Notes under the pieces: model-generated
Database searches by the model: none
What the model saw: only the letters and a program-made list of their open reading frames with translations
Told to the model about the DNA's origin: nothing
From: Promethearchaeota archaeon
GTDB taxonomy: Archaea; Asgardarchaeota; Lokiarchaeia; Sigyniarchaeales; SOKP01
Direction: 5' to 3'
DNA length: 41,143 nucleotides
Assembly: GCA_011364925.1 (NCBI GenBank)
Contig: RDOA01000031.1
Coordinates: 1-41,143 of the forward strand
Part shown: piece by piece, positions 1 to 41,143 of the stretch
How positions within the stretch are numbered: position 1 is the stretch's first letter
How the letters are laid out: the number at the start of each line of letters is the position of its first letter
Program-made: the position numbers and the translations under genes

Positions 1-404
1 ATTTCCATCTCGATCCGTTGCCGGTTAATAACACCGTTGCAAGGAATTCCTATAATCGTAATCTCGTCTAAATTAATTCTATTTTCAGATGCTAAGTGAA
101 TTAACGCTCTCCCCACGCATCCTTTAGCCACCACTCCTACTTTAAGGTTGCCTTTTTCGGGATCCACGAATTTTGCAACTCTTGGGACGAGATATTTCGC
201 TAGGTTTACATAACAAGTATTGTTCCATAGCAATTTGTCTACGTCTTCCTCTTTGTCGATGATAATTGGTTGAGACATCATCGGTAGCGTTCCTTTTTTA
301 TACCCAATTATCACATCTACCTTTTTTTCTTTGAGCAAGCCTCTTGCGAGTTCTCGAATACTATTCTCTATCTCTTTATTTTCTTCTTCAAGCCCCACGA
401 TCAT
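1..404 (-). CDS. FlxC/FrhB(FdhB)-like iron-sulfur subunit of an Hdr-Flx-type complex; 5' part only, runs off the window start
   Basis: Not in the ORF track. Manual translation from the ATG at 404-402 (TGATG overlap with the mvhD stop; alternative starts ATG 410 or GTG 398) is open to position 1: MIVGLEEENKEIENSIRELARGLLKEKKVDVIIGYKKGT...LLWNNTCYVNLAKYL...KVGVVAKGCVGRALIHL...IIGIPCNG. This is the FrhB-like N-terminal pattern typical of the gene following hdrA-mvhD/flxD. Confidence 0.75.
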   Translation of the reverse strand, partial: MIVGLEEENKEIENSIRELARGLLKEKKVDVIIGYKKGTLPMMSQPIIIDKEEDVDKLLWNNTCYVNLAKYLVPRVAKFVDPEKGNLKVGVVAKGCVGRALIHLASENRINLDEITIIGIPCNGVINRQRIEME

Positions 405-856
405 CACCATTTCTTCTCAAATTTTTTGTTTGGGCCCAATTTTTTCACGATTTCAGTTGCTTTTCGAATCAATACGGCGAAACGCTCGCCTTCTGCAGCG
501 GAAGCCCACATAAAGTTAACTCTTCCAGGTTCTATGCCGAAAAACTCCAACAGTTCTTTCAAAATCGCAAACCTTCGACGAGCTACCAAATTTCCGCTAA
601 TATAGTGGCAATCGCCGGGATGACATCCAGAAACGACGACTCCGTCCCAGCCATCGGTTAAACTCTTAATAATGAAATAAGCGTTAATCCTTCCCGAACA
701 GGGAACTCTCACAATCCTTATATTAGGAGGGTATTGGATCCTACTTACGCCCGCTAAATCGGCTCCCGCGTAAGAGCACCAATTGCATAGGAACGCAATT
801 ATTTTCGGCTCCCATTCTTTACTTTCCGTTACTTTTTCAATAACTTGTTCTGTCAT
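404..856 (-). CDS. mvhD: MvhD/FlxD [2Fe-2S] subunit (copy 1)
   Basis: Motifs FLCNWCSYAGAD, RVPCSGR, GCHPGDCHY and WASAAEG; directly downstream of hdrA. Confidence 0.95.
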   Translation of the reverse strand: MTEQVIEKVTESKEWEPKIIAFLCNWCSYAGADLAGVSRIQYPPNIRIVRVPCSGRINAYFIIKSLTDGWDGVVVSGCHPGDCHYISGNLVARRRFAILKELLEFFGIEPGRVNFMWASAAEGERFAVLIRKATEIVKKLGPNKKFEKKW

Positions 857-858
857 CT

Positions 859-2865
859 TTACTCCCTCCTAGTTATCATTGAGAATATTTGTTCTGAAGA
901 AAATCCTATAATATCTATTGCTGCGCATCTGCAATTTCCTGAACAGGCACCGCAACCTTTACAAAGTGCTTTATTTATTGATGCTACCGTACCAAACCTT
1001 CTATCATCAACAAATTCAATTGCTCCATAGGCACAATTTTCAATGCACATTCCACATCCTGTACATCGATCAGCATGAACCACTGCGAAAAAGGGTTCAA
1101 TCTCTACTTCTCCTTTAGCCATCAGTGAAATTGCACTAGCTGCAGCTCCTTTTGCTTGGGCTACAGAATCAGGTATATCTTTGGGACCTTGCGCTACTCC
1201 TGCTATAAAAATTCCTTCTGTTAAAGTATCAACGGGTCTCAATTTTGGATGTGCTTCTAAGAAGAACCCGTCTGCTGATTTCTGAATTCTTAAAAGACTT
1301 GTAATGGCATCTGAGTCTGCTCTAGGCTCGATACCAGTTGAGAGAACAAACAATTCTACTTCTACTTCAATTGGTTGTTGAAGCAAAGTGTCTTCAGCTC
1401 GGATTATAATATTATGATTCTCAGGATTCTCCCTTACTTCAGCGATTCTTCCTCTAACATAATTAATACCATAATTGGAGGCTGCTGACTCGTAAAATTC
1501 TTCGTATCCTTTACCAAATGCTCGTATATCCATATAAAAAATATAAATATCGGCATCTGGGTGCTTTTCTTTGTATTGCCTTGCTTGTTTGGTAGCGTAC
1601 ATGCAACACACGCGCGAACAATACTGATTTCCTCCTTCTCGGAAATTTCTGCTCCCTACACATTGTAAAAATGCGATACTATGTGGGTCTTTAAGATCTG
1701 AGGGCTTTACAGGTTTTCCAACAACTGGTCCAAAAGAGCTTAGTAAACGCTCCATTTGAAGTCCTGTAATCACATTAGGATATTTACCAAAACCATATTG
1801 CTTGAGTTCGGTCGGATCGTACTCGTCGTAGCCTGTTGCCACAATGATTGTCCCTACCTTAACATTAATGTATTCAGGTTCATCGTCGTACTTAATCGCT
1901 CCTGGTTCACACACATTTTCTCTTGCACAAATTCCGCATTGAACGCAACTATCCATATCAATGGTGTACTGGCTCGGAACGGCTTGAGGAAATGGAACGT
2001 AAATCGCTTTTCTAGTTGCTAATCCTAAATCAAACTCATTTCCAACGGTTATAGGACATGAATCAATGCATATTCCACAACCCGTGCATTTTTCTTGATC
2101 AACATAATGAGGTTTTTTCTTAATCGTTACTTCAAAATTACCTACGTAACCGGACACTTCAGTAACTTCCGAATACGTTAATAATTCAATATTTTTGTCT
2201 CTCGCTACTTCAGACATTTTGGGTGTAAGGATGCAAGAAGAACAGTCCATAGTCGGAAATGTTTTATCAAGTTGCGCCATATGACCACCAATCGTCGGAG
2301 ATCTCTCCACAAGATATACTTTGTAACCTGCAGAACTGATGTTTAATGCTGCATTCATTCCAGTAATACCCCCACCTATGATTAAACAAGCAGGCTCGAC
2401 TTCTACTTTTTGGACCGCGAGTGGAACTAAATTTCTTGCCTTAGCAATCGCTAGTCTTATGTGATCCTTTGCTACTTCATATGCGCCCTCAGGTTCTTTC
2501 ATGTGAACCCAAGTAGAATGCTCTCGAATATTTGCCATCTCAAACAAAAACTGATTTAATCCTGCTTCTTTACACGCAACACGGAAAGTAGGTTCGTGCA
2601 TTCGTGGAGAACAAGCTGCAACAACAACCCGATTAACTAGTCCTGCTTCGATGTCTTCTTTTATCATCTTCTGCCCTACATCAGAGCAAAAAAACTTGTA
2701 TTCGCGACCTACGGCTACATCTGGCAGATTTTTAGCATATTCGACTAAATTTGGAACTGAAACGACACCACCAATATTAACACCACAATGACACACATAC
2801 ACACCAATTTTGGGTTTTTCATTTCCCGTAATATTTAGTTCTTTTTCTTTATCTACTTCTGTCAA
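859..2865 (-). CDS. hdrA: Heterodisulfide reductase subunit A (copy 1)
   Basis: VYVCHCG, ACSPRMHE, NIREH, GGGITG FAD-binding motif, LDKTFPTMDCSSC, QCVGSR, YCSRVCCMY, GPKDIP, and inserted plus C-terminal ferredoxin motifs. TTG start with GGAGG upstream. Confidence 0.97.
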   Translation of the reverse strand: MTEVDKEKELNITGNEKPKIGVYVCHCGVNIGGVVSVPNLVEYAKNLPDVAVGREYKFFCSDVGQKMIKEDIEAGLVNRVVVAACSPRMHEPTFRVACKEAGLNQFLFEMANIREHSTWVHMKEPEGAYEVAKDHIRLAIAKARNLVPLAVQKVEVEPACLIIGGGITGMNAALNISSAGYKVYLVERSPTIGGHMAQLDKTFPTMDCSSCILTPKMSEVARDKNIELLTYSEVTEVSGYVGNFEVTIKKKPHYVDQEKCTGCGICIDSCPITVGNEFDLGLATRKAIYVPFPQAVPSQYTIDMDSCVQCGICARENVCEPGAIKYDDEPEYINVKVGTIIVATGYDEYDPTELKQYGFGKYPNVITGLQMERLLSSFGPVVGKPVKPSDLKDPHSIAFLQCVGSRNFREGGNQYCSRVCCMYATKQARQYKEKHPDADIYIFYMDIRAFGKGYEEFYESAASNYGINYVRGRIAEVRENPENHNIIIRAEDTLLQQPIEVEVELFVLSTGIEPRADSDAITSLLRIQKSADGFFLEAHPKLRPVDTLTEGIFIAGVAQGPKDIPDSVAQAKGAAASAISLMAKGEVEIEPFFAVVHADRCTGCGMCIENCAYGAIEFVDDRRFGTVASINKALCKGCGACSGNCRCAAIDIIGFSSEQIFSMITRRE

Positions 2866-2878
2866 TTTAACAATCCTC

Positions 2879-3835
2879 CTAAGTTAATTGCGCCTTAACT
2901 TTTTCTATAAACGATTCTATAGGTATGAAGGGAGATACTCCCGTTAATTCGTGATTTTTCACTAATCCTAAGAGATTAGGATCAATTCCAAATGATAATC
3001 CTAATAATTGAGTAATGTAAATAACTGGTATCTGATATGGTTCACCAATCATATCTTTATATAAGCTATTTGCCTCCATCTGGCCCAAATCTAGTTGCAA
3101 ATGACAGAAAGGGCAGCAATCAATTATAATATCGGCACCAGCATCTCTTATATTTTCTAATTTTTCTCTTGAGAAGTCAGCTGACACTTCCTTAACAGCC
3201 GTTCTTACTGCACCACCAGCTCCGCAACATTGAAACTTATCTTTATAATCAATACTATTAGCTCCAGTTAATTCTACAAGTTCATCGAGAAATCTTGGGT
3301 CTTCGCATTCCCCTCCCCAAGGTCTTTTATCGCTTGGTTTAACAATGTGACAACCATAATGAACAGCTACTTTTAAATCCTTAAATTTGTGTTTAACAAA
3401 CCCTCTTAAATAATCTAAACCCATATCTTGATATAGTACTTGTACTACATGCTTTGGCTCAATTGATCCCTTGTAATGTCTTCCGACTTTTTCAAGATGC
3501 TCATTAACCATTTTTTTCAAATCGGGTTCGTGTTCTAACTCAAACCAAGCATCCCTAAGCGTACCATAACAACCATTACACCCAGTTATAATATCAACTC
3601 CTAAATCTTCCGCTATTGTAATATTTCGAGCAGCAATCACTAGCCAAGTAGGAATATGAAACGCCCGAAAGACTCCTGGGGCAGGACAACAAGAAGCTCC
3701 TTCTAATTCTAAAATTTCAGCACCCAGATGGTCAAATACTGCTCTGATTGAAGCCTCAATCATAGGATAGCGGTTAGGAGCTACACAACCAAGAAAAAAA
3801 GCGTATCTTCTTTTATTATCTTCACTCATGATCAT
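2879..3835 (-). CDS. hdrB: Heterodisulfide reductase subunit B (copy 1)
   Basis: FFLGC, SCCPAPG, CNGC, HYGCH, CCGAGG and CPFCHLQ CCG-domain motifs. Confidence 0.96.
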   Translation of the reverse strand: MIMSEDNKRRYAFFLGCVAPNRYPMIEASIRAVFDHLGAEILELEGASCCPAPGVFRAFHIPTWLVIAARNITIAEDLGVDIITGCNGCYGTLRDAWFELEHEPDLKKMVNEHLEKVGRHYKGSIEPKHVVQVLYQDMGLDYLRGFVKHKFKDLKVAVHYGCHIVKPSDKRPWGGECEDPRFLDELVELTGANSIDYKDKFQCCGAGGAVRTAVKEVSADFSREKLENIRDAGADIIIDCCPFCHLQLDLGQMEANSLYKDMIGEPYQIPVIYITQLLGLSFGIDPNLLGLVKNHELTGVSPFIPIESFIEKVKAQLT

Positions 3836-3843
3836 TATCCACC

Positions 3844-4452
3844 TTATTTTTCCTCTTCTTTATCTTTTTCAGCCTCAGCCTTTTCTTTCTCTTTTATTTT
3901 TTCGACATTATCCATCAAATCTCTAAAACCGACTGATTTCATTAAATCCTGACATTCCTTGACAGCTTCAGGATGGGTATGAACAGTTGGTGGTAACGGC
4001 GGTAATCCATAAGATTCACGTAAATCTCGCCATTTTTTATTCGCTTCACCGTTAGCAGGTACCCCATGTCCAGTTTCGTAAAATATTTTGTTAGCTAATC
4101 CAAAATGAGCATCCAAAATATGTCCTTCTTCGACAGCAATATTTCTCAGTTTAATAATCATGTCGGTTACTGGTATGTTTCGTGGACATCGCTCATAGCA
4201 AGTATAGCACGTACTACAAAGCCAAATATCAATATCTTCCAAAACAGATTCATCCCCTGTTAACGCTCGTCGAAGAACAGATCGCGTTCGGTACGCTGTG
4301 CGCCTACCTGATGGACAAGAACCAGTACACGTTCCACAATTAATACACGCTCTTAGCTTCTCTAAACCAGCGTCAACAAATTTCTGGGTAATATTGGAAC
4401 TAGTGGATTTATAGACCTTTCGTTTAATATATTTTTCTACATTTTCACTCAT
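3844..4452 (-). CDS. hdrC: Heterodisulfide reductase subunit C (copy 1)
   Basis: CINCGTCTGSCPSGRRT and WLCSTCYTCYERCPR two-cluster motifs; TGHGVP. Confidence 0.96.
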   Translation of the reverse strand: MSENVEKYIKRKVYKSTSSNITQKFVDAGLEKLRACINCGTCTGSCPSGRRTAYRTRSVLRRALTGDESVLEDIDIWLCSTCYTCYERCPRNIPVTDMIIKLRNIAVEEGHILDAHFGLANKIFYETGHGVPANGEANKKWRDLRESYGLPPLPPTVHTHPEAVKECQDLMKSVGFRDLMDNVEKIKEKEKAEAEKDKEEEK

Positions 4453-4759
4453 AGTTAAATCGGATCCCTAATATCATTTCCAATTAGACTTGATAAATAG
4501 TATAAGACGAAGTCTTTACTTAAATAAGTTTGATCAAACTTCTCAATTGATACTCTTAAATTTGAAAAGGTAGTTTGATTAAAAAAATTTATTATGAATA
4601 TAAAATAACCAAATTCCTAAGATTTACTATTTAGTATATTGAATTTTTTTATATAGGCTTAGATTTTTTAATTTTTATATTCAATTATTAGGTAAGATAT
4701 TTATATGACATCAACATTAGACCTATTGTAATCTAATTAAAAATGTTATTGACTTAAAT
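4453..4759. promoter_or_regulatory. Divergent intergenic promoter region (hdrC1 versus the 7TM gene cluster)
   Basis: Very AT-rich 307-nt gap between divergent start codons with several TATA-like words (e.g. TTTATATA near 4648, TTTATATG near 4700). The exact boxes cannot be assigned. Confidence 0.45.
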
Positions 4760-5494
4760 ATGACTCTTCCAAATATTGATATCATAAATGGGCTTACAGG
4801 TTTAGAGATTATTGTTACCGGGTATATCTTAGGTTTTTTCCTTATTTTTAAGCATGCTAGAAAAGCAACTGATGTAAAAGTTAAGAAAAGATTGATTTTA
4901 AGTGGAATTGGTTTAATTTCAGTTTTTCATTCTTGGTTCGGGGTTTCTGCGAGCTTCTTATTAATGATTTTAGGATTCCCACCTTTGGGGTATCCAGCTG
5001 GTGATCCAAATATAGCAGTTCTAGCATATGCTTGGGGTCCTGCTTTGGGTGGAACTATTTGGGCATGGATTGCTTTAGATTTATTTAAGAAAGGACGTTT
5101 AAAAATCCCAATTACGGCCATTGTAGCAATCTTAAGCGTAATTTTCGTTATTTTAATTTATTCCAATCCTTCAACTTTTACATCTTGGAAAGCATCCCCC
5201 AGTGGTTTACCATCAACAGGAATTAGAGGGGCTGCTTTGGCATTATTAGCAGTGGTGTTGATCATAATGGTGGTAATCCTAGGACCAATTATTCTATTTT
5301 CTGCATCGAAACTTGAGGATAAAAGTGCTAAATGGAGGAGATATTCAATGGGAATAGGAGTAATGCTTGTCTCTCTTTTAGGAATTATTGATGCTGGGCT
5401 TTCTGATATTCCATTAATTGGTTTAGCTATAATAAAAGCTTCTATATTTACATCAATATTTCTAATATATGAAGGAATAGATAAGGGATCTTGA
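4760..5494 (+). CDS. Stand-alone seven-transmembrane membrane protein (receptor-like, function unknown)
   Basis: Seven hydrophobic segments counted by eye in 244 aa, with basic loops after TM1, TM3 and TM5 and no soluble output domain. Confidence 0.7.
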   Translation: MTLPNIDIINGLTGLEIIVTGYILGFFLIFKHARKATDVKVKKRLILSGIGLISVFHSWFGVSASFLLMILGFPPLGYPAGDPNIAVLAYAWGPALGGTIWAWIALDLFKKGRLKIPITAIVAILSVIFVILIYSNPSTFTSWKASPSGLPSTGIRGAALALLAVVLIIMVVILGPIILFSASKLEDKSAKWRRYSMGIGVMLVSLLGIIDAGLSDIPLIGLAIIKASIFTSIFLIYEGIDKGS

Positions 5495-5526
5495 ATTATA
5501 TAAACAATAGGGCGTGAAAAAAGAAG

Positions 5527-7254
5527 ATGGAAGTTAAAAAAATAAGTAAAAAAAGGTCATTGCGGCAACGGCTTTTCATAATTATGATTTCCTGTATATT
5601 AATTCCTTTCATACTTTTAACGATTTTCTTAGTATTTCAGTTGCTGACGAATATTGACTATTTTATTGGATTAGGGTACAGTTCCCTTGAAACTTTAAAA
5701 ATTCCCGTGATTATAACCATAATTATTGTAGCAATTATAATCAGTTTTATTATTTTGTTTGCTATAAATGGCATTTCTCGGAGAATTACATCTCCCATTA
5801 TTGAATTAACCAATTCAATAGAAAGAATATCTGAAGGTGATTTAACACAAGAAATTCCACTAAGTGGAAGAATGAGAAGAAATGAGTTTGGCGTACTGGC
5901 TCAATCCTTTCAGGGTTTATTGGTTACAATGCGTTTAGGAAACAAAAGTTATTATCAAGGTAATTTGATGCTTGCTTTCAAAAATTACAATGCAGCTTTG
6001 GAGTTATTTCAAACAACGAAAAATCTCCATGGAGAAGGAATGTGCTTAAATAATCTTGGAAATATTTATAGAAATTGGGGCGATTATGATAAAGCAAGAG
6101 AGAGTTATAATAAAGCAATTAAAATTGGTGAAGAACAAGAGGACATTGCAGCTTTAAGCTCACGTTATAACAATCGGGCTCTTCTTTTTCTTTCAGAAGA
6201 ACGATGGCAAGAGGCAATGGATGATTTTAACAAAGCTATTAAAATTGATGATGAGTTGGGAGATGACTTAGGAATCGCTTCAAGAAAAAGAAATATAGGA
6301 GTGCTTCATATGTTAAAAAATGAATTGGATCTCGCTCAAGAACATCTTGATGAAGCATTTAGACTTGATAGTAAATGGGAAAATAATGCAGGATTAGCAG
6401 AGGATGAGTTCCAACTAGGGAGGCTTAGTCTATTAAAAAGTAATCCAGAGATTGCAGAAAACCATTTAAAAAGTGCTTTAAATTTAGCAAAAAACCTTGG
6501 GAATTACCCTTTAATGAAAAATGTTCTAGAAGCTATGGTACAATTATATGAAAGCCAAGACAATACAACTCTTCATCATAAAGCAGAAATTGAACTTTCA
6601 AAAGTAGATGCTGTGCTTATTCGTAAAAAAGATGTGGTTTTTGTAATTGATCAATCTGGAAGCATGTCTACATGGGATAAAATGACCGCAGCTCGAACAG
6701 GAGCTTTGGGAGTTTTTAATGAAACAATAAACGTTGGAGACCGAGTTGCAATCCTAGCATTTCATTCTCTAATAAATAATCTTCTCAATTTAACAGAGAA
6801 AAAAGGAAATGTTTCACAAATCACTAATATATTTAAATCTTTAGAATCAGTCCCTTATGAGACTTGTTTATATGATGCCATAGCTAAAGCAATAGATATA
6901 TTATTGGGAGCACCACCTCTTTTAGAACAAGAATCTCAAGAACGACAGAAATGGATCATAACTCTGACAGACGGTGAAGATAATAGAAGTAAAAAATATA
7001 ATTCTCGTAAAGTTGCAAGTTATATTCGAAAAGTTGAACCTCCACTCAATTTTATTTTAATTGGAGTAGGACCCGAACTAAAACGAGTTCATCGAAAAAT
7101 GACAGAAATAGTTGATGCGACTCCAAATGGTAGATATATCACGATTTTTTCTGCTAAAAATGTTTCAAAACGAATCGCAGATGCTTTTACAAAGGTTAAG
7201 GAAATCATGGTGTCATCAGAAATAGAAGGATTCATACCAGAGGAGGGATTATAA
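5527..7254 (+). CDS. Membrane protein with 2 TM, HAMP, TPR array and C-terminal vWA domain
   Basis: Two TM helices; HAMP (ITSPIIELTNSIERISEGDL...NEFGVLAQSF); TPR-like repeats (CLNNLGNIYRNWGDYDKARESYNKAI etc.); vWA with MIDAS DQSGS, T-x-LYDAI and LTDGED. Confidence 0.85.
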   Translation: MEVKKISKKRSLRQRLFIIMISCILIPFILLTIFLVFQLLTNIDYFIGLGYSSLETLKIPVIITIIIVAIIISFIILFAINGISRRITSPIIELTNSIERISEGDLTQEIPLSGRMRRNEFGVLAQSFQGLLVTMRLGNKSYYQGNLMLAFKNYNAALELFQTTKNLHGEGMCLNNLGNIYRNWGDYDKARESYNKAIKIGEEQEDIAALSSRYNNRALLFLSEERWQEAMDDFNKAIKIDDELGDDLGIASRKRNIGVLHMLKNELDLAQEHLDEAFRLDSKWENNAGLAEDEFQLGRLSLLKSNPEIAENHLKSALNLAKNLGNYPLMKNVLEAMVQLYESQDNTTLHHKAEIELSKVDAVLIRKKDVVFVIDQSGSMSTWDKMTAARTGALGVFNETINVGDRVAILAFHSLINNLLNLTEKKGNVSQITNIFKSLESVPYETCLYDAIAKAIDILLGAPPLLEQESQERQKWIITLTDGEDNRSKKYNSRKVASYIRKVEPPLNFILIGVGPELKRVHRKMTEIVDATPNGRYITIFSAKNVSKRIADAFTKVKEIMVSSEIEGFIPEEGL

Positions 7255-7718
7255 TGTCTCAACAAAAGAAAAGAAAATTTGGAATTAGGCAAGAAATTCT
7301 TTTGAGCTTTGTTATAGTCTGTGTGATTGCTTTAGGTAGTATTGCTATAACTGCAGCAATATTTAATGAGATTATTGGTAGCAGTATTGTCAGCGCTGAT
7401 CCCGCGGATCAAGCAATAATAGCTGAAACTCTTGAGATAGAATTAGCAATAATATTTATCTCATTATGGCAAATTATCGTGATAAGTCTTTTTGTAGGCT
7501 TAAAACTCTCAGATTCAATAGTAAATCCGATTCACAAATTAACAAACATAGCTTTAAAGTTAAGTACTCACGATCTTAAGACTCTATCTTTTAAAGAGAT
7601 AGATACAGATTTTGATAAAGAATTGGAAGATAAAGATCCTGAATTTGGAAATTTAACTCAAGCTTTCAAAAAGTTAGTGAAGAAAGTTAAAGAAGACGCA
7701 GAAGAAAAGTCAAAATGA
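7254..7718 (+). CDS. Small 2-TM HAMP-only membrane protein
   Basis: Two TM helices then HAMP (IVNPIHKLTNIALKLSTHDL...PEFGNLTQAFKKL) with nothing after it. TAATG stop/start overlap with the upstream gene. Confidence 0.8.
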   Translation: MSQQKKRKFGIRQEILLSFVIVCVIALGSIAITAAIFNEIIGSSIVSADPADQAIIAETLEIELAIIFISLWQIIVISLFVGLKLSDSIVNPIHKLTNIALKLSTHDLKTLSFKEIDTDFDKELEDKDPEFGNLTQAFKKLVKKVKEDAEEKSK

Positions 7719-7865
7719 AGGGAAAAATGCAATAATCCTTTTAAATTCAATTTTTTTATTATTATTTGTGATAGAATATTGTTTTAACAAAGTAATTCTT
7801 GAAGATTTATTAGTCAATTTATATTAGATTGAAAATAAATTGAATTTTAAAAATTAGGATAAGAA

Positions 7866-9698
7866 ATGACATTACAATACATTAAACTACAACCACTTTG
7901 GGTACGTCAGTTTCAAAAATCTGTCTATTCTTGTATAATTGCAAATCTATTGGGGGATCCAGACCCTGAAATAATTGGATGTTCATTCAGTGCAGAAATG
8001 AAAGCTTTCGATCTAAAAGGTAATGAAGTTTTCATCACTGAATTCTCTTCGAGCATTACATCTTTTAAAATAGCATCTGTTAGTAAACAGAATAATATTG
8101 AATTAATCTCAGGAGCATTAGATGGGACTATATATGTAATGGATAAAAATGGGAATTCAATTTGGTCAACAAGTTTGAATTCTCCAGTAATTTGTATGGA
8201 AACTGGGGATATAAGAGATGACAGCAGAGATGAAATTATAGTTGGTTTAGAAAACCAAAGATTAATTGGATTGGATAATGAAGGAAAAAAATTTCTGGAA
8301 TTCAAAGCACCAGAACCAATCATGGATTGCACTATTGGTTATTTTTCTGATGGGATAACTAAAAAGATTTTTATATTACTTAAATCAGGGAAAATTCTTA
8401 ATATTCTTAACGATATAGATTCAGAATTGGTATTTGACTTGCAGTATCAACCTACATGCCTAACATTTAGTAACATATTTAACCAGCCAACCTTAATTGT
8501 GGGCGATAAAAGTGGATTCCTAAAAGCTCTTAATTTAAATAAAGAAATTATTGGTAACCATAAATTAGGGGAAAAGGTACAATGCTTGGATACATATACT
8601 ATCTTTACAGAACAAAAAGAGAATACATATTTGGTTGCGGCATCAAAAAATAAAATTACTTTTTTTCAAATAGTTAAAGGTGAAAAGATTGATATTATTG
8701 AAATACCTACGCCAAAAGCTCAACCTCATGTTCTTACAACAGAAAGAATTAATGAAACCTTGGACACACCCCTAGATAATATTACTTCTGATTTGCCATC
8801 AATTCCGGATGCATCAGCTGTGGAACCCCATGATATCCGTGTGCTTAGGGGTGGGCAGATTGAGGGAGGTGAATATCACTTTAAGGTCAAAGTTATCAAT
8901 AACCGAAACTATAACGTTACTAATGTCAACATAAATATACTTTCGTATCCAGAAGAGAGTTTAATTTTATCACGTATAGATAGTCATCCAGAGTTTTCCC
9001 CAGATAATGCAAAATTTCATAAAATTTCAAAAGGTGGAGGTTTTGTAAGTCCTACTTTCGTTTTTAAGCCAAAAAAAGACTGTATCAAAGGAACTGTTCA
9101 TGCAGTGGTTAATTTCATTAATGAAAAAGATCAGATCGATACCATCAATGTAGAACCACACGAGATTCGAATGATATGTGGACTCTTAAAACCAAAAACA
9201 GTTTCAAAAGAAGATTTTGAAAATCTCACAAAAGATCTCCTTGCATATAAAAAAGTTGGTCAAGAATTTACCCTTCCATATAATGTTGATCAATTATATC
9301 AAAAATTAGCTCTTCTACTAAAGAGGAAAAATTTTGCGATAATTGATACTGAAAAAAAAGAATCAGAGGGAAAATTGCAAATAATTATCAAAGGTTTTGC
9401 AGAAGGCACTTTTAGTAAACATTCTGTTGGATTACTATTAGCTTTATCTGGAAGTAAAGGGGAACAATTATCCGTTTTAAAAGTTGATGTCTTTGCTGAG
9501 GATGAAGATATGACTCCTTCTATCATGTCCGAACTTGAAAATTCTGTGAATCCACAAAGTTGTCCTGAATGTCAAGAAAAATTGCCATTAGAGCTCGTAA
9601 GGAAAATATTAGGCGGTTTACCAGTTTTTTGTGAGGAATGTGGTTCAAAATTAATTGAAATTGATGGAGAAATCACAGCAAGTCCTGATAATTCCTAA
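7866..9698 (+). CDS. Beta-propeller + adaptin/coatomer appendage-like (Ig + platform) + Zn-ribbon protein
   Basis: Repeated blades (NLLGDPDPEIIG, ELISGALDGTIYVMD, GDIRDDSRDEIIVG); Pro/Thr/Asp linker; beta-rich segment FKVKVINN..NVTNVNI..., followed by LLKPKTVSKEDF and a mixed alpha/beta platform-like region; terminal CPEC...CEECG. The ORF is secure; the appendage call is by resemblance. Confidence 0.65.
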   Translation: MTLQYIKLQPLWVRQFQKSVYSCIIANLLGDPDPEIIGCSFSAEMKAFDLKGNEVFITEFSSSITSFKIASVSKQNNIELISGALDGTIYVMDKNGNSIWSTSLNSPVICMETGDIRDDSRDEIIVGLENQRLIGLDNEGKKFLEFKAPEPIMDCTIGYFSDGITKKIFILLKSGKILNILNDIDSELVFDLQYQPTCLTFSNIFNQPTLIVGDKSGFLKALNLNKEIIGNHKLGEKVQCLDTYTIFTEQKENTYLVAASKNKITFFQIVKGEKIDIIEIPTPKAQPHVLTTERINETLDTPLDNITSDLPSIPDASAVEPHDIRVLRGGQIEGGEYHFKVKVINNRNYNVTNVNINILSYPEESLILSRIDSHPEFSPDNAKFHKISKGGGFVSPTFVFKPKKDCIKGTVHAVVNFINEKDQIDTINVEPHEIRMICGLLKPKTVSKEDFENLTKDLLAYKKVGQEFTLPYNVDQLYQKLALLLKRKNFAIIDTEKKESEGKLQIIIKGFAEGTFSKHSVGLLLALSGSKGEQLSVLKVDVFAEDEDMTPSIMSELENSVNPQSCPECQEKLPLELVRKILGGLPVFCEECGSKLIEIDGEITASPDNS

Positions 9699-9810
9699 CA
9701 ATCTATACAACATTTAGATCTTTTTTTCTATGATATTCGATCTTATTTAAACTTTAGAAAGTAGGGAATAATAGGTTAAATACAAAATTTAATTAAAAAG
9801 TAAAAAAAAC

Positions 9811-11211
9811 CTAAGAACCTTCTACTTTATCGTGGTATTTATGCCTTAAAGTACTTGCTGCTAAAGTAAAGCGATTAAACAATCCTGCTGGATCTTTAAT
9901 GAATTCTAAAACTTCGTCAGGATCTTTGTCTTTACAGAGTGAACCCAAAGTGCTTATAAACTGCACACCAGCATCCTTTACGCCTGTAGTTGCTCCAAAA
10001 CATCCTAAACAAGGAGCATTGGCTTTATTTGGACAGATCGTGCCACAACCGGCTTGAGTAACTGGCCCTAAACAAACATACCCTTGTTCTAAAAAGCAAG
10101 TATCCATCGTCGATAATCCTTCGTAATCGCGTCTTAATTGAGCAGGTAGTTTATCGGTTATGTCTCGATCGCAATGGCTACATACGGATTTTGTACTAAA
10201 TTTGAAATTAGGATCGTCTCTTAATAAATATAACGCGAGACCAACTATATCGTCAATAATTTCGATTCCAGAGGGAGAAACATCAAGAGCAAATCTTCTA
10301 TCCTCTCCGATTAATACATCCTTTAACTTAAAACTCTTAGGCTCATAGGCTAATCTTTGTAGTATATCTCCACGAAAATAAAAGTTAGTAATGTTTGTTC
10401 CACCCAGAAATAAGTCCGAAAAATGTTGTAAGCTTGCAGCATGGTCTGGGCTTAATGAATGTTCATTGAATACAATTTCTCTTAATTGAATGACTTTTTC
10501 ACCAGGTTTATCCGTTGATTTGTAACAACCATAACAAATATCTCCTTTATTAGGGCACATCAAATCGCACCCCGCTGCTGTAATAGAACCGTAACATAAA
10601 ATATTTTGGTTCAAGAAGCAACCTTCCTCTTTTAAATTGCATGTATTGCAGACACACGCATTTTTATCGAGATTAGCTGGTTCTTCTCCGACTAATGTTA
10701 GCAAATATGAAATAGTAGCAATAATATTGTTAGTAGTTGGGGGACAACCAGGTATGAATACATCTACATTGATGAAATCATCGAGATTAACAATAAATTC
10801 CTCAAAACCAGGAAGATGGTTAGTTGGTTCTTTAGGATCTTCAGTAGTTATAGATTCCGTTTCCATAAATTTTCGATTGACAAGCTCTTCCTTATCGTAT
10901 AAGTTTGCTAAACCTGCGACGCTTCCATAACAGGGGCAGGCTCCAAACGCTACAATTATCTTACATTTCTTCCTCATGAGCTTGGCATTTTCAGTGTCTT
11001 TTTTAGTTCTTACGACGCCTTCAATAAATCCTATTATAATATCATTATCAGATCTTTCCTCGAGAGATGCTAACTTATTATCTACCACTGCTGGCCAATA
11101 AACAATATCTAATTGTGGTAAGATGGGCAGTAAACCTAAATGAGCGTTCAATAAACTCTGGTGACAGCCCCAACAACTGCTTAGCTGCATGAAAGCTACT
11201 TTTACAGGCAT
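9811..11211 (-). CDS. mvhG: MvhG-like [NiFe]-hydrogenase small subunit with duplicated C-terminal Fe-S module
   Basis: SSCWGC, IEG, GACPCYG, IPGCPP; two copies of CxxC...CFLxQxxxCxGxxTxAGCxxxCPNK..CxGC. Confidence 0.8.
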   Translation of the reverse strand: MPVKVAFMQLSSCWGCHQSLLNAHLGLLPILPQLDIVYWPAVVDNKLASLEERSDNDIIIGFIEGVVRTKKDTENAKLMRKKCKIIVAFGACPCYGSVAGLANLYDKEELVNRKFMETESITTEDPKEPTNHLPGFEEFIVNLDDFINVDVFIPGCPPTTNNIIATISYLLTLVGEEPANLDKNACVCNTCNLKEEGCFLNQNILCYGSITAAGCDLMCPNKGDICYGCYKSTDKPGEKVIQLREIVFNEHSLSPDHAASLQHFSDLFLGGTNITNFYFRGDILQRLAYEPKSFKLKDVLIGEDRRFALDVSPSGIEIIDDIVGLALYLLRDDPNFKFSTKSVCSHCDRDITDKLPAQLRRDYEGLSTMDTCFLEQGYVCLGPVTQAGCGTICPNKANAPCLGCFGATTGVKDAGVQFISTLGSLCKDKDPDEVLEFIKDPAGLFNRFTLAASTLRHKYHDKVEGS

Positions 11212-11304
11212 TTTTTTGTTCCTTTATTCAATATTATATCTTTTAAGTAATATTTATTCTAATTTAAAGTATTATCAATTGAATTAATGATAATTAGTCT
11301 TTGA

Positions 11305-11985
11305 TTACCCAGATTTTTGAGATCTTTTAAGGAGTTCAGACCAAAAAGGTTCCTTATATTCACCGGAATAGTTAATTTTATCTACTTTAACCTTAATTGC
11401 GCCAGACGAACACGCATTCTCACACGCGCCACATTTAACACAAGTGGCTCGCACGTTAAAATCTACCTTTCTTTTCTTACCTTTATCGCTTACTTTTTCT
11501 TCTTTGAAAAACGCCCCAGTTGGACATACTTCAAAACATGACATACAAGAAACGCATAAATCCCAATTAATCTTTACTTTCCCATCGACGTATACTTTTG
11601 CCATAGTACCCGATTTCTTACATTTGACTATTTGAGATTCTAATTTTGGCAAGACTTTTGCTTGAACAATTTCGATTTCTTCTAAAGGAACAGGTTTACC
11701 ATCTTTTTTCAATGTAATTGCTGAAAACGGGCACATATAAGCACAAGTTCCACAATAAGAGCATTTTTCTGCATCGGGGATGTCAGGATACATATCTTCT
11801 GTCTTTTTTTTGACTAAATTATGATGATATTGTTTTATAGCTTCTTGAGGACAGACTTTTGAACAAACATAACATCCAACGCACAAATCCTTATTAAATT
11901 CAATCGCTTGGTTTTTCGAATAGAAACTTAAAATTACTTCATTCTTATGATCGTTAACAATTCTTTCAACTCTAGGATAAGACAA
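11305..11985 (-). CDS. Polyferredoxin with four [4Fe-4S] motifs, resembling the N-terminal half of FwdF
   Basis: CVGCYVCSKVCP, CSYCGTCAYMCP, CVSCMSCFEVCP, CVKCGACENACS; FwdF-like CPFSAITLKKDG...PKL segment; TTG start. Confidence 0.8.
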   Translation of the reverse strand: MSYPRVERIVNDHKNEVILSFYSKNQAIEFNKDLCVGCYVCSKVCPQEAIKQYHHNLVKKKTEDMYPDIPDAEKCSYCGTCAYMCPFSAITLKKDGKPVPLEEIEIVQAKVLPKLESQIVKCKKSGTMAKVYVDGKVKINWDLCVSCMSCFEVCPTGAFFKEEKVSDKGKKRKVDFNVRATCVKCGACENACSSGAIKVKVDKINYSGEYKEPFWSELLKRSQKSG

Positions 11986-11987
11986 GT

Positions 11988-12413
11988 TTAATTACCTCTT
12001 CGTATTGGGTTAGGTCCTAACTCTTTAAGTTCTTTTGTGTATTCCTTAGCAACTTCAGTTAAGTAAACTCCTTCTGAAGCAGAAACAAATATGTATCTTG
12101 CTCTCTTGGGATTAATTCCAAACTGTTTTAAATACCTATGAAGTATAGGCATTTTTCGAACTGTTTTAAGGTTTCCTTCTATATAATGGCAATCTCCAGG
12201 GTGGCAATGGCTAATCAGTACACCATCCGCACCATTCATTAAAGCATTTATAATGAATTGGGGATCAATTCTTCCTCCACACATTACTCTCACAATTCGT
12301 AAATTTGCTGGGCGTTGCATTCGCGAAGTCCCAGCTCCATCTGCACCTGCATAAGAACACCAATTACAAAAAATTCCTAAAATATAAGGATCAAATGCTT
12401 CTGAACTACTCAA
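11988..12413 (-). CDS. mvhD: MvhD [2Fe-2S] subunit (copy 2)
   Basis: FCNWCSYAGAD, RVMCGGRID, HCHPGDCHY, VSASEG. Start reassigned from 12458 to the in-frame TTG at 12413, giving a short 8-nt overlap with the end of hdrA. Confidence 0.92.
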   Translation of the reverse strand: MSSSEAFDPYILGIFCNWCSYAGADGAGTSRMQRPANLRIVRVMCGGRIDPQFIINALMNGADGVLISHCHPGDCHYIEGNLKTVRKMPILHRYLKQFGINPKRARYIFVSASEGVYLTEVAKEYTKELKELGPNPIRRGN

Positions 12414-14433
12414 CTTCAACTTCCTCTTTTTCTGGTTTCTTAGGAATAGCGGTTTCAATCATGGGTAATATCTGTGCATCGCCAAAATGGTTTTGAATAA
12501 TCGCTTTAGAAGGGCAGCCTGCTACGCAAGTACCGCAACCTTTACACAAGATATCATTTATTTCAGCCACGTTTTCAATTTCGTTGAAGGTTATGGCATT
12601 AAAAGGACATAAACTAATACATGATTTGCACCCTGCGCATTTATGACTTAAAACTATTGAGTAATAAGGAACAATCTCAACCTCACCTCGTGCCATTAAG
12701 GTTGAAGCGCTAGAAGCAGCAGCCTTAGCTTGAGCAACAGTATCGGGAATATCTTTTGGTCCAACAACATTTCCAGCAACAAAAATACCTTCAGTTAGTG
12801 TATCAACTGGGCGTAATTTAGGATGAGCTTCCATTAAGAATCCATCTTCTGTTTTAGTTGCTGTTACATTAAAAATTCGAGCTATATCATCGATATCTTC
12901 TCGAGGTTCTAAACCGACTGACAATACAACCATATCTACTTCTAGCTCTAATGGTCTTTGTAACGTGGTGTCTTCAGCTCGTACGATGACATTTCCATTC
13001 TCTGCTTCCAATAATTCTGCAACTCTTCCTCTGATGAACTTAATTCCATAATTTTTAGCCGTGTCGTTGTAAAACTCTTCGTATCCTTTTCCAAATGCTC
13101 TAAGATCAATATAGAAAATAAATATTTGCGCATCGGGATGTTTTTCTTTGTAGGAACGAGCTTGTTTTGTAGCATACATGCAACAGACTCGGGAACAATA
13201 TTTTCTTCCTTTTCCAGTAAACTCACGGCTCCCAACGCATTGTACCCACACAAGTTTTTTTGGTTCTTTTTGATCTGAAGGTCTTCTCACCTTTCCTCCA
13301 GTTGGACCGTATGAGGAAAGTAATCGTTCCATCTGAAGTGCGTTTATTACATTTTTTATTCTTCCAAATCCATATTGTTTCATTCGTCTAGCATCGTAAG
13401 GATCGTATCCTGTCGCTAATATAATAGTTCCAACCTTTATATCTACATATTCGGGTTTATCGTTATATCTTACTGATTTTGTAGGACACACTTCCTTACA
13501 AATCCCACACCGGATACAATGGTTCATGTCGATTGTATATTGACCTGGGACTGCTTGAGGAAAAGATAAATAAATCGCTTTTCTTGGTTTCATCCCTAAA
13601 TCGAATTCGTTTCCACACACTACAGGACAAGTGTCTACACAATGTCCACAACCTGTACACGTATCCTGATCGATATAATGGGGATATTTAACGATTTTAA
13701 CTTGAAAATTACCTACATAGCCATCGAGTGATACAACCTCAGAATAAGTCATCAACTCGATATTTGGATTACGTGCTATTTCGCTCATTTTAGGAGTTGT
13801 AATACAGGATGAACAATCCATAGTTGGAAATGTTTTATCAAGTTGAGCCATATGACCCCCTACCGTAGGTGATTTATCAACTAAGTAAACTTTGTATCCT
13901 GAATTTGCCAAATCCAAAGCTGCGTTAATTCCAGCTATACCTGCTCCAACAACTAATGTAGAAGGTTCTACTTTTACAGTCGTAACTTCTAACGGCTTAA
14001 GCTCACTAACTTTCGCTACAGCCATCCTTATGTGGTCTTTTGCTATTTCAGTAGCTCCAGGAACATCGTTCATAGTTACCCACGTGCAGTGTTCCCGTAT
14101 ATTAGCTTGTTCGAAAAGGAACTTGTTTAGACCACCTTCTTCACATGCTCGCCTAAAAGTTTCTTCGTGCATTCTTGGAGAACAAGAAGCTACTACGACT
14201 CTATTAATTTTTCCATCTTTGATATCTTCCATAATCATGCCTTGTCCGATATCTGAGCACATGAATTTGTATTCGCTCGCAAGTACAACATAGGGCAAAG
14301 TTCTTGCGTAATCACACAATTTTGGAACATCTACGACACCCCCAATATTAACTCCACACCAGCAGATATAAACTCCAATTTTAGGGGGTTCTCTCCCATT
14401 GAGTTCAGCTAGATTCTTAACTTTTGTTACCAT
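12406..14433 (-). CDS. hdrA: Heterodisulfide reductase subunit A (copy 2)
   Basis: VYICWCG, SCSPRMHE, NIREHC, GAGIAG, LDKTFPTMDCSSC, QCVGSR, YCSRVCCMY, GPKDIP and ferredoxin motifs. Confidence 0.97.
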   Translation of the reverse strand: MVTKVKNLAELNGREPPKIGVYICWCGVNIGGVVDVPKLCDYARTLPYVVLASEYKFMCSDIGQGMIMEDIKDGKINRVVVASCSPRMHEETFRRACEEGGLNKFLFEQANIREHCTWVTMNDVPGATEIAKDHIRMAVAKVSELKPLEVTTVKVEPSTLVVGAGIAGINAALDLANSGYKVYLVDKSPTVGGHMAQLDKTFPTMDCSSCITTPKMSEIARNPNIELMTYSEVVSLDGYVGNFQVKIVKYPHYIDQDTCTGCGHCVDTCPVVCGNEFDLGMKPRKAIYLSFPQAVPGQYTIDMNHCIRCGICKEVCPTKSVRYNDKPEYVDIKVGTIILATGYDPYDARRMKQYGFGRIKNVINALQMERLLSSYGPTGGKVRRPSDQKEPKKLVWVQCVGSREFTGKGRKYCSRVCCMYATKQARSYKEKHPDAQIFIFYIDLRAFGKGYEEFYNDTAKNYGIKFIRGRVAELLEAENGNVIVRAEDTTLQRPLELEVDMVVLSVGLEPREDIDDIARIFNVTATKTEDGFLMEAHPKLRPVDTLTEGIFVAGNVVGPKDIPDTVAQAKAAASSASTLMARGEVEIVPYYSIVLSHKCAGCKSCISLCPFNAITFNEIENVAEINDILCKGCGTCVAGCPSKAIIQNHFGDAQILPMIETAIPKKPEKEEVEVE

Positions 14434-14448
14434 ATTTATATACCTTCT

Positions 14449-15402
14449 TTAAGCAGAATCTCCTATTTTAGTTAATACAGGTTTCATGGGTGTAAATGGA
14501 GGTACTCCTTTTAACTCTGGGCTTTTAATTAGGCCCATTTCTTCTGGAGTCATACCTATTGCTAATCCTATTAGTTGAGTAAAATAAAGAACTGGAATAT
14601 TAAAAGGAGCACTGATTTTATCTTTAAAAATATTATTTACTTCCACTTGTCCTAAGTCGAATTGAAGGTGACAAAAAGGACAACCAGTTATTATTACATC
14701 TGCTTTAGCAGCGGTCATATTTTCCAGTTTTTCTCGGGTATAATCGAGGGATAGTTCTTTGAAAGCACCTCTCACTCCACCACCCGCACCACAACACATA
14801 AATTTATCTTTATAATTTAGACTTTTACATCCCGAAATTTCTACTAATTCGTCAAAAAACGTTGGATTCTCGCATTCCATATCCCAAGGTCTTAATTTAG
14901 CAGGTTTTGTGAGATGGCAACCGTAATGAACAGCAAGATTTAGATTTAGTGGTGTTTTTCTCCCGTATTTTGTTCTATTTCTTATTTTTTCGGGACCGAT
15001 ATCGTGATACATAATATCGACAACATGTCGGATTTCGATAGTTCCTTTAAATTCACGCCCGATTTTTGCGAGATGTTCGTTAACTTTTCTTCTTTTTTCC
15101 TTGTCCTCTTTTAATGTATGATTTACTTCGAGTAAACTTCCATAACACCCGTTACACATTAACGCGATATCTAAACCGAGCTCTTCGGCAATCGTTATAT
15201 TTCTTGCTCCTACAACAAGCCATGTTTCGATATCAAATCCTCGGAATACGCCAGGAGCAGGACAGCATGACGCTCCTTTCATATCCACCAATTCTATTTT
15301 AAATTTTTCGAAAACAGCTCTAGTTGCTCTTTCAATAAAAGGGTATCTATTAGGGATAACACACCCTAAAAATAATGCAAATTTTGAGTCATTACTAGCC
15401 AT
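14449..15402 (-). CDS. hdrB: Heterodisulfide reductase subunit B (copy 2)
   Basis: LFLGC, SCCPAPG, CNGC, HYGCH, CCGAGGG, CPFCHLQFD. Confidence 0.96.
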   Translation of the reverse strand: MASNDSKFALFLGCVIPNRYPFIERATRAVFEKFKIELVDMKGASCCPAPGVFRGFDIETWLVVGARNITIAEELGLDIALMCNGCYGSLLEVNHTLKEDKEKRRKVNEHLAKIGREFKGTIEIRHVVDIMYHDIGPEKIRNRTKYGRKTPLNLNLAVHYGCHLTKPAKLRPWDMECENPTFFDELVEISGCKSLNYKDKFMCCGAGGGVRGAFKELSLDYTREKLENMTAAKADVIITGCPFCHLQFDLGQVEVNNIFKDKISAPFNIPVLYFTQLIGLAIGMTPEEMGLIKSPELKGVPPFTPMKPVLTKIGDSA

Positions 15403-15407
15403 AATTA

Positions 15408-15980
15408 TTAACTTTCCTCTTCACCTTTTTTTTTTTCGTAATCACCTACTCCTGTTAGCTTATCAAATTCCGTACTCTTTAAAAGAGTTTGAATTTCTTT
15501 TTCTGCTTCAGGATATTGGTGCGTAGTTGGTGGAAGTTCATTTAACTTATGATATTCCCGCAATTTTTTCCATTTTTCTTCGTTAATAGGAACACCATGT
15601 CCTGTGTTGTAAAACATTTTACAGAGCGCGATATGAGGTTCTTGCATATACCCTTCTTTGACTGCCAAATTTCTAAGAGAAATTATAACATCCGTAACAG
15701 GTACACCACGAGGACATCTTTCCAAGCATGTATAGCAAGTGCTACAGAACCATAACTCTTTATCTGAAAGTATTTCTTCTTTTAATCCTAGCTGTACTTT
15801 TTTCATTAAAGATCTTGTTCTAGAAGCAGTTCTTCTTCCACTTGGACAACTGCCAGTGCAAGTTCCACATTGAATGCACGCACATAACTCTAAATAACCA
15901 GCGTCCCTTAGTAATCTAGTGAGATCATCACTCACATATGTAATCTTTTCTGGTTTGATATTTTCCATTACACTTTCCAC
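15408..15980 (-). CDS. hdrC: Heterodisulfide reductase subunit C (copy 2)
   Basis: CIQCGTCTGSCPSGRRT and WFCSTCYTCLERCPR. GTG start, or ATG at 15968. Confidence 0.95.
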   Translation of the reverse strand: MESVMENIKPEKITYVSDDLTRLLRDAGYLELCACIQCGTCTGSCPSGRRTASRTRSLMKKVQLGLKEEILSDKELWFCSTCYTCLERCPRGVPVTDVIISLRNLAVKEGYMQEPHIALCKMFYNTGHGVPINEEKWKKLREYHKLNELPPTTHQYPEAEKEIQTLLKSTEFDKLTGVGDYEKKKGEEES

Positions 15981-16233
15981 CCAATTTCCTAATCTAAAAA
16001 AAAACTAAATCTTATAAGATATAACAATTATAAGTATTAACTTACAGTTTTAGGCGTTTAATTAAGGATAGGTATGAAATTTAATAAAGTCTTTTTTTAT
16101 TAATTATAACTCAAAGTTGTGAATTTCTAATCACAAATAATTCAGGTATTGATCAATTTCGAATAAAAAATATAAAGAAGATAATCGTAATACGCAATTA
16201 TGTCAGAAATAACTCTTGAAAAAAAATATGTTT

Positions 16234-16461
16234 TTACTGATTTTTTTTAGCGAGTTCTTTTAAAAACTCTCTTTGCTTTTCTTCTGACAAAAATGCTAAT
16301 TCATCTTTTACTTCTTTGAGCTCATCTTTCGAGAGATTTAAGTTTAATAACTGTTCTCTAACATCTTTAGGTAAAACAGTAAATATTCTGTGGAAATATT
16401 TTTTTATTACATCTAACTTTTCAAATCCACCATTTTCATCGTTAACTATGCGCATCACCAA
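16234..16461 (-). CDS. Small helical hypothetical protein
   Basis: 75-aa ORF filling the gap between the kinase and hdrC on the same strand; charged amphipathic-helix composition. Confidence 0.6.
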   Translation of the reverse strand: MVMRIVNDENGGFEKLDVIKKYFHRIFTVLPKDVREQLLNLNLSKDELKEVKDELAFLSEEKQREFLKELAKKNQ

Positions 16462-16530
16462 CAGAAAATTTTTATTTCTATCAATGTAAGAAAGAGATTA
16501 GTAGTTATTAAAAAATGTGGAGTCCAACCT

Positions 16531-19407
16531 TTAATGATCGATAATAGGCAAAGAGAAGAAAAAGGTGGATCCTTTATTTCTTCCTTCCGATTCTACCCAT
16601 ATCTTTCCTTCGTGAAGCGTAATCAATTCTTTAGAGATATACAATCCGAGTCCTGTTCCTTCGATGCCTACATCCCAGCCCTGACCATATCGTTCAATTT
16701 TCCCAAACTGAGTAAAGAGTTGAGATTTCTCTTTTTTAGTTAAGCCAATCCCGTTATCTTTTATCGAAATAATATAATATCCGCCTTTCTGACTTGAATC
16801 TATCGTAATTGTTCCTCCAATGGGAGTGTATTTTATAGCATTGATTAGTAGGTTTGAAATGACCATAGATATTTTCTCTTTATCAAATACAGTATACAAG
16901 TTTTCTTTCACATTAATTTTGATGTTTTGTTCTCTTAAGTCAGATTTACCTCGTAACTCTTTTACGCAGTACTTTATTAAAAAAGAAAGATTTTCTCGTT
17001 GCGTTTTTAATTTCAGTAATCCTTGTTCTAATTGCGAACTATCAACGAGCGAATTAATATAATCTTCAAGACGCTTACTCCCGCTTTTAATTTCTTTTAG
17101 GATTGATTTTACATCCTCATCTAATTTATCAGAGTGTAACTTTAGTAATAATTCTGTGAATCCCTTAATAGATATTAGAGGGGTCTTCAATTCGTGAGAT
17201 GTTCGGGAGAAGAGGTCGCTTTTTAGTTTGTTAATTTCGCTTAACATCCTATTTTGCTCTTCTAAGTGTTGCTGAGATTTCCATCTTCTCTGTTCAATTT
17301 CGAGAGCATCACATATTAAAAAAAGAACTAACTTATTTTGATTAGAAATAGTAGGATTTTCGGTAAATAACACGCATAACAAATCGTTTAGATCGTTTCC
17401 TGATAATATTAATTTACCATAACAAGCTCTAATTTTGTATTCTTTAATAAATGGATCAGTTTCGGCGTATTTCGTCTTATTAATATCATAAAATTCTTGA
17501 GTAAAATCGTGATTTTCGTAAAATAACTGACTTACAAATAAATCGCGCGTGAATTCTTCAGAATTATAAATTTTAACATTCCCCTTGTTCGACATAACTC
17601 TGTAGTGTTCCTCCTCCTCATCGTCATCTTCATCTATAATTTTATTAATATAAAGAACAATTTCACCGTGAAGTAGTTTAAGACATGTTTTCAGGAGCAA
17701 TTCTATGTTTTGCTGAGTATCCGCGGTATAATTTAGAAAGTTGATGTTAAGTTCGTAAATTAATTCTTCGTACAATTTTTTTTCTGTTACGTCTTCCAAC
17801 CACAATCTAAAGCTAATCAAATTACCTTCTTCGTTGTATTGGTTTAATCTTTTACCTTGGAGCCACTTTATTTTCCCTTGTTTCGTAACAATTCTAAACT
17901 CTGTTTCTTTACCCTCTTCCGAGTTTAGTAATTTTAGCAGATCATCTGGATGGATAATTTCGTTTAAGAGTTTCTTGTTAACAACGCTAATATCTTCATA
18001 ACCTATAAATTCTAATAGCTTAGGATTAAGATAGGAAATGCTATTTTTTTCTAACTCAATCTCTAATATTCCAATAGTAGATGTCTCCAGCAAATCTCGT
18101 AATTTTTCTTCAGAATCTTTAATTCTTTGTTCAGCTAACTCCCTTTCCGTAATATCCTCTACAGTGAAAATAATGTTATCAATTTCGCCATCATCACCAA
18201 GGAGGGGCGTTCCATTAATTGATATTAGAATGAACTTCTTGTTAGGAAGTATCATTGTAGCTCTATAATCGAATATAGGTTGTTTGGACTTTATAATAAC
18301 CTGAAACGGTAATTGATCTATAGGAATTACTTTTCCATTAAGATCACGGAATTCAAAATTTGAAGTTACTATGTTCAATTGAAAGAGTTCTGATTTGGGA
18401 GATCTCAAAACTCTTTCAGCTTGCGAATTTGCATAGGTTATATATCCCGTTTTATCGACTGATAAAATCCCAGCAGGATTCGTTTCCATTATACGTTCTA
18501 ATCGATCGTGTTGCTTTTGAAGGTCTTCTTCTGTTTTCTTTCTTTCTGTTATGTCTTCAAATGTAATGAGAAGACCAGCGACATTACCGTCAGAATTTAG
18601 TAAGGGAATTCTATTTATATCGATCCAAATGATTTCACCGTTTCTAAGAGCCAAGGTTTCAACACTATGAAAAACAGCTTTATTAGAACGAATAACCCTA
18701 CTTTCTTGTTGTCGGTTATATCCTATTTGCATTTTATCCCAGAGTAAATCTTCGTCTGTTTTATCAATTATGTTCTCGGGATGTTCAATTCCTATTAAAT
18801 GTGCATAATTATCATTACATCCTAAATAGCTTAAATCTATGTCTTTCCAAATTATATATTGTGGAATGTTTTCCATTACCATTTGAAGCATTTCGTAGGA
18901 GCTTTGTAAAGCTTCTTCGTATTTTTTCGGATTGAAGAGTTTCCAAAAACGGATTTCCGGTATAGTATCAGTAATTTTCTTAAACCGATCTTCAGTATCT
19001 TTTAGATTTACTTCAATTTTTTTCTGTTTTGAGATATCTTTTAGAATAAGCAAAATTTTCCAGTTACCTTCTTCATCAACAAATTTCTTGGCTTTGATTT
19101 CTGCCCATATTTCTTCGTTTTTTAACGATGAAAGTCTAACTTCTTGCGAGTTTCCCGAAATGTCTACTCCTTTTTTAAGAAACTTAATAATTTTCTTAAC
19201 ATCATCAAGTGAGATGATGTCTATAAATGGCTTTCCGGTCAATTCTGTGCCTGAATAACCTAGTCTTTCTAATAATGAACATTTATTTATTAGATCAATA
19301 GTGAAATCTTCGTTCTGATCGACTCTAACCACTAAATCGTTGGAAATTTCCATGAAAATTTCAAATTGATTCTTGGTTTTTTCTGGTTCGTGTTCATCAG
19401 AAATCAT
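16531..19407 (-). CDS. Soluble multi-PAS (plus GAF-like) sensor histidine kinase
   Basis: About four PAS/PAC units ending in DISKQK, DITERK, DITERE and DVTEKK; H-box SHELKTPL; NLLINAIKY, DNGIG, GTGLGL, GSTF; no TM segment. Confidence 0.93.
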   Translation of the reverse strand: MISDEHEPEKTKNQFEIFMEISNDLVVRVDQNEDFTIDLINKCSLLERLGYSGTELTGKPFIDIISLDDVKKIIKFLKKGVDISGNSQEVRLSSLKNEEIWAEIKAKKFVDEEGNWKILLILKDISKQKKIEVNLKDTEDRFKKITDTIPEIRFWKLFNPKKYEEALQSSYEMLQMVMENIPQYIIWKDIDLSYLGCNDNYAHLIGIEHPENIIDKTDEDLLWDKMQIGYNRQQESRVIRSNKAVFHSVETLALRNGEIIWIDINRIPLLNSDGNVAGLLITFEDITERKKTEEDLQKQHDRLERIMETNPAGILSVDKTGYITYANSQAERVLRSPKSELFQLNIVTSNFEFRDLNGKVIPIDQLPFQVIIKSKQPIFDYRATMILPNKKFILISINGTPLLGDDGEIDNIIFTVEDITERELAEQRIKDSEEKLRDLLETSTIGILEIELEKNSISYLNPKLLEFIGYEDISVVNKKLLNEIIHPDDLLKLLNSEEGKETEFRIVTKQGKIKWLQGKRLNQYNEEGNLISFRLWLEDVTEKKLYEELIYELNINFLNYTADTQQNIELLLKTCLKLLHGEIVLYINKIIDEDDDEEEEHYRVMSNKGNVKIYNSEEFTRDLFVSQLFYENHDFTQEFYDINKTKYAETDPFIKEYKIRACYGKLILSGNDLNDLLCVLFTENPTISNQNKLVLFLICDALEIEQRRWKSQQHLEEQNRMLSEINKLKSDLFSRTSHELKTPLISIKGFTELLLKLHSDKLDEDVKSILKEIKSGSKRLEDYINSLVDSSQLEQGLLKLKTQRENLSFLIKYCVKELRGKSDLREQNIKINVKENLYTVFDKEKISMVISNLLINAIKYTPIGGTITIDSSQKGGYYIISIKDNGIGLTKKEKSQLFTQFGKIERYGQGWDVGIEGTGLGLYISKELITLHEGKIWVESEGRNKGSTFFFSLPIIDH

Positions 19408-19643
19408 TTATAATACCCTGTCAGTACCGACAAATAGAAATTTACTACATACGTCGTAAATTCTTTCTAATAGTGAAGTGAAGATACTTCTATTTATATA
19501 TTTAGTAAATTTTGGGGTTTTATTTGTTATCGTTTTTTCATGGTTTCACTACAAATATATTATTATACTCATTATTTAATATCAGAATTGATATAATTTG
19601 ATTAAAGTGAAAAGTTCTAGTCAAAGTATTAGGAGATGATTTT

Positions 19644-20489
19644 ATGGAAACGGATGAGTTCTTAAGGTGTATGTCGTGTGGAAAAAAGATGGAACCAAAC
19701 TCAAAAATGAATCATGGTCAGTGTATGGATTGCACTTTAAAATTAGATTTTCAAATCGAAGAATTACATTACGATGCTATGAAACAGAACCTTAAAAGAA
19801 TATTGGATTTTTTTATTTCTGATGTTAATGCTGCTTTTAATAAAGATCCGGCGGCGCGTACCTTAATCGAAGTATTAACGAGCTATCCTGGTATCAAAGC
19901 AGTACTGCTTTATCGTATAGCTCATTTCTTTTGGAAGCTAGGTGTTCCATTCATTCCAAGATATATATCAGATATTGCAAGAGAACTAACAGCAATTGAT
20001 ATTCATCCTGGAGCTGAAATTGGTAGTGAATTCTTTATTGATCACGGGGCGGGAGTTGTCATTGGGGAAACTAGTGAAATTGGTAACAATGTTACGATGT
20101 ATGCGGGCGTAGTTTTAGGAGGTACGAAATTGGAACAAACAAAAAGACATCCAACCATTGGTAACAATGTCGTTATAGGAACAGGAGCAAAAATCCTAGG
20201 ACCTGTTATAATTGGAGACGATGTTCGAGTAGGAGCTAACTCTGTTGTAGTTAATGATGTCCCTCCTCATTGCGTTGTTGTTGGTGTTCCCGCAAAAATT
20301 GTTTCTAAAAAGGGGGAAAGAATAGAAAGAGTAGATTTACGACACGGTGATCTTCCAGATCCAATTTCGATTGCTATTTCTCGTTTAGATAAGAGAATAA
20401 AAGAATTAGAAGCACAATTTCCAGATTTAAAGAAAAATGAAGATGATGATATAGAAATTTTTTATGGAGAATTTGGAAGTGGAATTTAA
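19644..20489 (+). CDS. cysE: Serine O-acetyltransferase with N-terminal Cys-rich extension
   Basis: DPAAR, YPG, IDIHPGA, FIDHGAGVVIGET, KRHPTIG and VGVPAK hexapeptide motifs; AGGAG upstream; paired with cysK. Confidence 0.95.
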   Translation: METDEFLRCMSCGKKMEPNSKMNHGQCMDCTLKLDFQIEELHYDAMKQNLKRILDFFISDVNAAFNKDPAARTLIEVLTSYPGIKAVLLYRIAHFFWKLGVPFIPRYISDIARELTAIDIHPGAEIGSEFFIDHGAGVVIGETSEIGNNVTMYAGVVLGGTKLEQTKRHPTIGNNVVIGTGAKILGPVIIGDDVRVGANSVVVNDVPPHCVVVGVPAKIVSKKGERIERVDLRHGDLPDPISIAISRLDKRIKELEAQFPDLKKNEDDDIEIFYGEFGSGI

Positions 20490-20510
20490 AAATGTACCAG
20501 AGGTAAGGAA

Positions 20511-21440
20511 ATGAAGTATTTCTATAATAATATACTTGAAACAATTGGTAAAACTCCGTTAGTTAAATTAAATCGAATTACTGAAGGTGCCAAACCGAAC
20601 ATTCTTGTGAAACTAGAATCGTTTAATCCTGGTGGTAGCGTTAAAGATAGAATCGCGTTGAGTATGATAGTTAAAGCTGAAGAAGAGAATCTTATTGACA
20701 AAAATACAGTGATCGTGGAACCGACTTCCGGAAACACAGGAATTGGTTTAGCACTTGTCTGCGCTGCGAAAGGATATAAACTAATTTTAACGATGCCCGA
20801 AAGTGTTTCAGTTGAAAGACGACAGATACTCAAAGCCTATGGCGCTGAAGTAGTTCTTACGCCTAAAGAAGAAGGTATGAAGGGAGCAATTACAAAGGCA
20901 GAAGAAATTTCGAAAGAGCGAGGTAAAACATTTATTCCCCAACAATTTAAAAACATTGCAAACCCTGAAATCCACCGCAGAACAACCGCGAAAGAAATTT
21001 TTAACGATTTAGAAGGTCAAGTTGATGGGTTTGTAGCGGGAGTTGGCACTGGTGGAACGATAACAGGAGTGGGAGAAGTTTTAAAAGATAGAGTTGGACC
21101 AAGAATGAAAATTTACGCTGTAGAACCTGTAGAATCTGCTATATTGTCTGGTGGAGAACCCGGACCACATAAGATTCAAGGTATCGGGGCAGGTTTTATA
21201 CCAGATGTTCTCAATACTGAAATATACAATAAGGTTATCACTGTAAAATACGAAGATGCAGTCGCTACAGCAAGAAAATTAGCAAGATCCGAAGGAATAT
21301 TTGTTGGGATTTCTGCCGGAGCTTGTGCATGGGCTACTATTAATGTAGCGTCGAAAGATTTTGAAAAGGGAGATAACCTTGTTGCTCTACTACCTGATGG
21401 TGGAGAAAAATACCTTTCAACTGATTTGTTCCAATTTTAA
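20511..21440 (+). CDS. cysK: Cysteine synthase A (O-acetylserine sulfhydrylase)
   Basis: IGKTPLV, FNPGGSVKDR (PLP lysine), EPTSGNTG, GVGTGGT, PHKIQGIGAGFIP, KYLST. Confidence 0.96.
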   Translation: MKYFYNNILETIGKTPLVKLNRITEGAKPNILVKLESFNPGGSVKDRIALSMIVKAEEENLIDKNTVIVEPTSGNTGIGLALVCAAKGYKLILTMPESVSVERRQILKAYGAEVVLTPKEEGMKGAITKAEEISKERGKTFIPQQFKNIANPEIHRRTTAKEIFNDLEGQVDGFVAGVGTGGTITGVGEVLKDRVGPRMKIYAVEPVESAILSGGEPGPHKIQGIGAGFIPDVLNTEIYNKVITVKYEDAVATARKLARSEGIFVGISAGACAWATINVASKDFEKGDNLVALLPDGGEKYLSTDLFQF

Positions 21441-21455
21441 AGAAGAGAGGATTTC

Positions 21456-22346
21456 TTAGACTTGTATCCCATCCAATAATAGTAAATTATAGATTTTCTG
21501 CCAATAGTCTTTTATGTTCCAATCTTTTTTCTTTTTTATTTCTTCAGATAAAGCCATAAAAATGCCCTTTATGCTAATTGTATGAAAATAATTGATCGAA
21601 GGAGCGATAAGGGCAATCATGTATTGTTTTTCTCCAAACCTTTCGTTTTCATCAGGATAAGAATCGAAAAAGAGATAACCACGAGTGTTCAAGTTTTTTA
21701 TTTCTAATAAAACACCCTCAGCCTTGGTAATCTTATCGTTCCCATATATTGAAGTCGCTACCGTAAATAACTGATTTACAATACTATCTAAAGAAATCGG
21801 GAACAAACTTTCTTCGGGGTAATATTTGTATAATTCTGGACCATATTTATCATCCCAAAAAGCAAGAAATAGGCAGAGAAAAAAATCATAGGAACCACTC
21901 TCCGATTCCATTTCTATATTTAAGGATGTAAAAGAGTCCTCAATTTTACTATTTAATTCCTTTATTCTTCTATTATGAGTAATTCGTCCTGCTAATGTTG
22001 CAAGTAATTCTTTCTCGTTGAATGGTTTGGTTAAATAATCGTCTACACCTAGCGATTTTCCAAATCTTATGTCTTCATAAGTAGTTTTGGCAGTAAGAAA
22101 AAGAAAAGGAATCCTATTCCAGCGAGGGTTGTTTGAAATTTCTTTAAAAAACTTATAACCATCCATTACAGGCATCATTATGTCGCTTATAATTAATTCC
22201 GGAACTTCTTCAAGACGAGATAGAACTTTTAGAGCCTCTTTTCCATTTTTTGCAGTTAAAGCCTTATAGTTATTAGATTCTAATAATAAGTTTATAGCGT
22301 ATAATAAATCAACATTATCTTCAACTACAAGAATCTGAGGCTTCAA
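21456..22346 (-). CDS. Response regulator: receiver domain plus uDENN/longin-like output domain
   Basis: Intact REC (VVED, phosphoacceptor D55 in IISDIMMPVMDG, FLTAK, TKPF). The C-terminal domain starts LFLAFWDDKYGPELYKYYP and contains DENERFGEKQYMIALI. The REC call is secure; the longin call is by motif resemblance. Confidence 0.85.
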   Translation of the reverse strand: MKPQILVVEDNVDLLYAINLLLESNNYKALTAKNGKEALKVLSRLEEVPELIISDIMMPVMDGYKFFKEISNNPRWNRIPFLFLTAKTTYEDIRFGKSLGVDDYLTKPFNEKELLATLAGRITHNRRIKELNSKIEDSFTSLNIEMESESGSYDFFLCLFLAFWDDKYGPELYKYYPEESLFPISLDSIVNQLFTVATSIYGNDKITKAEGVLLEIKNLNTRGYLFFDSYPDENERFGEKQYMIALIAPSINYFHTISIKGIFMALSEEIKKKKDWNIKDYWQKIYNLLLLDGIQV

Positions 22347-22397
22347 GATAAATCCAATTGAATATTAATTTAAAATTCTTTTACAATAGAATTAGGG

Positions 22398-25022
22398 TTA
22401 ACTATTATATATTTCTTTTTCAATTCTTGGAAGAAAAATGTAAAAAGATGTTCCATGACCATATTCGCTCTCGACATACACTTCTCCAGAGTGGAGTTTT
22501 ATCAATTCTTTCGCAATAGACAAACCTAATCCTGTTCCCGGAATATCAATGACTTCTTCTGACCTAAAAAATCTTTGGAAAATCATTGAAATATCTTTTT
22601 CTGAAATCCCTATCCCCTCATCTTTAATTTGGAATAAAACTCCGTCTCTATCATGTGTGTTATATTTCCCCTTATAATGATCGATTGCTTTGATCTCAAT
22701 GACATTCTGTTTTCTTGAATACTTTATCGCATTGTTAATAAAAATGCGAAATATTTGATCTATCTTTTTACCATCCCCGTACAGTTTAATTTCTTCGCTA
22801 ATATCTCTTATAAAAATTATATCCTTCTCTTTTCCAATTGGTTCCATTAATGTTAAAATATCATCAATAATGATCGATGGTTTATATTCGACCCATATTA
22901 ACTTAGCCTTTCCTTCGTCGATTCTAGACAGGGTTAAAATGTCTTCAATTAAATCTTTTAAGAGATAAATGTTCCTTGAAATTCCCTCCCTCAATTTCCT
23001 TTCCACTTCTGGATTAATATTATCTTTGTGGTTCTCTAGGAACTCAATCGACATTGTCAAAACGCTTACAGGTGTTCTTAGCTCGTGAGATACAGTAGAA
23101 ACAAACCGTTCTAATCTTTCTTCCGCTTCTTTTTTGGCAGTTATTTCCAATCCATAAATATTTGCATACCCTTTTCCCGGGATAGGAACAATAAATAGAT
23201 TAAAAACTCGCTTTTTAAGCTCTACATCTATTTCAATATTATTTCCCTTAGAATATGCCTCATTGACTGATTCCATAAGAATTTCTGGGATTTTACTGCC
23301 CTCTTTTATGTCAAACAGATCTTGACTCGAAGCGTTCGCGATCAGAACATACTTATCACTCACTCTAAAGATAGGATTTGGGTTTTCCATAGGGAACTTT
23401 GCCATATCAGCAATTTTTTCTTGAGCTAATTTTTGAGCACTAATGTCTGTTATAAAAGCCATGGCACCTTTAAATGTACCATTCGTATCAAGAATAGGAG
23501 AGGTTCTTAAAGTTGTAAATACTTTTCTCCCAGATTTGTGTATAAATTCAAACTCGAGATCTTCTTTTATTCCCCGTTTGCGTCGTTCAAGATTTATTTC
23601 TGCCATCTTTTTCCCCTCGTCGTCTACAAACTCATAAAGATTTGAACCCATCATCTCACTAATCTCGTAGCCAAGCATATTTGCCATGCTTTGATTTACG
23701 AAAGAAGTGTTGGCCTCATCATCAATTACCCATATGCCTTCCAAAGAATCTTCCACGAGCATTCTATATTTTTCTTCAGACTCCTTCAATACTGTTTCAA
23801 ATTTACTGTGTTCAGTAATGTCAGTAAAGTTTTGAATTATCCCTATAAGTTCTCCTTTCACATTTCTATATGGCACTGATCGCACAAGACTTACGATTTG
23901 TCTATTATCTTTCAGTTTTGATGTCATCTCATGCTCGTAATGATTAACTCCTCTTTTTATTTGCTTCATTGAACAAATTTCGGTATTACATCGATGACCC
24001 AAATAATTAAACTCCGGATCGTTACACTTTTTGCCTAATATATCTCCCTCAGAAATTTGGAAAAGTTCAGAATAAGTTTTATTAATCCGTATAACCTCAC
24101 AATCTTTCCTTATTATTCTCATTGGTAAAGAAGCGTCAAAAATTTGCCCAAATTCAGAATACATTTGTTCTAAGTCAGTTGCTCTACTTCTTAATGTATC
24201 GTCGCTTAACTTCAACTTCCTAAGGAGTAAACCGAATGGATATTTTAAACCAATCTGTATTATCGCTTTGTACATCAGGAAAAAGGCTATTATTTTTAAG
24301 ATATGACCAATAAAATTAGAAATATCAAATACTCCTACATAAAAAGTAAATGCTAATTCTGAAACTATAGTTACGCTAATTGAGGCTATGATTAAATGAA
24401 ATATTTTTGTGTCAAACTCACTTCGAAACTTATATAAAACTCCTATAGAAGCAAACAGTATCAAAATAATTATGTATTCACTAATAATTTTAAATGGCGT
24501 TTGATACCCGATCCCACCCCCAATTTCGACGTAACAGACTGGAAAAATACCGAAAAAGATGGTTAGAAAAAGAATCGAACTGATTAATATTCCACCGACC
24601 ATTAAGTAACTCGCTTTAACTTTTTTATTTATTACGAGTGAACCAAAAAGGTAAGAAAGTGATTGCCAATATCTTGCAGCGATCCACAATTGAGTTGGGA
24701 GGTTTGCATCGTAACCAATAAAAATAGCCATATCGGAGTAAGATAATGTATGGAGTAAATCTATTACGCCTACAAAAAGGAATGAAGTACCGACAATTAG
24801 AAAAAATGAACTATTCATATACTTTCGAGAATTCCAACCAATAAAAAAAATCCCTCCTGAAATTACAACACTAATTATTTCAGCAATAGAATGAAACAGA
24901 AGAAAACTATAGAATCTAAGTAAGATTGTAAGGACTAATCCTATACTAAAAATAATATATTCAAGTATCTCACGATAACCTTTTAACTTGATATTATTTG
25001 AATCTAAAGATTGATCTAACAG
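22398..25022 (-). CDS. MASE3-PAS membrane sensor histidine kinase
   Basis: MASE3 motifs (LLFHSIAE, DLLHTLSY, NLPTQLWIAARY, SELAFTFY, GHILK); 2-3 PAS units; SHELRTPV; NAIKY, DEGIG, GTGLGL. The frame is open upstream of the ORF-track ATG (24818) to a TAA at 25028-25026; the likely start is CTG at 25022. Confidence 0.9.
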   Translation of the reverse strand: MLDQSLDSNNIKLKGYREILEYIIFSIGLVLTILLRFYSFLLFHSIAEIISVVISGGIFFIGWNSRKYMNSSFFLIVGTSFLFVGVIDLLHTLSYSDMAIFIGYDANLPTQLWIAARYWQSLSYLFGSLVINKKVKASYLMVGGILISSILFLTIFFGIFPVCYVEIGGGIGYQTPFKIISEYIIILILFASIGVLYKFRSEFDTKIFHLIIASISVTIVSELAFTFYVGVFDISNFIGHILKIIAFFLMYKAIIQIGLKYPFGLLLRKLKLSDDTLRSRATDLEQMYSEFGQIFDASLPMRIIRKDCEVIRINKTYSELFQISEGDILGKKCNDPEFNYLGHRCNTEICSMKQIKRGVNHYEHEMTSKLKDNRQIVSLVRSVPYRNVKGELIGIIQNFTDITEHSKFETVLKESEEKYRMLVEDSLEGIWVIDDEANTSFVNQSMANMLGYEISEMMGSNLYEFVDDEGKKMAEINLERRKRGIKEDLEFEFIHKSGRKVFTTLRTSPILDTNGTFKGAMAFITDISAQKLAQEKIADMAKFPMENPNPIFRVSDKYVLIANASSQDLFDIKEGSKIPEILMESVNEAYSKGNNIEIDVELKKRVFNLFIVPIPGKGYANIYGLEITAKKEAEERLERFVSTVSHELRTPVSVLTMSIEFLENHKDNINPEVERKLREGISRNIYLLKDLIEDILTLSRIDEGKAKLIWVEYKPSIIIDDILTLMEPIGKEKDIIFIRDISEEIKLYGDGKKIDQIFRIFINNAIKYSRKQNVIEIKAIDHYKGKYNTHDRDGVLFQIKDEGIGISEKDISMIFQRFFRSEEVIDIPGTGLGLSIAKELIKLHSGEVYVESEYGHGTSFYIFLPRIEKEIYNS

Positions 25023-25048
25023 GCTTTATCAATTCCTTTTTTTATTTT

Positions 25049-25588
25049 TCATATAGCGGACTTCTGAAAAATGGTATAGATCGAGGTTTTAAAGATTCGG
25101 TAAGGAATGTCGTTGGGTATCAACTTTTTTATTTCACTTACTAAGAATTGGATCATCCCTTTATTAATATCTTTTTTTATAAAATCTAAGTCTGGATCAT
25201 ATTTATGAAGAAATACTGAAAAATCAAGGGCAATCTTGAATTTCCTTAGTAATTTGATGATCTCAGCAAGATATTCTAAAGCAATATTATAACGATCTCT
25301 ATCCTGCACATCTAAAACAAAAATTAGTTTACTCGCACCTTGAAGGTGATCGTAAAAATTGGTGAGATATTCTTCCCGAAACCGCTCTTGACCCCCAAAA
25401 TCCCATATACTAAATGTTGAGCCTAAGGTTCGAAATTTGTTAATTTCAAAATTCCTCGTTGGTGTAATAGAACTAAATGAAGAAAGATTTTTCACTCCTT
25501 TTAGACACATCACTATAGAAGTTTTTCCGCTGTTGTCCAACCCCATTATAATTATTTTTTTCGTATTTTTAGAATCCTTTTTCTGCAT
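25049..25588 (-). CDS. Small GTPase, Arf/Rag-like
   Basis: G1 GLDNSGKTS, G2 PT, G3 WDFGGQ, G4 HKYD, G5 TSIY. HKxD and TSI match Rag/Gtr-type rather than NKxD/SAK-type motifs. Confidence 0.9.
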   Translation of the reverse strand: MQKKDSKNTKKIIIMGLDNSGKTSIVMCLKGVKNLSSFSSITPTRNFEINKFRTLGSTFSIWDFGGQERFREEYLTNFYDHLQGASKLIFVLDVQDRDRYNIALEYLAEIIKLLRKFKIALDFSVFLHKYDPDLDFIKKDINKGMIQFLVSEIKKLIPNDIPYRIFKTSIYTIFQKSAI

Positions 25589-25619
25589 ATCTTAAGTCTA
25601 ATAAAAATCCTCCTATAAA

Positions 25620-25931
25620 TTACAAGAGCGTGTCTATTACATCGTTATTACTCATAGAGTCAATAAATGACTTAATATCAATTAGAATTTTAAAGATTTC
25701 TACATTTTTAATCTCATAATACTTAACATTATCCTTTCTTTCAAATTTGATGATGTTACTATTGGTTAAAACTTTTAAGTGTTGAGAAATAGTAGATTGA
25801 GATTTCTCTAAGGCAGATTGAATTTGAGCCGAAGTTTTACTCTCATTATTTATCAAATCTAAGATCTCTAATCGAGTTTGGTCAGCTAAAACTTTCAAAA
25901 ACTCAATAAGATCGTTTCTAAATTCGCTCAT
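25620..25931 (-). CDS. ArsR/SmtB-family transcriptional regulator
   Basis: LKVLADQTRLEILDLI...SQSTISQHLKVL...IIKFERKDNVKYY winged HTH; contains no Cys. Confidence 0.9.
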   Translation of the reverse strand: MSEFRNDLIEFLKVLADQTRLEILDLINNESKTSAQIQSALEKSQSTISQHLKVLTNSNIIKFERKDNVKYYEIKNVEIFKILIDIKSFIDSMSNNDVIDTLL

Positions 25932-26030
25932 AAATCCTATCCAGCAGTATTTTAAGAATATTGGGTATACTTGCTTTTAAATCTACTTTTAATTATTTAT
26001 TAAATATTAGTATTTAAATATAAGATCACC

Positions 26031-26048
26031 GCAATATTTATATATTGC
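26031..26048. promoter_or_regulatory. Inverted repeat GCAATAT-N4-ATATTGC overlapping a TATA-like box; candidate operator
   Basis: Perfect 7-bp arms; contains TTTATATA (26037-26044); lies between the divergent ArsR and Lrp genes. Confidence 0.5.
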
Positions 26049-26096
26049 CATATCGTTATTAATGAATAAGGATGAATAATTTTTAGAAGATGAAAT

Positions 26097-26618
26097 TTGA
26101 TGGAGAGTAAAGTTTTCAAAATTGACGATATCGATAGGAATATAATCGAAATAATTCAAAAAGATCCGCTGCTTACCCATACTGAGATCGCTAAAAAAGT
26201 TAATCGAAGCCAACCCACTATTGGGATGAGAATACGCAAACTCGAAAAATCGGGAGTTTTGAAGTTTCAAGCAGGAATTAATGTAAAAACTATAGATTTA
26301 ATCCTTGCGAGAGTAGAAATTCAAACTTTAAAACCAGATGCAATTATAAAGTTAGTGAAAAATTGCCCTTATATGTTAAATGCTTTTCGATTAAGTGGAT
26401 CGTCAAACCTTAGCATTATGATTGTCAGTGATAAACTGGCACACCTCGATGAAATCGTCAATCATCACTTTAGGAAAGATCCTAATATTTCCGAAGTATA
26501 TATGGACATAGTAACTGATGTAATAAACGATTTCGTAATACCATTCGATTTTAATTTCGAAACTTGTGGGTTAACAGAATCGGGTCAATGCTGTGGAAAG
26601 TGTTTTGCCCAATCGTAA
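26097..26618 (+). CDS. Lrp/AsnC-family transcriptional regulator with Cys-rich tail
   Basis: IDDIDRNIIEIIQKDP..THTEIAKKVNRSQPTIGMRIRKLEKSGVL HTH; RAM-like domain (AFRLSG); tail TCG...QCCGKC. Start TTG 26097 or ATG 26100. Confidence 0.9.
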   Translation: MMESKVFKIDDIDRNIIEIIQKDPLLTHTEIAKKVNRSQPTIGMRIRKLEKSGVLKFQAGINVKTIDLILARVEIQTLKPDAIIKLVKNCPYMLNAFRLSGSSNLSIMIVSDKLAHLDEIVNHHFRKDPNISEVYMDIVTDVINDFVIPFDFNFETCGLTESGQCCGKCFAQS

Positions 26619-26785
26619 ACTATCTTTTTCTTTATGTTTTTTAATTACATTTCAAATTTTTTTAAAATTGTTTCACATTTTTGGAGAAGAGTGAATAGAT
26701 TTAGAAATATCTCAATTAAGAAATGTCTATTGTTCTTAACTACAATACTCGATGAGTTAATCGAAATTTTGAAAAAAACAATTAG

Positions 26786-26892
26786 AGCCAGCGGTGGGAT
26801 TTGCACCCACGATGCTGAAAGCAATGGCTCTGCAGGCCACCTCCTTAACTATTACCGTAATAGGATAAATCCCTTATCTCGGATACGCTGGC
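26786..26892 (-). tRNA. tRNA-Cys(GCA), atypical: long variable arm and ~24-nt D-loop insertion or intron
   Basis: Acceptor stem GCCAGCG/CGCTGGC with U73; anticodon arm GTGGC-CT GCA GA-GCCAT; T arm GTGGG-TGCAAAT-CCCAC; D stem TCCG/AGGA; CCA not encoded; divergent from cysS. Confidence 0.88.
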
Positions 26893-27002
26893 AGAAAATT
26901 TAATCGTACTGTTATTTAAGTTATATTATATTATTATAAGGTTAAAGATTAATTTTATTAAAATTTATTTTTATCATAATAAATCTTTGGTGAATCAATC
27001 TC

Positions 27003-28439
27003 ATGAAAGTATACAATAGTCTTACATTCGAGAAAGAAGAGTTTAAAACCCTTGAGCCAGGAAAAGTGAAAATGTACGTTTGCGGCGTGACAGTTTATGG
27101 TTCCCCCCACCTTGGACATGTGAAGTCTGCTGTTGCCTTCGATTTAATTCACAGATATCTAAAATATAAAGGCTACGATGTAAACATCGTCAAAAATTAC
27201 ACAGATATCGACGATAAAATAATCAAAGCGTCTCAAGAAAGCGACCTTGATTTTAGAACTCTAAGTAATCGATATGTCGAAGAATACGAAGAAATCATGG
27301 AAATGTTGAATGTAGCTAAGGACACGTATAATCCTCGTGCTACTGAGGTAATGGACCTTATAATTAAATTCGCTCAGGAACTCATTAAAAAAGGACATGC
27401 GTATGAGAAAAATGGCTCAGTATATTTTTCAGTCCAATCGTTCCCTAAATATGATACAATTCTCCAAAGAGTTAAGGACACGCAAGCTGAAGACGAGGAT
27501 TATATTGCTGATCAAGATACTGCGTTTGGAGAAGATAAACTTGATGTTAGAGATTTTGCCTTGTGGAAGAAAATGAAAGAAGGAGAGCCTTATTGGGAAA
27601 GTCCATGGGGTAAAGGGCGTCCTGGGTGGCATATAGAATGTTCTGTCATGATTTTAAACTTCTTAGGGGAGTCAATTGACATTCACGGTGGTGGTCAAGA
27701 TTTAAAATTTCCGCACCACAGAAACGAGATTGCGCAATCTGAGTCCTATACGGGAAAACCATTCGCCAAATATTTCTTACATAACGGATATGTAAATGTG
27801 AACAACGAAAAGATGTCAAAAAGTCTTAATAATTTTTTTACAGTGGCGGATATAGCAAAAGAATACGACCCTATGGTTATCCGTTGGTATCTAATTTCAA
27901 GTCATTATAGGAGCTCAAACAATTATACACCTGATAGCATGGAACCGGCAAAGAAGACCTATGAGCGACTAATAAACACGATTAAAAAAGTAAATAGCGC
28001 CGATTATAGTAATGCAAAATCGGATGAAATAAATACTCTAATTGAAAAAATTGATGTTAGTAAAAACAAAATTATTGAAGCAATGGACGATGATTTTGAT
28101 ACACCTGTAGCTTTAGCAGAGCTACTAACGCTATTTAGGGAAATTAATAAAGCAATCTTACAAGATAACATAAAAATTAATAAAGATTTTAAGGATATGT
28201 TCTCGGACTTTTTGAAATTTATTGAATCGATTCTTGGAATTTTCCCTTTTCTTAATTCGAAATCTAAATCCTTTTTAGCTGAGAGCACAGATGAGAAAGA
28301 CAATCTGATTAAAAATCTTATAAATTTGGTAATTGAAATCCGTTCAAAATTGAGAGAGAAAAAAATTTACGATATCAGCGACTCAATTCGAGATCGTTTA
28401 AGAGAGTTGGGGATAGAAGTAGAAGATAAAAAAGTGTAA
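27003..28439 (+). CDS. cysS: Cysteinyl-tRNA synthetase
   Basis: MYVCGVTVY, HLGH, NYTDIDDKII, DFALWK, GRPGWHIECS, DIHGGG.DL.FPHH.NE, KMSKS, DDFDTP. Confidence 0.97.
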   Translation: MKVYNSLTFEKEEFKTLEPGKVKMYVCGVTVYGSPHLGHVKSAVAFDLIHRYLKYKGYDVNIVKNYTDIDDKIIKASQESDLDFRTLSNRYVEEYEEIMEMLNVAKDTYNPRATEVMDLIIKFAQELIKKGHAYEKNGSVYFSVQSFPKYDTILQRVKDTQAEDEDYIADQDTAFGEDKLDVRDFALWKKMKEGEPYWESPWGKGRPGWHIECSVMILNFLGESIDIHGGGQDLKFPHHRNEIAQSESYTGKPFAKYFLHNGYVNVNNEKMSKSLNNFFTVADIAKEYDPMVIRWYLISSHYRSSNNYTPDSMEPAKKTYERLINTIKKVNSADYSNAKSDEINTLIEKIDVSKNKIIEAMDDDFDTPVALAELLTLFREINKAILQDNIKINKDFKDMFSDFLKFIESILGIFPFLNSKSKSFLAESTDEKDNLIKNLINLVIEIRSKLREKKIYDISDSIRDRLRELGIEVEDKKV

Positions 28440-28481
28440 ACCCAAATCTTAATTTTTTACCAAAGGGAAGAATGAGATCTA

Positions 28482-28886
28482 TCATTGCTGAACAGAACTG
28501 CTGACTATCTCATTACCATCTTCGAGATGCTTATAATGCTTGTATAGAATTGGTCCAAGCTTTACTTCTTTGGTTGTTGAAACGGTTAATACTTGATCTT
28601 CACCCGCGTATAAAACTAGTAGATACCCCTTTTTCGCCTTAATATAGGACTGTTCAAATTCCCCTAGTCCCATCTCTTCAATTGCTCGCTCGCTTAAAGA
28701 GCAGAGAGCTGCCGTCATAGCAGCAAATCGCATATCGTCTGCACTCGATGGCAAGACTGATGCTAGAGGTTGACCAGTATCTGCCGTAAGTTGCGCAGCC
28801 TTTACCCCATCGACATTATCCATAATGTCTCTTAGTAATTCCTCAAGGGAACTCTTAAACTCCCTTCTCTTCTTTAACCCTTTCAT
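28482..28886 (-). CDS. Roadblock/LC7 (MglB/LAMTOR-like) domain protein
   Basis: GVKAAQLTADTGQPLAS, RFAAMTAALCSLSERAIEEMGLGEFEQSYIKAKKGYLLV, VKLG. Confidence 0.9.
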   Translation of the reverse strand: MKGLKKRREFKSSLEELLRDIMDNVDGVKAAQLTADTGQPLASVLPSSADDMRFAAMTAALCSLSERAIEEMGLGEFEQSYIKAKKGYLLVLYAGEDQVLTVSTTKEVKLGPILYKHYKHLEDGNEIVSSSVQQ

Positions 28887-29004
28887 TGAACAAGATAAAT
28901 GACTATCTAATTAGATGCGTATTACTGCTTAAAAAGGAGACTTTCTAATTTAAATTTTAGTACGATACCTTTGATATATGGATTTCATTTTTTTATAGTT
29001 AAAC

Positions 29005-29736
29005 CTAGAATTTGAACCCACAATTAGTGCAAAATTTCGTATCAGCTCTTAGAACCTTATTTCCACACTCAGGACAATAATTAAGGATTTTCATTGCTGT
29101 TGATGGAGGATTGTATCTTGTTGCTACATCCGTTTTAGAAGGTACTATGTCATTTCTCGGAACATTACTACTCCCAAATGCTATATAATCGCCTCTATGT
29201 TTAGAATACTTCCGAAACAGTCCAATTCCTACGAACAATACAATTGCGCTTATAAAAGGCAAAACCATACCGAAACTAGGGCTGAATTCGAGCCAAAAAT
29301 GAAACCCTGGTGGGAAAGTAACACCTTCGATGAGCAATCCATCTATAAACGCAAGTGAGATGGCAACCGCGTAATAAATCATAACACCCATAGATAAAAG
29401 AGCGCTAAATGTTGACATTAATCCAAAATTTTTGGTATCAAATCCTTTCTTTTTAGTCTTGGAAGTAAGAATGGATAAATTAACAATATTTAGTAAGGTC
29501 GCACTTGTAGTAATTATTGAAATGATGATAAAGTCAAGTTCAATCTCGAAGAAAGTAATGGGGGGATACCCAACATAAGTCAATAATGAAAAGTCCCACA
29601 TCCACCAACTCCAAGATATGCCCATTGAATTATAAGACGCTGTTGGGGTCAACAATGCGATTGTTATACAAATAACACCAATTAATGGAAAAATCCAGAT
29701 ATAATCTCCCGGTCCTTTTCTTTTGTACATTTCCAA
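29005..29736 (-). CDS. Four-TM membrane protein with C-terminal zinc ribbon
   Basis: About four hydrophobic segments, a low-complexity linker, and terminal YCPECG...KFCTNCG. Confidence 0.8.
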   Translation of the reverse strand: MEMYKRKGPGDYIWIFPLIGVICITIALLTPTASYNSMGISWSWWMWDFSLLTYVGYPPITFFEIELDFIIISIITTSATLLNIVNLSILTSKTKKKGFDTKNFGLMSTFSALLSMGVMIYYAVAISLAFIDGLLIEGVTFPPGFHFWLEFSPSFGMVLPFISAIVLFVGIGLFRKYSKHRGDYIAFGSSNVPRNDIVPSKTDVATRYNPPSTAMKILNYCPECGNKVLRADTKFCTNCGFKF

Positions 29737-30037
29737 TCATTGATATTGTTTTATATCTATTTAAGCTTTTCATGAAAAGTTTTAGAAGCTCTCTCCACAA
29801 TATGTGCAAAAATTCGCATCTTCTCGAAGAATTCTTTGACCACATTCGTGTCAAAAATTGCGGGACTCAGATAATTTTTCTATTCGATTATAGAATTTTA
29901 CAATGCTCAAAACCAGATTTCATGCCAGCTTCCATTAATGACTATTACTAGATACAAATTTTTAAATATAACAACGAAATGTATGTAAGAGAGTACATAA
30001 TCTAAAATAATAATAAGAAGTAAGAAATAATACAGTA

Positions 30038-31759
30038 TTAAGCTCCGTTAAAGACCTTCTCTTTTGGAGCGTATTCGTCTTGAACAGGATAATTGTTGAA
30101 ATTCACACTATAATGATCTCGCCAGCGAGCTTTCACTTCTTCCAGCATCTCCTCGTAGATATGCTCTTTAATTTCTCCTTCCGCTCGAAGTAGAGTCCCC
30201 ATGCGCGTAGCGACTATTTCTCCGTCTTTTACCACGATCTCGCCATCTTTAATCGTGTAAGCAGCTTTAGAAAAGGCTTTTTCTATCGCTTTACCGTCCA
30301 TGTTCTTTGGATCAAGATCGAACACAGCTACATCACCTATTGCACCGATTCCTAAATGGCCCCTATCTTTCAGTCCTAAAGTTTTCGCAGTTCCTGCTCT
30401 AGTAACTATGCATAACTCATTTAATGTGTATTCGCGATCGAGATCTGGAAGAGAAGTGGCTGTACTGGCTTTATTTGAAACTACGTTTTCTAGCATGTCT
30501 TTTCGAGATTTACGATCCATTAACCATTTGAATACCATAGGATAGGTCGTAAAAGGACCTCCGTTTGGATGATCTGTCGTGTGATATATTTGCCATGGAT
30601 TCTTAACCAAGAGCATTAACTCAAGTCCAATCGCCCACTGAACGGCATTTACTCCGATTTTAGGCGAGAAAAAATAAGGTACTACACCTGATCCAGACTC
30701 TGCTTCCACCTGACCATTAACCCATTTAATTCCAGGTTTAGAGCCCCATGCTGACATTCCTCCTAAATGGTGGAGTGCAAACTCCCAAGGTCCGTCTCCC
30801 GTCATCGTCGTGGTAGCATATTTAGTGAAAACTACTTGACCACTATCCAACGTCATATGTTTGTGTGAATTAACATACTTAGCTATTTCAGCAGCTCCTG
30901 AGTTCATATCTCCCCAGTTGGTACCTGCGTAGGCGTTGAATTGACAGTGGGTAAGATGGAACGAACTTTCTCTATCACCCGTTGGTTTAATTCCTTCGCA
31001 TATTTTCAAAGTCTCAAGGGTGTGGGCGTAATTCCCCGGATGTCCTAGATTGTTGCAATGGACATGGATTGAATGAGGTAATTTTAACAACTCGTTTGCT
31101 TTTGCTAAACTCTCAACAATTTGTCTCGGCGTGATGTCCCAATATAAAACTGGACTATCGACATTGTCGCAGTTTTTACCCCAAGCCCAGTTTTCTACAC
31201 CTCCAGGGTTAACAAGTTTAATTGCGTATCCTTTAGTTGCCTTTAAAATCCAATTCACATACGCTGCTAGCTTTTCAATGTCGTTGTTTCTTATAAATTC
31301 AAGCACATACCAATTATTTCCAAAAATAGGAAGTGCAAGCTTATCTATGATCGGAGTTTCCAAAAATTCCTCGTGAGTATGCCGAGCTTCCAACATAGGC
31401 ATCGCGGGTTCACATACAGTTGTATATCCCATTGTAGCATATCTATATCCCGTTGACCAAGTACTTGGGACGCTAAAACCAGTACCAGATCTTCTTACCT
31501 TAGATTTCAGCTCGTTATATTCTGGTGGTTTGTCTTCCGGTCGCAATTGTCGTCCAGTGTTTACTTTTGCTCCAGCTATGTGAGAATGAATGTCTACGCC
31601 TCCCGGCATAATTATCATTCCATCAGCGTCAATGACTTTTGCCCCACTATTAACTTTATCAACAATAACCCCATCCTTAATGAAAATGTCCTTCTTTTCG
31701 CCATCAAGGTTGTTTAAGGGATCGTAGACTAAGCCGTTTTTTATTATTAAATTACTCAT
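30038..31759 (-). CDS. fwdA: Formylmethanofuran dehydrogenase subunit A
   Basis: LIIKNGLVYDP, GGVDIHSHIAG, MGYTT, EARHTHEE, IKLVNPGG, PHSIHVHCNNLGHPGN, HCQF, TTDHPNGGPF, RGHLGIGA. Confidence 0.96.
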   Translation of the reverse strand: MSNLIIKNGLVYDPLNNLDGEKKDIFIKDGVIVDKVNSGAKVIDADGMIIMPGGVDIHSHIAGAKVNTGRQLRPEDKPPEYNELKSKVRRSGTGFSVPSTWSTGYRYATMGYTTVCEPAMPMLEARHTHEEFLETPIIDKLALPIFGNNWYVLEFIRNNDIEKLAAYVNWILKATKGYAIKLVNPGGVENWAWGKNCDNVDSPVLYWDITPRQIVESLAKANELLKLPHSIHVHCNNLGHPGNYAHTLETLKICEGIKPTGDRESSFHLTHCQFNAYAGTNWGDMNSGAAEIAKYVNSHKHMTLDSGQVVFTKYATTTMTGDGPWEFALHHLGGMSAWGSKPGIKWVNGQVEAESGSGVVPYFFSPKIGVNAVQWAIGLELMLLVKNPWQIYHTTDHPNGGPFTTYPMVFKWLMDRKSRKDMLENVVSNKASTATSLPDLDREYTLNELCIVTRAGTAKTLGLKDRGHLGIGAIGDVAVFDLDPKNMDGKAIEKAFSKAAYTIKDGEIVVKDGEIVATRMGTLLRAEGEIKEHIYEEMLEEVKARWRDHYSVNFNNYPVQDEYAPKEKVFNGA

Positions 31760-31937
31760 CGTAAGTTTCCTAGGTAAATTATTTTGTTCAAAATTTATTA
31801 ATATTAAAAATCTGCTACTATAATAAACTCTTTCTATATTATAAAATCATTTTTTATGAAAATTAAGTTATAATTTATATGATTCACTATGATACAAATG
31901 CTACTCTTCTGGCTCTATCATTACTAATAAAAAGAGT

Positions 31938-33023
31938 TTACTTATCGATTGATATCAAATTTATTTTGCCATCATTAGAAATTTCCACAAACGAGTTATT
32001 TGAGTATTCCCATGCACCACTGTTAATGACCTCTATATTATGATCGTTTATGATCTCATTCGAGATCCCTTTTTTATGAGAGTGTCCATATATTACATGA
32101 GTGATCTGCGAAAAATCACATTTAGCCTCGTCAAAAAATTCTTTAATGCCTTCTAGATAATAGTCAGTTTTCCTAGCTTTTCGGTACTTTTTCAGAGCTC
32201 TCATATTCAATTTGATTAAATTGAATTCTAAGTTACTTAAATTTGAAAATATTGCATCAATTTCTTCAGATGATAACCCTTTTAGCCTTTCTAATTCTGA
32301 TTTCATGTCTTCAATCGTTATAGGTTTAATTTTTCTTTTATTTCTAATTATAACATTCCAAAAATAGTTATATACTTCTTTTATCGCTATATTTTGGTAG
32401 GAAATCATAGATTTCCAAAATGGTGCAACTAAAATTCGAATTGCGTCAGATTCAAATTGATAACCATGTAACATTAAACACTTGTAAATTTCACGGAGAT
32501 TGAGGTTACTTATTTTAATTAAATTAATCGGCTGGTCGTAAATTTGTTCTTTTGAATCATATAATAGTAGTGCGCTCTCATTTTCCCATTTACTTAATAC
32601 TATATACTGACAAATCATATTGGGCTCAAATATATCTACAATAATGCTATTAGGAAATTTCTCTAGAAATTTTTTTTTTCTTCTATTAAATTTCTCATCA
32701 TAAGTTCCTGATGTGATGCTACTAGTAACAGGAATTTCATGGTTTCCCGGTAGAAAAACAATAGGAATTTTCTTTTTTACTTCTAATAAATATGTTAAAA
32801 TTTCAAATATTTTTTCGTCGGTAAAAAAAGTACTTTTGACTGTAGTCCCTAAATCAAATAAATCTCCTAAAATTACAAGAGTTTGTAAGTGTTCACCGAA
32901 TTCTCCTTTAATAATCTTTTTTAAGAAAAGGCTAAATTGATCTAAGTCACTATTTAATGCACCTAAATGAATATCGGATACAATTAAAATTCTAGGTGAT
33001 GATTCAATCATTTTGTAGGGCAT
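31938..33023 (-). CDS. Calcineurin-like metallophosphoesterase
   Basis: SDIHLG, LGDLFD, PGNHE, LHG, YGHSH, NSGAW. Confidence 0.88.
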   Translation of the reverse strand: MPYKMIESSPRILIVSDIHLGALNSDLDQFSLFLKKIIKGEFGEHLQTLVILGDLFDLGTTVKSTFFTDEKIFEILTYLLEVKKKIPIVFLPGNHEIPVTSSITSGTYDEKFNRRKKKFLEKFPNSIIVDIFEPNMICQYIVLSKWENESALLLYDSKEQIYDQPINLIKISNLNLREIYKCLMLHGYQFESDAIRILVAPFWKSMISYQNIAIKEVYNYFWNVIIRNKRKIKPITIEDMKSELERLKGLSSEEIDAIFSNLSNLEFNLIKLNMRALKKYRKARKTDYYLEGIKEFFDEAKCDFSQITHVIYGHSHKKGISNEIINDHNIEVINSGAWEYSNNSFVEISNDGKINLISIDK

Positions 33024-33125
33024 CTCATCTTATTAGTTCGCTTCATTATAATTACTATTAAATATTTTTAAATATATTAATAGTTTATTCATAAATACCA
33101 CCCTTAAAAGCTCTTCTTTACAATT

Positions 33126-34487
33126 ATGAAAACCAAATCAATCTATCAAACTGGATTTTCTAGATTTAAAGATTATTACATTAAAGAATGTAAAGAATGT
33201 GGAATCTGTTTTAAAAATTGTTTCGCTTATTATAATACTAAATATCCAATTCATAAAATTGTAAAAAGGCTTTTCAAGAATAATCTAGAAAAAAAAGATG
33301 GAAAAAAAATAAAGAAATTTTTAAACTCATGTCTTTATTGCAAATCTTGCCAGACTTCTTGTGAATATGGGTTAGATTTAACAGAACGCCTTGTAGCTAT
33401 TAAATTTGAGTTATATAAACTTAATAATAAATATACATGGCTTCCTTATAAAATACCTTCTTTCTTTGGAAAATTCCTTGACGGAAGGAGATTGGAGTAC
33501 TTTATTTGGAATTTGAATAACTATTTAATACCACGGGAAAGAAGAGAGAAATATGAAAAATTTCGAACATCAAAAACTCGAGATATTGTACTTTTTACAG
33601 GATGTGGTATTGAAATGCTAGAGAATCAATATTATACATTATTAGATATATTAATAAAACTGGATCTTAATTTTGGTCTTATTGAAGGTTCACTTGGAAA
33701 ACCTGTATGTTGTGGGGCTGAGTTTTTTGAATTTGGTCAATTCGATTATGGGTTATATCTTCTAAATAATTTAATCAATGAGATTCAGAAATTTAACACT
33801 AAAAAAGTAATAGTATATTGTGCTACTTGCTACTACGGTCTCAAGAAACTTGCTCCCCAACTTATTAAGAATTATGATTTGCAAATTATTTACGCAGCAG
33901 ATTATATTACAGATATTTTGAGAAAAGAAGAAAATAAAGAATTTCTCAACAATAATTTTATTAAATCTAATGTGGTTACTATCCACGATTCTTGCCACCT
34001 TGCACACAGTGGTGATACTTCAAGTATTAGAAATCTTTTTTCCATTCTTCCAAGAGTAAAAGTTTCAGAAATGAGACACAATAAACAGAATTCAATTTGC
34101 GATTTGTATTGTATCATTAGAGCATTAGACAATCCCCTCAATCTGATATTGAGAAAGGATATTATGCCAATAATCAATGAAGCCATCGAGTCAAATGCTA
34201 ATACTTTATGCACACTATGTCCTGGATGCCATGCGTTCATAAGTATCTTCGGAGATAGATATAAATCTAGTCATGGTGTAAAGAAAAAGAGAATTACAAT
34301 AAAAAATTGGGTTTCTATTTTAGGGGAATATCTCGGAATTAGAAGAAGGGAGATGTTAGATTATAGACTTTCTCACCCTATAACAATCCCTTTTAAAGAG
34401 AGTTTAACGTGGTATTTATTACAGATTCTAAAAGCATTCGTAAGAGGATATATTGGTTTGAAAGAACCAAGAATGTTAAAAAGCTGA
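33126..34487 (+). CDS. HdrD/GlpC-like (Fe-S)-binding CCG-domain oxidoreductase
   Basis: CKECGICFKNC, CLYCKSCQTSC, FTGC, CCG, CATC, HDSCH, CPGC. Confidence 0.85.
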   Translation: MKTKSIYQTGFSRFKDYYIKECKECGICFKNCFAYYNTKYPIHKIVKRLFKNNLEKKDGKKIKKFLNSCLYCKSCQTSCEYGLDLTERLVAIKFELYKLNNKYTWLPYKIPSFFGKFLDGRRLEYFIWNLNNYLIPRERREKYEKFRTSKTRDIVLFTGCGIEMLENQYYTLLDILIKLDLNFGLIEGSLGKPVCCGAEFFEFGQFDYGLYLLNNLINEIQKFNTKKVIVYCATCYYGLKKLAPQLIKNYDLQIIYAADYITDILRKEENKEFLNNNFIKSNVVTIHDSCHLAHSGDTSSIRNLFSILPRVKVSEMRHNKQNSICDLYCIIRALDNPLNLILRKDIMPIINEAIESNANTLCTLCPGCHAFISIFGDRYKSSHGVKKKRITIKNWVSILGEYLGIRRREMLDYRLSHPITIPFKESLTWYLLQILKAFVRGYIGLKEPRMLKS

Positions 34488-34687
34488 AAGATTTATAATT
34501 CAACTAATCGTCCTATATTTTTTATCAACTTTACTCAATTTTTTAATAGAGCTATATAAAATTCATTAAAAAAGATCAAATAGGTCTTTTTAATGAAAAA
34601 TTGGTACTTTTTAATAATTCTAGACATAAATCTTTTAATAACATCCTCCAAATAATTCTATATAAGTATAAGTATGGTCTAAATGAC

Positions 34688-35338
34688 ATGTTAAAATATA
34701 AAATCGTCATAGCTGGAGCTAAGGATGTTGGTAAATCTTCACTAATTGCCCGTTTCTGCGATAATATTTTCAAAGAAGATATGAAAGCAACGATAGGTGT
34801 TGACTTTAAAAGAAAAGTGATTATCCTAAAAGGAGCACATAAAGATATATCTTTGGAGCTTAATATATGGGATTTTGCTGGAGAGGAAAAATATCGCACA
34901 TTATTTCCCTCCTATACTCATGGAGCTTCGGCAGCGTTTATATTGTTTGATACTACAAATAAGGATACTTTAAACGATCTTGATAATTGGATAGAAATTA
35001 TCGACGAAAACGCGTTTCCCAATATAGTAAAGCAAATTATAGCAACTAAGATTGACTTAAAGGATGAAATACAGGTTTCTGTTAAAGAGGCAGAGGACTT
35101 ATGCAAAAAATATGATTGGTGCGAGTCGATAACTAGTACTTCCTCAAAAACAGGAGAAAATGTTGAGGAAGCGTTTATAGAAGTAGTTAAAAAAATTATT
35201 AAGATCAATTTGAATATATGTGAGTCGTGTGGCGAAGTTTTTAATAAAAAGTTGAGAAACTGTCAATATTGCGGGGCTAAAGTGAAAGAAGAAATAAGTC
35301 CCTTTAAATATTATAAATCTTCCTCTTCTCGATTATAG
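34688..35338 (+). CDS. Rab-like small GTPase with C-terminal zinc ribbon
   Basis: GAKDVGKS, TIGVDF, IWDFAGEEKY, TKID, TSSKTGENVEEAF; tail CESCG...CQYCG. Start reassigned to ATG 34688 (MLKYKIVI) from the TTG at 34601. Confidence 0.9.
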   Translation: MLKYKIVIAGAKDVGKSSLIARFCDNIFKEDMKATIGVDFKRKVIILKGAHKDISLELNIWDFAGEEKYRTLFPSYTHGASAAFILFDTTNKDTLNDLDNWIEIIDENAFPNIVKQIIATKIDLKDEIQVSVKEAEDLCKKYDWCESITSTSSKTGENVEEAFIEVVKKIIKINLNICESCGEVFNKKLRNCQYCGAKVKEEISPFKYYKSSSSRL

Positions 35339-36138
35339 AGCGAAGGAGGAGGTCTCGCTTTGTCTAATGGTTTACTTCTTACTTTATTGATAAATGAGTT
35401 TAGTTCCATTTTAGCAACTTCAATAGAATTTGCTATTTCTTGGGCAACTAAATCTAATCCAAAAACTGAACGGCCATGACTGGGATAAAAGCATTCCAAT
35501 TTCAAAGTATTCAAGATTTCCAGTGAGTCTATGTATTCGGATATAGATCCAGATTCGTAAATATTAGATATTGCCCCCTTAAATAAGGTATCACCAGAAA
35601 AAAGATAATTTTTGTATGGTTCGTATAGACAAATACACCCTGATGTATGTCCCGGGGTTTCAACCACTTTTAAAAACATATTCCCCAAATCAATAATGTT
35701 TCTATCTTCTAACCATAAATTGATTCGCAAATCGGTTAAATCGACCCCCCACTTTTTCCCTTTGGTTATCAATTCGTCGCTGTGCTGGATCTTGACTGCT
35801 GCCCAGCGATGGGCAGCAATAGGACAATGAAAATACGCATTTGAACTAATATGGTCGAAATGTTCGTGCGTATTAATCACTAAATCGATATCCTCAACTT
35901 TTAAACCAACTTCCGTAGTCAGTAAATAGTTAAAGCTGTTAAATTTTGTAATAATTCCAGTATCAATTAAAACATTTAATTCGTCTCCGATGATTAGAAA
36001 TACATGGCAACCAGCAGTTCGAGAATAAAATTGGTACACGTTTGGTCTTAAGAGATTTAATCTATACCCAGCTTTTTCGCCGTATATATCGTCTTCTTTG
36101 ATTAATCGAGGTTCAAATTCTTTTACTTCTTTATCCAC
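35311..36138 (-). CDS. Metallo-beta-lactamase-fold hydrolase (glyoxalase II-like)
   Basis: LIDTG, THEHFDH, TPGHTSG, FSGDTLF, PSHG. Confidence 0.9.
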   Translation of the reverse strand: MDKEVKEFEPRLIKEDDIYGEKAGYRLNLLRPNVYQFYSRTAGCHVFLIIGDELNVLIDTGIITKFNSFNYLLTTEVGLKVEDIDLVINTHEHFDHISSNAYFHCPIAAHRWAAVKIQHSDELITKGKKWGVDLTDLRINLWLEDRNIIDLGNMFLKVVETPGHTSGCICLYEPYKNYLFSGDTLFKGAISNIYESGSISEYIDSLEILNTLKLECFYPSHGRSVFGLDLVAQEIANSIEVAKMELNSFINKVRSKPLDKARPPPSLYNREEEDL

Positions 36139-36449
36139 ACTAATTCACTTCAAATCTAATTTCATTTTGTTGTTAAATTAAATGAAGAAGCTATGACTTA
36201 AAAATTGACACTACAATTTAAGATTTTAATAAAATACGAAGTGAACTACACAAACCAACCTTAATTTTGAAGATTTAGGAAGTTAAAGTTCCGCTGTAAT
36301 AAAATGAAGACATCTTTTTTTTCCAAGCATTAATGAATCAATCACATAAAAAATAACTAAATGTATATAAGGAAAAATTCGCATTATAATCTTAAATTAT
36401 ATTTCAATTTAATAAAAAAAACATAACAAAAAATTTGAGTGATTAAATT

Positions 36450-36935
36450 TTGGGCGCTGCTCGTGTTGTACTTATTGTATTGGGTGCTATTTTAACTATA
36501 CTTGGAACATACGTTTTTGCTCTGTTTCCTTCTTTTCCTCCATTAGTAGGATCTGGACTTGGTTTTGCGACAAATTTGCCAAGTATTATTACATATACCC
36601 CTGCTCCTAGCGAAGCTGCTGCGTTTTATGTCCTTTTGGTTGTATTTATAATCTGGCTTGGTGCTGGAGTTCTAATGTTTATAGGATTAAAATCCAGAGC
36701 CGTTGGAGTGATTTTTTCTCTAGTTCCACTAGCAATTGGCGTAATGTTCTTATTGCTTGTATATACAACAATCTTAGGTCCAATGACTGCAACTTTCTTC
36801 CTTTTGACTTCTGGTGAGGTGTACTTTGGTTTTATTCCCTTCCTTTATGAATTGGGTGGTATGGGAATAGGAGTTTACTTATTACTTGCTGGAGGCTTTT
36901 TAGGGTTAATTGGGTCGATTTTGCCAAAAGATTAA
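36450..36935 (+). CDS. Hypothetical four-TM membrane protein
   Basis: 161-aa, almost entirely hydrophobic Gly-rich ORF; TTG start; followed by a long T tract. Confidence 0.75.
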   Translation: MGAARVVLIVLGAILTILGTYVFALFPSFPPLVGSGLGFATNLPSIITYTPAPSEAAAFYVLLVVFIIWLGAGVLMFIGLKSRAVGVIFSLVPLAIGVMFLLLVYTTILGPMTATFFLLTSGEVYFGFIPFLYELGGMGIGVYLLLAGGFLGLIGSILPKD

Positions 36936-36949
36936 TAAAATTTTAAAAC

Positions 36950-36967
36950 TTCTTTTTTTTTCTTTTT
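36950..36967 (+). terminator. Oligo-T terminator candidate
   Basis: TTCTTTTTTTTTCTTTTT directly downstream of the stop at 36935, between convergent genes; archaeal terminators are typically U-tracts. Confidence 0.5.
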
Positions 36968-36980
36968 CGACTATAAACAA

Positions 36981-37631
36981 CTACAGCTCATTTAGATCTT
37001 CAAGTGTGTTGATATTTCTAAAGGAAAAGAGATTTGGATCTATTTTTTTGAGATCTTCTTCGATGGAAATGTAGTTAGTTTTCCATTCTATACTAATCAT
37101 GCTTGTCAACTTGTATTGGTTCTGCTTTATGTTCCTAAGTGATGTTTCGCAAGCTTTTGCGATGGGATAAATTGCGAGTAATGGTTCTAACAATCCATCC
37201 TTCCATTTTGGAATACAACAATCAAATTCTTGACATTGATTAATTAAGAACTTAATGACTTCAAATTTAACAAGTGGAATATCGCATGGAAGTACTAACA
37301 CTTTAGAATAATTCAGTTTTTTTAATTCTTTAAAAGCGGAATATAATCCAATTAGCGGTAAATTTGATTCTAGCCCAATTTTGAGCTCCTCGTCATCAAT
37401 AATAAAACCCATAATTTTTTTAATATCAGCACTATCAATATACTTTTGAACTTGATATTTAGAATTGGCAACTAGGAAGATATCAACCTTAAATCGAGAA
37501 AGTGTATCTAATTGGTGATCAATTAAAGGCTTATCTTGAAATTCATAAAGCCCTTTGTCTGTTCCAAACCGTGTACTTTTTCCACCAATTAATATTGCGA
37601 AAGCAAGATTTTTGTCTCTAGCACTAATAAT
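36981..37631 (-). CDS. mobA: Molybdenum cofactor guanylyltransferase
   Basis: The frame extends upstream of the ORF-track ATG (37412) and contains FAILIGGKSTRFGTDKG; downstream are PLIGLYSA, LPCDIP, LEPLLAIY and SFRNINTLEDL. No ATG/GTG/TTG upstream; ATT at 37631 or 37628 follows AAGGAAGGT. Confidence 0.88.
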   Translation of the reverse strand: MISARDKNLAFAILIGGKSTRFGTDKGLYEFQDKPLIDHQLDTLSRFKVDIFLVANSKYQVQKYIDSADIKKIMGFIIDDEELKIGLESNLPLIGLYSAFKELKKLNYSKVLVLPCDIPLVKFEVIKFLINQCQEFDCCIPKWKDGLLEPLLAIYPIAKACETSLRNIKQNQYKLTSMISIEWKTNYISIEEDLKKIDPNLFSFRNINTLEDLNEL

Positions 37632-37756
37632 CTTGAAACCTTCCTTCGAAATTATTTATACTTTATTAAATCAATTATTAAAAGTTATAACTCATTTAAA
37701 TTAATTGTATCTATTGTAGATTATGAATTCTCTTTTTCAAGCATCTATATATTATT

Positions 37757-39277
37757 ATGTTCACAAATAAAAACCAGGAAGAAGTAGAAAAACCTCGAGA
37801 ACATTGTGCTGTTTTTGGTGTGACATGCGATGATGAAACGTATTCAATCTCAAGATTTCTGTATCTTGGATTAATATCTCAACAACATCGCGGTCAAGAA
37901 TCCACAGGAATTTCTGTTCTAAAAACAGGAGGATCTATTGTTACGTATAAGGACAAAGGTTTAGTTTCTAAGGTATTGGATGATCATGTATTATCGAATA
38001 TTTGGGGAAATGTCGGAATAGGTCATAATAGGTATGCTACAACTGGATCACAAGAGTTCGGATCTCCTGATTACATGCAACCCCTTCATTTCAAAAATAA
38101 TGAAATAGAGTTTTCCCTAGCGTTCAATGGAACAATACCTAATTACGCAGAAATTAAACAAGATTTAGAAGACTCTGGCAGGATTTTTGTAACAAACACC
38201 GATACCGAAGTGGTTGCCCAATTAATTGCTACCATTGCATTAAAAACTAAAAGTTGGCCTGAAATCTTAAAAACAGCTAGCACCTCCTTGGACGGGTCGT
38301 ATTCCTTATTAATATTAAATGCTCAAGGAGCTATCTATGCGATAAGAGATCCGTTAGGATTTAAGCCCTTATGTTTAGGAGAACTACATACTGAACAGCG
38401 TAATTATTATATTGTCTCCTCTGAATCTTGTGGTATAGATGTATTAGGTGGGAAACTCATTAGGGATGTGGAACCCGGAGAGGTTGTGCATTTAAGTCAT
38501 CGAAAAGGATTGCATTCGGAAATTATGGTTAAAAGCGATAGAACCGCATTATGCCAATTCGAGTTCGTTTATTTCGCCCGTCCTGATTCTGTTGTGGATG
38601 GCGTTTCCGTTGCTCAAGTAAGGCGACAATTAGGGATAAACTTAGCTAAAAAGGATCCGCTCTTGAACGATCCTAAATTTAAAGAAAATGCAATTGTAGT
38701 TCCAGTACCTGATTCTGGAAGAAGCGTTGCAGTTGGTTACGCTTACGAAGCGAACTTACCATATGTAGAGGGACTTATGAAGAATCGATATGTGTGGCGC
38801 ACATTTATTATGCCAGGTCAGAAACGGAGAGAAGCAGCAGTTAAGGAAAAACTGAATCCAATTAAAGCTTTCGTTGAAGGCAAAAACGTAATCATTTTAG
38901 ATGATTCAATCGTAAGAGGTACTACTACAACAAAGATAATTAACTTGATAAGAGAAGCTGGTGCGATATCAGTCAATGTAAGGATTAGTTGTCCTCCCGT
39001 AATTAGACCGTGTTATATGGGGATTGATTTTCCTACTACTTCAGAATTAATTGCCGGAAACTTCAAAGAGCGTTATGGAGATGATAACTATATCGAAGAA
39101 ATTCGAAAACAAATAGGAGCCGATTCTTTGCGTTATCAAACTATTGAAGACCTTATAGCTGCTATCGGAAAGAAAAGGAATCAATTATGCTTAGCGTGTT
39201 TAACGGGAGAATACCCTCTTAAATCTGTTAACAAGATAATAGAGATGGAGAGAGCAATATCTTCTGACAGAGTATAA
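37757..39277 (+). CDS. purF: Amidophosphoribosyltransferase
   Basis: Propeptide PREH|CAVFG, QHRGQES, GHNRYAT, RDPLGFKPL, CQFEFVYFARPDS, DDSIVRGTT, PCYMGIDFPT, CLACLTGEYP. Confidence 0.97.
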   Translation: MFTNKNQEEVEKPREHCAVFGVTCDDETYSISRFLYLGLISQQHRGQESTGISVLKTGGSIVTYKDKGLVSKVLDDHVLSNIWGNVGIGHNRYATTGSQEFGSPDYMQPLHFKNNEIEFSLAFNGTIPNYAEIKQDLEDSGRIFVTNTDTEVVAQLIATIALKTKSWPEILKTASTSLDGSYSLLILNAQGAIYAIRDPLGFKPLCLGELHTEQRNYYIVSSESCGIDVLGGKLIRDVEPGEVVHLSHRKGLHSEIMVKSDRTALCQFEFVYFARPDSVVDGVSVAQVRRQLGINLAKKDPLLNDPKFKENAIVVPVPDSGRSVAVGYAYEANLPYVEGLMKNRYVWRTFIMPGQKRREAAVKEKLNPIKAFVEGKNVIILDDSIVRGTTTTKIINLIREAGAISVNVRISCPPVIRPCYMGIDFPTTSELIAGNFKERYGDDNYIEEIRKQIGADSLRYQTIEDLIAAIGKKRNQLCLACLTGEYPLKSVNKIIEMERAISSDRV

Positions 39278-39304
39278 TAAGTACTTAAGGTTTACAACTA
39301 AATT

Positions 39305-41143
39305 TTACGAGATATGTTGAAATTGATGTAATCCACCAACTAATTGTCCCGTGCTGATTCCAGCATCTCCAGGAGGAACTATATTGTGCTCTAGAAAAGT
39401 TAGTCCGTTTTGTTGAACTTTATTTCTTATAGCACTGGAAAATAAAGAGTTATATGCTACGCCTCCAGTCAAGCCAATTTTATCAATTTTATTAAATTCC
39501 GCAATTATTATAGCTAAATCCGCAAATGATTCACCAAAAACCTGATGAAACTTTGCAGCGATATCGTGTTTATTATTTTTTGGATTATCAAGAAGGTCGA
39601 GTATGTTTATTATTATTTCCGATGTATTTATAAAGAAGCGACCGTTTTTCCTGTAATATTTAATCTCCAAATCAATGTTGTCCGGATTTCCTTTTGAGGC
39701 GAACCCTTCGAGCCTCATAGCAGGCTCCCCTCTATATGTTTTTATGTTAGACGCCCCTAATAAGTAAGATACCGCATCAAATATTCTCCCGGTAGAACTT
39801 GATAGCGGGATGCTATATCCTAAAGAGGATTTGTCAACATTTTCGAATTGAGAGATAATAGCTTTTACTTCAACATTTTTATACTCTAAGTCGTTCTTTA
39901 ACCCAATTTTATCAAAAATCTTCTTGCATTCCTGTATTTCGAGAGAATTCAATAGAATCGATGCCGCCATCCGAGCAGGATACTTGGTACAACGATCGCC
40001 TCCAATCATAGGCTGGTATTGTAATTGACCTAATCGTTCGTAGTTATTATAGCTACTTAGAAGAATTTCCCCTCCCCAAACTTTTCCATCATCACCATAT
40101 CCTACTCCATCTACGCTAATTCCAACAATCTTCTCGTGAGGAGGGATATTATTTTCAGCCATGAGACTAAGAACATGAGCGTAGTGGTGCTGAATACTGT
40201 AAATGTCAACTTTATATTGGGTTCCTAATTCCCGGGCTAATTTAGTTGATGTGAAACCGGGATGATGGTCACACGCAATAAACTCTATCTCCGGATCGTC
40301 TATTTTCAGAAGTTTCTTCATGTGTAGTAAAGATTGTTTCAAAAACTCGTAAGTTTCTAAATGTGTCACATTCCCTATGTGTTGCGTTGGAAAGACTCGA
40401 TTGTTCCTAAGGACTGCTCCAGTCACGGCTAATTCTGGACCCATAGCCATTGCTCCAGAAATATTAACCTCAAAAGGTAAAGGTAAATACTCCGGCACAT
40501 AACCCCGCGATCGTCTTATAATTTTCACTGCACCGTTGTGAATTCGTAATACGCTGTCATCGGTTCTCTGATATATTGGTCGATTATGAAGTAGATAAAA
40601 ATCGGCTAAACTACTAAGTTGGTCAAAGATTTTCTCGTTCTCAATTGCCATAGGGACGTTAGATTTGTTTCCACTGGTATAAACTAATGGTAATTCTCCA
40701 AGATACTCGAACAAAAGATGATGGATTCCTGAATAAGGAAGCATTATACCTATATTATTCAAACCAGGAGCTACAAAATCGCTAATGAAAGAGCTTTTAT
40801 AATTCGCACTTTTTTCTAACAACACGATAGGTCTTCGAAAGGATGTTAATAATTCTCTTTCCTTAGGTGTAACCCTGAAATGCCCTTCCAGAAGTCCTAA
40901 GTTTGGAATCATCAAGGCAAAAGGCTTGTATTTACGTTTTCCCTTCCTTTTACGTAGTTTCAATACCACGTTATCGTCATTGGCGAGACAGACTAAATGT
41001 ACTCCTCCGATTCCCTTAATCGCTGCAATTTCTCCATCTTTTATTCTTTTGGAAGTAATTTTTAAAATTTCGTCAATGGAATCTGTTCTTATTAAATTTT
41101 GATTTTTGTCGTAAAGTTGATAATTTGGTCCGCAAACGGAACA
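39305..41143 (-). CDS. hypF: [NiFe]-hydrogenase maturation carbamoyltransferase; 3' part only, start beyond the window
   Basis: The frame is open to the window end (CSVCGP, AAIKGIGGVHLVC); KPFALM, MLPYSGIH, TSGN, DDSV, RRSRGYVP, QHIG, QHHYAH, DGVGYG, SSTGRIFDA, GGVAYN, PGDAGISTGQ. Confidence 0.96.
   Translation of the reverse strand, partial: CSVCGPNYQLYDKNQNLIRTDSIDEILKITSKRIKDGEIAAIKGIGGVHLVCLANDDNVVLKLRKRKGKRKYKPFALMIPNLGLLEGHFRVTPKERELLTSFRRPIVLLEKSANYKSSFISDFVAPGLNNIGIMLPYSGIHHLLFEYLGELPLVYTSGNKSNVPMAIENEKIFDQLSSLADFYLLHNRPIYQRTDDSVLRIHNGAVKIIRRSRGYVPEYLPLPFEVNISGAMAMGPELAVTGAVLRNNRVFPTQHIGNVTHLETYEFLKQSLLHMKKLLKIDDPEIEFIACDHHPGFTSTKLARELGTQYKVDIYSIQHHYAHVLSLMAENNIPPHEKIVGISVDGVGYGDDGKVWGGEILLSSYNNYERLGQLQYQPMIGGDRCTKYPARMAASILLNSLEIQECKKIFDKIGLKNDLEYKNVEVKAIISQFENVDKSSLGYSIPLSSSTGRIFDAVSYLLGASNIKTYRGEPAMRLEGFASKGNPDNIDLEIKYYRKNGRFFINTSEIIINILDLLDNPKNNKHDIAAKFHQVFGESFADLAIIIAEFNKIDKIGLTGGVAYNSLFSSAIRNKVQQNGLTFLEHNIVPPGDAGISTGQLVGGLHQFQHIS

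Follow-up and report, generated by a model that had tools for sequence, protein, structure and literature searches.

HAMP domains drive kinases, chemoreceptor arrays, cyclases and phosphatases. In the genome of this Promethearchaeota archaeon, two HAMP proteins are encoded one after the other downstream of a seven-helix membrane protein, and scans of the four cassette proteins with Pfam, NCBIfam and PADLOC detect neither a kinase, MCP or cyclase domain nor that of another enzyme.

Layout of the locus

The window (the whole stretch of DNA analysed, 41,143 nucleotides) contains the cassette on the forward strand, flanked by HdrABC-MvhD clusters. Homologues come from genomes named Promethearchaeota, Lokiarchaeota and other Asgard MAGs; both observations fit a Lokiarchaeia-type Asgard archaeon. 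The features are as follows.

4453..4759, + strand: upstream intergenic region of 307 nt, AT-rich, common to the cassette and a divergent hdrC-like gene; likely the promoter region of the cassette, judging from its sequence
4760..5494, + strand: P0001, seven-helix (7TM) membrane protein, 244 aa (ORF map, AF2 model)
5527..7254, + strand: P0002 (the HTV protein), 2TM-HAMP-TPR-vWA with an acidic C-terminal tail, 575 aa (ORF map, Pfam)
5773..5919, + strand: HAMP of P0002, residues 83-131 (Pfam HAMP, 37.5 bits)
5926..6561, + strand: TPR region of P0002, residues about 134-345 (TPR_12 E 5.5e-22, TPR_1 E 5.3e-21)
6631..7119, + strand: vWA of P0002, cytoplasmic, residues 369-531 (Pfam VWA and VWA_2, AF2, Foldseek)
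7216..7251, + strand: acidic C-terminal tail of P0002, SSEIEGFIPEEG (alignment of 18 sequences)
7254..7718, + strand: P0003, output-less 2TM-HAMP protein, 154 aa (HAMP-like region 87-145)
7866..9698, + strand: P0004, soluble beta-propeller with a C-terminal zinc ribbon, 610 aa (weak propeller matches, zinc-ribbon match)

The first-pass annotation had described three linked genes separated by a 32-nt gap and then a TAATG overlap, and the DNA reads so at both junctions: the TGA of the P0001 gene (5492-5494) is followed by 32 nt and the ATG at 5527, and the TAA of the P0002 gene (7252-7254) overlaps the ATG of the P0003 gene (7254-7256). Through this overlap, P0003 is predicted to be translationally coupled to P0002. 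An AT-rich spacer of 147 nt containing a T-tract precedes the P0004 gene, which may hence be transcribed separately, from a promoter of its own. A known anti-phage defence system was also considered and rejected, as P0002 has only generic TPR hits in PADLOC and P0001, P0003 and P0004 have no hit.

Two HAMP proteins, one with a cytoplasmic arm

P0002 passes the Pfam cut-offs for HAMP, TPR and VWA. Its HAMP (PF00672), located just after the second membrane helix, scores well above the cut-off of 25 bits and runs straight into the first TPR through an invariant R136-x-G138-N139 junction; R136, G138, N139 and G145 do not vary among the 18 sequences aligned. The vWA domain is matched by VWA_2 (E 2e-11) and VWA (E 5.6e-10), and its AF2 model (pLDDT 88.7) gives Foldseek matches with E about 1e-10 to ITIH1, ArnB and integrin I domains, so that the model indicates a true vWA fold. 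These relatives came from the fold search; the vWA part had no phmmer match among PDB sequences. The MIDAS motif had been called intact in the first reading, and all of its residues (D375-x-S377-x-S379, T446 and D482) are indeed present and invariant in 18 relatives across the phylum, forming a predicted metal site. The acidic tail has pLDDT below 50 in the AF2 model, and its E(V/I)EGF core recurs in most of the 18 aligned sequences, which belong to distant families.

The HAMP of P0003 taken alone falls under the Pfam cut-off (16.9 bits, E 0.008). It aligns to the HAMP of P0002 with a connector eight residues longer, and the long P0003 orthologue in locus L017 passes the cut-off with 26.8 bits. 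P0003 and all of its orthologues stop about 10 residues past HAMP helix 2, in agreement with the earlier claim that the second HAMP protein has no output domain. The very short outer loops noted for both proteins are likewise found: that of P0002 has about 18 aa, that of P0003 about 23. The membrane part of P0003 is highly conserved, with 36 of the first 85 residues invariant in eight orthologues. Both HTV and the small HAMP protein are single-copy in this genome. No MCPsignal match is found in P0002 or P0003, nor any kinase domain in the proteins of the window or the Pfam-scanned long orthologues; kinase models match only the TM-HAMP parts, far under their cut-offs (e.g., AdeS with 28.8 bits against 500).

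A derived form of a phylum-wide dCache receptor pair

The HTV family is present in 117 of 400 Asgard genomes, nearly always as open frames of 870-990 aa, that is, much longer than P0002. In this Asgard-wide module, a dCache-HAMP-TPR-vWA protein is followed by a dCache-HAMP protein and then, usually, by the propeller protein. dCache_1 is found in the long orthologues of both HAMP proteins (E 3e-19 and 1.5e-24) and is absent from P0002 and P0003, and the two HAMP proteins are paralogous over TM1-dCache-TM2-HAMP (E 2e-17). The small HAMP protein is not, as the first-pass annotation had allowed for, a remnant of a kinase or MCP protein: its homologues never have a domain of either kind, and the long ones prove to be dCache-HAMP proteins with the same endpoint.

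The short HTVs all group in a single clade (SH-aLRT 100) that lies within the long forms, and their short small-HAMP partners are likewise a single clade nested among long ones. These sensor-less forms are restricted to two genera. In the alignment, the deletion covers the entire ectodomain and keeps TM1 and TM2 exactly in both proteins. A gene of the 7TM family is present in none of 17 long-form loci, and it lies directly upstream of the short HTV in all 12 genomes in which this can be checked. Both HAMP proteins thus lost the dCache ectodomain on the very branch that gained the 7TM gene, and the phylogeny places the cassette of the window as a derived form of a phylum-wide dCache receptor pair. 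Since each change happened once, dCache loss and 7TM gain count as a single evolutionary event, not as a repeated correlation. The first-pass annotation had missed this derived status of the three genes. One genome, G231, holds one long and one short cassette, which suggests that the two have distinct roles.

Conservation of the cassette and its fourth member

The order 7TM, HTV, small HAMP and propeller is found in 9/9 public loci and in 12/12 checkable genomes with a short HTV, in both cases as far as each contig reaches; a thirteenth genome was left out because its contig starts inside HTV. By both counts the genes are strictly co-conserved, contrary to a possibility raised at the outset. 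The small HAMP gene adjoins HTV in all of 25 loci across the phylum, and P0004 adjoins the pair in 20 of them and was not detected beside it in the other five. By its neighbourhood, P0004 belongs to the cassette as a fourth conserved component, and it is proposed to be the cytoplasmic partner of the TPR-vWA arm. The earlier three-gene description was correct for the genes it included and overlooked this partner.

The reading frames of the short cassette are intact in 13 genomes, and the flanking genes vary among genomes while the cassette stays whole. The dN/dS values of 0.06-0.19 across the four genes indicate purifying selection on all of them, the lowest being those of the P0003 gene (0.06-0.10), with 0.11-0.17 for the P0001 gene.

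The seven-helix protein and a putative fused relative

P0001 has seven helices both by hydropathy and in its AlphaFold2 model (mean pLDDT 86), with the N-terminus predicted outside and the C-terminus inside. It has no match in Pfam, NCBIfam or PADLOC, and no Pfam family is shared among 28 scanned members of the 7TM family. Its close homologues (90/90) come from Asgard MAGs, and by sequence it belongs to what appears to be an unnamed Asgard-specific family.

Fold searches describe P0001 as a generic GPCR/rhodopsin/PAQR-type bundle. GPCRs head the Foldseek list weakly (E about 1e-3, TM about 0.5, rmsd about 7 Å), and in VIA they score Z 12-13, level with rhodopsins and adiponectin receptors, the three being tied at Z 11-13, a range that helical bundles reach by chance. 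Neither a GPCR nor a rhodopsin profile matches P0001, which shows no recognisable ligand-binding signature. A retinal-binding lysine was considered and dropped, as K226 of helix 7 is an arginine in the relative P0088. An ESM Atlas lead towards HisKA_7TM (score 0.88, 10% of one cluster) found no confirmation.

The family is locally expanded, with nine other paralogues in the same genome, all adjoining unrelated genes; their neighbours include a tRNA methyltransferase, an enolase-superfamily enzyme, a PLP decarboxylase, a GTPase and a ribonucleotide reductase. On these neighbourhoods, the idea that the 7TM family as a whole consists of receptors tied to signalling genes was rejected. Across the wider family, D211 is near-invariant (at least 90% of 28 sequences); by our reading of the helices it would sit in helix 6, and we regard a residue of this kind as compatible with transport. 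The conserved residues of P0001, in our reading, would cluster at the outer face (N-terminal LPNIDI, YAWGPA and the GLPxTG loop).

The two proteins are joined in P0094, an 806-aa in-frame 7TM-HAMP-TPR-vWA fusion (7TM at 3-237, HTV from 243), which is the deepest short branch and whose HTV part is 54% identical to P0002. Judging from the positive-inside loops, the end of the 7TM protein and the start of HTV are both cytoplasmic, as such a fusion needs. The fusion is known from one metagenome protein on one contig; a metagenome scan found no relatives of P0094, and a search for longer homologues, a weak test, found no further fusions. It may be an artefact in which a stop codon was lost by sequencing error, as the junction adds just four residues before the HTV start methionine, which is still there.

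Proposed signalling mechanism and alternative readings

The reading that we consider moderately probable is an enzyme-free four-gene transmembrane cassette, in which the 7TM protein acts as the replacement input to a HAMP pair that switches the TPR-vWA arm. Its ancestral form is a pair of side-by-side paralogous receptors, dCache-HAMP-TPR-vWA and dCache-HAMP, usually with the propeller/zinc-ribbon protein. In one lineage, both receptors dropped the whole dCache domain and retained both membrane helices, and from the deepest branch of this short lineage the 7TM protein is encoded directly upstream or fused N-terminally. The 7TM protein would then supply the stimulus within the membrane to a P0002/P0003 HAMP heterodimer, of which P0003 is proposed to be the second subunit. 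By way of an unbroken helix, the HAMP four-helix bundle would relay the change to the TPR-vWA arm, which only one of the two subunits has, and the change in the arm would alter binding at the TPR surface and the MIDAS site, most likely of P0004. We infer the 7TM-HAMP contact, the HAMP heterodimer and the protein-recruiting output. Complex prediction with HTV residues 1-140, P0003 and the 7TM protein as partner gave a median score of 0.31, against a mark of 0.32 and controls of 0.00. The idea that the 7TM protein is the receptor, already put forward in the first-pass annotation, gains support as replacement input from the coincidence of dCache loss with 7TM gain and from the in-frame fusion, and the overall interpretation stands in part.

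The opposite wiring has been considered as well. The HAMP pair and the TPR-vWA arm could be cued from the cytoplasm or the membrane, for example by the propeller protein or by a protein or metal that binds at the MIDAS site. They would then regulate the 7TM protein, which would be the output, for instance as channel, transporter or lipid-handling protein. The four genes would form one unit irrespective of the direction of the signal, a 7TM family that is mostly orphan and without other links to signalling genes is what would be expected of a membrane effector, and the near-invariant D211 was taken above as compatible with transport. There is also a precedent, since vWA/MIDAS proteins such as integrins signal inside-out. 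However, the 7TM gene appears exactly where the outside sensors vanished, which points to replacement of an input; long and short forms do not differ in cytoplasmic arm or propeller partner, so that it is the output side that seems conserved; and the conserved 7TM residues lie, as we read the alignment and model, at the outer face. This inside-out arrangement is judged unlikely.

It is more doubtful still that the short HAMP pair senses alone in the membrane, responding to lipid state or envelope stress, with the 7TM protein as a stabilising or assembly partner. The short outer loops and the highly conserved membrane part of P0003 would suit such a pair. Nevertheless, intramembrane-sensing kinases generally depend on accessory membrane proteins for their stimulus, strict linkage and the fusion suggest that the 7TM protein forms an integral part of the unit, and the 7TM protein is itself strongly constrained.

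In a bolder version of the replacement-input model, a GPCR/rhodopsin-fold Asgard receptor would signal enzyme-free, with the HAMP heterodimer switching the TPR-vWA arm and recruiting the propeller protein to the membrane. In this specific form the proposal is rather improbable.

Finally, that the short forms are decaying remnants of dCache receptors or constitutive non-signalling scaffolds, with a 7TM neighbour by common descent, is very unlikely: loss of a sensor domain is the change expected of decay, the short clade is narrow and all co-occurrence goes back to one ancestor, but the frames are intact and under the selection described above, both deletions leave TM1 and TM2 exact, the MIDAS and HAMP motifs are invariant, the cassette remains whole where flanks differ, and G231 keeps a long and a short copy.

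Significance

In this family, a HAMP would drive protein-docking domains only, an arrangement conserved across Asgard archaea. A full-text literature search found no published description of HAMP-TPR-vWA or of this module in Asgard archaea. The change from dCache to 7TM resembles a sensor swap that took place in nature, within a signalling system so far undescribed, and it can be regarded as a natural experiment, in which paired receptors lose their outside sensors together and gain a 7TM partner, with one fused form. Joint sensor loss, 7TM gain and the fused form make the input and the heterodimer a testable hypothesis, and the proteins (244, 575, 154 and 610 aa) are a compact set for reconstitution. 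Should the output consist in recruiting the propeller protein, the cassette bears on receptor-adaptor coupling before eukaryotes. If the GPCR/rhodopsin-fold version holds, the archaea closest to eukaryotes would possess a pathway in which a receptor recruits an adaptor, and the swap would illustrate how input modules are exchanged in nature.

Comparison with known systems

The sensory rhodopsin II-HtrII pair resembles the cassette in that a separate 7TM protein stands beside a two-helix HAMP transducer with almost no outer loop, and in the sideways signal within the membrane, passed then down the HAMP, that is proposed for the cassette. In contrast to sensory rhodopsin II, P0001 has no rhodopsin sequence match and its helix-7 lysine is not invariant. 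The transducer of the cassette ends in TPR-vWA instead of the MCP signalling domain of HtrII, without CheA/CheW partners, and two different HAMP proteins replace the HtrII homodimer.

Intramembrane-sensing histidine kinases, such as BceS with BceAB and LiaS with LiaF, share with the cassette the minimal outer loops and, as proposed here, a co-encoded membrane protein as input. The cassette differs from them in having no kinase core (HisKA, HATPase_c) or response regulator, in its accessory protein, a 7TM bundle and not an ABC transporter, and in being archaeal.

The TM1-dCache_1-TM2-HAMP layout of bacterial dCache_1-HAMP receptors (chemoreceptors and Cache histidine kinases) is common to the ancestors of both HAMP proteins. 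Unlike these receptors, P0002 and P0003 have no dCache, and even the ancestral proteins have either a TPR-vWA output or none; MCP, kinase and cyclase domains never occur in that place.

On the output side, the ArnA-ArnB system of Sulfolobus resembles the cassette in combining an archaeal cytoplasmic vWA/MIDAS regulator with a zinc-ribbon partner that lacks enzymatic domains (PMC12852372, PMC6509490). ArnB (PDB 8s05) is among the best structural matches of the P0002 vWA (Foldseek E 1.6e-10). It is a soluble protein with beta-sandwich and C-terminal domains, and its regulation by phosphorylation operates through the ArnA FHA domain (PMC12852372, PMC6509490). The cassette, by contrast, has no FHA domain, kinase or beta-sandwich, and its vWA domain is tethered to a membrane HAMP.

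Organization and conservation of the four-gene cassette

The cassette comprises four genes on the plus strand, flanked by two HdrABC-MvhD clusters on the minus strand.

4760-5494, plus strand: P0001, seven-helix (7TM) protein, 244 aa
5527-7254, plus strand: P0002, 2TM-HAMP-TPR-vWA protein (HTV), 575 aa
7254-7718, plus strand: P0003, small output-less HAMP protein, 154 aa
7866-9698, plus strand: P0004, propeller/zinc-ribbon protein, 610 aa, fourth gene of the block
404-4452, minus strand: HdrC-HdrB-HdrA-MvhD-type cluster, one side of the cassette
9811-15980, minus strand: second, separate HdrC-HdrB-HdrA-MvhD-type cluster, other side

The 32-nt gap between P0001 and P0002 and the TAATG stop/start overlap joining P0002 to P0003, both claimed in the first-pass annotation, were confirmed. 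P0003 is separated from P0004 by an AT-rich spacer of 147 nt that contains a T-tract, in a host with a G+C content of about 33%. The second Hdr cluster also encodes a polyferredoxin and a 466-aa Oxidored_q6 (MvhG-like) protein. The genes flanking the cassette vary from genome to genome.

The first-pass annotation had made its reading depend on co-conservation of the genes, and this held. All nine public Asgard contigs retrieved with the 7TM alignment have the genes in the order 7TM, HTV, small HAMP, propeller, as far as the contigs reach. The short HTV, which lacks a dCache ectodomain, is present in 13 of 400 sampled Asgard genomes, and the 7TM gene lies directly upstream of it in all 12 that can be checked, the thirteenth contig starting inside the HTV. 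Decay of the module was considered as a rival explanation; dN/dS values of 0.06-0.19 across all four genes indicate purifying selection, with the strongest constraint on the output-less P0003. The cassette is thus a conserved and selected four-gene unit, with HAMP, HAMP-TPR junction and MIDAS intact, and the four genes very probably form one functional unit. None of its proteins carries an enzymatic domain.

Proteins of the cassette

P0001 has seven hydrophobic helices by hydropathy and an AlphaFold2 model with a mean pLDDT of 86. An outside N-terminus and an inside C-terminus are predicted, because the loops following helices 1, 3 and 5 are basic. No Pfam, NCBIfam or PADLOC model matched it. 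Foldseek returned GPCRs (E about 1e-3), and VIA tied GPCRs, microbial rhodopsins and adiponectin receptors at Z 11-13, values which helical bundles can attain through arrangement alone; judged from the predicted structure, these matches are to generic seven-helix bundles. The homologues that carry names are from Promethearchaeota and other Asgard MAGs, which makes the host a Lokiarchaeia-type Asgard archaeon. The wider family is large, Asgard-specific and without a Pfam model; 164 of 400 Asgard genomes have it, among them every one of the 134 others sampled from the window's family. The window's own genome contains ten paralogues, P0001 and nine more.

7TM paralogues in the window's genome other than P0001
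C38:38991-39773
C91:49367-50092
C47:4765-5487
C8:3545-4261
C100:5322-6083
C24:44863-45906
C59:120189-120899
C82:903-1940
C27:113792-114535

Since the family is large and these nine lie beside unrelated genes, P0001 is the one member of a pre-existing family to have been recruited to the cassette. The idea that the whole family consists of receptors was rejected on the same unrelated neighbors.

In P0002, the HAMP, TPR and vWA domains each exceed their Pfam cut-offs. The vWA model (pLDDT 88.7) matches ITIH1, ArnB and integrin I domains (E about 1e-10). The MIDAS site, described as intact in the earlier reading, proved to be so, its residues being unchanged in 18 of 18 relatives, and the R-x-G-N junction leading from HAMP helix 2 into the first TPR is equally invariant across the 18. 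P0003 consists of two membrane helices and a HAMP-like segment with no further domain; its HAMP score is under the Pfam cut-off, the segment aligns to the HAMP of P0002, and the long orthologue in locus L017 exceeds the cut-off. The HTV and the small partner each occur once in the window's genome. The acidic C-terminal tail of P0002 (7216-7251, SSEIEGFIPEEG) is conserved at the same position in 18 relatives, and distant families have a core of E(V/I)EGF there. The model shows the tail as disordered; one possible role is that of an internal or partner ligand for the MIDAS site.

P0004 matches propeller models weakly and ends in a zinc ribbon. The propeller partner ranges from 354 to 624 aa across loci (compared genes: window 7866-9698; L029:9121-10185; L015:9073-10257; L105:4959-6404). 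A middle region of roughly 250 aa in P0004 is absent from the close relative in L029 and from the 380-394-aa forms of neighboring families, and distant families have forms of 436-531 aa, encoded upstream of the receptor pair (HTV and HAMP-only partner) or divergently from it. In the propeller gene of the public contig L022 (5297-6718), a run of masked or unknown bases is translated as X, which makes its middle part illegible.

Origin from paired dCache receptors

A search with the vWA part found the HTV family in 117 of 400 Asgard genomes of many families, nearly all members being open frames of 870-990 aa. In 17 long-form loci the long HTV is immediately followed by a partner of 467-527 aa, and the propeller/zinc-ribbon gene adjoins the pair in most of the loci. 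The extra residues, roughly 350 in both long proteins, form a dCache_1 domain between TM1 and TM2, and the two proteins are paralogues along TM1-dCache-TM2-HAMP. Aligned with the long forms, the short ones are missing precisely the ectodomain and retain both membrane helices. In maximum-likelihood trees built on shared columns only, the short HTVs form a single clade (support 100) inside the long forms, sister to the HTVs of a neighboring family, and the short partners likewise form a single clade nested among long forms. This concordance implies that both genes lost the sensor domain on the same branch, as expected if the two ectodomains acted as one unit. The cassette is therefore a derived state, in which paired receptors have lost dCache and a 7TM protein has been added or fused.

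Genome G231 holds both a long dCache cassette (C16:17469-18134, L111) and a short 7TM cassette (C43/C100; L032, L083), so that the short form seems to be a paralogue serving a role of its own rather than a simple replacement. At L107:293-2290 (G143), the long HTV is followed by a 665-aa HTV-like protein instead of the usual dCache-HAMP-only partner. A PLP-dependent Orn/Arg decarboxylase-like gene (599-646 aa; Orn_Arg_deC_N, E 2e-27) adjoins the pair in 10 long-form loci; it is recorded in L101-L109, L113 and L114 (e.g. L103:10774-12582, L105:10779-12617), from families f13, f15, f16, f18 and f31 where the family is listed. This neighbor, absent from the window's cassette, hints that the long-form pair is connected with the metabolism of arginine or polyamines. 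Four loci, all of one family, additionally have a histone-deacetylase-type gene and a gene for an M24 peptidase close by. Two IMG/VR giant-virus MAG contigs, L115:5001-6530 and L120:5001-6512, encode relatives of the P0002 HAMP-TPR-vWA, spanning its residues 60-491 and 61-561, respectively, at 23-24% identity (E 3e-14 and 5e-31 among candidates).

No 7TM family gene is present in any of the 17 long-form loci. P0094, a metagenome protein of 806 aa, emerged from a profile search against 1.8 billion representative proteins; its residues 3-237 are the 7TM domain, and a full short HTV, 54% identical to P0002, begins at residue 243. The fusion fits the predicted topology, which puts the C-terminus of the 7TM protein and the N-terminus of the HTV in the cytoplasm. 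Because P0094 is the first lineage to split off within the short clade, the 7TM association is as old as the short form itself. The fusion is one protein on one contig, and the HTV start methionine is retained four residues past the end of 7TM homology, so an artefact in which a stop codon was erroneously lost is possible.

Proposed mechanism and comparison with known systems

The model proposes that the 7TM protein would provide a new input to the cassette, acting inside the membrane on a putative HAMP heterodimer. HAMP movement would pass along a continuous helix to the TPR-vWA arm, and the change there would alter how a cytoplasmic partner binds, the likeliest candidate being the propeller/zinc-ribbon protein. 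Two rivals bear on the input: an inside-out arrangement, in which the 7TM protein is what the other parts control, and autonomous sensing within the membrane. The full account, from 7TM input through HAMP heterodimer and TPR-vWA to partner binding, has moderate confidence.

Full-text literature searches turned up no account of the module or of proteins with the HAMP-TPR-vWA architecture. The cassette is proposed to work most like sensory rhodopsin II-HtrII, and similarly to intramembrane-sensing kinases with accessory membrane proteins, but the absence of a rhodopsin signature, an MCP domain and a kinase places it outside both classes. The resemblance of its ancestors to bacterial dCache-HAMP receptors is confined to the outer part. 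Among archaeal systems that have been studied, ArnA-ArnB comes closest as a cytoplasmic vWA regulator paired with a zinc-ribbon protein; it is soluble and under phosphorylation control (PMC12852372).

Follow-up and report, generated by a model that had tools for sequence, protein, structure and literature searches.

P0001, a 610-aa protein encoded at 7866-9698 on the forward strand of the window (the whole 41,143-nt stretch of Promethearchaeota DNA that was analyzed), combines a propeller, a hinge, an appendage-like module and a zinc ribbon in one chain. Structural models confirm the composition of this chain: a six-bladed propeller of the BBS2/BBS7/ITFG2 type is followed by a floppy hinge, a pair of adaptin-like ear subdomains, and the zinc ribbon. 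Taken with its gene neighborhood, P0001 appears to be an adaptor that works on the receptor side and is assembled from coat-type components, and not a demonstrated ancestor of the ciliary BBSome. We propose that P0001 is the cytoplasmic adaptor subunit in a transmembrane receptor cassette that lacks a kinase and is specific to Asgard archaea, and we place the probability of this reading at roughly 55%. If it is correct, Asgard archaea had already joined a BBS/ITFG2-type propeller to a hinged adaptin-type ear, both of them building blocks found in eukaryotic cargo adaptors, and wired the product to transmembrane receptors. P0001 alone does not demonstrate an archaeal BBSome or vesicle coat.

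The propeller and hinge

The P0001 reading frame is open throughout and encodes a soluble protein that lacks a signal peptide and a transmembrane (TM) segment; all of its homologues (n=79) are from Asgard archaea. The first-pass annotation, made from the sequence by eye, described an N-terminal propeller with acidic loops. This description is borne out by an AF2 model based on an alignment of 42 orthologues, in which residues 1-272 (7866-8681) form an FG-GAP-like beta-propeller of 24 strands, arranged as six repeats of ~44 aa each. A small residue is conserved after every E-[IL]-[IV] strand (G38, G83, G127, G175, G213 and A259), and one acidic loop, GDIRDDSRDEIIVG, occupies residues 114-127.

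Sequence comparisons gave the propeller weak family affinities. Across the 42 orthologues, the Pfam families BBS2_Mid, Beta-prop_BBS7 (the BBS7 propeller) and Itfg2 match 40 (best 1.9e-6), 36 (best 3.5e-8) and 26 sequences, respectively, with most of these matches falling below threshold; the generic propeller families ACSF4 and CGLA match all 42. P0001 itself scores 22.9, 21.1 and 19.9 bits against the BBS2, BBS7 and PTHB1 families, below the cut-offs of 27-28.6. When a profile of the propeller family was compared with PDB sequences, the only matches were to ITFG2, the KICSTOR propeller (9v80, 25ge), which was the best at E 0.003, and to BBS1 (0.056); the likeness to ITFG2 is weak and confined to one or two blades. 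By language-model affinity, the named Atlas clusters closest to the propeller are all BBS2, BBS7 or ITFG2. The propeller's affinities at the level of sequence and language model, although weak, all point toward BBS2, BBS7 and ITFG2.

The modeled fold is less informative as a rigid body. A rigid-body search with the whole model aligned only the propeller, with the beta'-COP WD40 domain, WDR5 and NHL propellers tied at Z 23-25 and 0 BBS chains among the top 50. As a modeled rigid fold, the propeller is generic and does not discriminate among families. A search with the propeller family returned 173 matches of 151-499 aa, and every source named was an Asgard archaeon (Thor, Sigyn, Loki or Promethearchaeota); no non-Asgard relative is named among these matches, and the word prefilter used may miss distant eukaryotic ones.

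The flexible linker described in the first-pass annotation corresponds to an acidic, Pro-rich hinge (residues 273-322; 8682-8831). Residues 276-321 have pLDDT <50 in the AF2 model and are unconserved across the 42 orthologues, and the modeled hinge is disordered, lacking any helix of >=4 residues. In a relative, P0034, a TIR domain is inserted at the hinge position.

The ear and zinc ribbon

The C-terminal half of P0001 was modeled separately (mb4a11646e58d; pLDDT 90.1, pTM 0.73). An Ig/GAE-like beta-sandwich forms the proximal ear subdomain (residues 323-437; 8832-9176), with its first strand beginning at residue 324, in agreement with the sandwich that had been placed from about residue 323. 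The junction and an alpha/beta platform of the TBP/helix-grip type form the distal subdomain (residues 438-560; 9177-9545). The junction segment picked out by eye, HEIRMICGLLKPKTVSKEDF (residues 432-451), falls precisely where the last sandwich strand gives way to the first platform helix. A helix at residues 547-560 leads into a C-terminal Cys4 zinc ribbon (residues 561-610; 9546-9695), which had also been recognized in the initial reading; its four cysteines (C566, C569, C589 and C592) are invariant among orthologues, and it has weak DZR and LysW-type matches.

Structural comparison of the C-terminal half with COP, AP and BBS proteins, which the first-pass annotation had put forward as the way to examine this region, establishes the folds of both ear subdomains. 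The sandwich matches the GGA2 GAE domain (3mnm) with Z 9.8 and the gamma2-adaptin ear (2ymt) with Z 9.5. The platform matches that of the AP4-beta ear with Z 13.9 (rmsd 2.5 A, 116 residues). The best structural matches across both subdomains are the ears of AP2 (alpha and beta2) and COPI (gamma- and beta-COP) (1w80, 3h1z, 1e42, 1r4x, 9qpq_H), which align over 205-213 residues with Z 12.4-15.1; the AP2 beta2 ear reaches Z 15.1 and the AP2 alpha ear Z 14.2 (205-211 residues), and the gamma-COP ear Z 12.4. BBS9 residues 410-625, the GAE-platform region, match with Z 12.1 over 180 residues, and no single-domain Ig match exceeds Z 11.7. Foldseek gave the same ranking, with E values of 8e-9 to 6e-7 for AP2 and COPI ears, 4e-5 for BBS9, 2e-4 for BBS7 and 1e-3 for BBS2. 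In these models, the AP2 and COPI ears resemble the P0001 ear more closely than BBS9 does.

AP2 and COPI ears share with P0001 an Ig sandwich, a platform and a flexible hinge. However, the AP2 and COPI large subunits carry a HEAT/solenoid trunk where P0001 has a propeller, the zinc ribbon is an addition in P0001, and the two subdomains are oriented differently to each other, with an overall rmsd of 10-15 A. No sequence-level similarity to these ears was found. No match at E<=1 was seen in P0001 for the Pfam families Alpha_adaptinC2, Alpha_adaptin_C or B2-adapt-app_C; a profile of 50 module sequences retrieved zinc ribbons but no adaptin ears from PDB sequences; and a search of PDB sequences with the whole P0001 protein gave no significant match. 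The Atlas feature score of the ear module against eukaryotic ear clusters is only 0.76. The PDB sequence and profile searches gave weak matches or none, and therefore do not prove from sequence that P0001 is homologous to adaptins or BBS proteins.

Several other folds were considered for this region. A generic Ig or CARDB domain with no platform, the case set in advance as contradicting an ear in residues 320-562, is ruled out since a platform subdomain is present. No specific relation was found to ArnA/ArnB or to a Sec23/24-like core consisting of a VWA domain, a sandwich and a zinc finger distributed over two genes; ArnB matches the sandwich only, at the level of a generic Ig domain (Z 9.8). 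Platform matches of the KA1, Bet v 1 and AMPK types (Z 9-10) are weaker than those to ear platforms.

A mobile Asgard module

Archaeal adaptin-ear regions have already been published. Adaptin-ear Pfam domains were reported in Asgard genomes by Eme et al. 2023 (PMC10307638). Makarova 2024 (10.1101/2024.02.06.579148) describes an archaeal and Asgard adaptin appendage region with IG and TBP subdomains, in some cases with a zinc ribbon, suggests that it acts as an ESCRT-linked hub for interactions, and notes haloarchaeal proteins in which a WD40/PQQ-like propeller precedes IG-like domains. P0001 shares with those proteins the two-subdomain ear and zinc ribbon, as a mobile module of multidomain Asgard proteins. 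It differs in its N-terminal partner, a BBS2/7/ITFG2-type six-bladed propeller, and in its context, which is a dCache/HAMP-TPR-VWA receptor cassette and not an ESCRT locus. Neither the propeller-ear fusion nor the cassette was found in the available part of that text.

The mobility of the module is evident from its distribution. The ear and zinc ribbon occur together in 289 representative clusters, with fusion partners that include SBBP, LVIVD, NosD, TSP3, WD40 and HEAT domains; one module-bearing paralogue, P0111, has an ESCRT-II EAP30/Vps36 domain fused after the module, and another, P0131, contains HEAT repeats. A propeller of the P0001 type is present in only 2 of 147 module representatives. 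A hydrophobic segment precedes the module in 98 of 135 cases, at a median of 59 aa upstream, and the 15 aa flanking this segment contain 3.3 K+R after it versus 0.46 before it, which therefore places the module on the cytoplasmic side. Judged from these sequence features, the ear and zinc ribbon constitute a promiscuous Asgard module that serves mostly as the cytoplasmic tail of membrane proteins. It is found mainly as a cytoplasmic tail next to the membrane in numerous surface and polytopic Asgard proteins, which suggests that Asgard cells have a general means to mark or cluster membrane proteins.

In a tree of the module, the ears of the propeller family form a single clade (support 100), with polytopic membrane-protein tails as their nearest neighbors (support 95). 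A single-sequence query of the genome that encodes P0001 detected no paralogous ear. Not every member of the propeller family has the ear. Sigyn orthologues share 45% identity over residues 6-269, after which they continue into an unrelated tail of ~115 aa with no ear, and Thor orthologues have a zinc ribbon and ~165 helical residues in place of the ear. By sequence, the propeller is the constant element of this family, with the ear confined to some lineages.

A conserved receptor cassette

Two genes on the same strand lie upstream of P0001. P0002 (5527-7254) encodes a TM-HAMP-TPR-VWA membrane protein with a DxSxS MIDAS motif, and its orthologues in other lineages have an additional extracellular dCache domain. 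P0003 (7254-7718) encodes a small TM protein with a HAMP-like domain; it is conserved beside the propeller gene, and its counterpart in other lineages is a protein of ~500 aa with dCache and HAMP domains. A P0002 counterpart lies upstream of the propeller orthologue in loci L002, L003, L004/5, L006, L008, L010 and L011. A further upstream gene, P0083 (4760-5494, forward strand), encodes a polytopic membrane protein and accompanies the cassette only in versions lacking dCache; L003 has a 246-aa counterpart at the same position.

At eight loci, in genomes of the Loki/Hermod type and of Sigyn and Thor, the receptor pair and propeller gene occur together, with differing flanking genes. The linkage persists in four Asgard lineages whose propellers share 20-45% identity and in two gene orders, while all other neighbors change. 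No ESCRT genes were found within the window or the related loci, and no Arl/Arf GTPase adjoins the cassette in the related loci; a Rag/Arf-like GTPase is encoded 15 kb from P0001, in this window only. The constant partner of the propeller is the dCache/TM-HAMP-TPR-VWA receptor pair, and not a GTPase or coat genes. What ties P0001 to this pair is gene adjacency alone.

A model for P0001 function, and its alternatives

In the proposed adaptor mechanism, the sensor would consist of two membrane proteins, the TM-HAMP-TPR-VWA protein and its TM-HAMP partner, both bearing an extracellular dCache domain in most lineages. The propeller would most likely dock on the cytoplasmic TPR-VWA scaffold of the receptor, since it is always inherited together with the receptor pair. 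In Loki/Hermod-type lineages, the ~50-residue hinge tethers the adaptin/COPI-type ear and zinc ribbon. Many Asgard membrane proteins have this module at the end of their cytoplasmic tail, so P0001 may offer in trans the interaction hub that is built into those proteins in cis. The P0001 ear could thereby recruit, to an activated or clustered receptor, the cytosolic partners common to module-bearing tails. A candidate for the downstream output is sorting or turnover linked to ESCRT, against which stands the absence of ESCRT genes from the window and the related loci. The cytosolic proteins bound by the archaeal ear would offer a concrete handle on one aspect of how membrane trafficking arose.

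A related explanation is that P0001 delivers the output signal of a pathway sensing amino acids or polyamines, with its variable C-terminus acting on gene expression or on an enzyme and not on sorting; the receptor pair would hold or release the propeller protein. Most versions of the cassette have dCache sensors, and an arginine/ornithine decarboxylase gene directly adjoins the cassette in 4/8 loci (PvlArgDC in L002 and L006; PLP-dependent Orn_Arg_deC in L010 and L011). Moreover, ITFG2, the best PDB sequence match, belongs to the nutrient-sensing KICSTOR complex, and the Thor C-terminus appears to resemble tandem winged helices. However, the winged-helix likeness was judged by eye only, and the cassette in this window has neither a dCache domain nor a decarboxylase neighbor. 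To our knowledge, adaptin-type ears have no nucleic-acid or enzymatic role. We consider this explanation unlikely; it overlaps with the adaptor model and differs from it only in the output.

The first-pass annotation had interpreted P0001 as a proto-coat subunit with a BBSome-core-like architecture. In a fuller version of that idea, the propeller-GAE-platform chain would share an ancestor with BBS1/2/7/9 and, together with the neighboring TPR protein (cf. BBS4/8), would form a primitive cargo-sorting coat on the membrane. The interpretation is upheld in part, in that its domain reading is right. BBS2, BBS7, BBS9 and BBS1 (6vbu, 6xt9, 6voa) have the same order of propeller, GAE-like sandwich and platform as P0001, and the nine best whole-chain Foldseek matches in the PDB are all BBS9, BBS7, BBS2 or BBS1 (E 2.8e-17 to 5.8e-13, over 540-716 columns), with generic propellers ranking after them at E about 1e-11 or weaker. 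The propeller affinities and the BBS9 GAE-platform match described above, and the TPR repeats of P0002, are also in line with common ancestry. In addition, a 2026 preprint (Köstlbacher 2026) contains an Asgard-eukaryote structural cluster annotated BBS7/ITFG2.

Other features set P0001 apart. By the published definition (PMC7018513), BBS2, BBS7 and BBS9 have a velcro-closed propeller of seven blades, a heterodimerization helix (hx) and a terminal coiled coil; P0001 has six blades by a model-based count, a disordered hinge in place of hx, and a zinc ribbon in place of the coiled coil. ITFG2 lacks both the ear and the zinc ribbon. BBS proteins are linked to Arl6/IFT, whereas P0001 is linked to receptors, with no Arl/Arf GTPase beside the cassette in related loci. 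The AP2 and COPI ears match the P0001 ear better than those of BBS proteins do. Given that the ear is optional in the propeller family and promiscuous elsewhere, where it is fused to many unrelated domains, the propeller-ear fusion looks like a single lineage-restricted shuffle. Distribution also argues against shared descent with a coat role: 12 of 15 same-genus genomes searched gave no full-length P0001 orthologue and the remaining 3 only weak matches, so P0001 function is dispensable, and this patchiness counts against the adaptor reading as well. With a mobile ear that is absent from Sigyn and Thor orthologues, and a receptor-cassette context, the proto-coat interpretation is not supported as stated, and we regard shared descent combined with a coat function as quite unlikely. 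Our literature search found no paper discussing a BBSome in Asgard archaea, and none linking KICSTOR with archaea.

A broader proposal would retain the receptor cassette and treat it as a prokaryotic precursor of eukaryotic cargo adaptors that has survived. The chain would then be truly homologous to the BBSome core and to ITFG2-type propellers, and not a convergent shuffle, and the ear and zinc-ribbon tails of Asgard membrane proteins would be a cis sorting tag read by the same machinery; a BBS2/7-type propeller-GAE-platform subunit would come together with a scaffold of TPR repeats at a transmembrane receptor. We consider this very unlikely.

P0001 is preceded by an AT-rich spacer of 147 nt (7719-7865, forward strand) which, read directly, contains a run of T residues following the stop codon of the upstream gene and, ~40 nt before the ATG, a TATA-like sequence, TTTATATTA, and which may be P0001's own promoter. 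That P0001 could be a free-standing scaffold, functionally unconnected to neighbors whose adjacency is conserved but neutral, would fit the 77-151 nt spacer with a possible promoter that is retained before the propeller gene in all loci, but is highly improbable given the linkage kept over four Asgard lineages in two gene orders while other neighbors change. The spacer in this window, with its possible promoter, parts P0001 from the upstream genes and counts against the adaptor reading.

Domain organization

An intact ORF at 7866-9698 (+) specifies a 610-residue product, P0001, in which no hydrophobic segment was found. A whole-chain AlphaFold2 model built from 42 orthologues (mean pLDDT 73.6) comprises a 24-stranded propeller (residues 1-272), a hinge stretch with pLDDT <50 (276-321), a beta-sandwich (324-437), a helix/strand region (448-560) and a small C-terminal ribbon. 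The propeller can be read directly in the sequence as six repeats of ~44 residues, each with an E-[IL]-[IV]-x-G/A strand (G38, G83, G127, G175, G213, A259); acidic loops, e.g. GDIRDDSRDEIIVG, stand before these strands. The four ribbon cysteines (C566, C569, C589 and C592) are invariant in the orthologue alignment. A first-pass annotation made by eye had described a propeller, a flexible linker, a sandwich from about residue 323, a junction (residues 432-451, between the two C-terminal subdomains), a platform and a zinc ribbon, and every one of these elements is real.

Evidence on the C-terminal half came from modelling residues 318-610 alone, using an alignment of 50 diverse relatives, which gave a confident structure (pLDDT 90.1, pTM 0.73). 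Foldseek against the PDB ranked ears at the top, each over ~250 columns, the entire target: AP2 alpha-adaptin (E 7.6e-9), beta-COP in 9qpq_H (9.9e-9), AP2 beta2 (5.6e-8) and gamma-COP (1.4e-7). BBS9 (4e-5), BBS7 (2e-4) and BBS2 (1e-3) also matched. In a second, independent all-against-representatives search, two-subdomain ears scored Z 12.4-15.1, with AP2 beta2 at 15.1 (205 residues), AP2 alpha at 14.2 (211 residues) and gamma-COP at 12.4 (213 residues); BBS9 residues 410-625 reached 12.1 (180 residues), and single-subdomain matches (Ig domains, KA1, Bet v 1) scored no higher than 11.7. The predicted platform is matched by that of AP4-beta (Z 13.9, rmsd 2.5 A, 116 residues). Overall rmsd in the two-subdomain matches is 10-15 A, indicating that the angle between subdomains differs. 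As modelled, the C-terminal half of P0001 is an adaptin-type ear. No sequence-level link to adaptins was found: a Pfam search of P0001 returned no adaptin family, and a 50-sequence profile of the module against PDB sequences returned zinc ribbons only and no ear. Eukaryotic ear clusters have a language-model feature score of just 0.76 to the module, which is a lead and not evidence.

The ear as a mobile cytoplasmic tail

With residues 318-610 as query, an exhaustive HMMER search recovered 289 representative clusters of proteins 84 to 2867 residues long, in which the module follows SBBP, LVIVD, NosD/beta-helix, TSP3, WD40 or PQQ domains or HEAT repeats. The propeller of P0001 is common to just 2 of 147 module-bearing proteins. 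A hydrophobic segment lies upstream of the module in 98 of 135 proteins and ends within 100 residues of it in 67 (median 59), and the 15 residues after the segment contain on average 3.3 K+R, versus 0.46 before it. Segment placement and charge bias together indicate that the ear and zinc ribbon mainly form a juxtamembrane tail on the cytoplasmic side of surface proteins and polytopic membrane proteins in Asgard archaea. Tail-bearing examples (P0089, P0091, P0103, P0124, P0171 and P0181, among P0084-P0230) are polytopic or giant surface proteins, the latter with SBBP, LVIVD, NosD or TSP3 heads. P0131 (705 aa) has HEAT repeats N-terminal to the module, an adaptin-like trunk-plus-ear order, and in P0111 (780 aa) the module is followed by an ESCRT-II EAP30/Vps36 domain.

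A conserved receptor cassette

Three co-directional genes precede the P0001 gene in the window, encoding a polytopic membrane protein (4760-5494, +), a TM-HAMP-TPR-VWA protein with a DxSxS MIDAS motif (5527-7254, +) and a small TM/HAMP-like protein (7254-7718, +). A 147-nt spacer containing a T-run and a TATA-like element separates them from the ORF. The latter two genes, a receptor pair, recur with the propeller gene in the related loci L002, L003, L004/5, L006 and L008/9; L010 and L011, the Thor loci, have the three genes in another order. In most recurring loci, the receptor pair has extracellular dCache domains on both members. Only with a dCache-less receptor pair, in the window and L003, does the polytopic protein type stand before the cassette; it may substitute for the lost sensor.

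The data show the domain folds, the gene linkage, and a module that is mobile and lies on the cytoplasmic side; the best-supported model is that P0001 is the cytoplasmic adaptor of a kinase-less receptor. We infer that the propeller, which always accompanies the receptor pair, probably binds the TPR-VWA scaffold. On its hinge, the ear and zinc ribbon would then present to partners in trans an interaction surface that is built in cis into many Asgard membrane proteins, with P0001 as a hub.

An alternative is that P0001 is an output of amino-acid or polyamine signalling. Neighbours of the cassette all change between loci, except for an arginine or ornithine decarboxylase that directly adjoins it in four of eight: pyruvoyl-type PvlArgDC at L002:9943-10581 and L006:9186-9815, and a PLP-dependent enzyme in the Thor loci (L011:13630-15465; L010:798-2639). 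This adjacency is a hint that arginine or polyamine status is what the dCache sensors report; we consider this alternative unlikely. That P0001 is a scaffold unrelated to its neighbours is very improbable.

In the window and the related loci, the cassette has no linked ESCRT, coat or GTPase gene; a Rag/Arf-like GTPase gene lies 15 kb from P0001, in the window only. This gene (25049-25588) adjoins a MASE3-PAS histidine kinase and a response regulator, in a group (21456-25588, -) that sits 12-15 kb from P0001 and has no link to the cassette in other loci. The window also holds two HdrA/HdrB/HdrC-like gene sets (859-4452; 11988-15980, -), the second including an MvhD-like gene (FlpD, 11988-12458) and followed by a polyferredoxin gene (11305-11985) and a gene for a 466-aa MvhG-like small subunit (9811-11211); the Pfam-scanned ORFs of the window showed no large hydrogenase subunit.

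Relationship to the BBSome

With the full P0001 model, Foldseek placed BBS9, BBS7, BBS2 and BBS1 chains in all of the first nine positions (2.8e-17 to 5.8e-13, 538-716 aligned columns), followed by DDB1, SF3B3, IFT and G-beta propellers (~1e-11 to 1e-12). An unbiased search thus reproduced the by-eye guess of a BBSome-core-like chain. By definition, BBS2, BBS7 and BBS9 run from a seven-bladed propeller through an hx helix, a GAE domain and a platform to a coiled coil; heterodimerisation is the role of their GAE domains (PMC7018513). P0001, however, has six blades, a disordered hinge in place of the hx helix, and a zinc ribbon at the chain end in place of the coiled coil. The first-pass interpretation of a proto-coat/adaptor subunit is partly supported; that P0001 is a true BBSome or proto-coat homologue is improbable.

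The rigid fold of the modelled propeller is generic, with beta'-COP WD40 (Z 24.8), WDR5 (23.7) and NHL (23.4) scoring level and BBS chains missing from the top 50 matches. The propeller's sequence affinities are weak yet mutually consistent. Among 42 orthologues, Pfam BBS2_Mid matches 40 (best 1.9e-6), Beta-prop_BBS7 36 (best 3.5e-8), Itfg2 26 and PHTB1_N 13; the generic ACSF4 and CGLA propeller families match all 42. Against PDB sequences, a profile of the family has ITFG2 as its best hit (0.003) and BBS1 in fourth place (0.056); in the Atlas, each of the ten top-scoring named clusters (0.90-0.94) is BBS2, BBS7 or ITFG2, or is an archaeal FG-GAP/BBS2_Mid cluster. The propeller is thus FG-GAP-like, with BBS2, BBS7 and ITFG2 its nearest named relatives.

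Known components

The individual parts of P0001 are already known. Makarova et al. 2024 (10.1101/2024.02.06.579148) described "adaptin appendage regions" in Asgard and other archaea, made up of IG and TBP parts and in some cases a zinc ribbon, and also noted haloarchaeal propeller-plus-IG proteins. Adaptin-ear Pfam domains occur in Asgard genomes (Eme et al. 2023, PMC10307638), and a 2026 preprint reports an Asgard-eukaryote structural cluster annotated BBS7/ITFG2, matching the Köstlbacher catalogue. Our literature search found no paper on a BBSome-like chain or on a dCache/HAMP-TPR-VWA receptor cassette with a propeller. Worth experiment are the combination of a BBS2/7-type propeller and an adaptin-type ear within a conserved receptor cassette, and the ear as a common cytoplasmic tail among Asgard membrane proteins.

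Origin and distribution of the fusion

The two halves of P0001 have separate histories. A propeller-alone profile retrieved 173 proteins, all Asgard where a source name is given. Sigynarchaeial orthologues show 45% identity across residues 6-269, beyond which they have an unrelated tail of ~115 residues. In Thorarchaeial orthologues (~479 aa), a zinc ribbon directly follows the propeller and precedes ~165 helical residues that, in sequence, look like tandem winged helices; their genes (L011:7808-9241 and L010:7059-8489, minus strand) encode a Cys4 ribbon and no ear. A close relative of P0001, P0034 (783 aa, Logan assembly), carries a TIR_2 domain (332-435) in the hinge between propeller and ear. 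In an unrooted FastTree of 140 modules, the propeller-family ears form one clade (support 100), with three polytopic membrane-protein tails nearest to it (support 95). Given the mobility of the ear and the other tails of propeller orthologues, the fusion is best interpreted as one lineage-restricted domain-shuffling event.

Across 201 genomes of the phylum, full-length orthologues occur in few, all of the window's own family (G049, 79% identity to P0001; G189, two copies, 63% and 42%; G198; G165). None was found in 12 of 15 same-genus genomes, and the other three gave weak matches alone. The ear module is multi-copy in 43 of 43 genomes of one other family, probably Thorarchaeial from source names and Atlas taxa, often in tandem arrays. 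One such array, in the Thor genome G087 (L012:2752-7354), contains three ear-module proteins of 370-420 aa with an EamA transporter gene between them, and several genomes of G087's family have at least six module copies.

Follow-up and report, generated by a model that had tools for sequence, protein, structure and literature searches.

A four-gene cassette in a genome of the Lokiarchaeia encodes an ArsR protein, a Rag-like GTPase, a membrane histidine kinase, and a response regulator whose output domain is of longin type, and we lean towards a reading in which this regulator would be a phosphorylation-gated homodimeric longin GAP acting on the co-encoded GTPase. The features discussed below are given in Table 1 for the window (the whole stretch of DNA that was analyzed, 41,143 nucleotides). 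A previous interpretation made from the DNA letters (the sequence-only reading) had described four co-directional genes separated by 31, 26, and 51 nt. All four open reading frames were found on the minus strand, and the three gaps were reproduced from their coordinates. The short gaps and the conserved order make the cassette a candidate operon. A scan of the locus for bacterial promoters and terminators gave counts at the shuffle level.

Table 1. Positions of the cassette genes and neighboring features in the window
Feature	Position	Strand	Length or basis
ArsR gene	25620-25931	minus	103 aa
Rag-like GTPase gene	25049-25588	minus	179 aa
MASE3/PAS histidine kinase gene	22398-25022	minus	CTG start, 874 aa
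Receiver-longin response regulator gene	21456-22346	minus	TTG start, 296 aa
Longin output domain of the regulator	21468-21884	minus	Structure model, fold search, conservation
Candidate promoter upstream of ArsR	25975-26003	minus	Repeat plus TATA-like pattern
Lrp/AsnC regulator gene, divergent	26097-26618	plus	Pfam; promoter region common with the cassette
Roadblock protein gene	28482-28886	minus	Pfam Robl_LC7
Orphan histidine kinase gene	16531-19407		

Pfam placed Gtr1_RagA (7.6e-24) ahead of Arf (9.2e-21) for the GTPase. The G4 and G5 motifs that had been read as Rag-type (HKYD and TSIY) are both present, together with G1 (G16 to S23), T44, and WDFGGQ with Q67, and the G motifs are invariant in relatives. 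The best fold match of the structural model (pLDDT 88) was LokiRagO (PDB 8yl2; TM 0.86), with GerdArfR1 lower at 0.68 to 0.71. The label Rag-like fits the G domain and its fold, but the protein is not a full Rag, as helix alpha5 and the roadblock tail are missing. Its chain stops after strand beta6, 12 residues past the start of G5, whereas 120 to 155 residues follow that point in the genome's other Rag-like proteins. The genome carries 13 further Rag-like GTPases, and this one is the only short form among the top 14. With neither a C-terminal roadblock nor helix alpha5, the GTPase is predicted to be unable to dimerize in the Rag way.

The linkage between receiver-longin and GTPase genes extends well beyond this locus. 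Of the 101 related receiver-longin genes whose flanks are complete, 82 (81%; these loci are kin and not independent) have a small GTPase gene within 3.6 kb, compared with a background of 13% of genes in this genome. In a comparison of gene order across Asgard genomes, a check proposed alongside the sequence-only reading, the link was conserved: it survives fusion, outlasts at least six rearrangements that have produced several gene orders, and also occurs in another Asgard class. At least three separate GTPase clades have been recruited next to receiver-longins. The longin and GTPase trees were built by a quick method and leave many forks open, and we therefore claim no order of events. Synteny in this genus also covers the flanking genes cysE-cysK and cysS; genus-level synteny alone was rejected as evidence of linkage because unrelated flanks are conserved as well.

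The receiver-longin could instead be a broad GAP that acts on several Rag- and Arf-like GTPases, with the neighboring GTPase being one client or merely co-regulated. The 13 further Rag-like GTPases fit this explanation, as does the occurrence of the domain next to, or in fusion with, Rag-, Arf-, and Rab-like GTPases (the natural fusions are to Arf-like and Rab-like ones). Moreover, 19 of the 101 receiver-longin genes lie far from any GTPase gene, and the arginine described below is retained in 17 of these 19; the targets of the domain may therefore be GTPases encoded at other loci. However, longin clade B (support 99) pairs specifically with GTPase clade B (support 100), the clade-A GTPase still adjoins the regulator after kinase loss or order inversion, and eukaryotic longin GAPs are substrate specific (PMC9473554). 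We consider a broad GAP unlikely.

The proposal that the regulator ends in a longin was borne out by structure prediction and fold search, which identified a domain of the NPRL2/folliculin/SMCR8/C9orf72 kind at about residues 155 to 293 (model pLDDT 82). The chain ends with this domain, with no DENN or NPRL2-type C-terminal domain after it. The top Foldseek matches were GATOR1, the FLCN GAP complex, and the Loki longin 8yqg. VIA-align gave a Z of 12.3 against 8yqg (rmsd 3.3; 134 aligned), 11.6 against Lst4, 11.5 against the folliculin complex, and 9.8 against C9orf72-SMCR8, with FLCN/FNIP, NPRL2, and SMCR8 also matched, and the Atlas TM values were 0.71 (SMCR8-like), 0.70 (Heimdall folliculin-like), and 0.68 (C9orf72). 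Pfam has no family for the domain, profiles of 43 or 114 rows had no match among PDB sequences at E values up to 10, and an Atlas feature search returned only unnamed archaeal clusters (<0.8). This longin family has one copy in the genome.

The longin also carries motifs of the GAP type. Residues W164-D165..G169-P170 have the same spacing as W33-D34..G38-P39 of C9orf72; according to one study, the GP motif occurs in GAP longins and is absent from other longins (PMC12290439). Among representatives at 50% identity, the tryptophan is conserved in 114 of 121, the glycine in 115 of 122, the proline in 113 of 123, and R236, which lies in the beta4-beta5 loop, in 100 of 132. R236 is a candidate arginine finger; its position, its conservation, and the model suggest that it may be equivalent to FLCN R164 or SMCR8 R147. 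As one chain carries both WD..GP and the arginine, the two halves of the eukaryotic GAP pocket are present in a single protein, and their encoding by one gene implies a homodimer. In each of four tandem longin duplicates, one copy is without the arginine, like the eukaryotic heterodimers.

Following the suggestion to co-fold the regulator C-domain with the GTPase, we modeled two longins together with the GTPase, GTP, and Mg and obtained a score of 0.80, the best control being at 0.00. Of 80 complexes of known structure, 58 attain the mark used, as do 2 of 110 mismatched pairs; these figures apply only roughly here. The runs share at least 91% of contacts, with a partner pLDDT of at least 84. 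In the predicted complex, the longin dimer cups switch I and II of the GTPase, longin residues 165 to 170 contact Q67 and D18/N19, and R236 of both longin copies is within the interface; no R236-GTP contact was among those reported. The co-fold supports longin-GTPase binding as a prediction, one that may owe its score to the method's prior exposure to solved complexes of this type (C9orf72-SMCR8-ARF1, FLCN-RagC, and GATOR1-RagA). The earlier suggestion of a GAP or GEF acting on the co-encoded GTPase is supported by this model, and the GP motif and the arginine favor a GAP over a GEF. Could the longin rather be an exchange factor, an effector, or a scaffold of the GTPase, like TRAPP, Mon1-Ccz1, and DENN longins or Myxococcus RomR/RomX? 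GEF-type longins do match the fold as well (VIA-align Z of 9.3 for DENND1A, 8.4 to 9.7 for TRAPP, and 8.1 to 8.6 for Mon1-Ccz1), and several longin paralogues are without the arginine. Yet the combination of the GP motif with an arginine is of the GAP type, the arginine is kept in 97 of 100 copies next to a GTPase, and in the GTP-bound model the GP loop sits on Q67, so we regard a role other than GAP as rather unlikely.

The input side of the cassette resembles a canonical two-component system. Pfam identified MASE3, two PAS, HisKA, and HATPase_c domains in the kinase; a hydropathy scan found about seven hydrophobic segments in its MASE3 membrane part, and a motif scan located the phospho-accepting histidine at H646 and intact N, G1, F, and G2 boxes. 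The CTG start assigned to the kinase is supported, since orthologous kinases have their start codon (TTG, CTG, or GTG) at the corresponding position and since MASE3, beginning at residue 36, would be truncated by a start at the first ATG (residue 69). In the regulator, Response_reg covers residues 5 to 118, and the rest of the C-terminal part is without a Pfam match. The phospho-site consists of E9-D10, D55, T85, and K107. D55 is intact, as the sequence-only reading had it, and correctly numbered with the TTG start; 80 of 81 relatives share it, and all 88 of 88 share K107. By standard two-component chemistry, H646 would transfer its phosphate to D55.

A GAP could also be real but constitutive or set in another way, with a different kinase phosphorylating the receiver or with the receiver serving as a dimerization module. 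Consistent with this are the orphan kinase (Table 1), loci that have ArsR, GTPase, and regulator but no kinase within the stretch examined (L062, L159, L166, and L170), and fusions elsewhere in which PAS, RsbRD_N, or DUF1638 takes the receiver's position on the same longin. We find this explanation improbable, as the phospho-site residues are all conserved, the kinase gene lies directly upstream of the regulator gene in most loci, and kinase-receiver-longin hybrid proteins exist among relatives.

The ArsR protein is a winged-helix protein (Pfam HTH_5, 1.9e-13) with an acidic C-terminal tail, DxxDTL, a pattern matched in 62 of 77 relatives. It has 103 aa compared with 111 aa in most orthologues, and the alignment places the 8-residue difference before the tail. 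The Cys-based sensing site of ArsR/SmtB metal or thiol sensors is absent, with no cysteine here or in 63 of 77 relatives. ArsR and GTPase are the older pair in the cassette. The two are fused in L088 and L109, and they occur without the kinase-regulator pair in other families; in two incomplete genomes (G058 and G048), the pair is present and searches gave no match to this longin. An inverted repeat, TTAAT-N5-ATTAA (25989 to 26003), lies directly upstream of a TATA-like TTTAAAA (25975 to 25981). The combined pattern is present in 43 of 67 upstream regions, which are kin and not independent, compared with a mean of 6.7 and a maximum of 16 in shuffles. The repeat may serve as an operator, either for ArsR or for the divergent Lrp. 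The Lrp/AsnC gene itself is a conserved neighbor, occurring at 56 of 59 cassette loci.

The nearby roadblock gene pointed out by the sequence-only reading exists, 2.55 kb from ArsR and past Lrp and cysS, but it accompanies the cassette at just 11 of 47 loci, each of them from this genus, and is therefore probably a bystander. We likewise rejected cysE-cysK and cysS as core members (cysteine sensing), as they are found beside the cassette at 24 of 63 and 21 of 47 loci, respectively; in another genus, Hsp20 and thioredoxin genes take their place. That ArsR-GTPase and kinase-regulator are two unrelated pairs, adjacent by inheritance only, would agree with the ArsR-GTPase pairs found alone, with the two pairs lying on different contigs in G039 and G041, and with the microsynteny of unrelated genes in this genus, but it is very improbable in view of the co-fold, of the GTPase linkage far above background, and of a link that persists when the order is inverted, the kinase lost, the flanks replaced, or the GTPase clade changed, and that extends to fusions.

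In the phosphorylation-gated mechanism that we favor, the MASE3/PAS kinase would sense a signal, autophosphorylate H646, and hand the phosphate to D55 of the receiver. Phosphorylation would then alter the dimer state or the accessibility of the longin, with either sign. Two longins would form a bowl, as the heterodimers C9orf72-SMCR8, FLCN-FNIP, and NPRL2-NPRL3 do, in which the WD..GP loop would grip the P-loop and the catalytic Q67 while R236 would act as an arginine finger and speed up GTP hydrolysis; for this step the fold and motifs were found, binding is modeled, and catalysis is what we infer. Finally, the state of the GTPase might be passed to ArsR, making transcription the output. This last step is the weakest, and we put it forward tentatively: ArsR as an effector is suggested by its lack of a sensing cysteine, its place as the oldest gene partner, and its fusion to the GTPase in two lineages. 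The whole chain, from kinase through receiver and homodimeric Arg-finger longin GAP to an alpha5-less Rag-like GTPase and ArsR, is doubtful as a unit; if true, it would be a signaling chain of a kind so far undescribed.

To our knowledge, a GAP has yet to be paired with any Asgard small GTPase. GTPases of MK-D1 seldom share an operon with their regulators, so that the two are difficult to pair (PMC10933270), and the question of which GTPases the GP/Arg longins act on is posed in PMC12290439. The cassette offers a testable regulator-target pair of small soluble proteins, with an input that can be mimicked with BeF3- and with named residues to mutate (D55, W164/D165, G169/P170, R236, and Q67). 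If the GAP is real, the arginine-finger chemistry upstream of mTORC1 would already be present in archaea under His-Asp control. It would also provide a model for the origin of eukaryotic longin heterodimers. Under the doubtful full-chain reading, the homodimeric longin would represent the ancestral state of FLCN-FNIP, NPRL2-NPRL3, and SMCR8-C9orf72, and the tandem duplicates with one Arg-less copy would be a living parallel of that origin.

Among known systems, the regulator shares the longin fold and GP motif with C9orf72-SMCR8 (acting on ARF1), FLCN-FNIP2 (RagC/D), and GATOR1 NPRL2-NPRL3 (RagA/B). It also resembles eukaryotic longin GAPs in having WD at the C9orf72 spacing, a conserved arginine before the last strand, and a modeled dimer on the switches. 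Unlike them, it has WD and Arg in one gene, no DENN, a phospho-receiver input, and no sequence-level match; we liken it to them from fold, motifs, and model and do not class it as a eukaryotic-type longin GAP complex. The GTPase resembles Rag/Gtr and LokiRagO/LokiRagM (PDB 8yl2, 8zla, and 9m28) in G-domain sequence and fold and in WDxGGQ, HKxD, and TSI but, unlike them, has no roadblock domain and no helix alpha5.

The sequence-only reading had called the cassette a candidate new system. It is less new than that, because longin-two-component fusions and, in actinobacteria, kinase-GAP-GTPase operons are already known. The accessible part of Liu et al. (10.1101/2020.10.19.343400) describes Asgard "NPRL2-like longin" fusions to two-component domains, the same architecture class, and proposes that Asgard growth control remains centered on two-component systems; its conserved operon is roadblock-GTPase-DENN, and that part names no GTPase partner, catalytic residues, or cassette of the present kind. 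Asgard longins with the same GP motif and arginine finger, for which GAP activity is proposed, are mainly of the FLCN/SMCR8 type from Heimdallarchaeia, and the accessible text describes no receiver fusion or genomic partner (PMC12290439). A literature search, with subscription papers outside its scope, found no paper in which a GTPase is the target of an Asgard response regulator. In Myxococcus MglA/MglB/RomR, a receiver-domain protein and chemosensory input likewise act on a small GTPase, but the GAP is the roadblock protein MglB, RomR is no receiver-GAP fusion, and homology is confined to the fold superfamily. Actinobacterial conservons (CvnA-D) similarly combine a sensor histidine kinase, a GAP, and a small GTPase in one operon, and the kinase is thought to act via the GAP or GEF (PMC13343842). 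Their GAP is an MglB-type roadblock without a receiver, their GTPase is MglA-like, and CvnC is likely the GEF (PMC13343842), whereas Pfam found neither roadblock nor DUF742, which a conservon requires, among the four cassette genes. What sets the cassette apart from the conservon is a predicted canonical His-Asp relay that would end on a eukaryote-type longin.

The minus-strand cassette lies on contig C40 of a 3.9-Mb genome, and reading the window bore out the four ORFs, starts, and gaps of the sequence-only reading. Pfam assigned HTH_5 to ArsR, Gtr1_RagA to the GTPase, and MASE3-PAS-PAS-HisKA-HATPase_c to the kinase; in the regulator, the receiver was annotated and the C-terminal part had no annotation. 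The kinase retains H646 and every ATP-binding box, and its non-ATG start is common to orthologues. The receiver aspartate D55, previously called intact, is conserved in 80 of 81 relatives, and K107 is conserved in 88 of 88. An orphan soluble kinase past cysE-cysK, syntenic in part of the genus, could cross-talk to D55 of the regulator.

The regulator's C-terminal part was modeled (pLDDT 82) as five strands and three helices arranged in the order of a longin. Its best Foldseek matches were GATOR1, DENND10, the Lokiarchaeota longin 8yqg, and the active FLCN GAP complex. VIA-align gave a Z of 12.3 against 8yqg (rmsd, 3.3; 134 aligned), 11.6 against Lst4, 11.5 against the folliculin complex, and 9.8 against C9orf72-SMCR8, and the Atlas clusters matched were SMCR8-like (TM 0.71), Heimdall folliculin-like (0.70), and C9orf72 (0.68). 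As modeled, the output domain is a longin of GAP type. Its W164-D165..G169-P170 residues have the same spacing as W33-D34..G38-P39 of C9orf72, in which W33G/D34K nearly eliminates ARF1 GAP activity (PMC8213707); the GP motif is, according to PMC12290439, present in GAP longins and absent from other longins. R236 lies in the loop ahead of the fifth strand, frequently as R-G-G/F/Y, and is conserved in 100 of 132 longin representatives (50% identity). Eukaryotic longin GAPs split the WD and Arg between subunits, whereas the regulator carries both on one chain, which implies that its longin would act as a homodimer. Four loci carry the regulator twice (L148, L150, L175, and L201); there, the Arg is present in one copy and lost, or its loop shortened, in the other, mirroring SMCR8 with C9orf72; D55 is retained in all three pairs aligned. 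Arg-less paralogues without a GTPase nearby occur at L198, L199, and L202 to L206.

The co-encoded GTPase had been described as Rag-like. The likeness holds, as its closest structure is LokiRagO (TM 0.86), but it is not a Rag: the chain ends just past strand 6, without helix alpha5 or the roadblock tail. All G motifs are invariant. Regulator-adjacent members of its clade whose tails were read all end 14 to 17 residues past the G5 strand, and other members of this short-GTPase clade lie behind small stand-alone longins. A second GTPase clade, clade B, retains a short helix-like tail.

A co-fold of two longins, the GTPase, GTP, and Mg reached a score of 0.80, against 0.00 for the highest of three controls, a pass at a mark reached by 58/80 solved complexes and 2/110 mismatched pairs, counts that apply only roughly here. 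Contact agreement between runs was at least 91% and partner pLDDT at least 84. Regulator residues 165 to 170 (full-length numbering) contact GTPase Q67 and P-loop D18/N19, both longin copies contact switches I and II, and R236 of each copy lies within the interface, matching the published description of ARF1 on C9orf72-SMCR8. Because such complexes are already solved, the pass indicates likeness rather than proof that this pair binds, and it carries no information on specificity among the genome's 13 other Rag-like GTPases.

Of the 151 genomes of the class, 123 have the receiver-longin family, which also extends to three taxonomic families beyond the class. The four-gene order, whose conservation the sequence-only reading had proposed checking, is found in all readable genomes of the genus, though unrelated flanks are equally syntenic there, so that order within the genus proves little alone. 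Beyond the genus, it recurs with different flanks in four other genera and another family (L069). The regulator still adjoins a GTPase where the kinase is missing (L062, L159, L166, L170, and L171) and where the GTPase is divergent (L114 and L127) or convergent (L185 and L186); elsewhere, the GTPase that comes after it is a different one (L056, L058, L161, L167, and others). A GTPase lies within 3.6 kb in 82 of 101 full-flank loci, chosen by score and including nonindependent kin, versus 13% of genes in the window's genome. The linked GTPases fall into at least three clades, and one longin clade (support, 99) pairs with one GTPase clade (support, 100). Longins of this family are fused to an intact Arf-like GTPase (protein P0168), another Arf-like GTPase (P0265), and Rab-like GTPases (L163, and P0140 on one short contig only); in another Asgard class, such a longin directly precedes a 462-aa GTPase (L192). 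The domain also stands behind PAS, RsbRD_N, DUF1638, and hybrid kinases, making it a modular signaling output. At L164, L174, and L177, two GTPase genes, of which one is Rag-like and full-length (~310 aa), enclose a gene for a hybrid kinase-receiver-longin protein, a candidate pairing of a longin with a canonical Asgard Rag.

ArsR lies directly ahead of this GTPase in five families, often without the kinase and regulator, and is fused to it at L088 and L109. The ArsRs of these loci mostly lack Cys and have a conserved C-terminal DxxDTL tail, which is missing from the fusions. ArsR, we infer, would bind the GTPase, perhaps via this tail, and it may be an effector of the GTPase. The alternative is that ArsR is a plain autoregulator. 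Upstream of ArsR, a TTAAT-N5-ATTAA repeat precedes a TATA-like box in 43 of 67 cases (shuffles, 6.7), and a divergent Lrp is found at 56 of 59 loci.

The roadblock gene, earlier drawn into the system, accompanies only 11 of 47 cassettes, all within this genus, and is therefore probably a bystander. In genus g18 (L113 and L117), downstream genes for Hsp20, thioredoxin reductase, and a thioredoxin-like protein replace the cys flanks; the thiol theme common to both flank sets may be chance.

Coordinates of the cassette, its surroundings, and related loci (window unless another locus or contig is named; G000 is the window's genome)
Location	Strand	Feature	Remarks
25620-25931	-	ArsR	103 aa vs 111 in most orthologues; in-frame 8-residue loss just before DxxDTL tail
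25049-25588	-	GTPase	
22398-25022	-	MASE3/PAS kinase	
21456-22346	-	Regulator	
19644-21440	+	cysE-cysK	Cassette flank in this genus
27003-28439	+	Cysteinyl-tRNA synthetase	Cassette flank in this genus
28482-28886		Roadblock gene	
16531-19407	-	Orphan histidine kinase	958 aa; four PAS, HisKA, HATPase_c
859-15980, 30038-31759		HdrA-like (two), HdrB, HdrC (heterodisulfide-reductase-like), hydrogenase small-subunit-like, formylmethanofuran-dehydrogenase-A-like genes	Ordinary Lokiarchaeia metabolism
L034:4933-7539 (genome G011)		Orthologous kinase	Split into two ORFs, MASE3 and PAS-kinase; may be a frameshift or an assembly error
L064:7324-7977 (genome G023)		Tandem double ArsR	217 aa; ahead of GTPase in second cassette copy
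L086:9566-9940, L094:573-950		125-aa protein ahead of short-GTPase relatives	SCP2 lipid-binding look by eye; no Pfam match
L209:2846-5326 (G000 contig C6)	-	826-aa protein; N-terminal longin (WD and RGG kept, GP altered), kinase-like C-terminal part	Second longin-two-component fusion in G000; no GTPase nearby
L208 (G000 contig C23:8428-12554)		Kinase-like gene, receiver-ArsR-like fusion, second ArsR	Convergent on Rab-like GTPase; adjacency may be chance
G000 C25:63858-64412, C70:13064-14107		Two further proteins with F-D-x3-GP and later RGG	Candidate GAP-type longins without receiver

Many NPRL2-like longin fusions to two-component domains in Asgard archaea, and a proposal of two-component control of Asgard growth signaling, appear in Liu et al. 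(10.1101/2020.10.19.343400). Asgard longins with GP and Arg are described, with the partner left open, in PMC12290439, and in actinobacterial conservons (PMC13343842) a kinase is combined with a roadblock GAP and a small GTPase. The parts and broad logic of the system are therefore already known; the literature searched yielded no canonical His-Asp relay that terminates on a eukaryote-type longin GAP and has a named GTPase. The gene cluster seen in the sequence-only reading is confirmed, and its proposal of a phosphorelay switching a longin GAP/GEF is supported once the roadblock and the Rag identity are corrected. We lean, with some reserve, toward the regulator being a phospho-gated GAP for the co-encoded GTPase. 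The cassette would work like a folliculin/C9orf72-type GAP system without belonging to those complexes.

Follow-up and report, generated by a model that had tools for sequence, protein, structure and literature searches.

The minus strand of positions 26786-26892 carries a genuine tRNA-Cys gene, an identity that was confirmed, in which the cysteine anticodon GCA is combined with a long, base-paired variable arm. These positions, like all others given here, refer to the window, the whole stretch of 41,143 nucleotides of DNA that was analysed. The explanation that we consider probable is that this is the single working tRNA-Cys gene of the genome, that an intron would be spliced from its D-loop while the arm would be kept, and that the tRNA would be charged in the ordinary way by the class I CysRS encoded next to it. 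The possession of a long or a short variable arm is among the most stable properties of tRNAs; long arms are textbook marks of the serine, leucine, selenocysteine and bacterial tyrosine tRNAs, and SerRS and LeuRS recognize them. The sole, essential cysteine tRNA of an Asgard archaeon appears to have gained such a paired arm, which would mean that the boundary between the tRNA classes can be crossed with the genetic code unchanged. The case also provides a natural test of the extra RNA that is tolerated by a class I CysRS and by the other translation machinery.

The anatomy of the gene was read directly from the minus strand and agreed with the match of R1, a covariance model built from intron-free orthologues. 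The precursor body has 107 nt, a length that exceeds even that of class II tRNAs, and CCA is not encoded. The 5' exon (26878..26892) contains the 5' strand of the acceptor stem, U8 and A9, the 5' strand of the D stem (UCCG), and A14 and G15, as delimited by comparison with the intron-less orthologues L005-L007, L009 and L011. The 3' exon (26786..26851) contains the remainder of the D arm, the anticodon arm, the variable arm, the T arm, the 3' strand of the acceptor stem and the discriminator U73. A cloverleaf can be drawn with an acceptor stem of 7 bp (GCCAGCG/CGCUGGC) and with anticodon (GUGGC/GCCAU) and T stems of 5 bp each. The D stem, preceded by U8 and A9, has only 3 bp (UCC/GGA), with G13 opposite A22. 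The anticodon loop, CUGCAGA, includes G37 and the anticodon GCA (positions 34-36; 26831..26833), and both the anticodon and U73, the combination expected of a tRNA-Cys, are invariant among the orthologues.

Two regions depart from what is usual in a tRNA of this specificity. The variable region (26811..26823) does not have the 4-5 nt of a class I loop; it has 13 nt, which form a 4-bp hairpin (UGCU/AGCA) with the loop UUC, followed by the tail UC. The elbow is not the standard one (G18 G19; U54 U55 C56) either. The T arm (26794..26810) reads GUGGG-UGCAAAU-CCCAC, with G55 in the place of U, and the D-loop, AGUAGUUA, has A-G at the usual G18-G19 positions, matching the G55 of the T-loop. The other tRNAs of the same genome have the standard elbow, with T-loops of the form UUCRAAU and GG in the D-loop. 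The preliminary description of this DNA had listed the GCA anticodon, G37 and U73, as well as the 13-nt variable hairpin, the 3-bp D stem with G13-A22 and the T-loop UGCAAAU (TGCAAAT in the DNA), and the strand sequence bore out every one of these elements.

Putative signals for expression are found on both sides of the gene and on its strand. A TATA-like box, TTAAATAA (26912..26919), lies 20-27 nt upstream of the start of the tRNA and may be the archaeal promoter element, while a run of seven T (26772..26778), 8 nt past the discriminator, is likely the transcription stop. In fold predictions, the cloverleaf including the arm lies no more than 0.7 kcal/mol from the minimum free energy. Model R1 scored 91.1 bits at the gene, and its next match in the genome, at 43.6 bits, is a tRNA-Phe. 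An independent contig, obtained from marine sediment in 2015 by another study, shows no changes over the 107 nt of the gene vs 10 changes over 286 flanking nt, and a compensatory replacement of U28-A42 by C28-G42 was seen in a close relative. Among the sequencing runs listed for this locus there was no RNA run. An open frame of 89 aa on the plus strand (26634-26903) runs antisense across the entire tRNA gene and is probably no gene.

The excess length of the precursor is explained by a 26-nt insert in the D-loop, between positions 15 and 16 (26852..26877, minus strand). In intron-less orthologues of the same genus the D arm reads ..UCCG AGUAGUUA AGGA.., and comparison with them gives a mature tRNA of 81 nt. 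Other relatives have unrelated inserts of 26-29 nt at the identical site; one has a canonical anticodon-loop intron instead, and in still others an intron interrupts the T-loop or separates U33 from G34. Every D-loop insert ends in CGGN-A(A/G), the complement of the exon bases C11-C12-G13. The central helix would form between the exon CCG and the intron CGG (C11-G, C12-G, G13-C), with a fourth pair that is U10-U here and U-A or U-G in relatives. It would be bordered by the 3-nt bulges AG|A and AA|U, both cut after the second bulge base, and a hairpin internal to the intron directly follows. The outer helix is weak, and the segment is, judging from these sequence features, a relaxed bulge-helix-bulge (BHB) intron. 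In agreement with this, the insert is absent from orthologues and the genome has two genes for the splicing endonuclease EndA (C29, C22).

The intron also determines the visibility of the gene. ARAGORN returned no match in the window, and the Rfam tRNA model returned none there at its gathering threshold, the copy in the window giving only a partial match of 14.6 bits. Both programs miss this copy because of the 26-nt D-loop intron. ARAGORN run with its intron option likewise missed the gene, because that option models only anticodon-loop introns. ARAGORN identifies intron-free orthologues as tRNA-Cys(gca), and with Rfam RF00005 these orthologues reach 54.9 bits. Since the standard tRNA finders miss the gene, genomes of this kind appear to be without a tRNA-Cys. 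In length, motif, class of position and escape from annotators, the insert resembles the hidden D-arm introns described in Asgard archaea (bioRxiv 10.64898/2026.10.13.758758); nothing notable sets it apart from them, and it can be regarded as an ordinary member of that group. Interruption is common in this genome: most of its tRNA genes are interrupted, with 11 uninterrupted ones reported by ARAGORN and 24 Rfam tRNA matches over the cut-off. Several other tRNA genes have inserts in the D- or T-loop, and interrupted examples are found at C16:65771-65831, C101:67763-67821 and C64:8891-8994.

The long variable arm was followed in a set of orthologues collected from 112 genomes of the order. It is present in 55 of the 112 genomes with a classified tRNA-Cys, always with 12-14 nt and at a constant position, and it spans two families. 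Its helix is paired in 100% of the cells scored (23 distinct sequences). Both partners are replaced in two of the four pairs (U-A or G-C in place of C-G, and C-G in place of U-A), and none of 500 shuffles equalled the observed covariation, which is comparable with that of the T stem. The stem variants are UGCU/AGCA, UGCC/GGCA, UGGC/GCCA, UGUC/GACA, UGCC/GGUA and the 3-bp UGC/GCA, and the loops found in relatives include the GNRA sequences GCAA and GAAA. These features suggest that the arm would be part of the mature tRNA-Cys, because it is paired and covarying, has no BHB, would leave only 2-4 nt if excised and shows no intron-like turnover.

Sister species of the same genus have a 5-nt variable loop, UAUUC, in an otherwise near-identical tRNA. 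When the 9-nt hairpin was left out of the comparison, short-loop tRNA-Cys of the genus matched the body of the tRNA at 93% and 89% identity, the canonical tRNA-Cys of relatives at 67-72%, and serine, leucine and other tRNAs at only 57-64%. The arm was therefore inserted within a tRNA-Cys lineage and is not the remnant of a tRNA-Ser or tRNA-Leu, and descent of the body from either of these was rejected. The preliminary description had spoken of a class II, Ser/Leu-like body and had proposed that it derived from such a tRNA. The shape stands, in the class II-like arm and the 3-bp D stem; the origin does not. A variable region of more than 10 nt that forms a stem-loop is characteristic of class II tRNAs, and the 13 nt of this one, with 4 covarying base pairs, agree with that. 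The G73 or A73 and the Ser or Leu anticodon of those tRNAs are missing, their places being taken by U73 and GCA. The arm also differs in length and geometry from those of the genome's own class II tRNAs: the serine arms have 14-15 nt, with an unpaired 5' U, 4 bp, a tetraloop and UC, and the leucine arms have 14 nt, while the cysteine arm has 13 nt and its first base is paired.

The genome from which the window was taken is a metagenome-assembled genome of a Loki-type Asgard archaeon (Promethearchaeota), 3.9 Mb in size, with 33% G+C, 100% completeness and 112 contigs. The preliminary description had called for a check for a second, canonical tRNA-Cys and for SepRS and SepCysS. No second tRNA-Cys was found in the genome in three scans, a custom scan for tRNAs with GCA anticodons and searches with models R1 and R2, and the gene at 26786-26892 was the only credible match of the custom scan over the whole genome. 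These scans could overlook a further tRNA-Cys gene with interruptions at several unusual sites. SepRS and SepCysS were not found in the genome, where the best matches reached 69 and 31 bits vs cut-offs of 381 and 365 and resemble PheRS and aminotransferases. The single CysRS of the genome is the product of cysS (27003..28439, plus strand), which is oriented divergently from the tRNA gene, 111 nt away from it. The protein is a full-length class I CysRS of 478 aa, with a Pfam tRNA-synt_1e match of 408 bits (2.5e-122) and a DALR_2 anticodon-binding domain. Given the sole tRNA-Cys, the one CysRS and the failure to find SepRS and SepCysS, the tRNA and the adjoining enzyme are therefore the only visible route to Cys-tRNA in this cell. 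The earlier idea of a tRNA dedicated to the adjacent CysRS consequently has no special meaning here: a sole tRNA-Cys and a sole CysRS are a housekeeping pair.

Outside Promethearchaeota, the enzyme has its nearest relatives in the genome collection among bacteria (Clostridium, Desulfarculus and others; 41-48% identity), which would fit a bacterial origin of the archaeal enzyme. End-to-end tblastn alignments showed no indels separating the CysRS of long-arm genomes from that of short-loop genomes. The juxtaposition of the tRNA gene with cysS, as reported in the preliminary description, is correct and is kept in the genus and in some of its relatives; it is absent at most loci of a neighbouring genus (g12) and of a second family (f4). 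Overall, a tRNA-Cys lies within 1.5 kb of the CysRS gene at about 35 of 47 CysRS-centred loci of Promethearchaeota. In the window, the group formed by Lrp, tRNA-Cys and cysS is flanked (21456-25931 and 28482-28886) by genes for a Gtr1/RagA/Arf-like GTPase, an ArsR regulator, a MASE3-PAS histidine kinase and a Roadblock/LC7 protein.

Two lineages of tRNA-Cys were distinguished within the order. The first has the A18/G55 elbow and the 3-bp D stem, one of its sub-forms having gone back to U55, and it adjoins cysS in the genus of the window and in some relatives. The second, a canonical tRNA-Cys, has a D-loop with GG, the T-loop UUCAAAU and a 4-bp D stem, often with introns (L169-L177, L144, L149, L271-L290); it was not found in the genome of the window. 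The canonical form is present in 39 of the 48 genomes with a full-length SepRS vs 4 of the 98 SepRS-negative genomes, and it looks like the partner tRNA of SepRS. Both SepRS and the canonical tRNA-Cys are missing from 48 of the 55 long-arm genomes, and among the genomes with the unusual elbow and a short loop 27 of 34 have a full-length SepRS, counts that come from close kin, are not independent and amount to about three to four evolutionary replicates in the whole order. The arm coexists with a full SepRS in four genomes. Three of them (G027, G029 and G116) also hold a verified canonical tRNA-Cys, and in the fourth (G109), which is 72% complete, no second tRNA was found. Genomes whose only tRNA-Cys has the long arm are, with few exceptions, genomes without SepRS, and this association is a hint that the arm may be more than neutral.

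The order of events in this genus was examined in a quick IQ-TREE phylogeny of CysRS, in which the base of the long-arm group is poorly supported (87, with G023 not separated from it). The tree divides the genus into two clades, one of which has short loops and SepRS. In the other, SepRS is lost first, in the short-loop genomes G007 and G023, and the 24 long-arm rows then cluster together, poorly resolved.

According to the explanation that we favor, the gene would be transcribed from the minus strand, the archaeal splicing endonuclease would excise the 26-nt BHB intron from the D-loop, and the 81-nt product would retain the 13-nt variable region as a 4-bp hairpin. The adjoining bacterial-type class I CysRS would then charge the tRNA directly with cysteine, reading U73 and GCA. 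Class I synthetases approach the tRNA with its variable region toward the solvent, where an arm costs little. By analogy with this geometry, CysRS would approach on the side opposite the variable region, and the arm would be tolerated because this approach avoids it. The major determinants of CysRS are indeed U73 and GCA (PMC9976931), and we infer that CysRS alone does the charging because the sole tRNA-Cys is accompanied by a single CysRS. The arm would have arisen as an insertion of 8-9 nt into the variable loop of a tRNA-Cys of the A18/G55, 3-bp-D-stem lineage. In this genus it would have been fixed in a clade that was already without SepRS and its companion canonical tRNA-Cys. Selection would preserve the pairing of the insert, since a loop of 13 unpaired nt would impair folding, and the arm probably adds no new amino-acid identity. 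Since both the elbow and the arm are unusual, such a tRNA might need a further partner.

Three other explanations of the gene and its arm were weighed against this one, and all of them are much less probable. The preliminary description had allowed for removal of the arm as an intron, in which case the 13-nt hairpin would be an excised intervening sequence and the mature tRNA an ordinary class I molecule. The heavy interruption of the tRNA genes of this genome, the 5-nt loop at the same place in sister species, and the variable-region insertions, some without a canonical motif, reported in Asgard tRNA genes (10.64898/2026.10.13.758758) are in its favor. Upon inspection, however, no BHB could be drawn at the hairpin: its loop has 3-4 nt (3 nt here), and it lacks both the 3-nt bulges and a flanking exon-intron helix. 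The hairpin is also shorter than typical archaeal tRNA introns, the Asgard intervening sequences having median lengths of 22-23 nt (10.64898/2026.10.13.758758). In addition, the true introns of the same gene vary in presence, site and sequence among close relatives, whereas two families share the length and position of the arm, the stem of which covaries as the T stem does; several of the variants have GNRA tetraloops, which are typical of structural hairpins. Excision is thus very unlikely. It is still less likely that SerRS or LeuRS also charges the tRNA by way of the arm and makes cysteine codons ambiguous. SerRS recognizes its tRNAs mainly by a long arm, which also belongs to the identity elements of archaeal LeuRS (PMC7609411; PMC9976931), and nematode nev-tRNAs, with class II bodies and foreign anticodons, can be leucylated (PMC3333845). 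Nonetheless, every member of the set has U73, and SerRS needs G73 and LeuRS A73 (PMC7609411; PMC9976931); the 13-nt arm with its paired first base is unlike the genome's own Ser and Leu arms; and mischarging of the sole tRNA-Cys would affect every cysteine codon. The suggestion that several synthetases may charge this tRNA therefore finds no support, and it gains none from SepRS and SepCysS, which were not found in the genome. The least probable alternative, which we hardly credit, is that the gene is a decaying pseudo-tRNA and that the working tRNA-Cys, unassembled or concealed by introns, is encoded elsewhere. Such a view could appeal to the standard finders, which miss the gene, to the non-canonical elbow bases and to an assembly in 112 contigs. 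Against it are the intact stems, the compensatory change in a close relative, the unchanged gene between the changed flanks of the independent contig, the conservation of the architecture across dozens of genomes, the TATA-like and T-run signals on either side, and the three independent scans, in which no other candidate appeared.

A fourth alternative, which concerns the purpose of the arm, is doubtful but carries more weight than the preceding three. It holds that the arm is an anti-determinant against class II enzymes, above all SepRS, and makes the armed tRNA a substrate of CysRS only, while SepRS uses the canonical tRNA-Cys; its second part, which we hold just as tentatively, is that the SepRS system was later lost here and left the armed tRNA as the sole tRNA-Cys. 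SepRS belongs to class II and resembles PheRS; A47, a base of the variable loop, is among its minor determinants (PMC9976931), and the isoacceptor preference known from M. mazei is a precedent (PMC9976931). The distributions given above agree with the idea, as to the scarcity of SepRS and the canonical tRNA among long-arm genomes, the frequency of SepRS among short-loop genomes, the restriction of the canonical form mainly to SepRS-positive genomes, and its presence in three of the four genomes that have both the arm and SepRS. However, these distributions come from close kin, with only about three to four independent replicates in the order. In the CysRS tree the long-arm rows are poorly resolved from one short-loop genome and the loss of SepRS (G007, G023) precedes the arm, and an arm that follows SepRS loss fits a released constraint better than active insulation. 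Moreover, the short-loop form coexists with SepRS without any arm in SepRS-positive genomes, and G109, 72% complete, has the arm and SepRS with no second tRNA found. In its widest form, the proposal would be that Promethearchaeia run two separate systems, SepRS with the canonical tRNA-Cys and a bacterial-type CysRS with its own altered-elbow tRNA-Cys, often gene-linked, with the arm as an orthogonality device that excludes SepRS and with this genome as the end state, in which a class II-shaped tRNA is the sole cysteine adaptor. We regard this as an unlikely though not far-fetched scenario. The arm would be of greater interest if it did separate the CysRS and SepRS systems. Charging by CysRS of a tRNA whose arm is merely tolerated is the explanation that we retain; under it as well, the link with SepRS loss and the co-occurrence of the canonical tRNA-Cys with SepRS are relevant to the partitioning and loss of the two routes to Cys-tRNA among the closest archaeal relatives of eukaryotes.

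Among known tRNAs, the canonical archaeal tRNA-Cys(GCA), a class I tRNA and a substrate of CysRS and, where present, of SepRS, comes closest. The tRNA of the window shares with it the GCA anticodon, G37, U73, the 7/5 arrangement of the acceptor and T stems, a possible G15-C48 pair and the lack of an encoded CCA. Unlike it, it has a 13-nt hairpin in place of 4-5 nt, a 3-bp D stem with G13/A22, A18/G55 in place of G18/U55 and an intron in the D-loop. With the class II tRNAs (tRNA-Ser, tRNA-Leu and bacterial tRNA-Tyr) it has in common the paired extra arm, the 3-bp D stem and the unpaired bases at 13 and 22, but its anticodon and discriminator are those of cysteine, its arm is shorter and begins with a paired base rather than a spacer, and this arm was inserted recently instead of being inherited from a class II tRNA.

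Another tRNA that combines U73 and GCA with a long variable arm is the selC* tRNA-Cys of anaerobic bacteria, which is encoded close to a gene of the cysS type (Mukai et al. 2017, PMC5389517; PMC7609411). It has an 8/4 arrangement of the acceptor and T stems, a bulged A51a and a tRNA-Sec-like body, and it is an extra tRNA (PMC7609411). In members of the Desulfobacterales it is served by a CysRS* without an anticodon-binding domain (PMC7609411). The archaeal tRNA shares with selC* the cysteine identity elements (U73, GCA), the long arm and the nearby cysS-type gene, but it has the 7/5 arrangement, is the sole tRNA-Cys, is accompanied by a full-length CysRS with DALR_2 and belongs to an archaeal host. 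A selC* identity was accordingly rejected on account of the 7-bp acceptor and 5-bp T stems, the only tRNA-Cys and only CysRS of the genome, and the presence of DALR_2. The nematode nev-tRNAs, accessory tRNAs that combine a class II body with an altered anticodon and receive leucine (PMC3333845), are alike in carrying a class II-type arm on an anticodon other than that of Ser or Leu. Here, on the other hand, it is a cysteine body that gained the arm, and the tRNA is essential. The preliminary description had asked whether this architecture was already a documented norm of the lineage. The architecture is widespread there, but our literature searches yielded no account of an archaeal tRNA-Cys with a long arm. 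The long-arm tRNA-Cys of the window is a real and conserved variant, apparently undescribed and most likely ordinary in function, and the interpretation first given to it is, as a whole, partly supported.

Further arrangements of the gene were observed among the relatives. In five of them (L074 and L077-L080, in genomes G125, G066, G070, G091 and G129), an armed tRNA-Cys has an intron between U33 and G34 of the anticodon loop. These introns end in GCCG-AA|, an arrangement of helix plus bulge like that of the D-loop intron. In seven others (L070, L071, L106-L108, L113 and L137, in genomes G148, G106, G126, G115, G057, G092 and G142), the 5' strand of the acceptor stem was not found beside the remaining tRNA-Cys, and the sequence reads ..GUUUGCGCAA followed by CCGAG... 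The junction between GUUUGCGCAA and CCGAG suggests that the gene of these seven relatives has an intron near position 9/10, or that it is a split gene.
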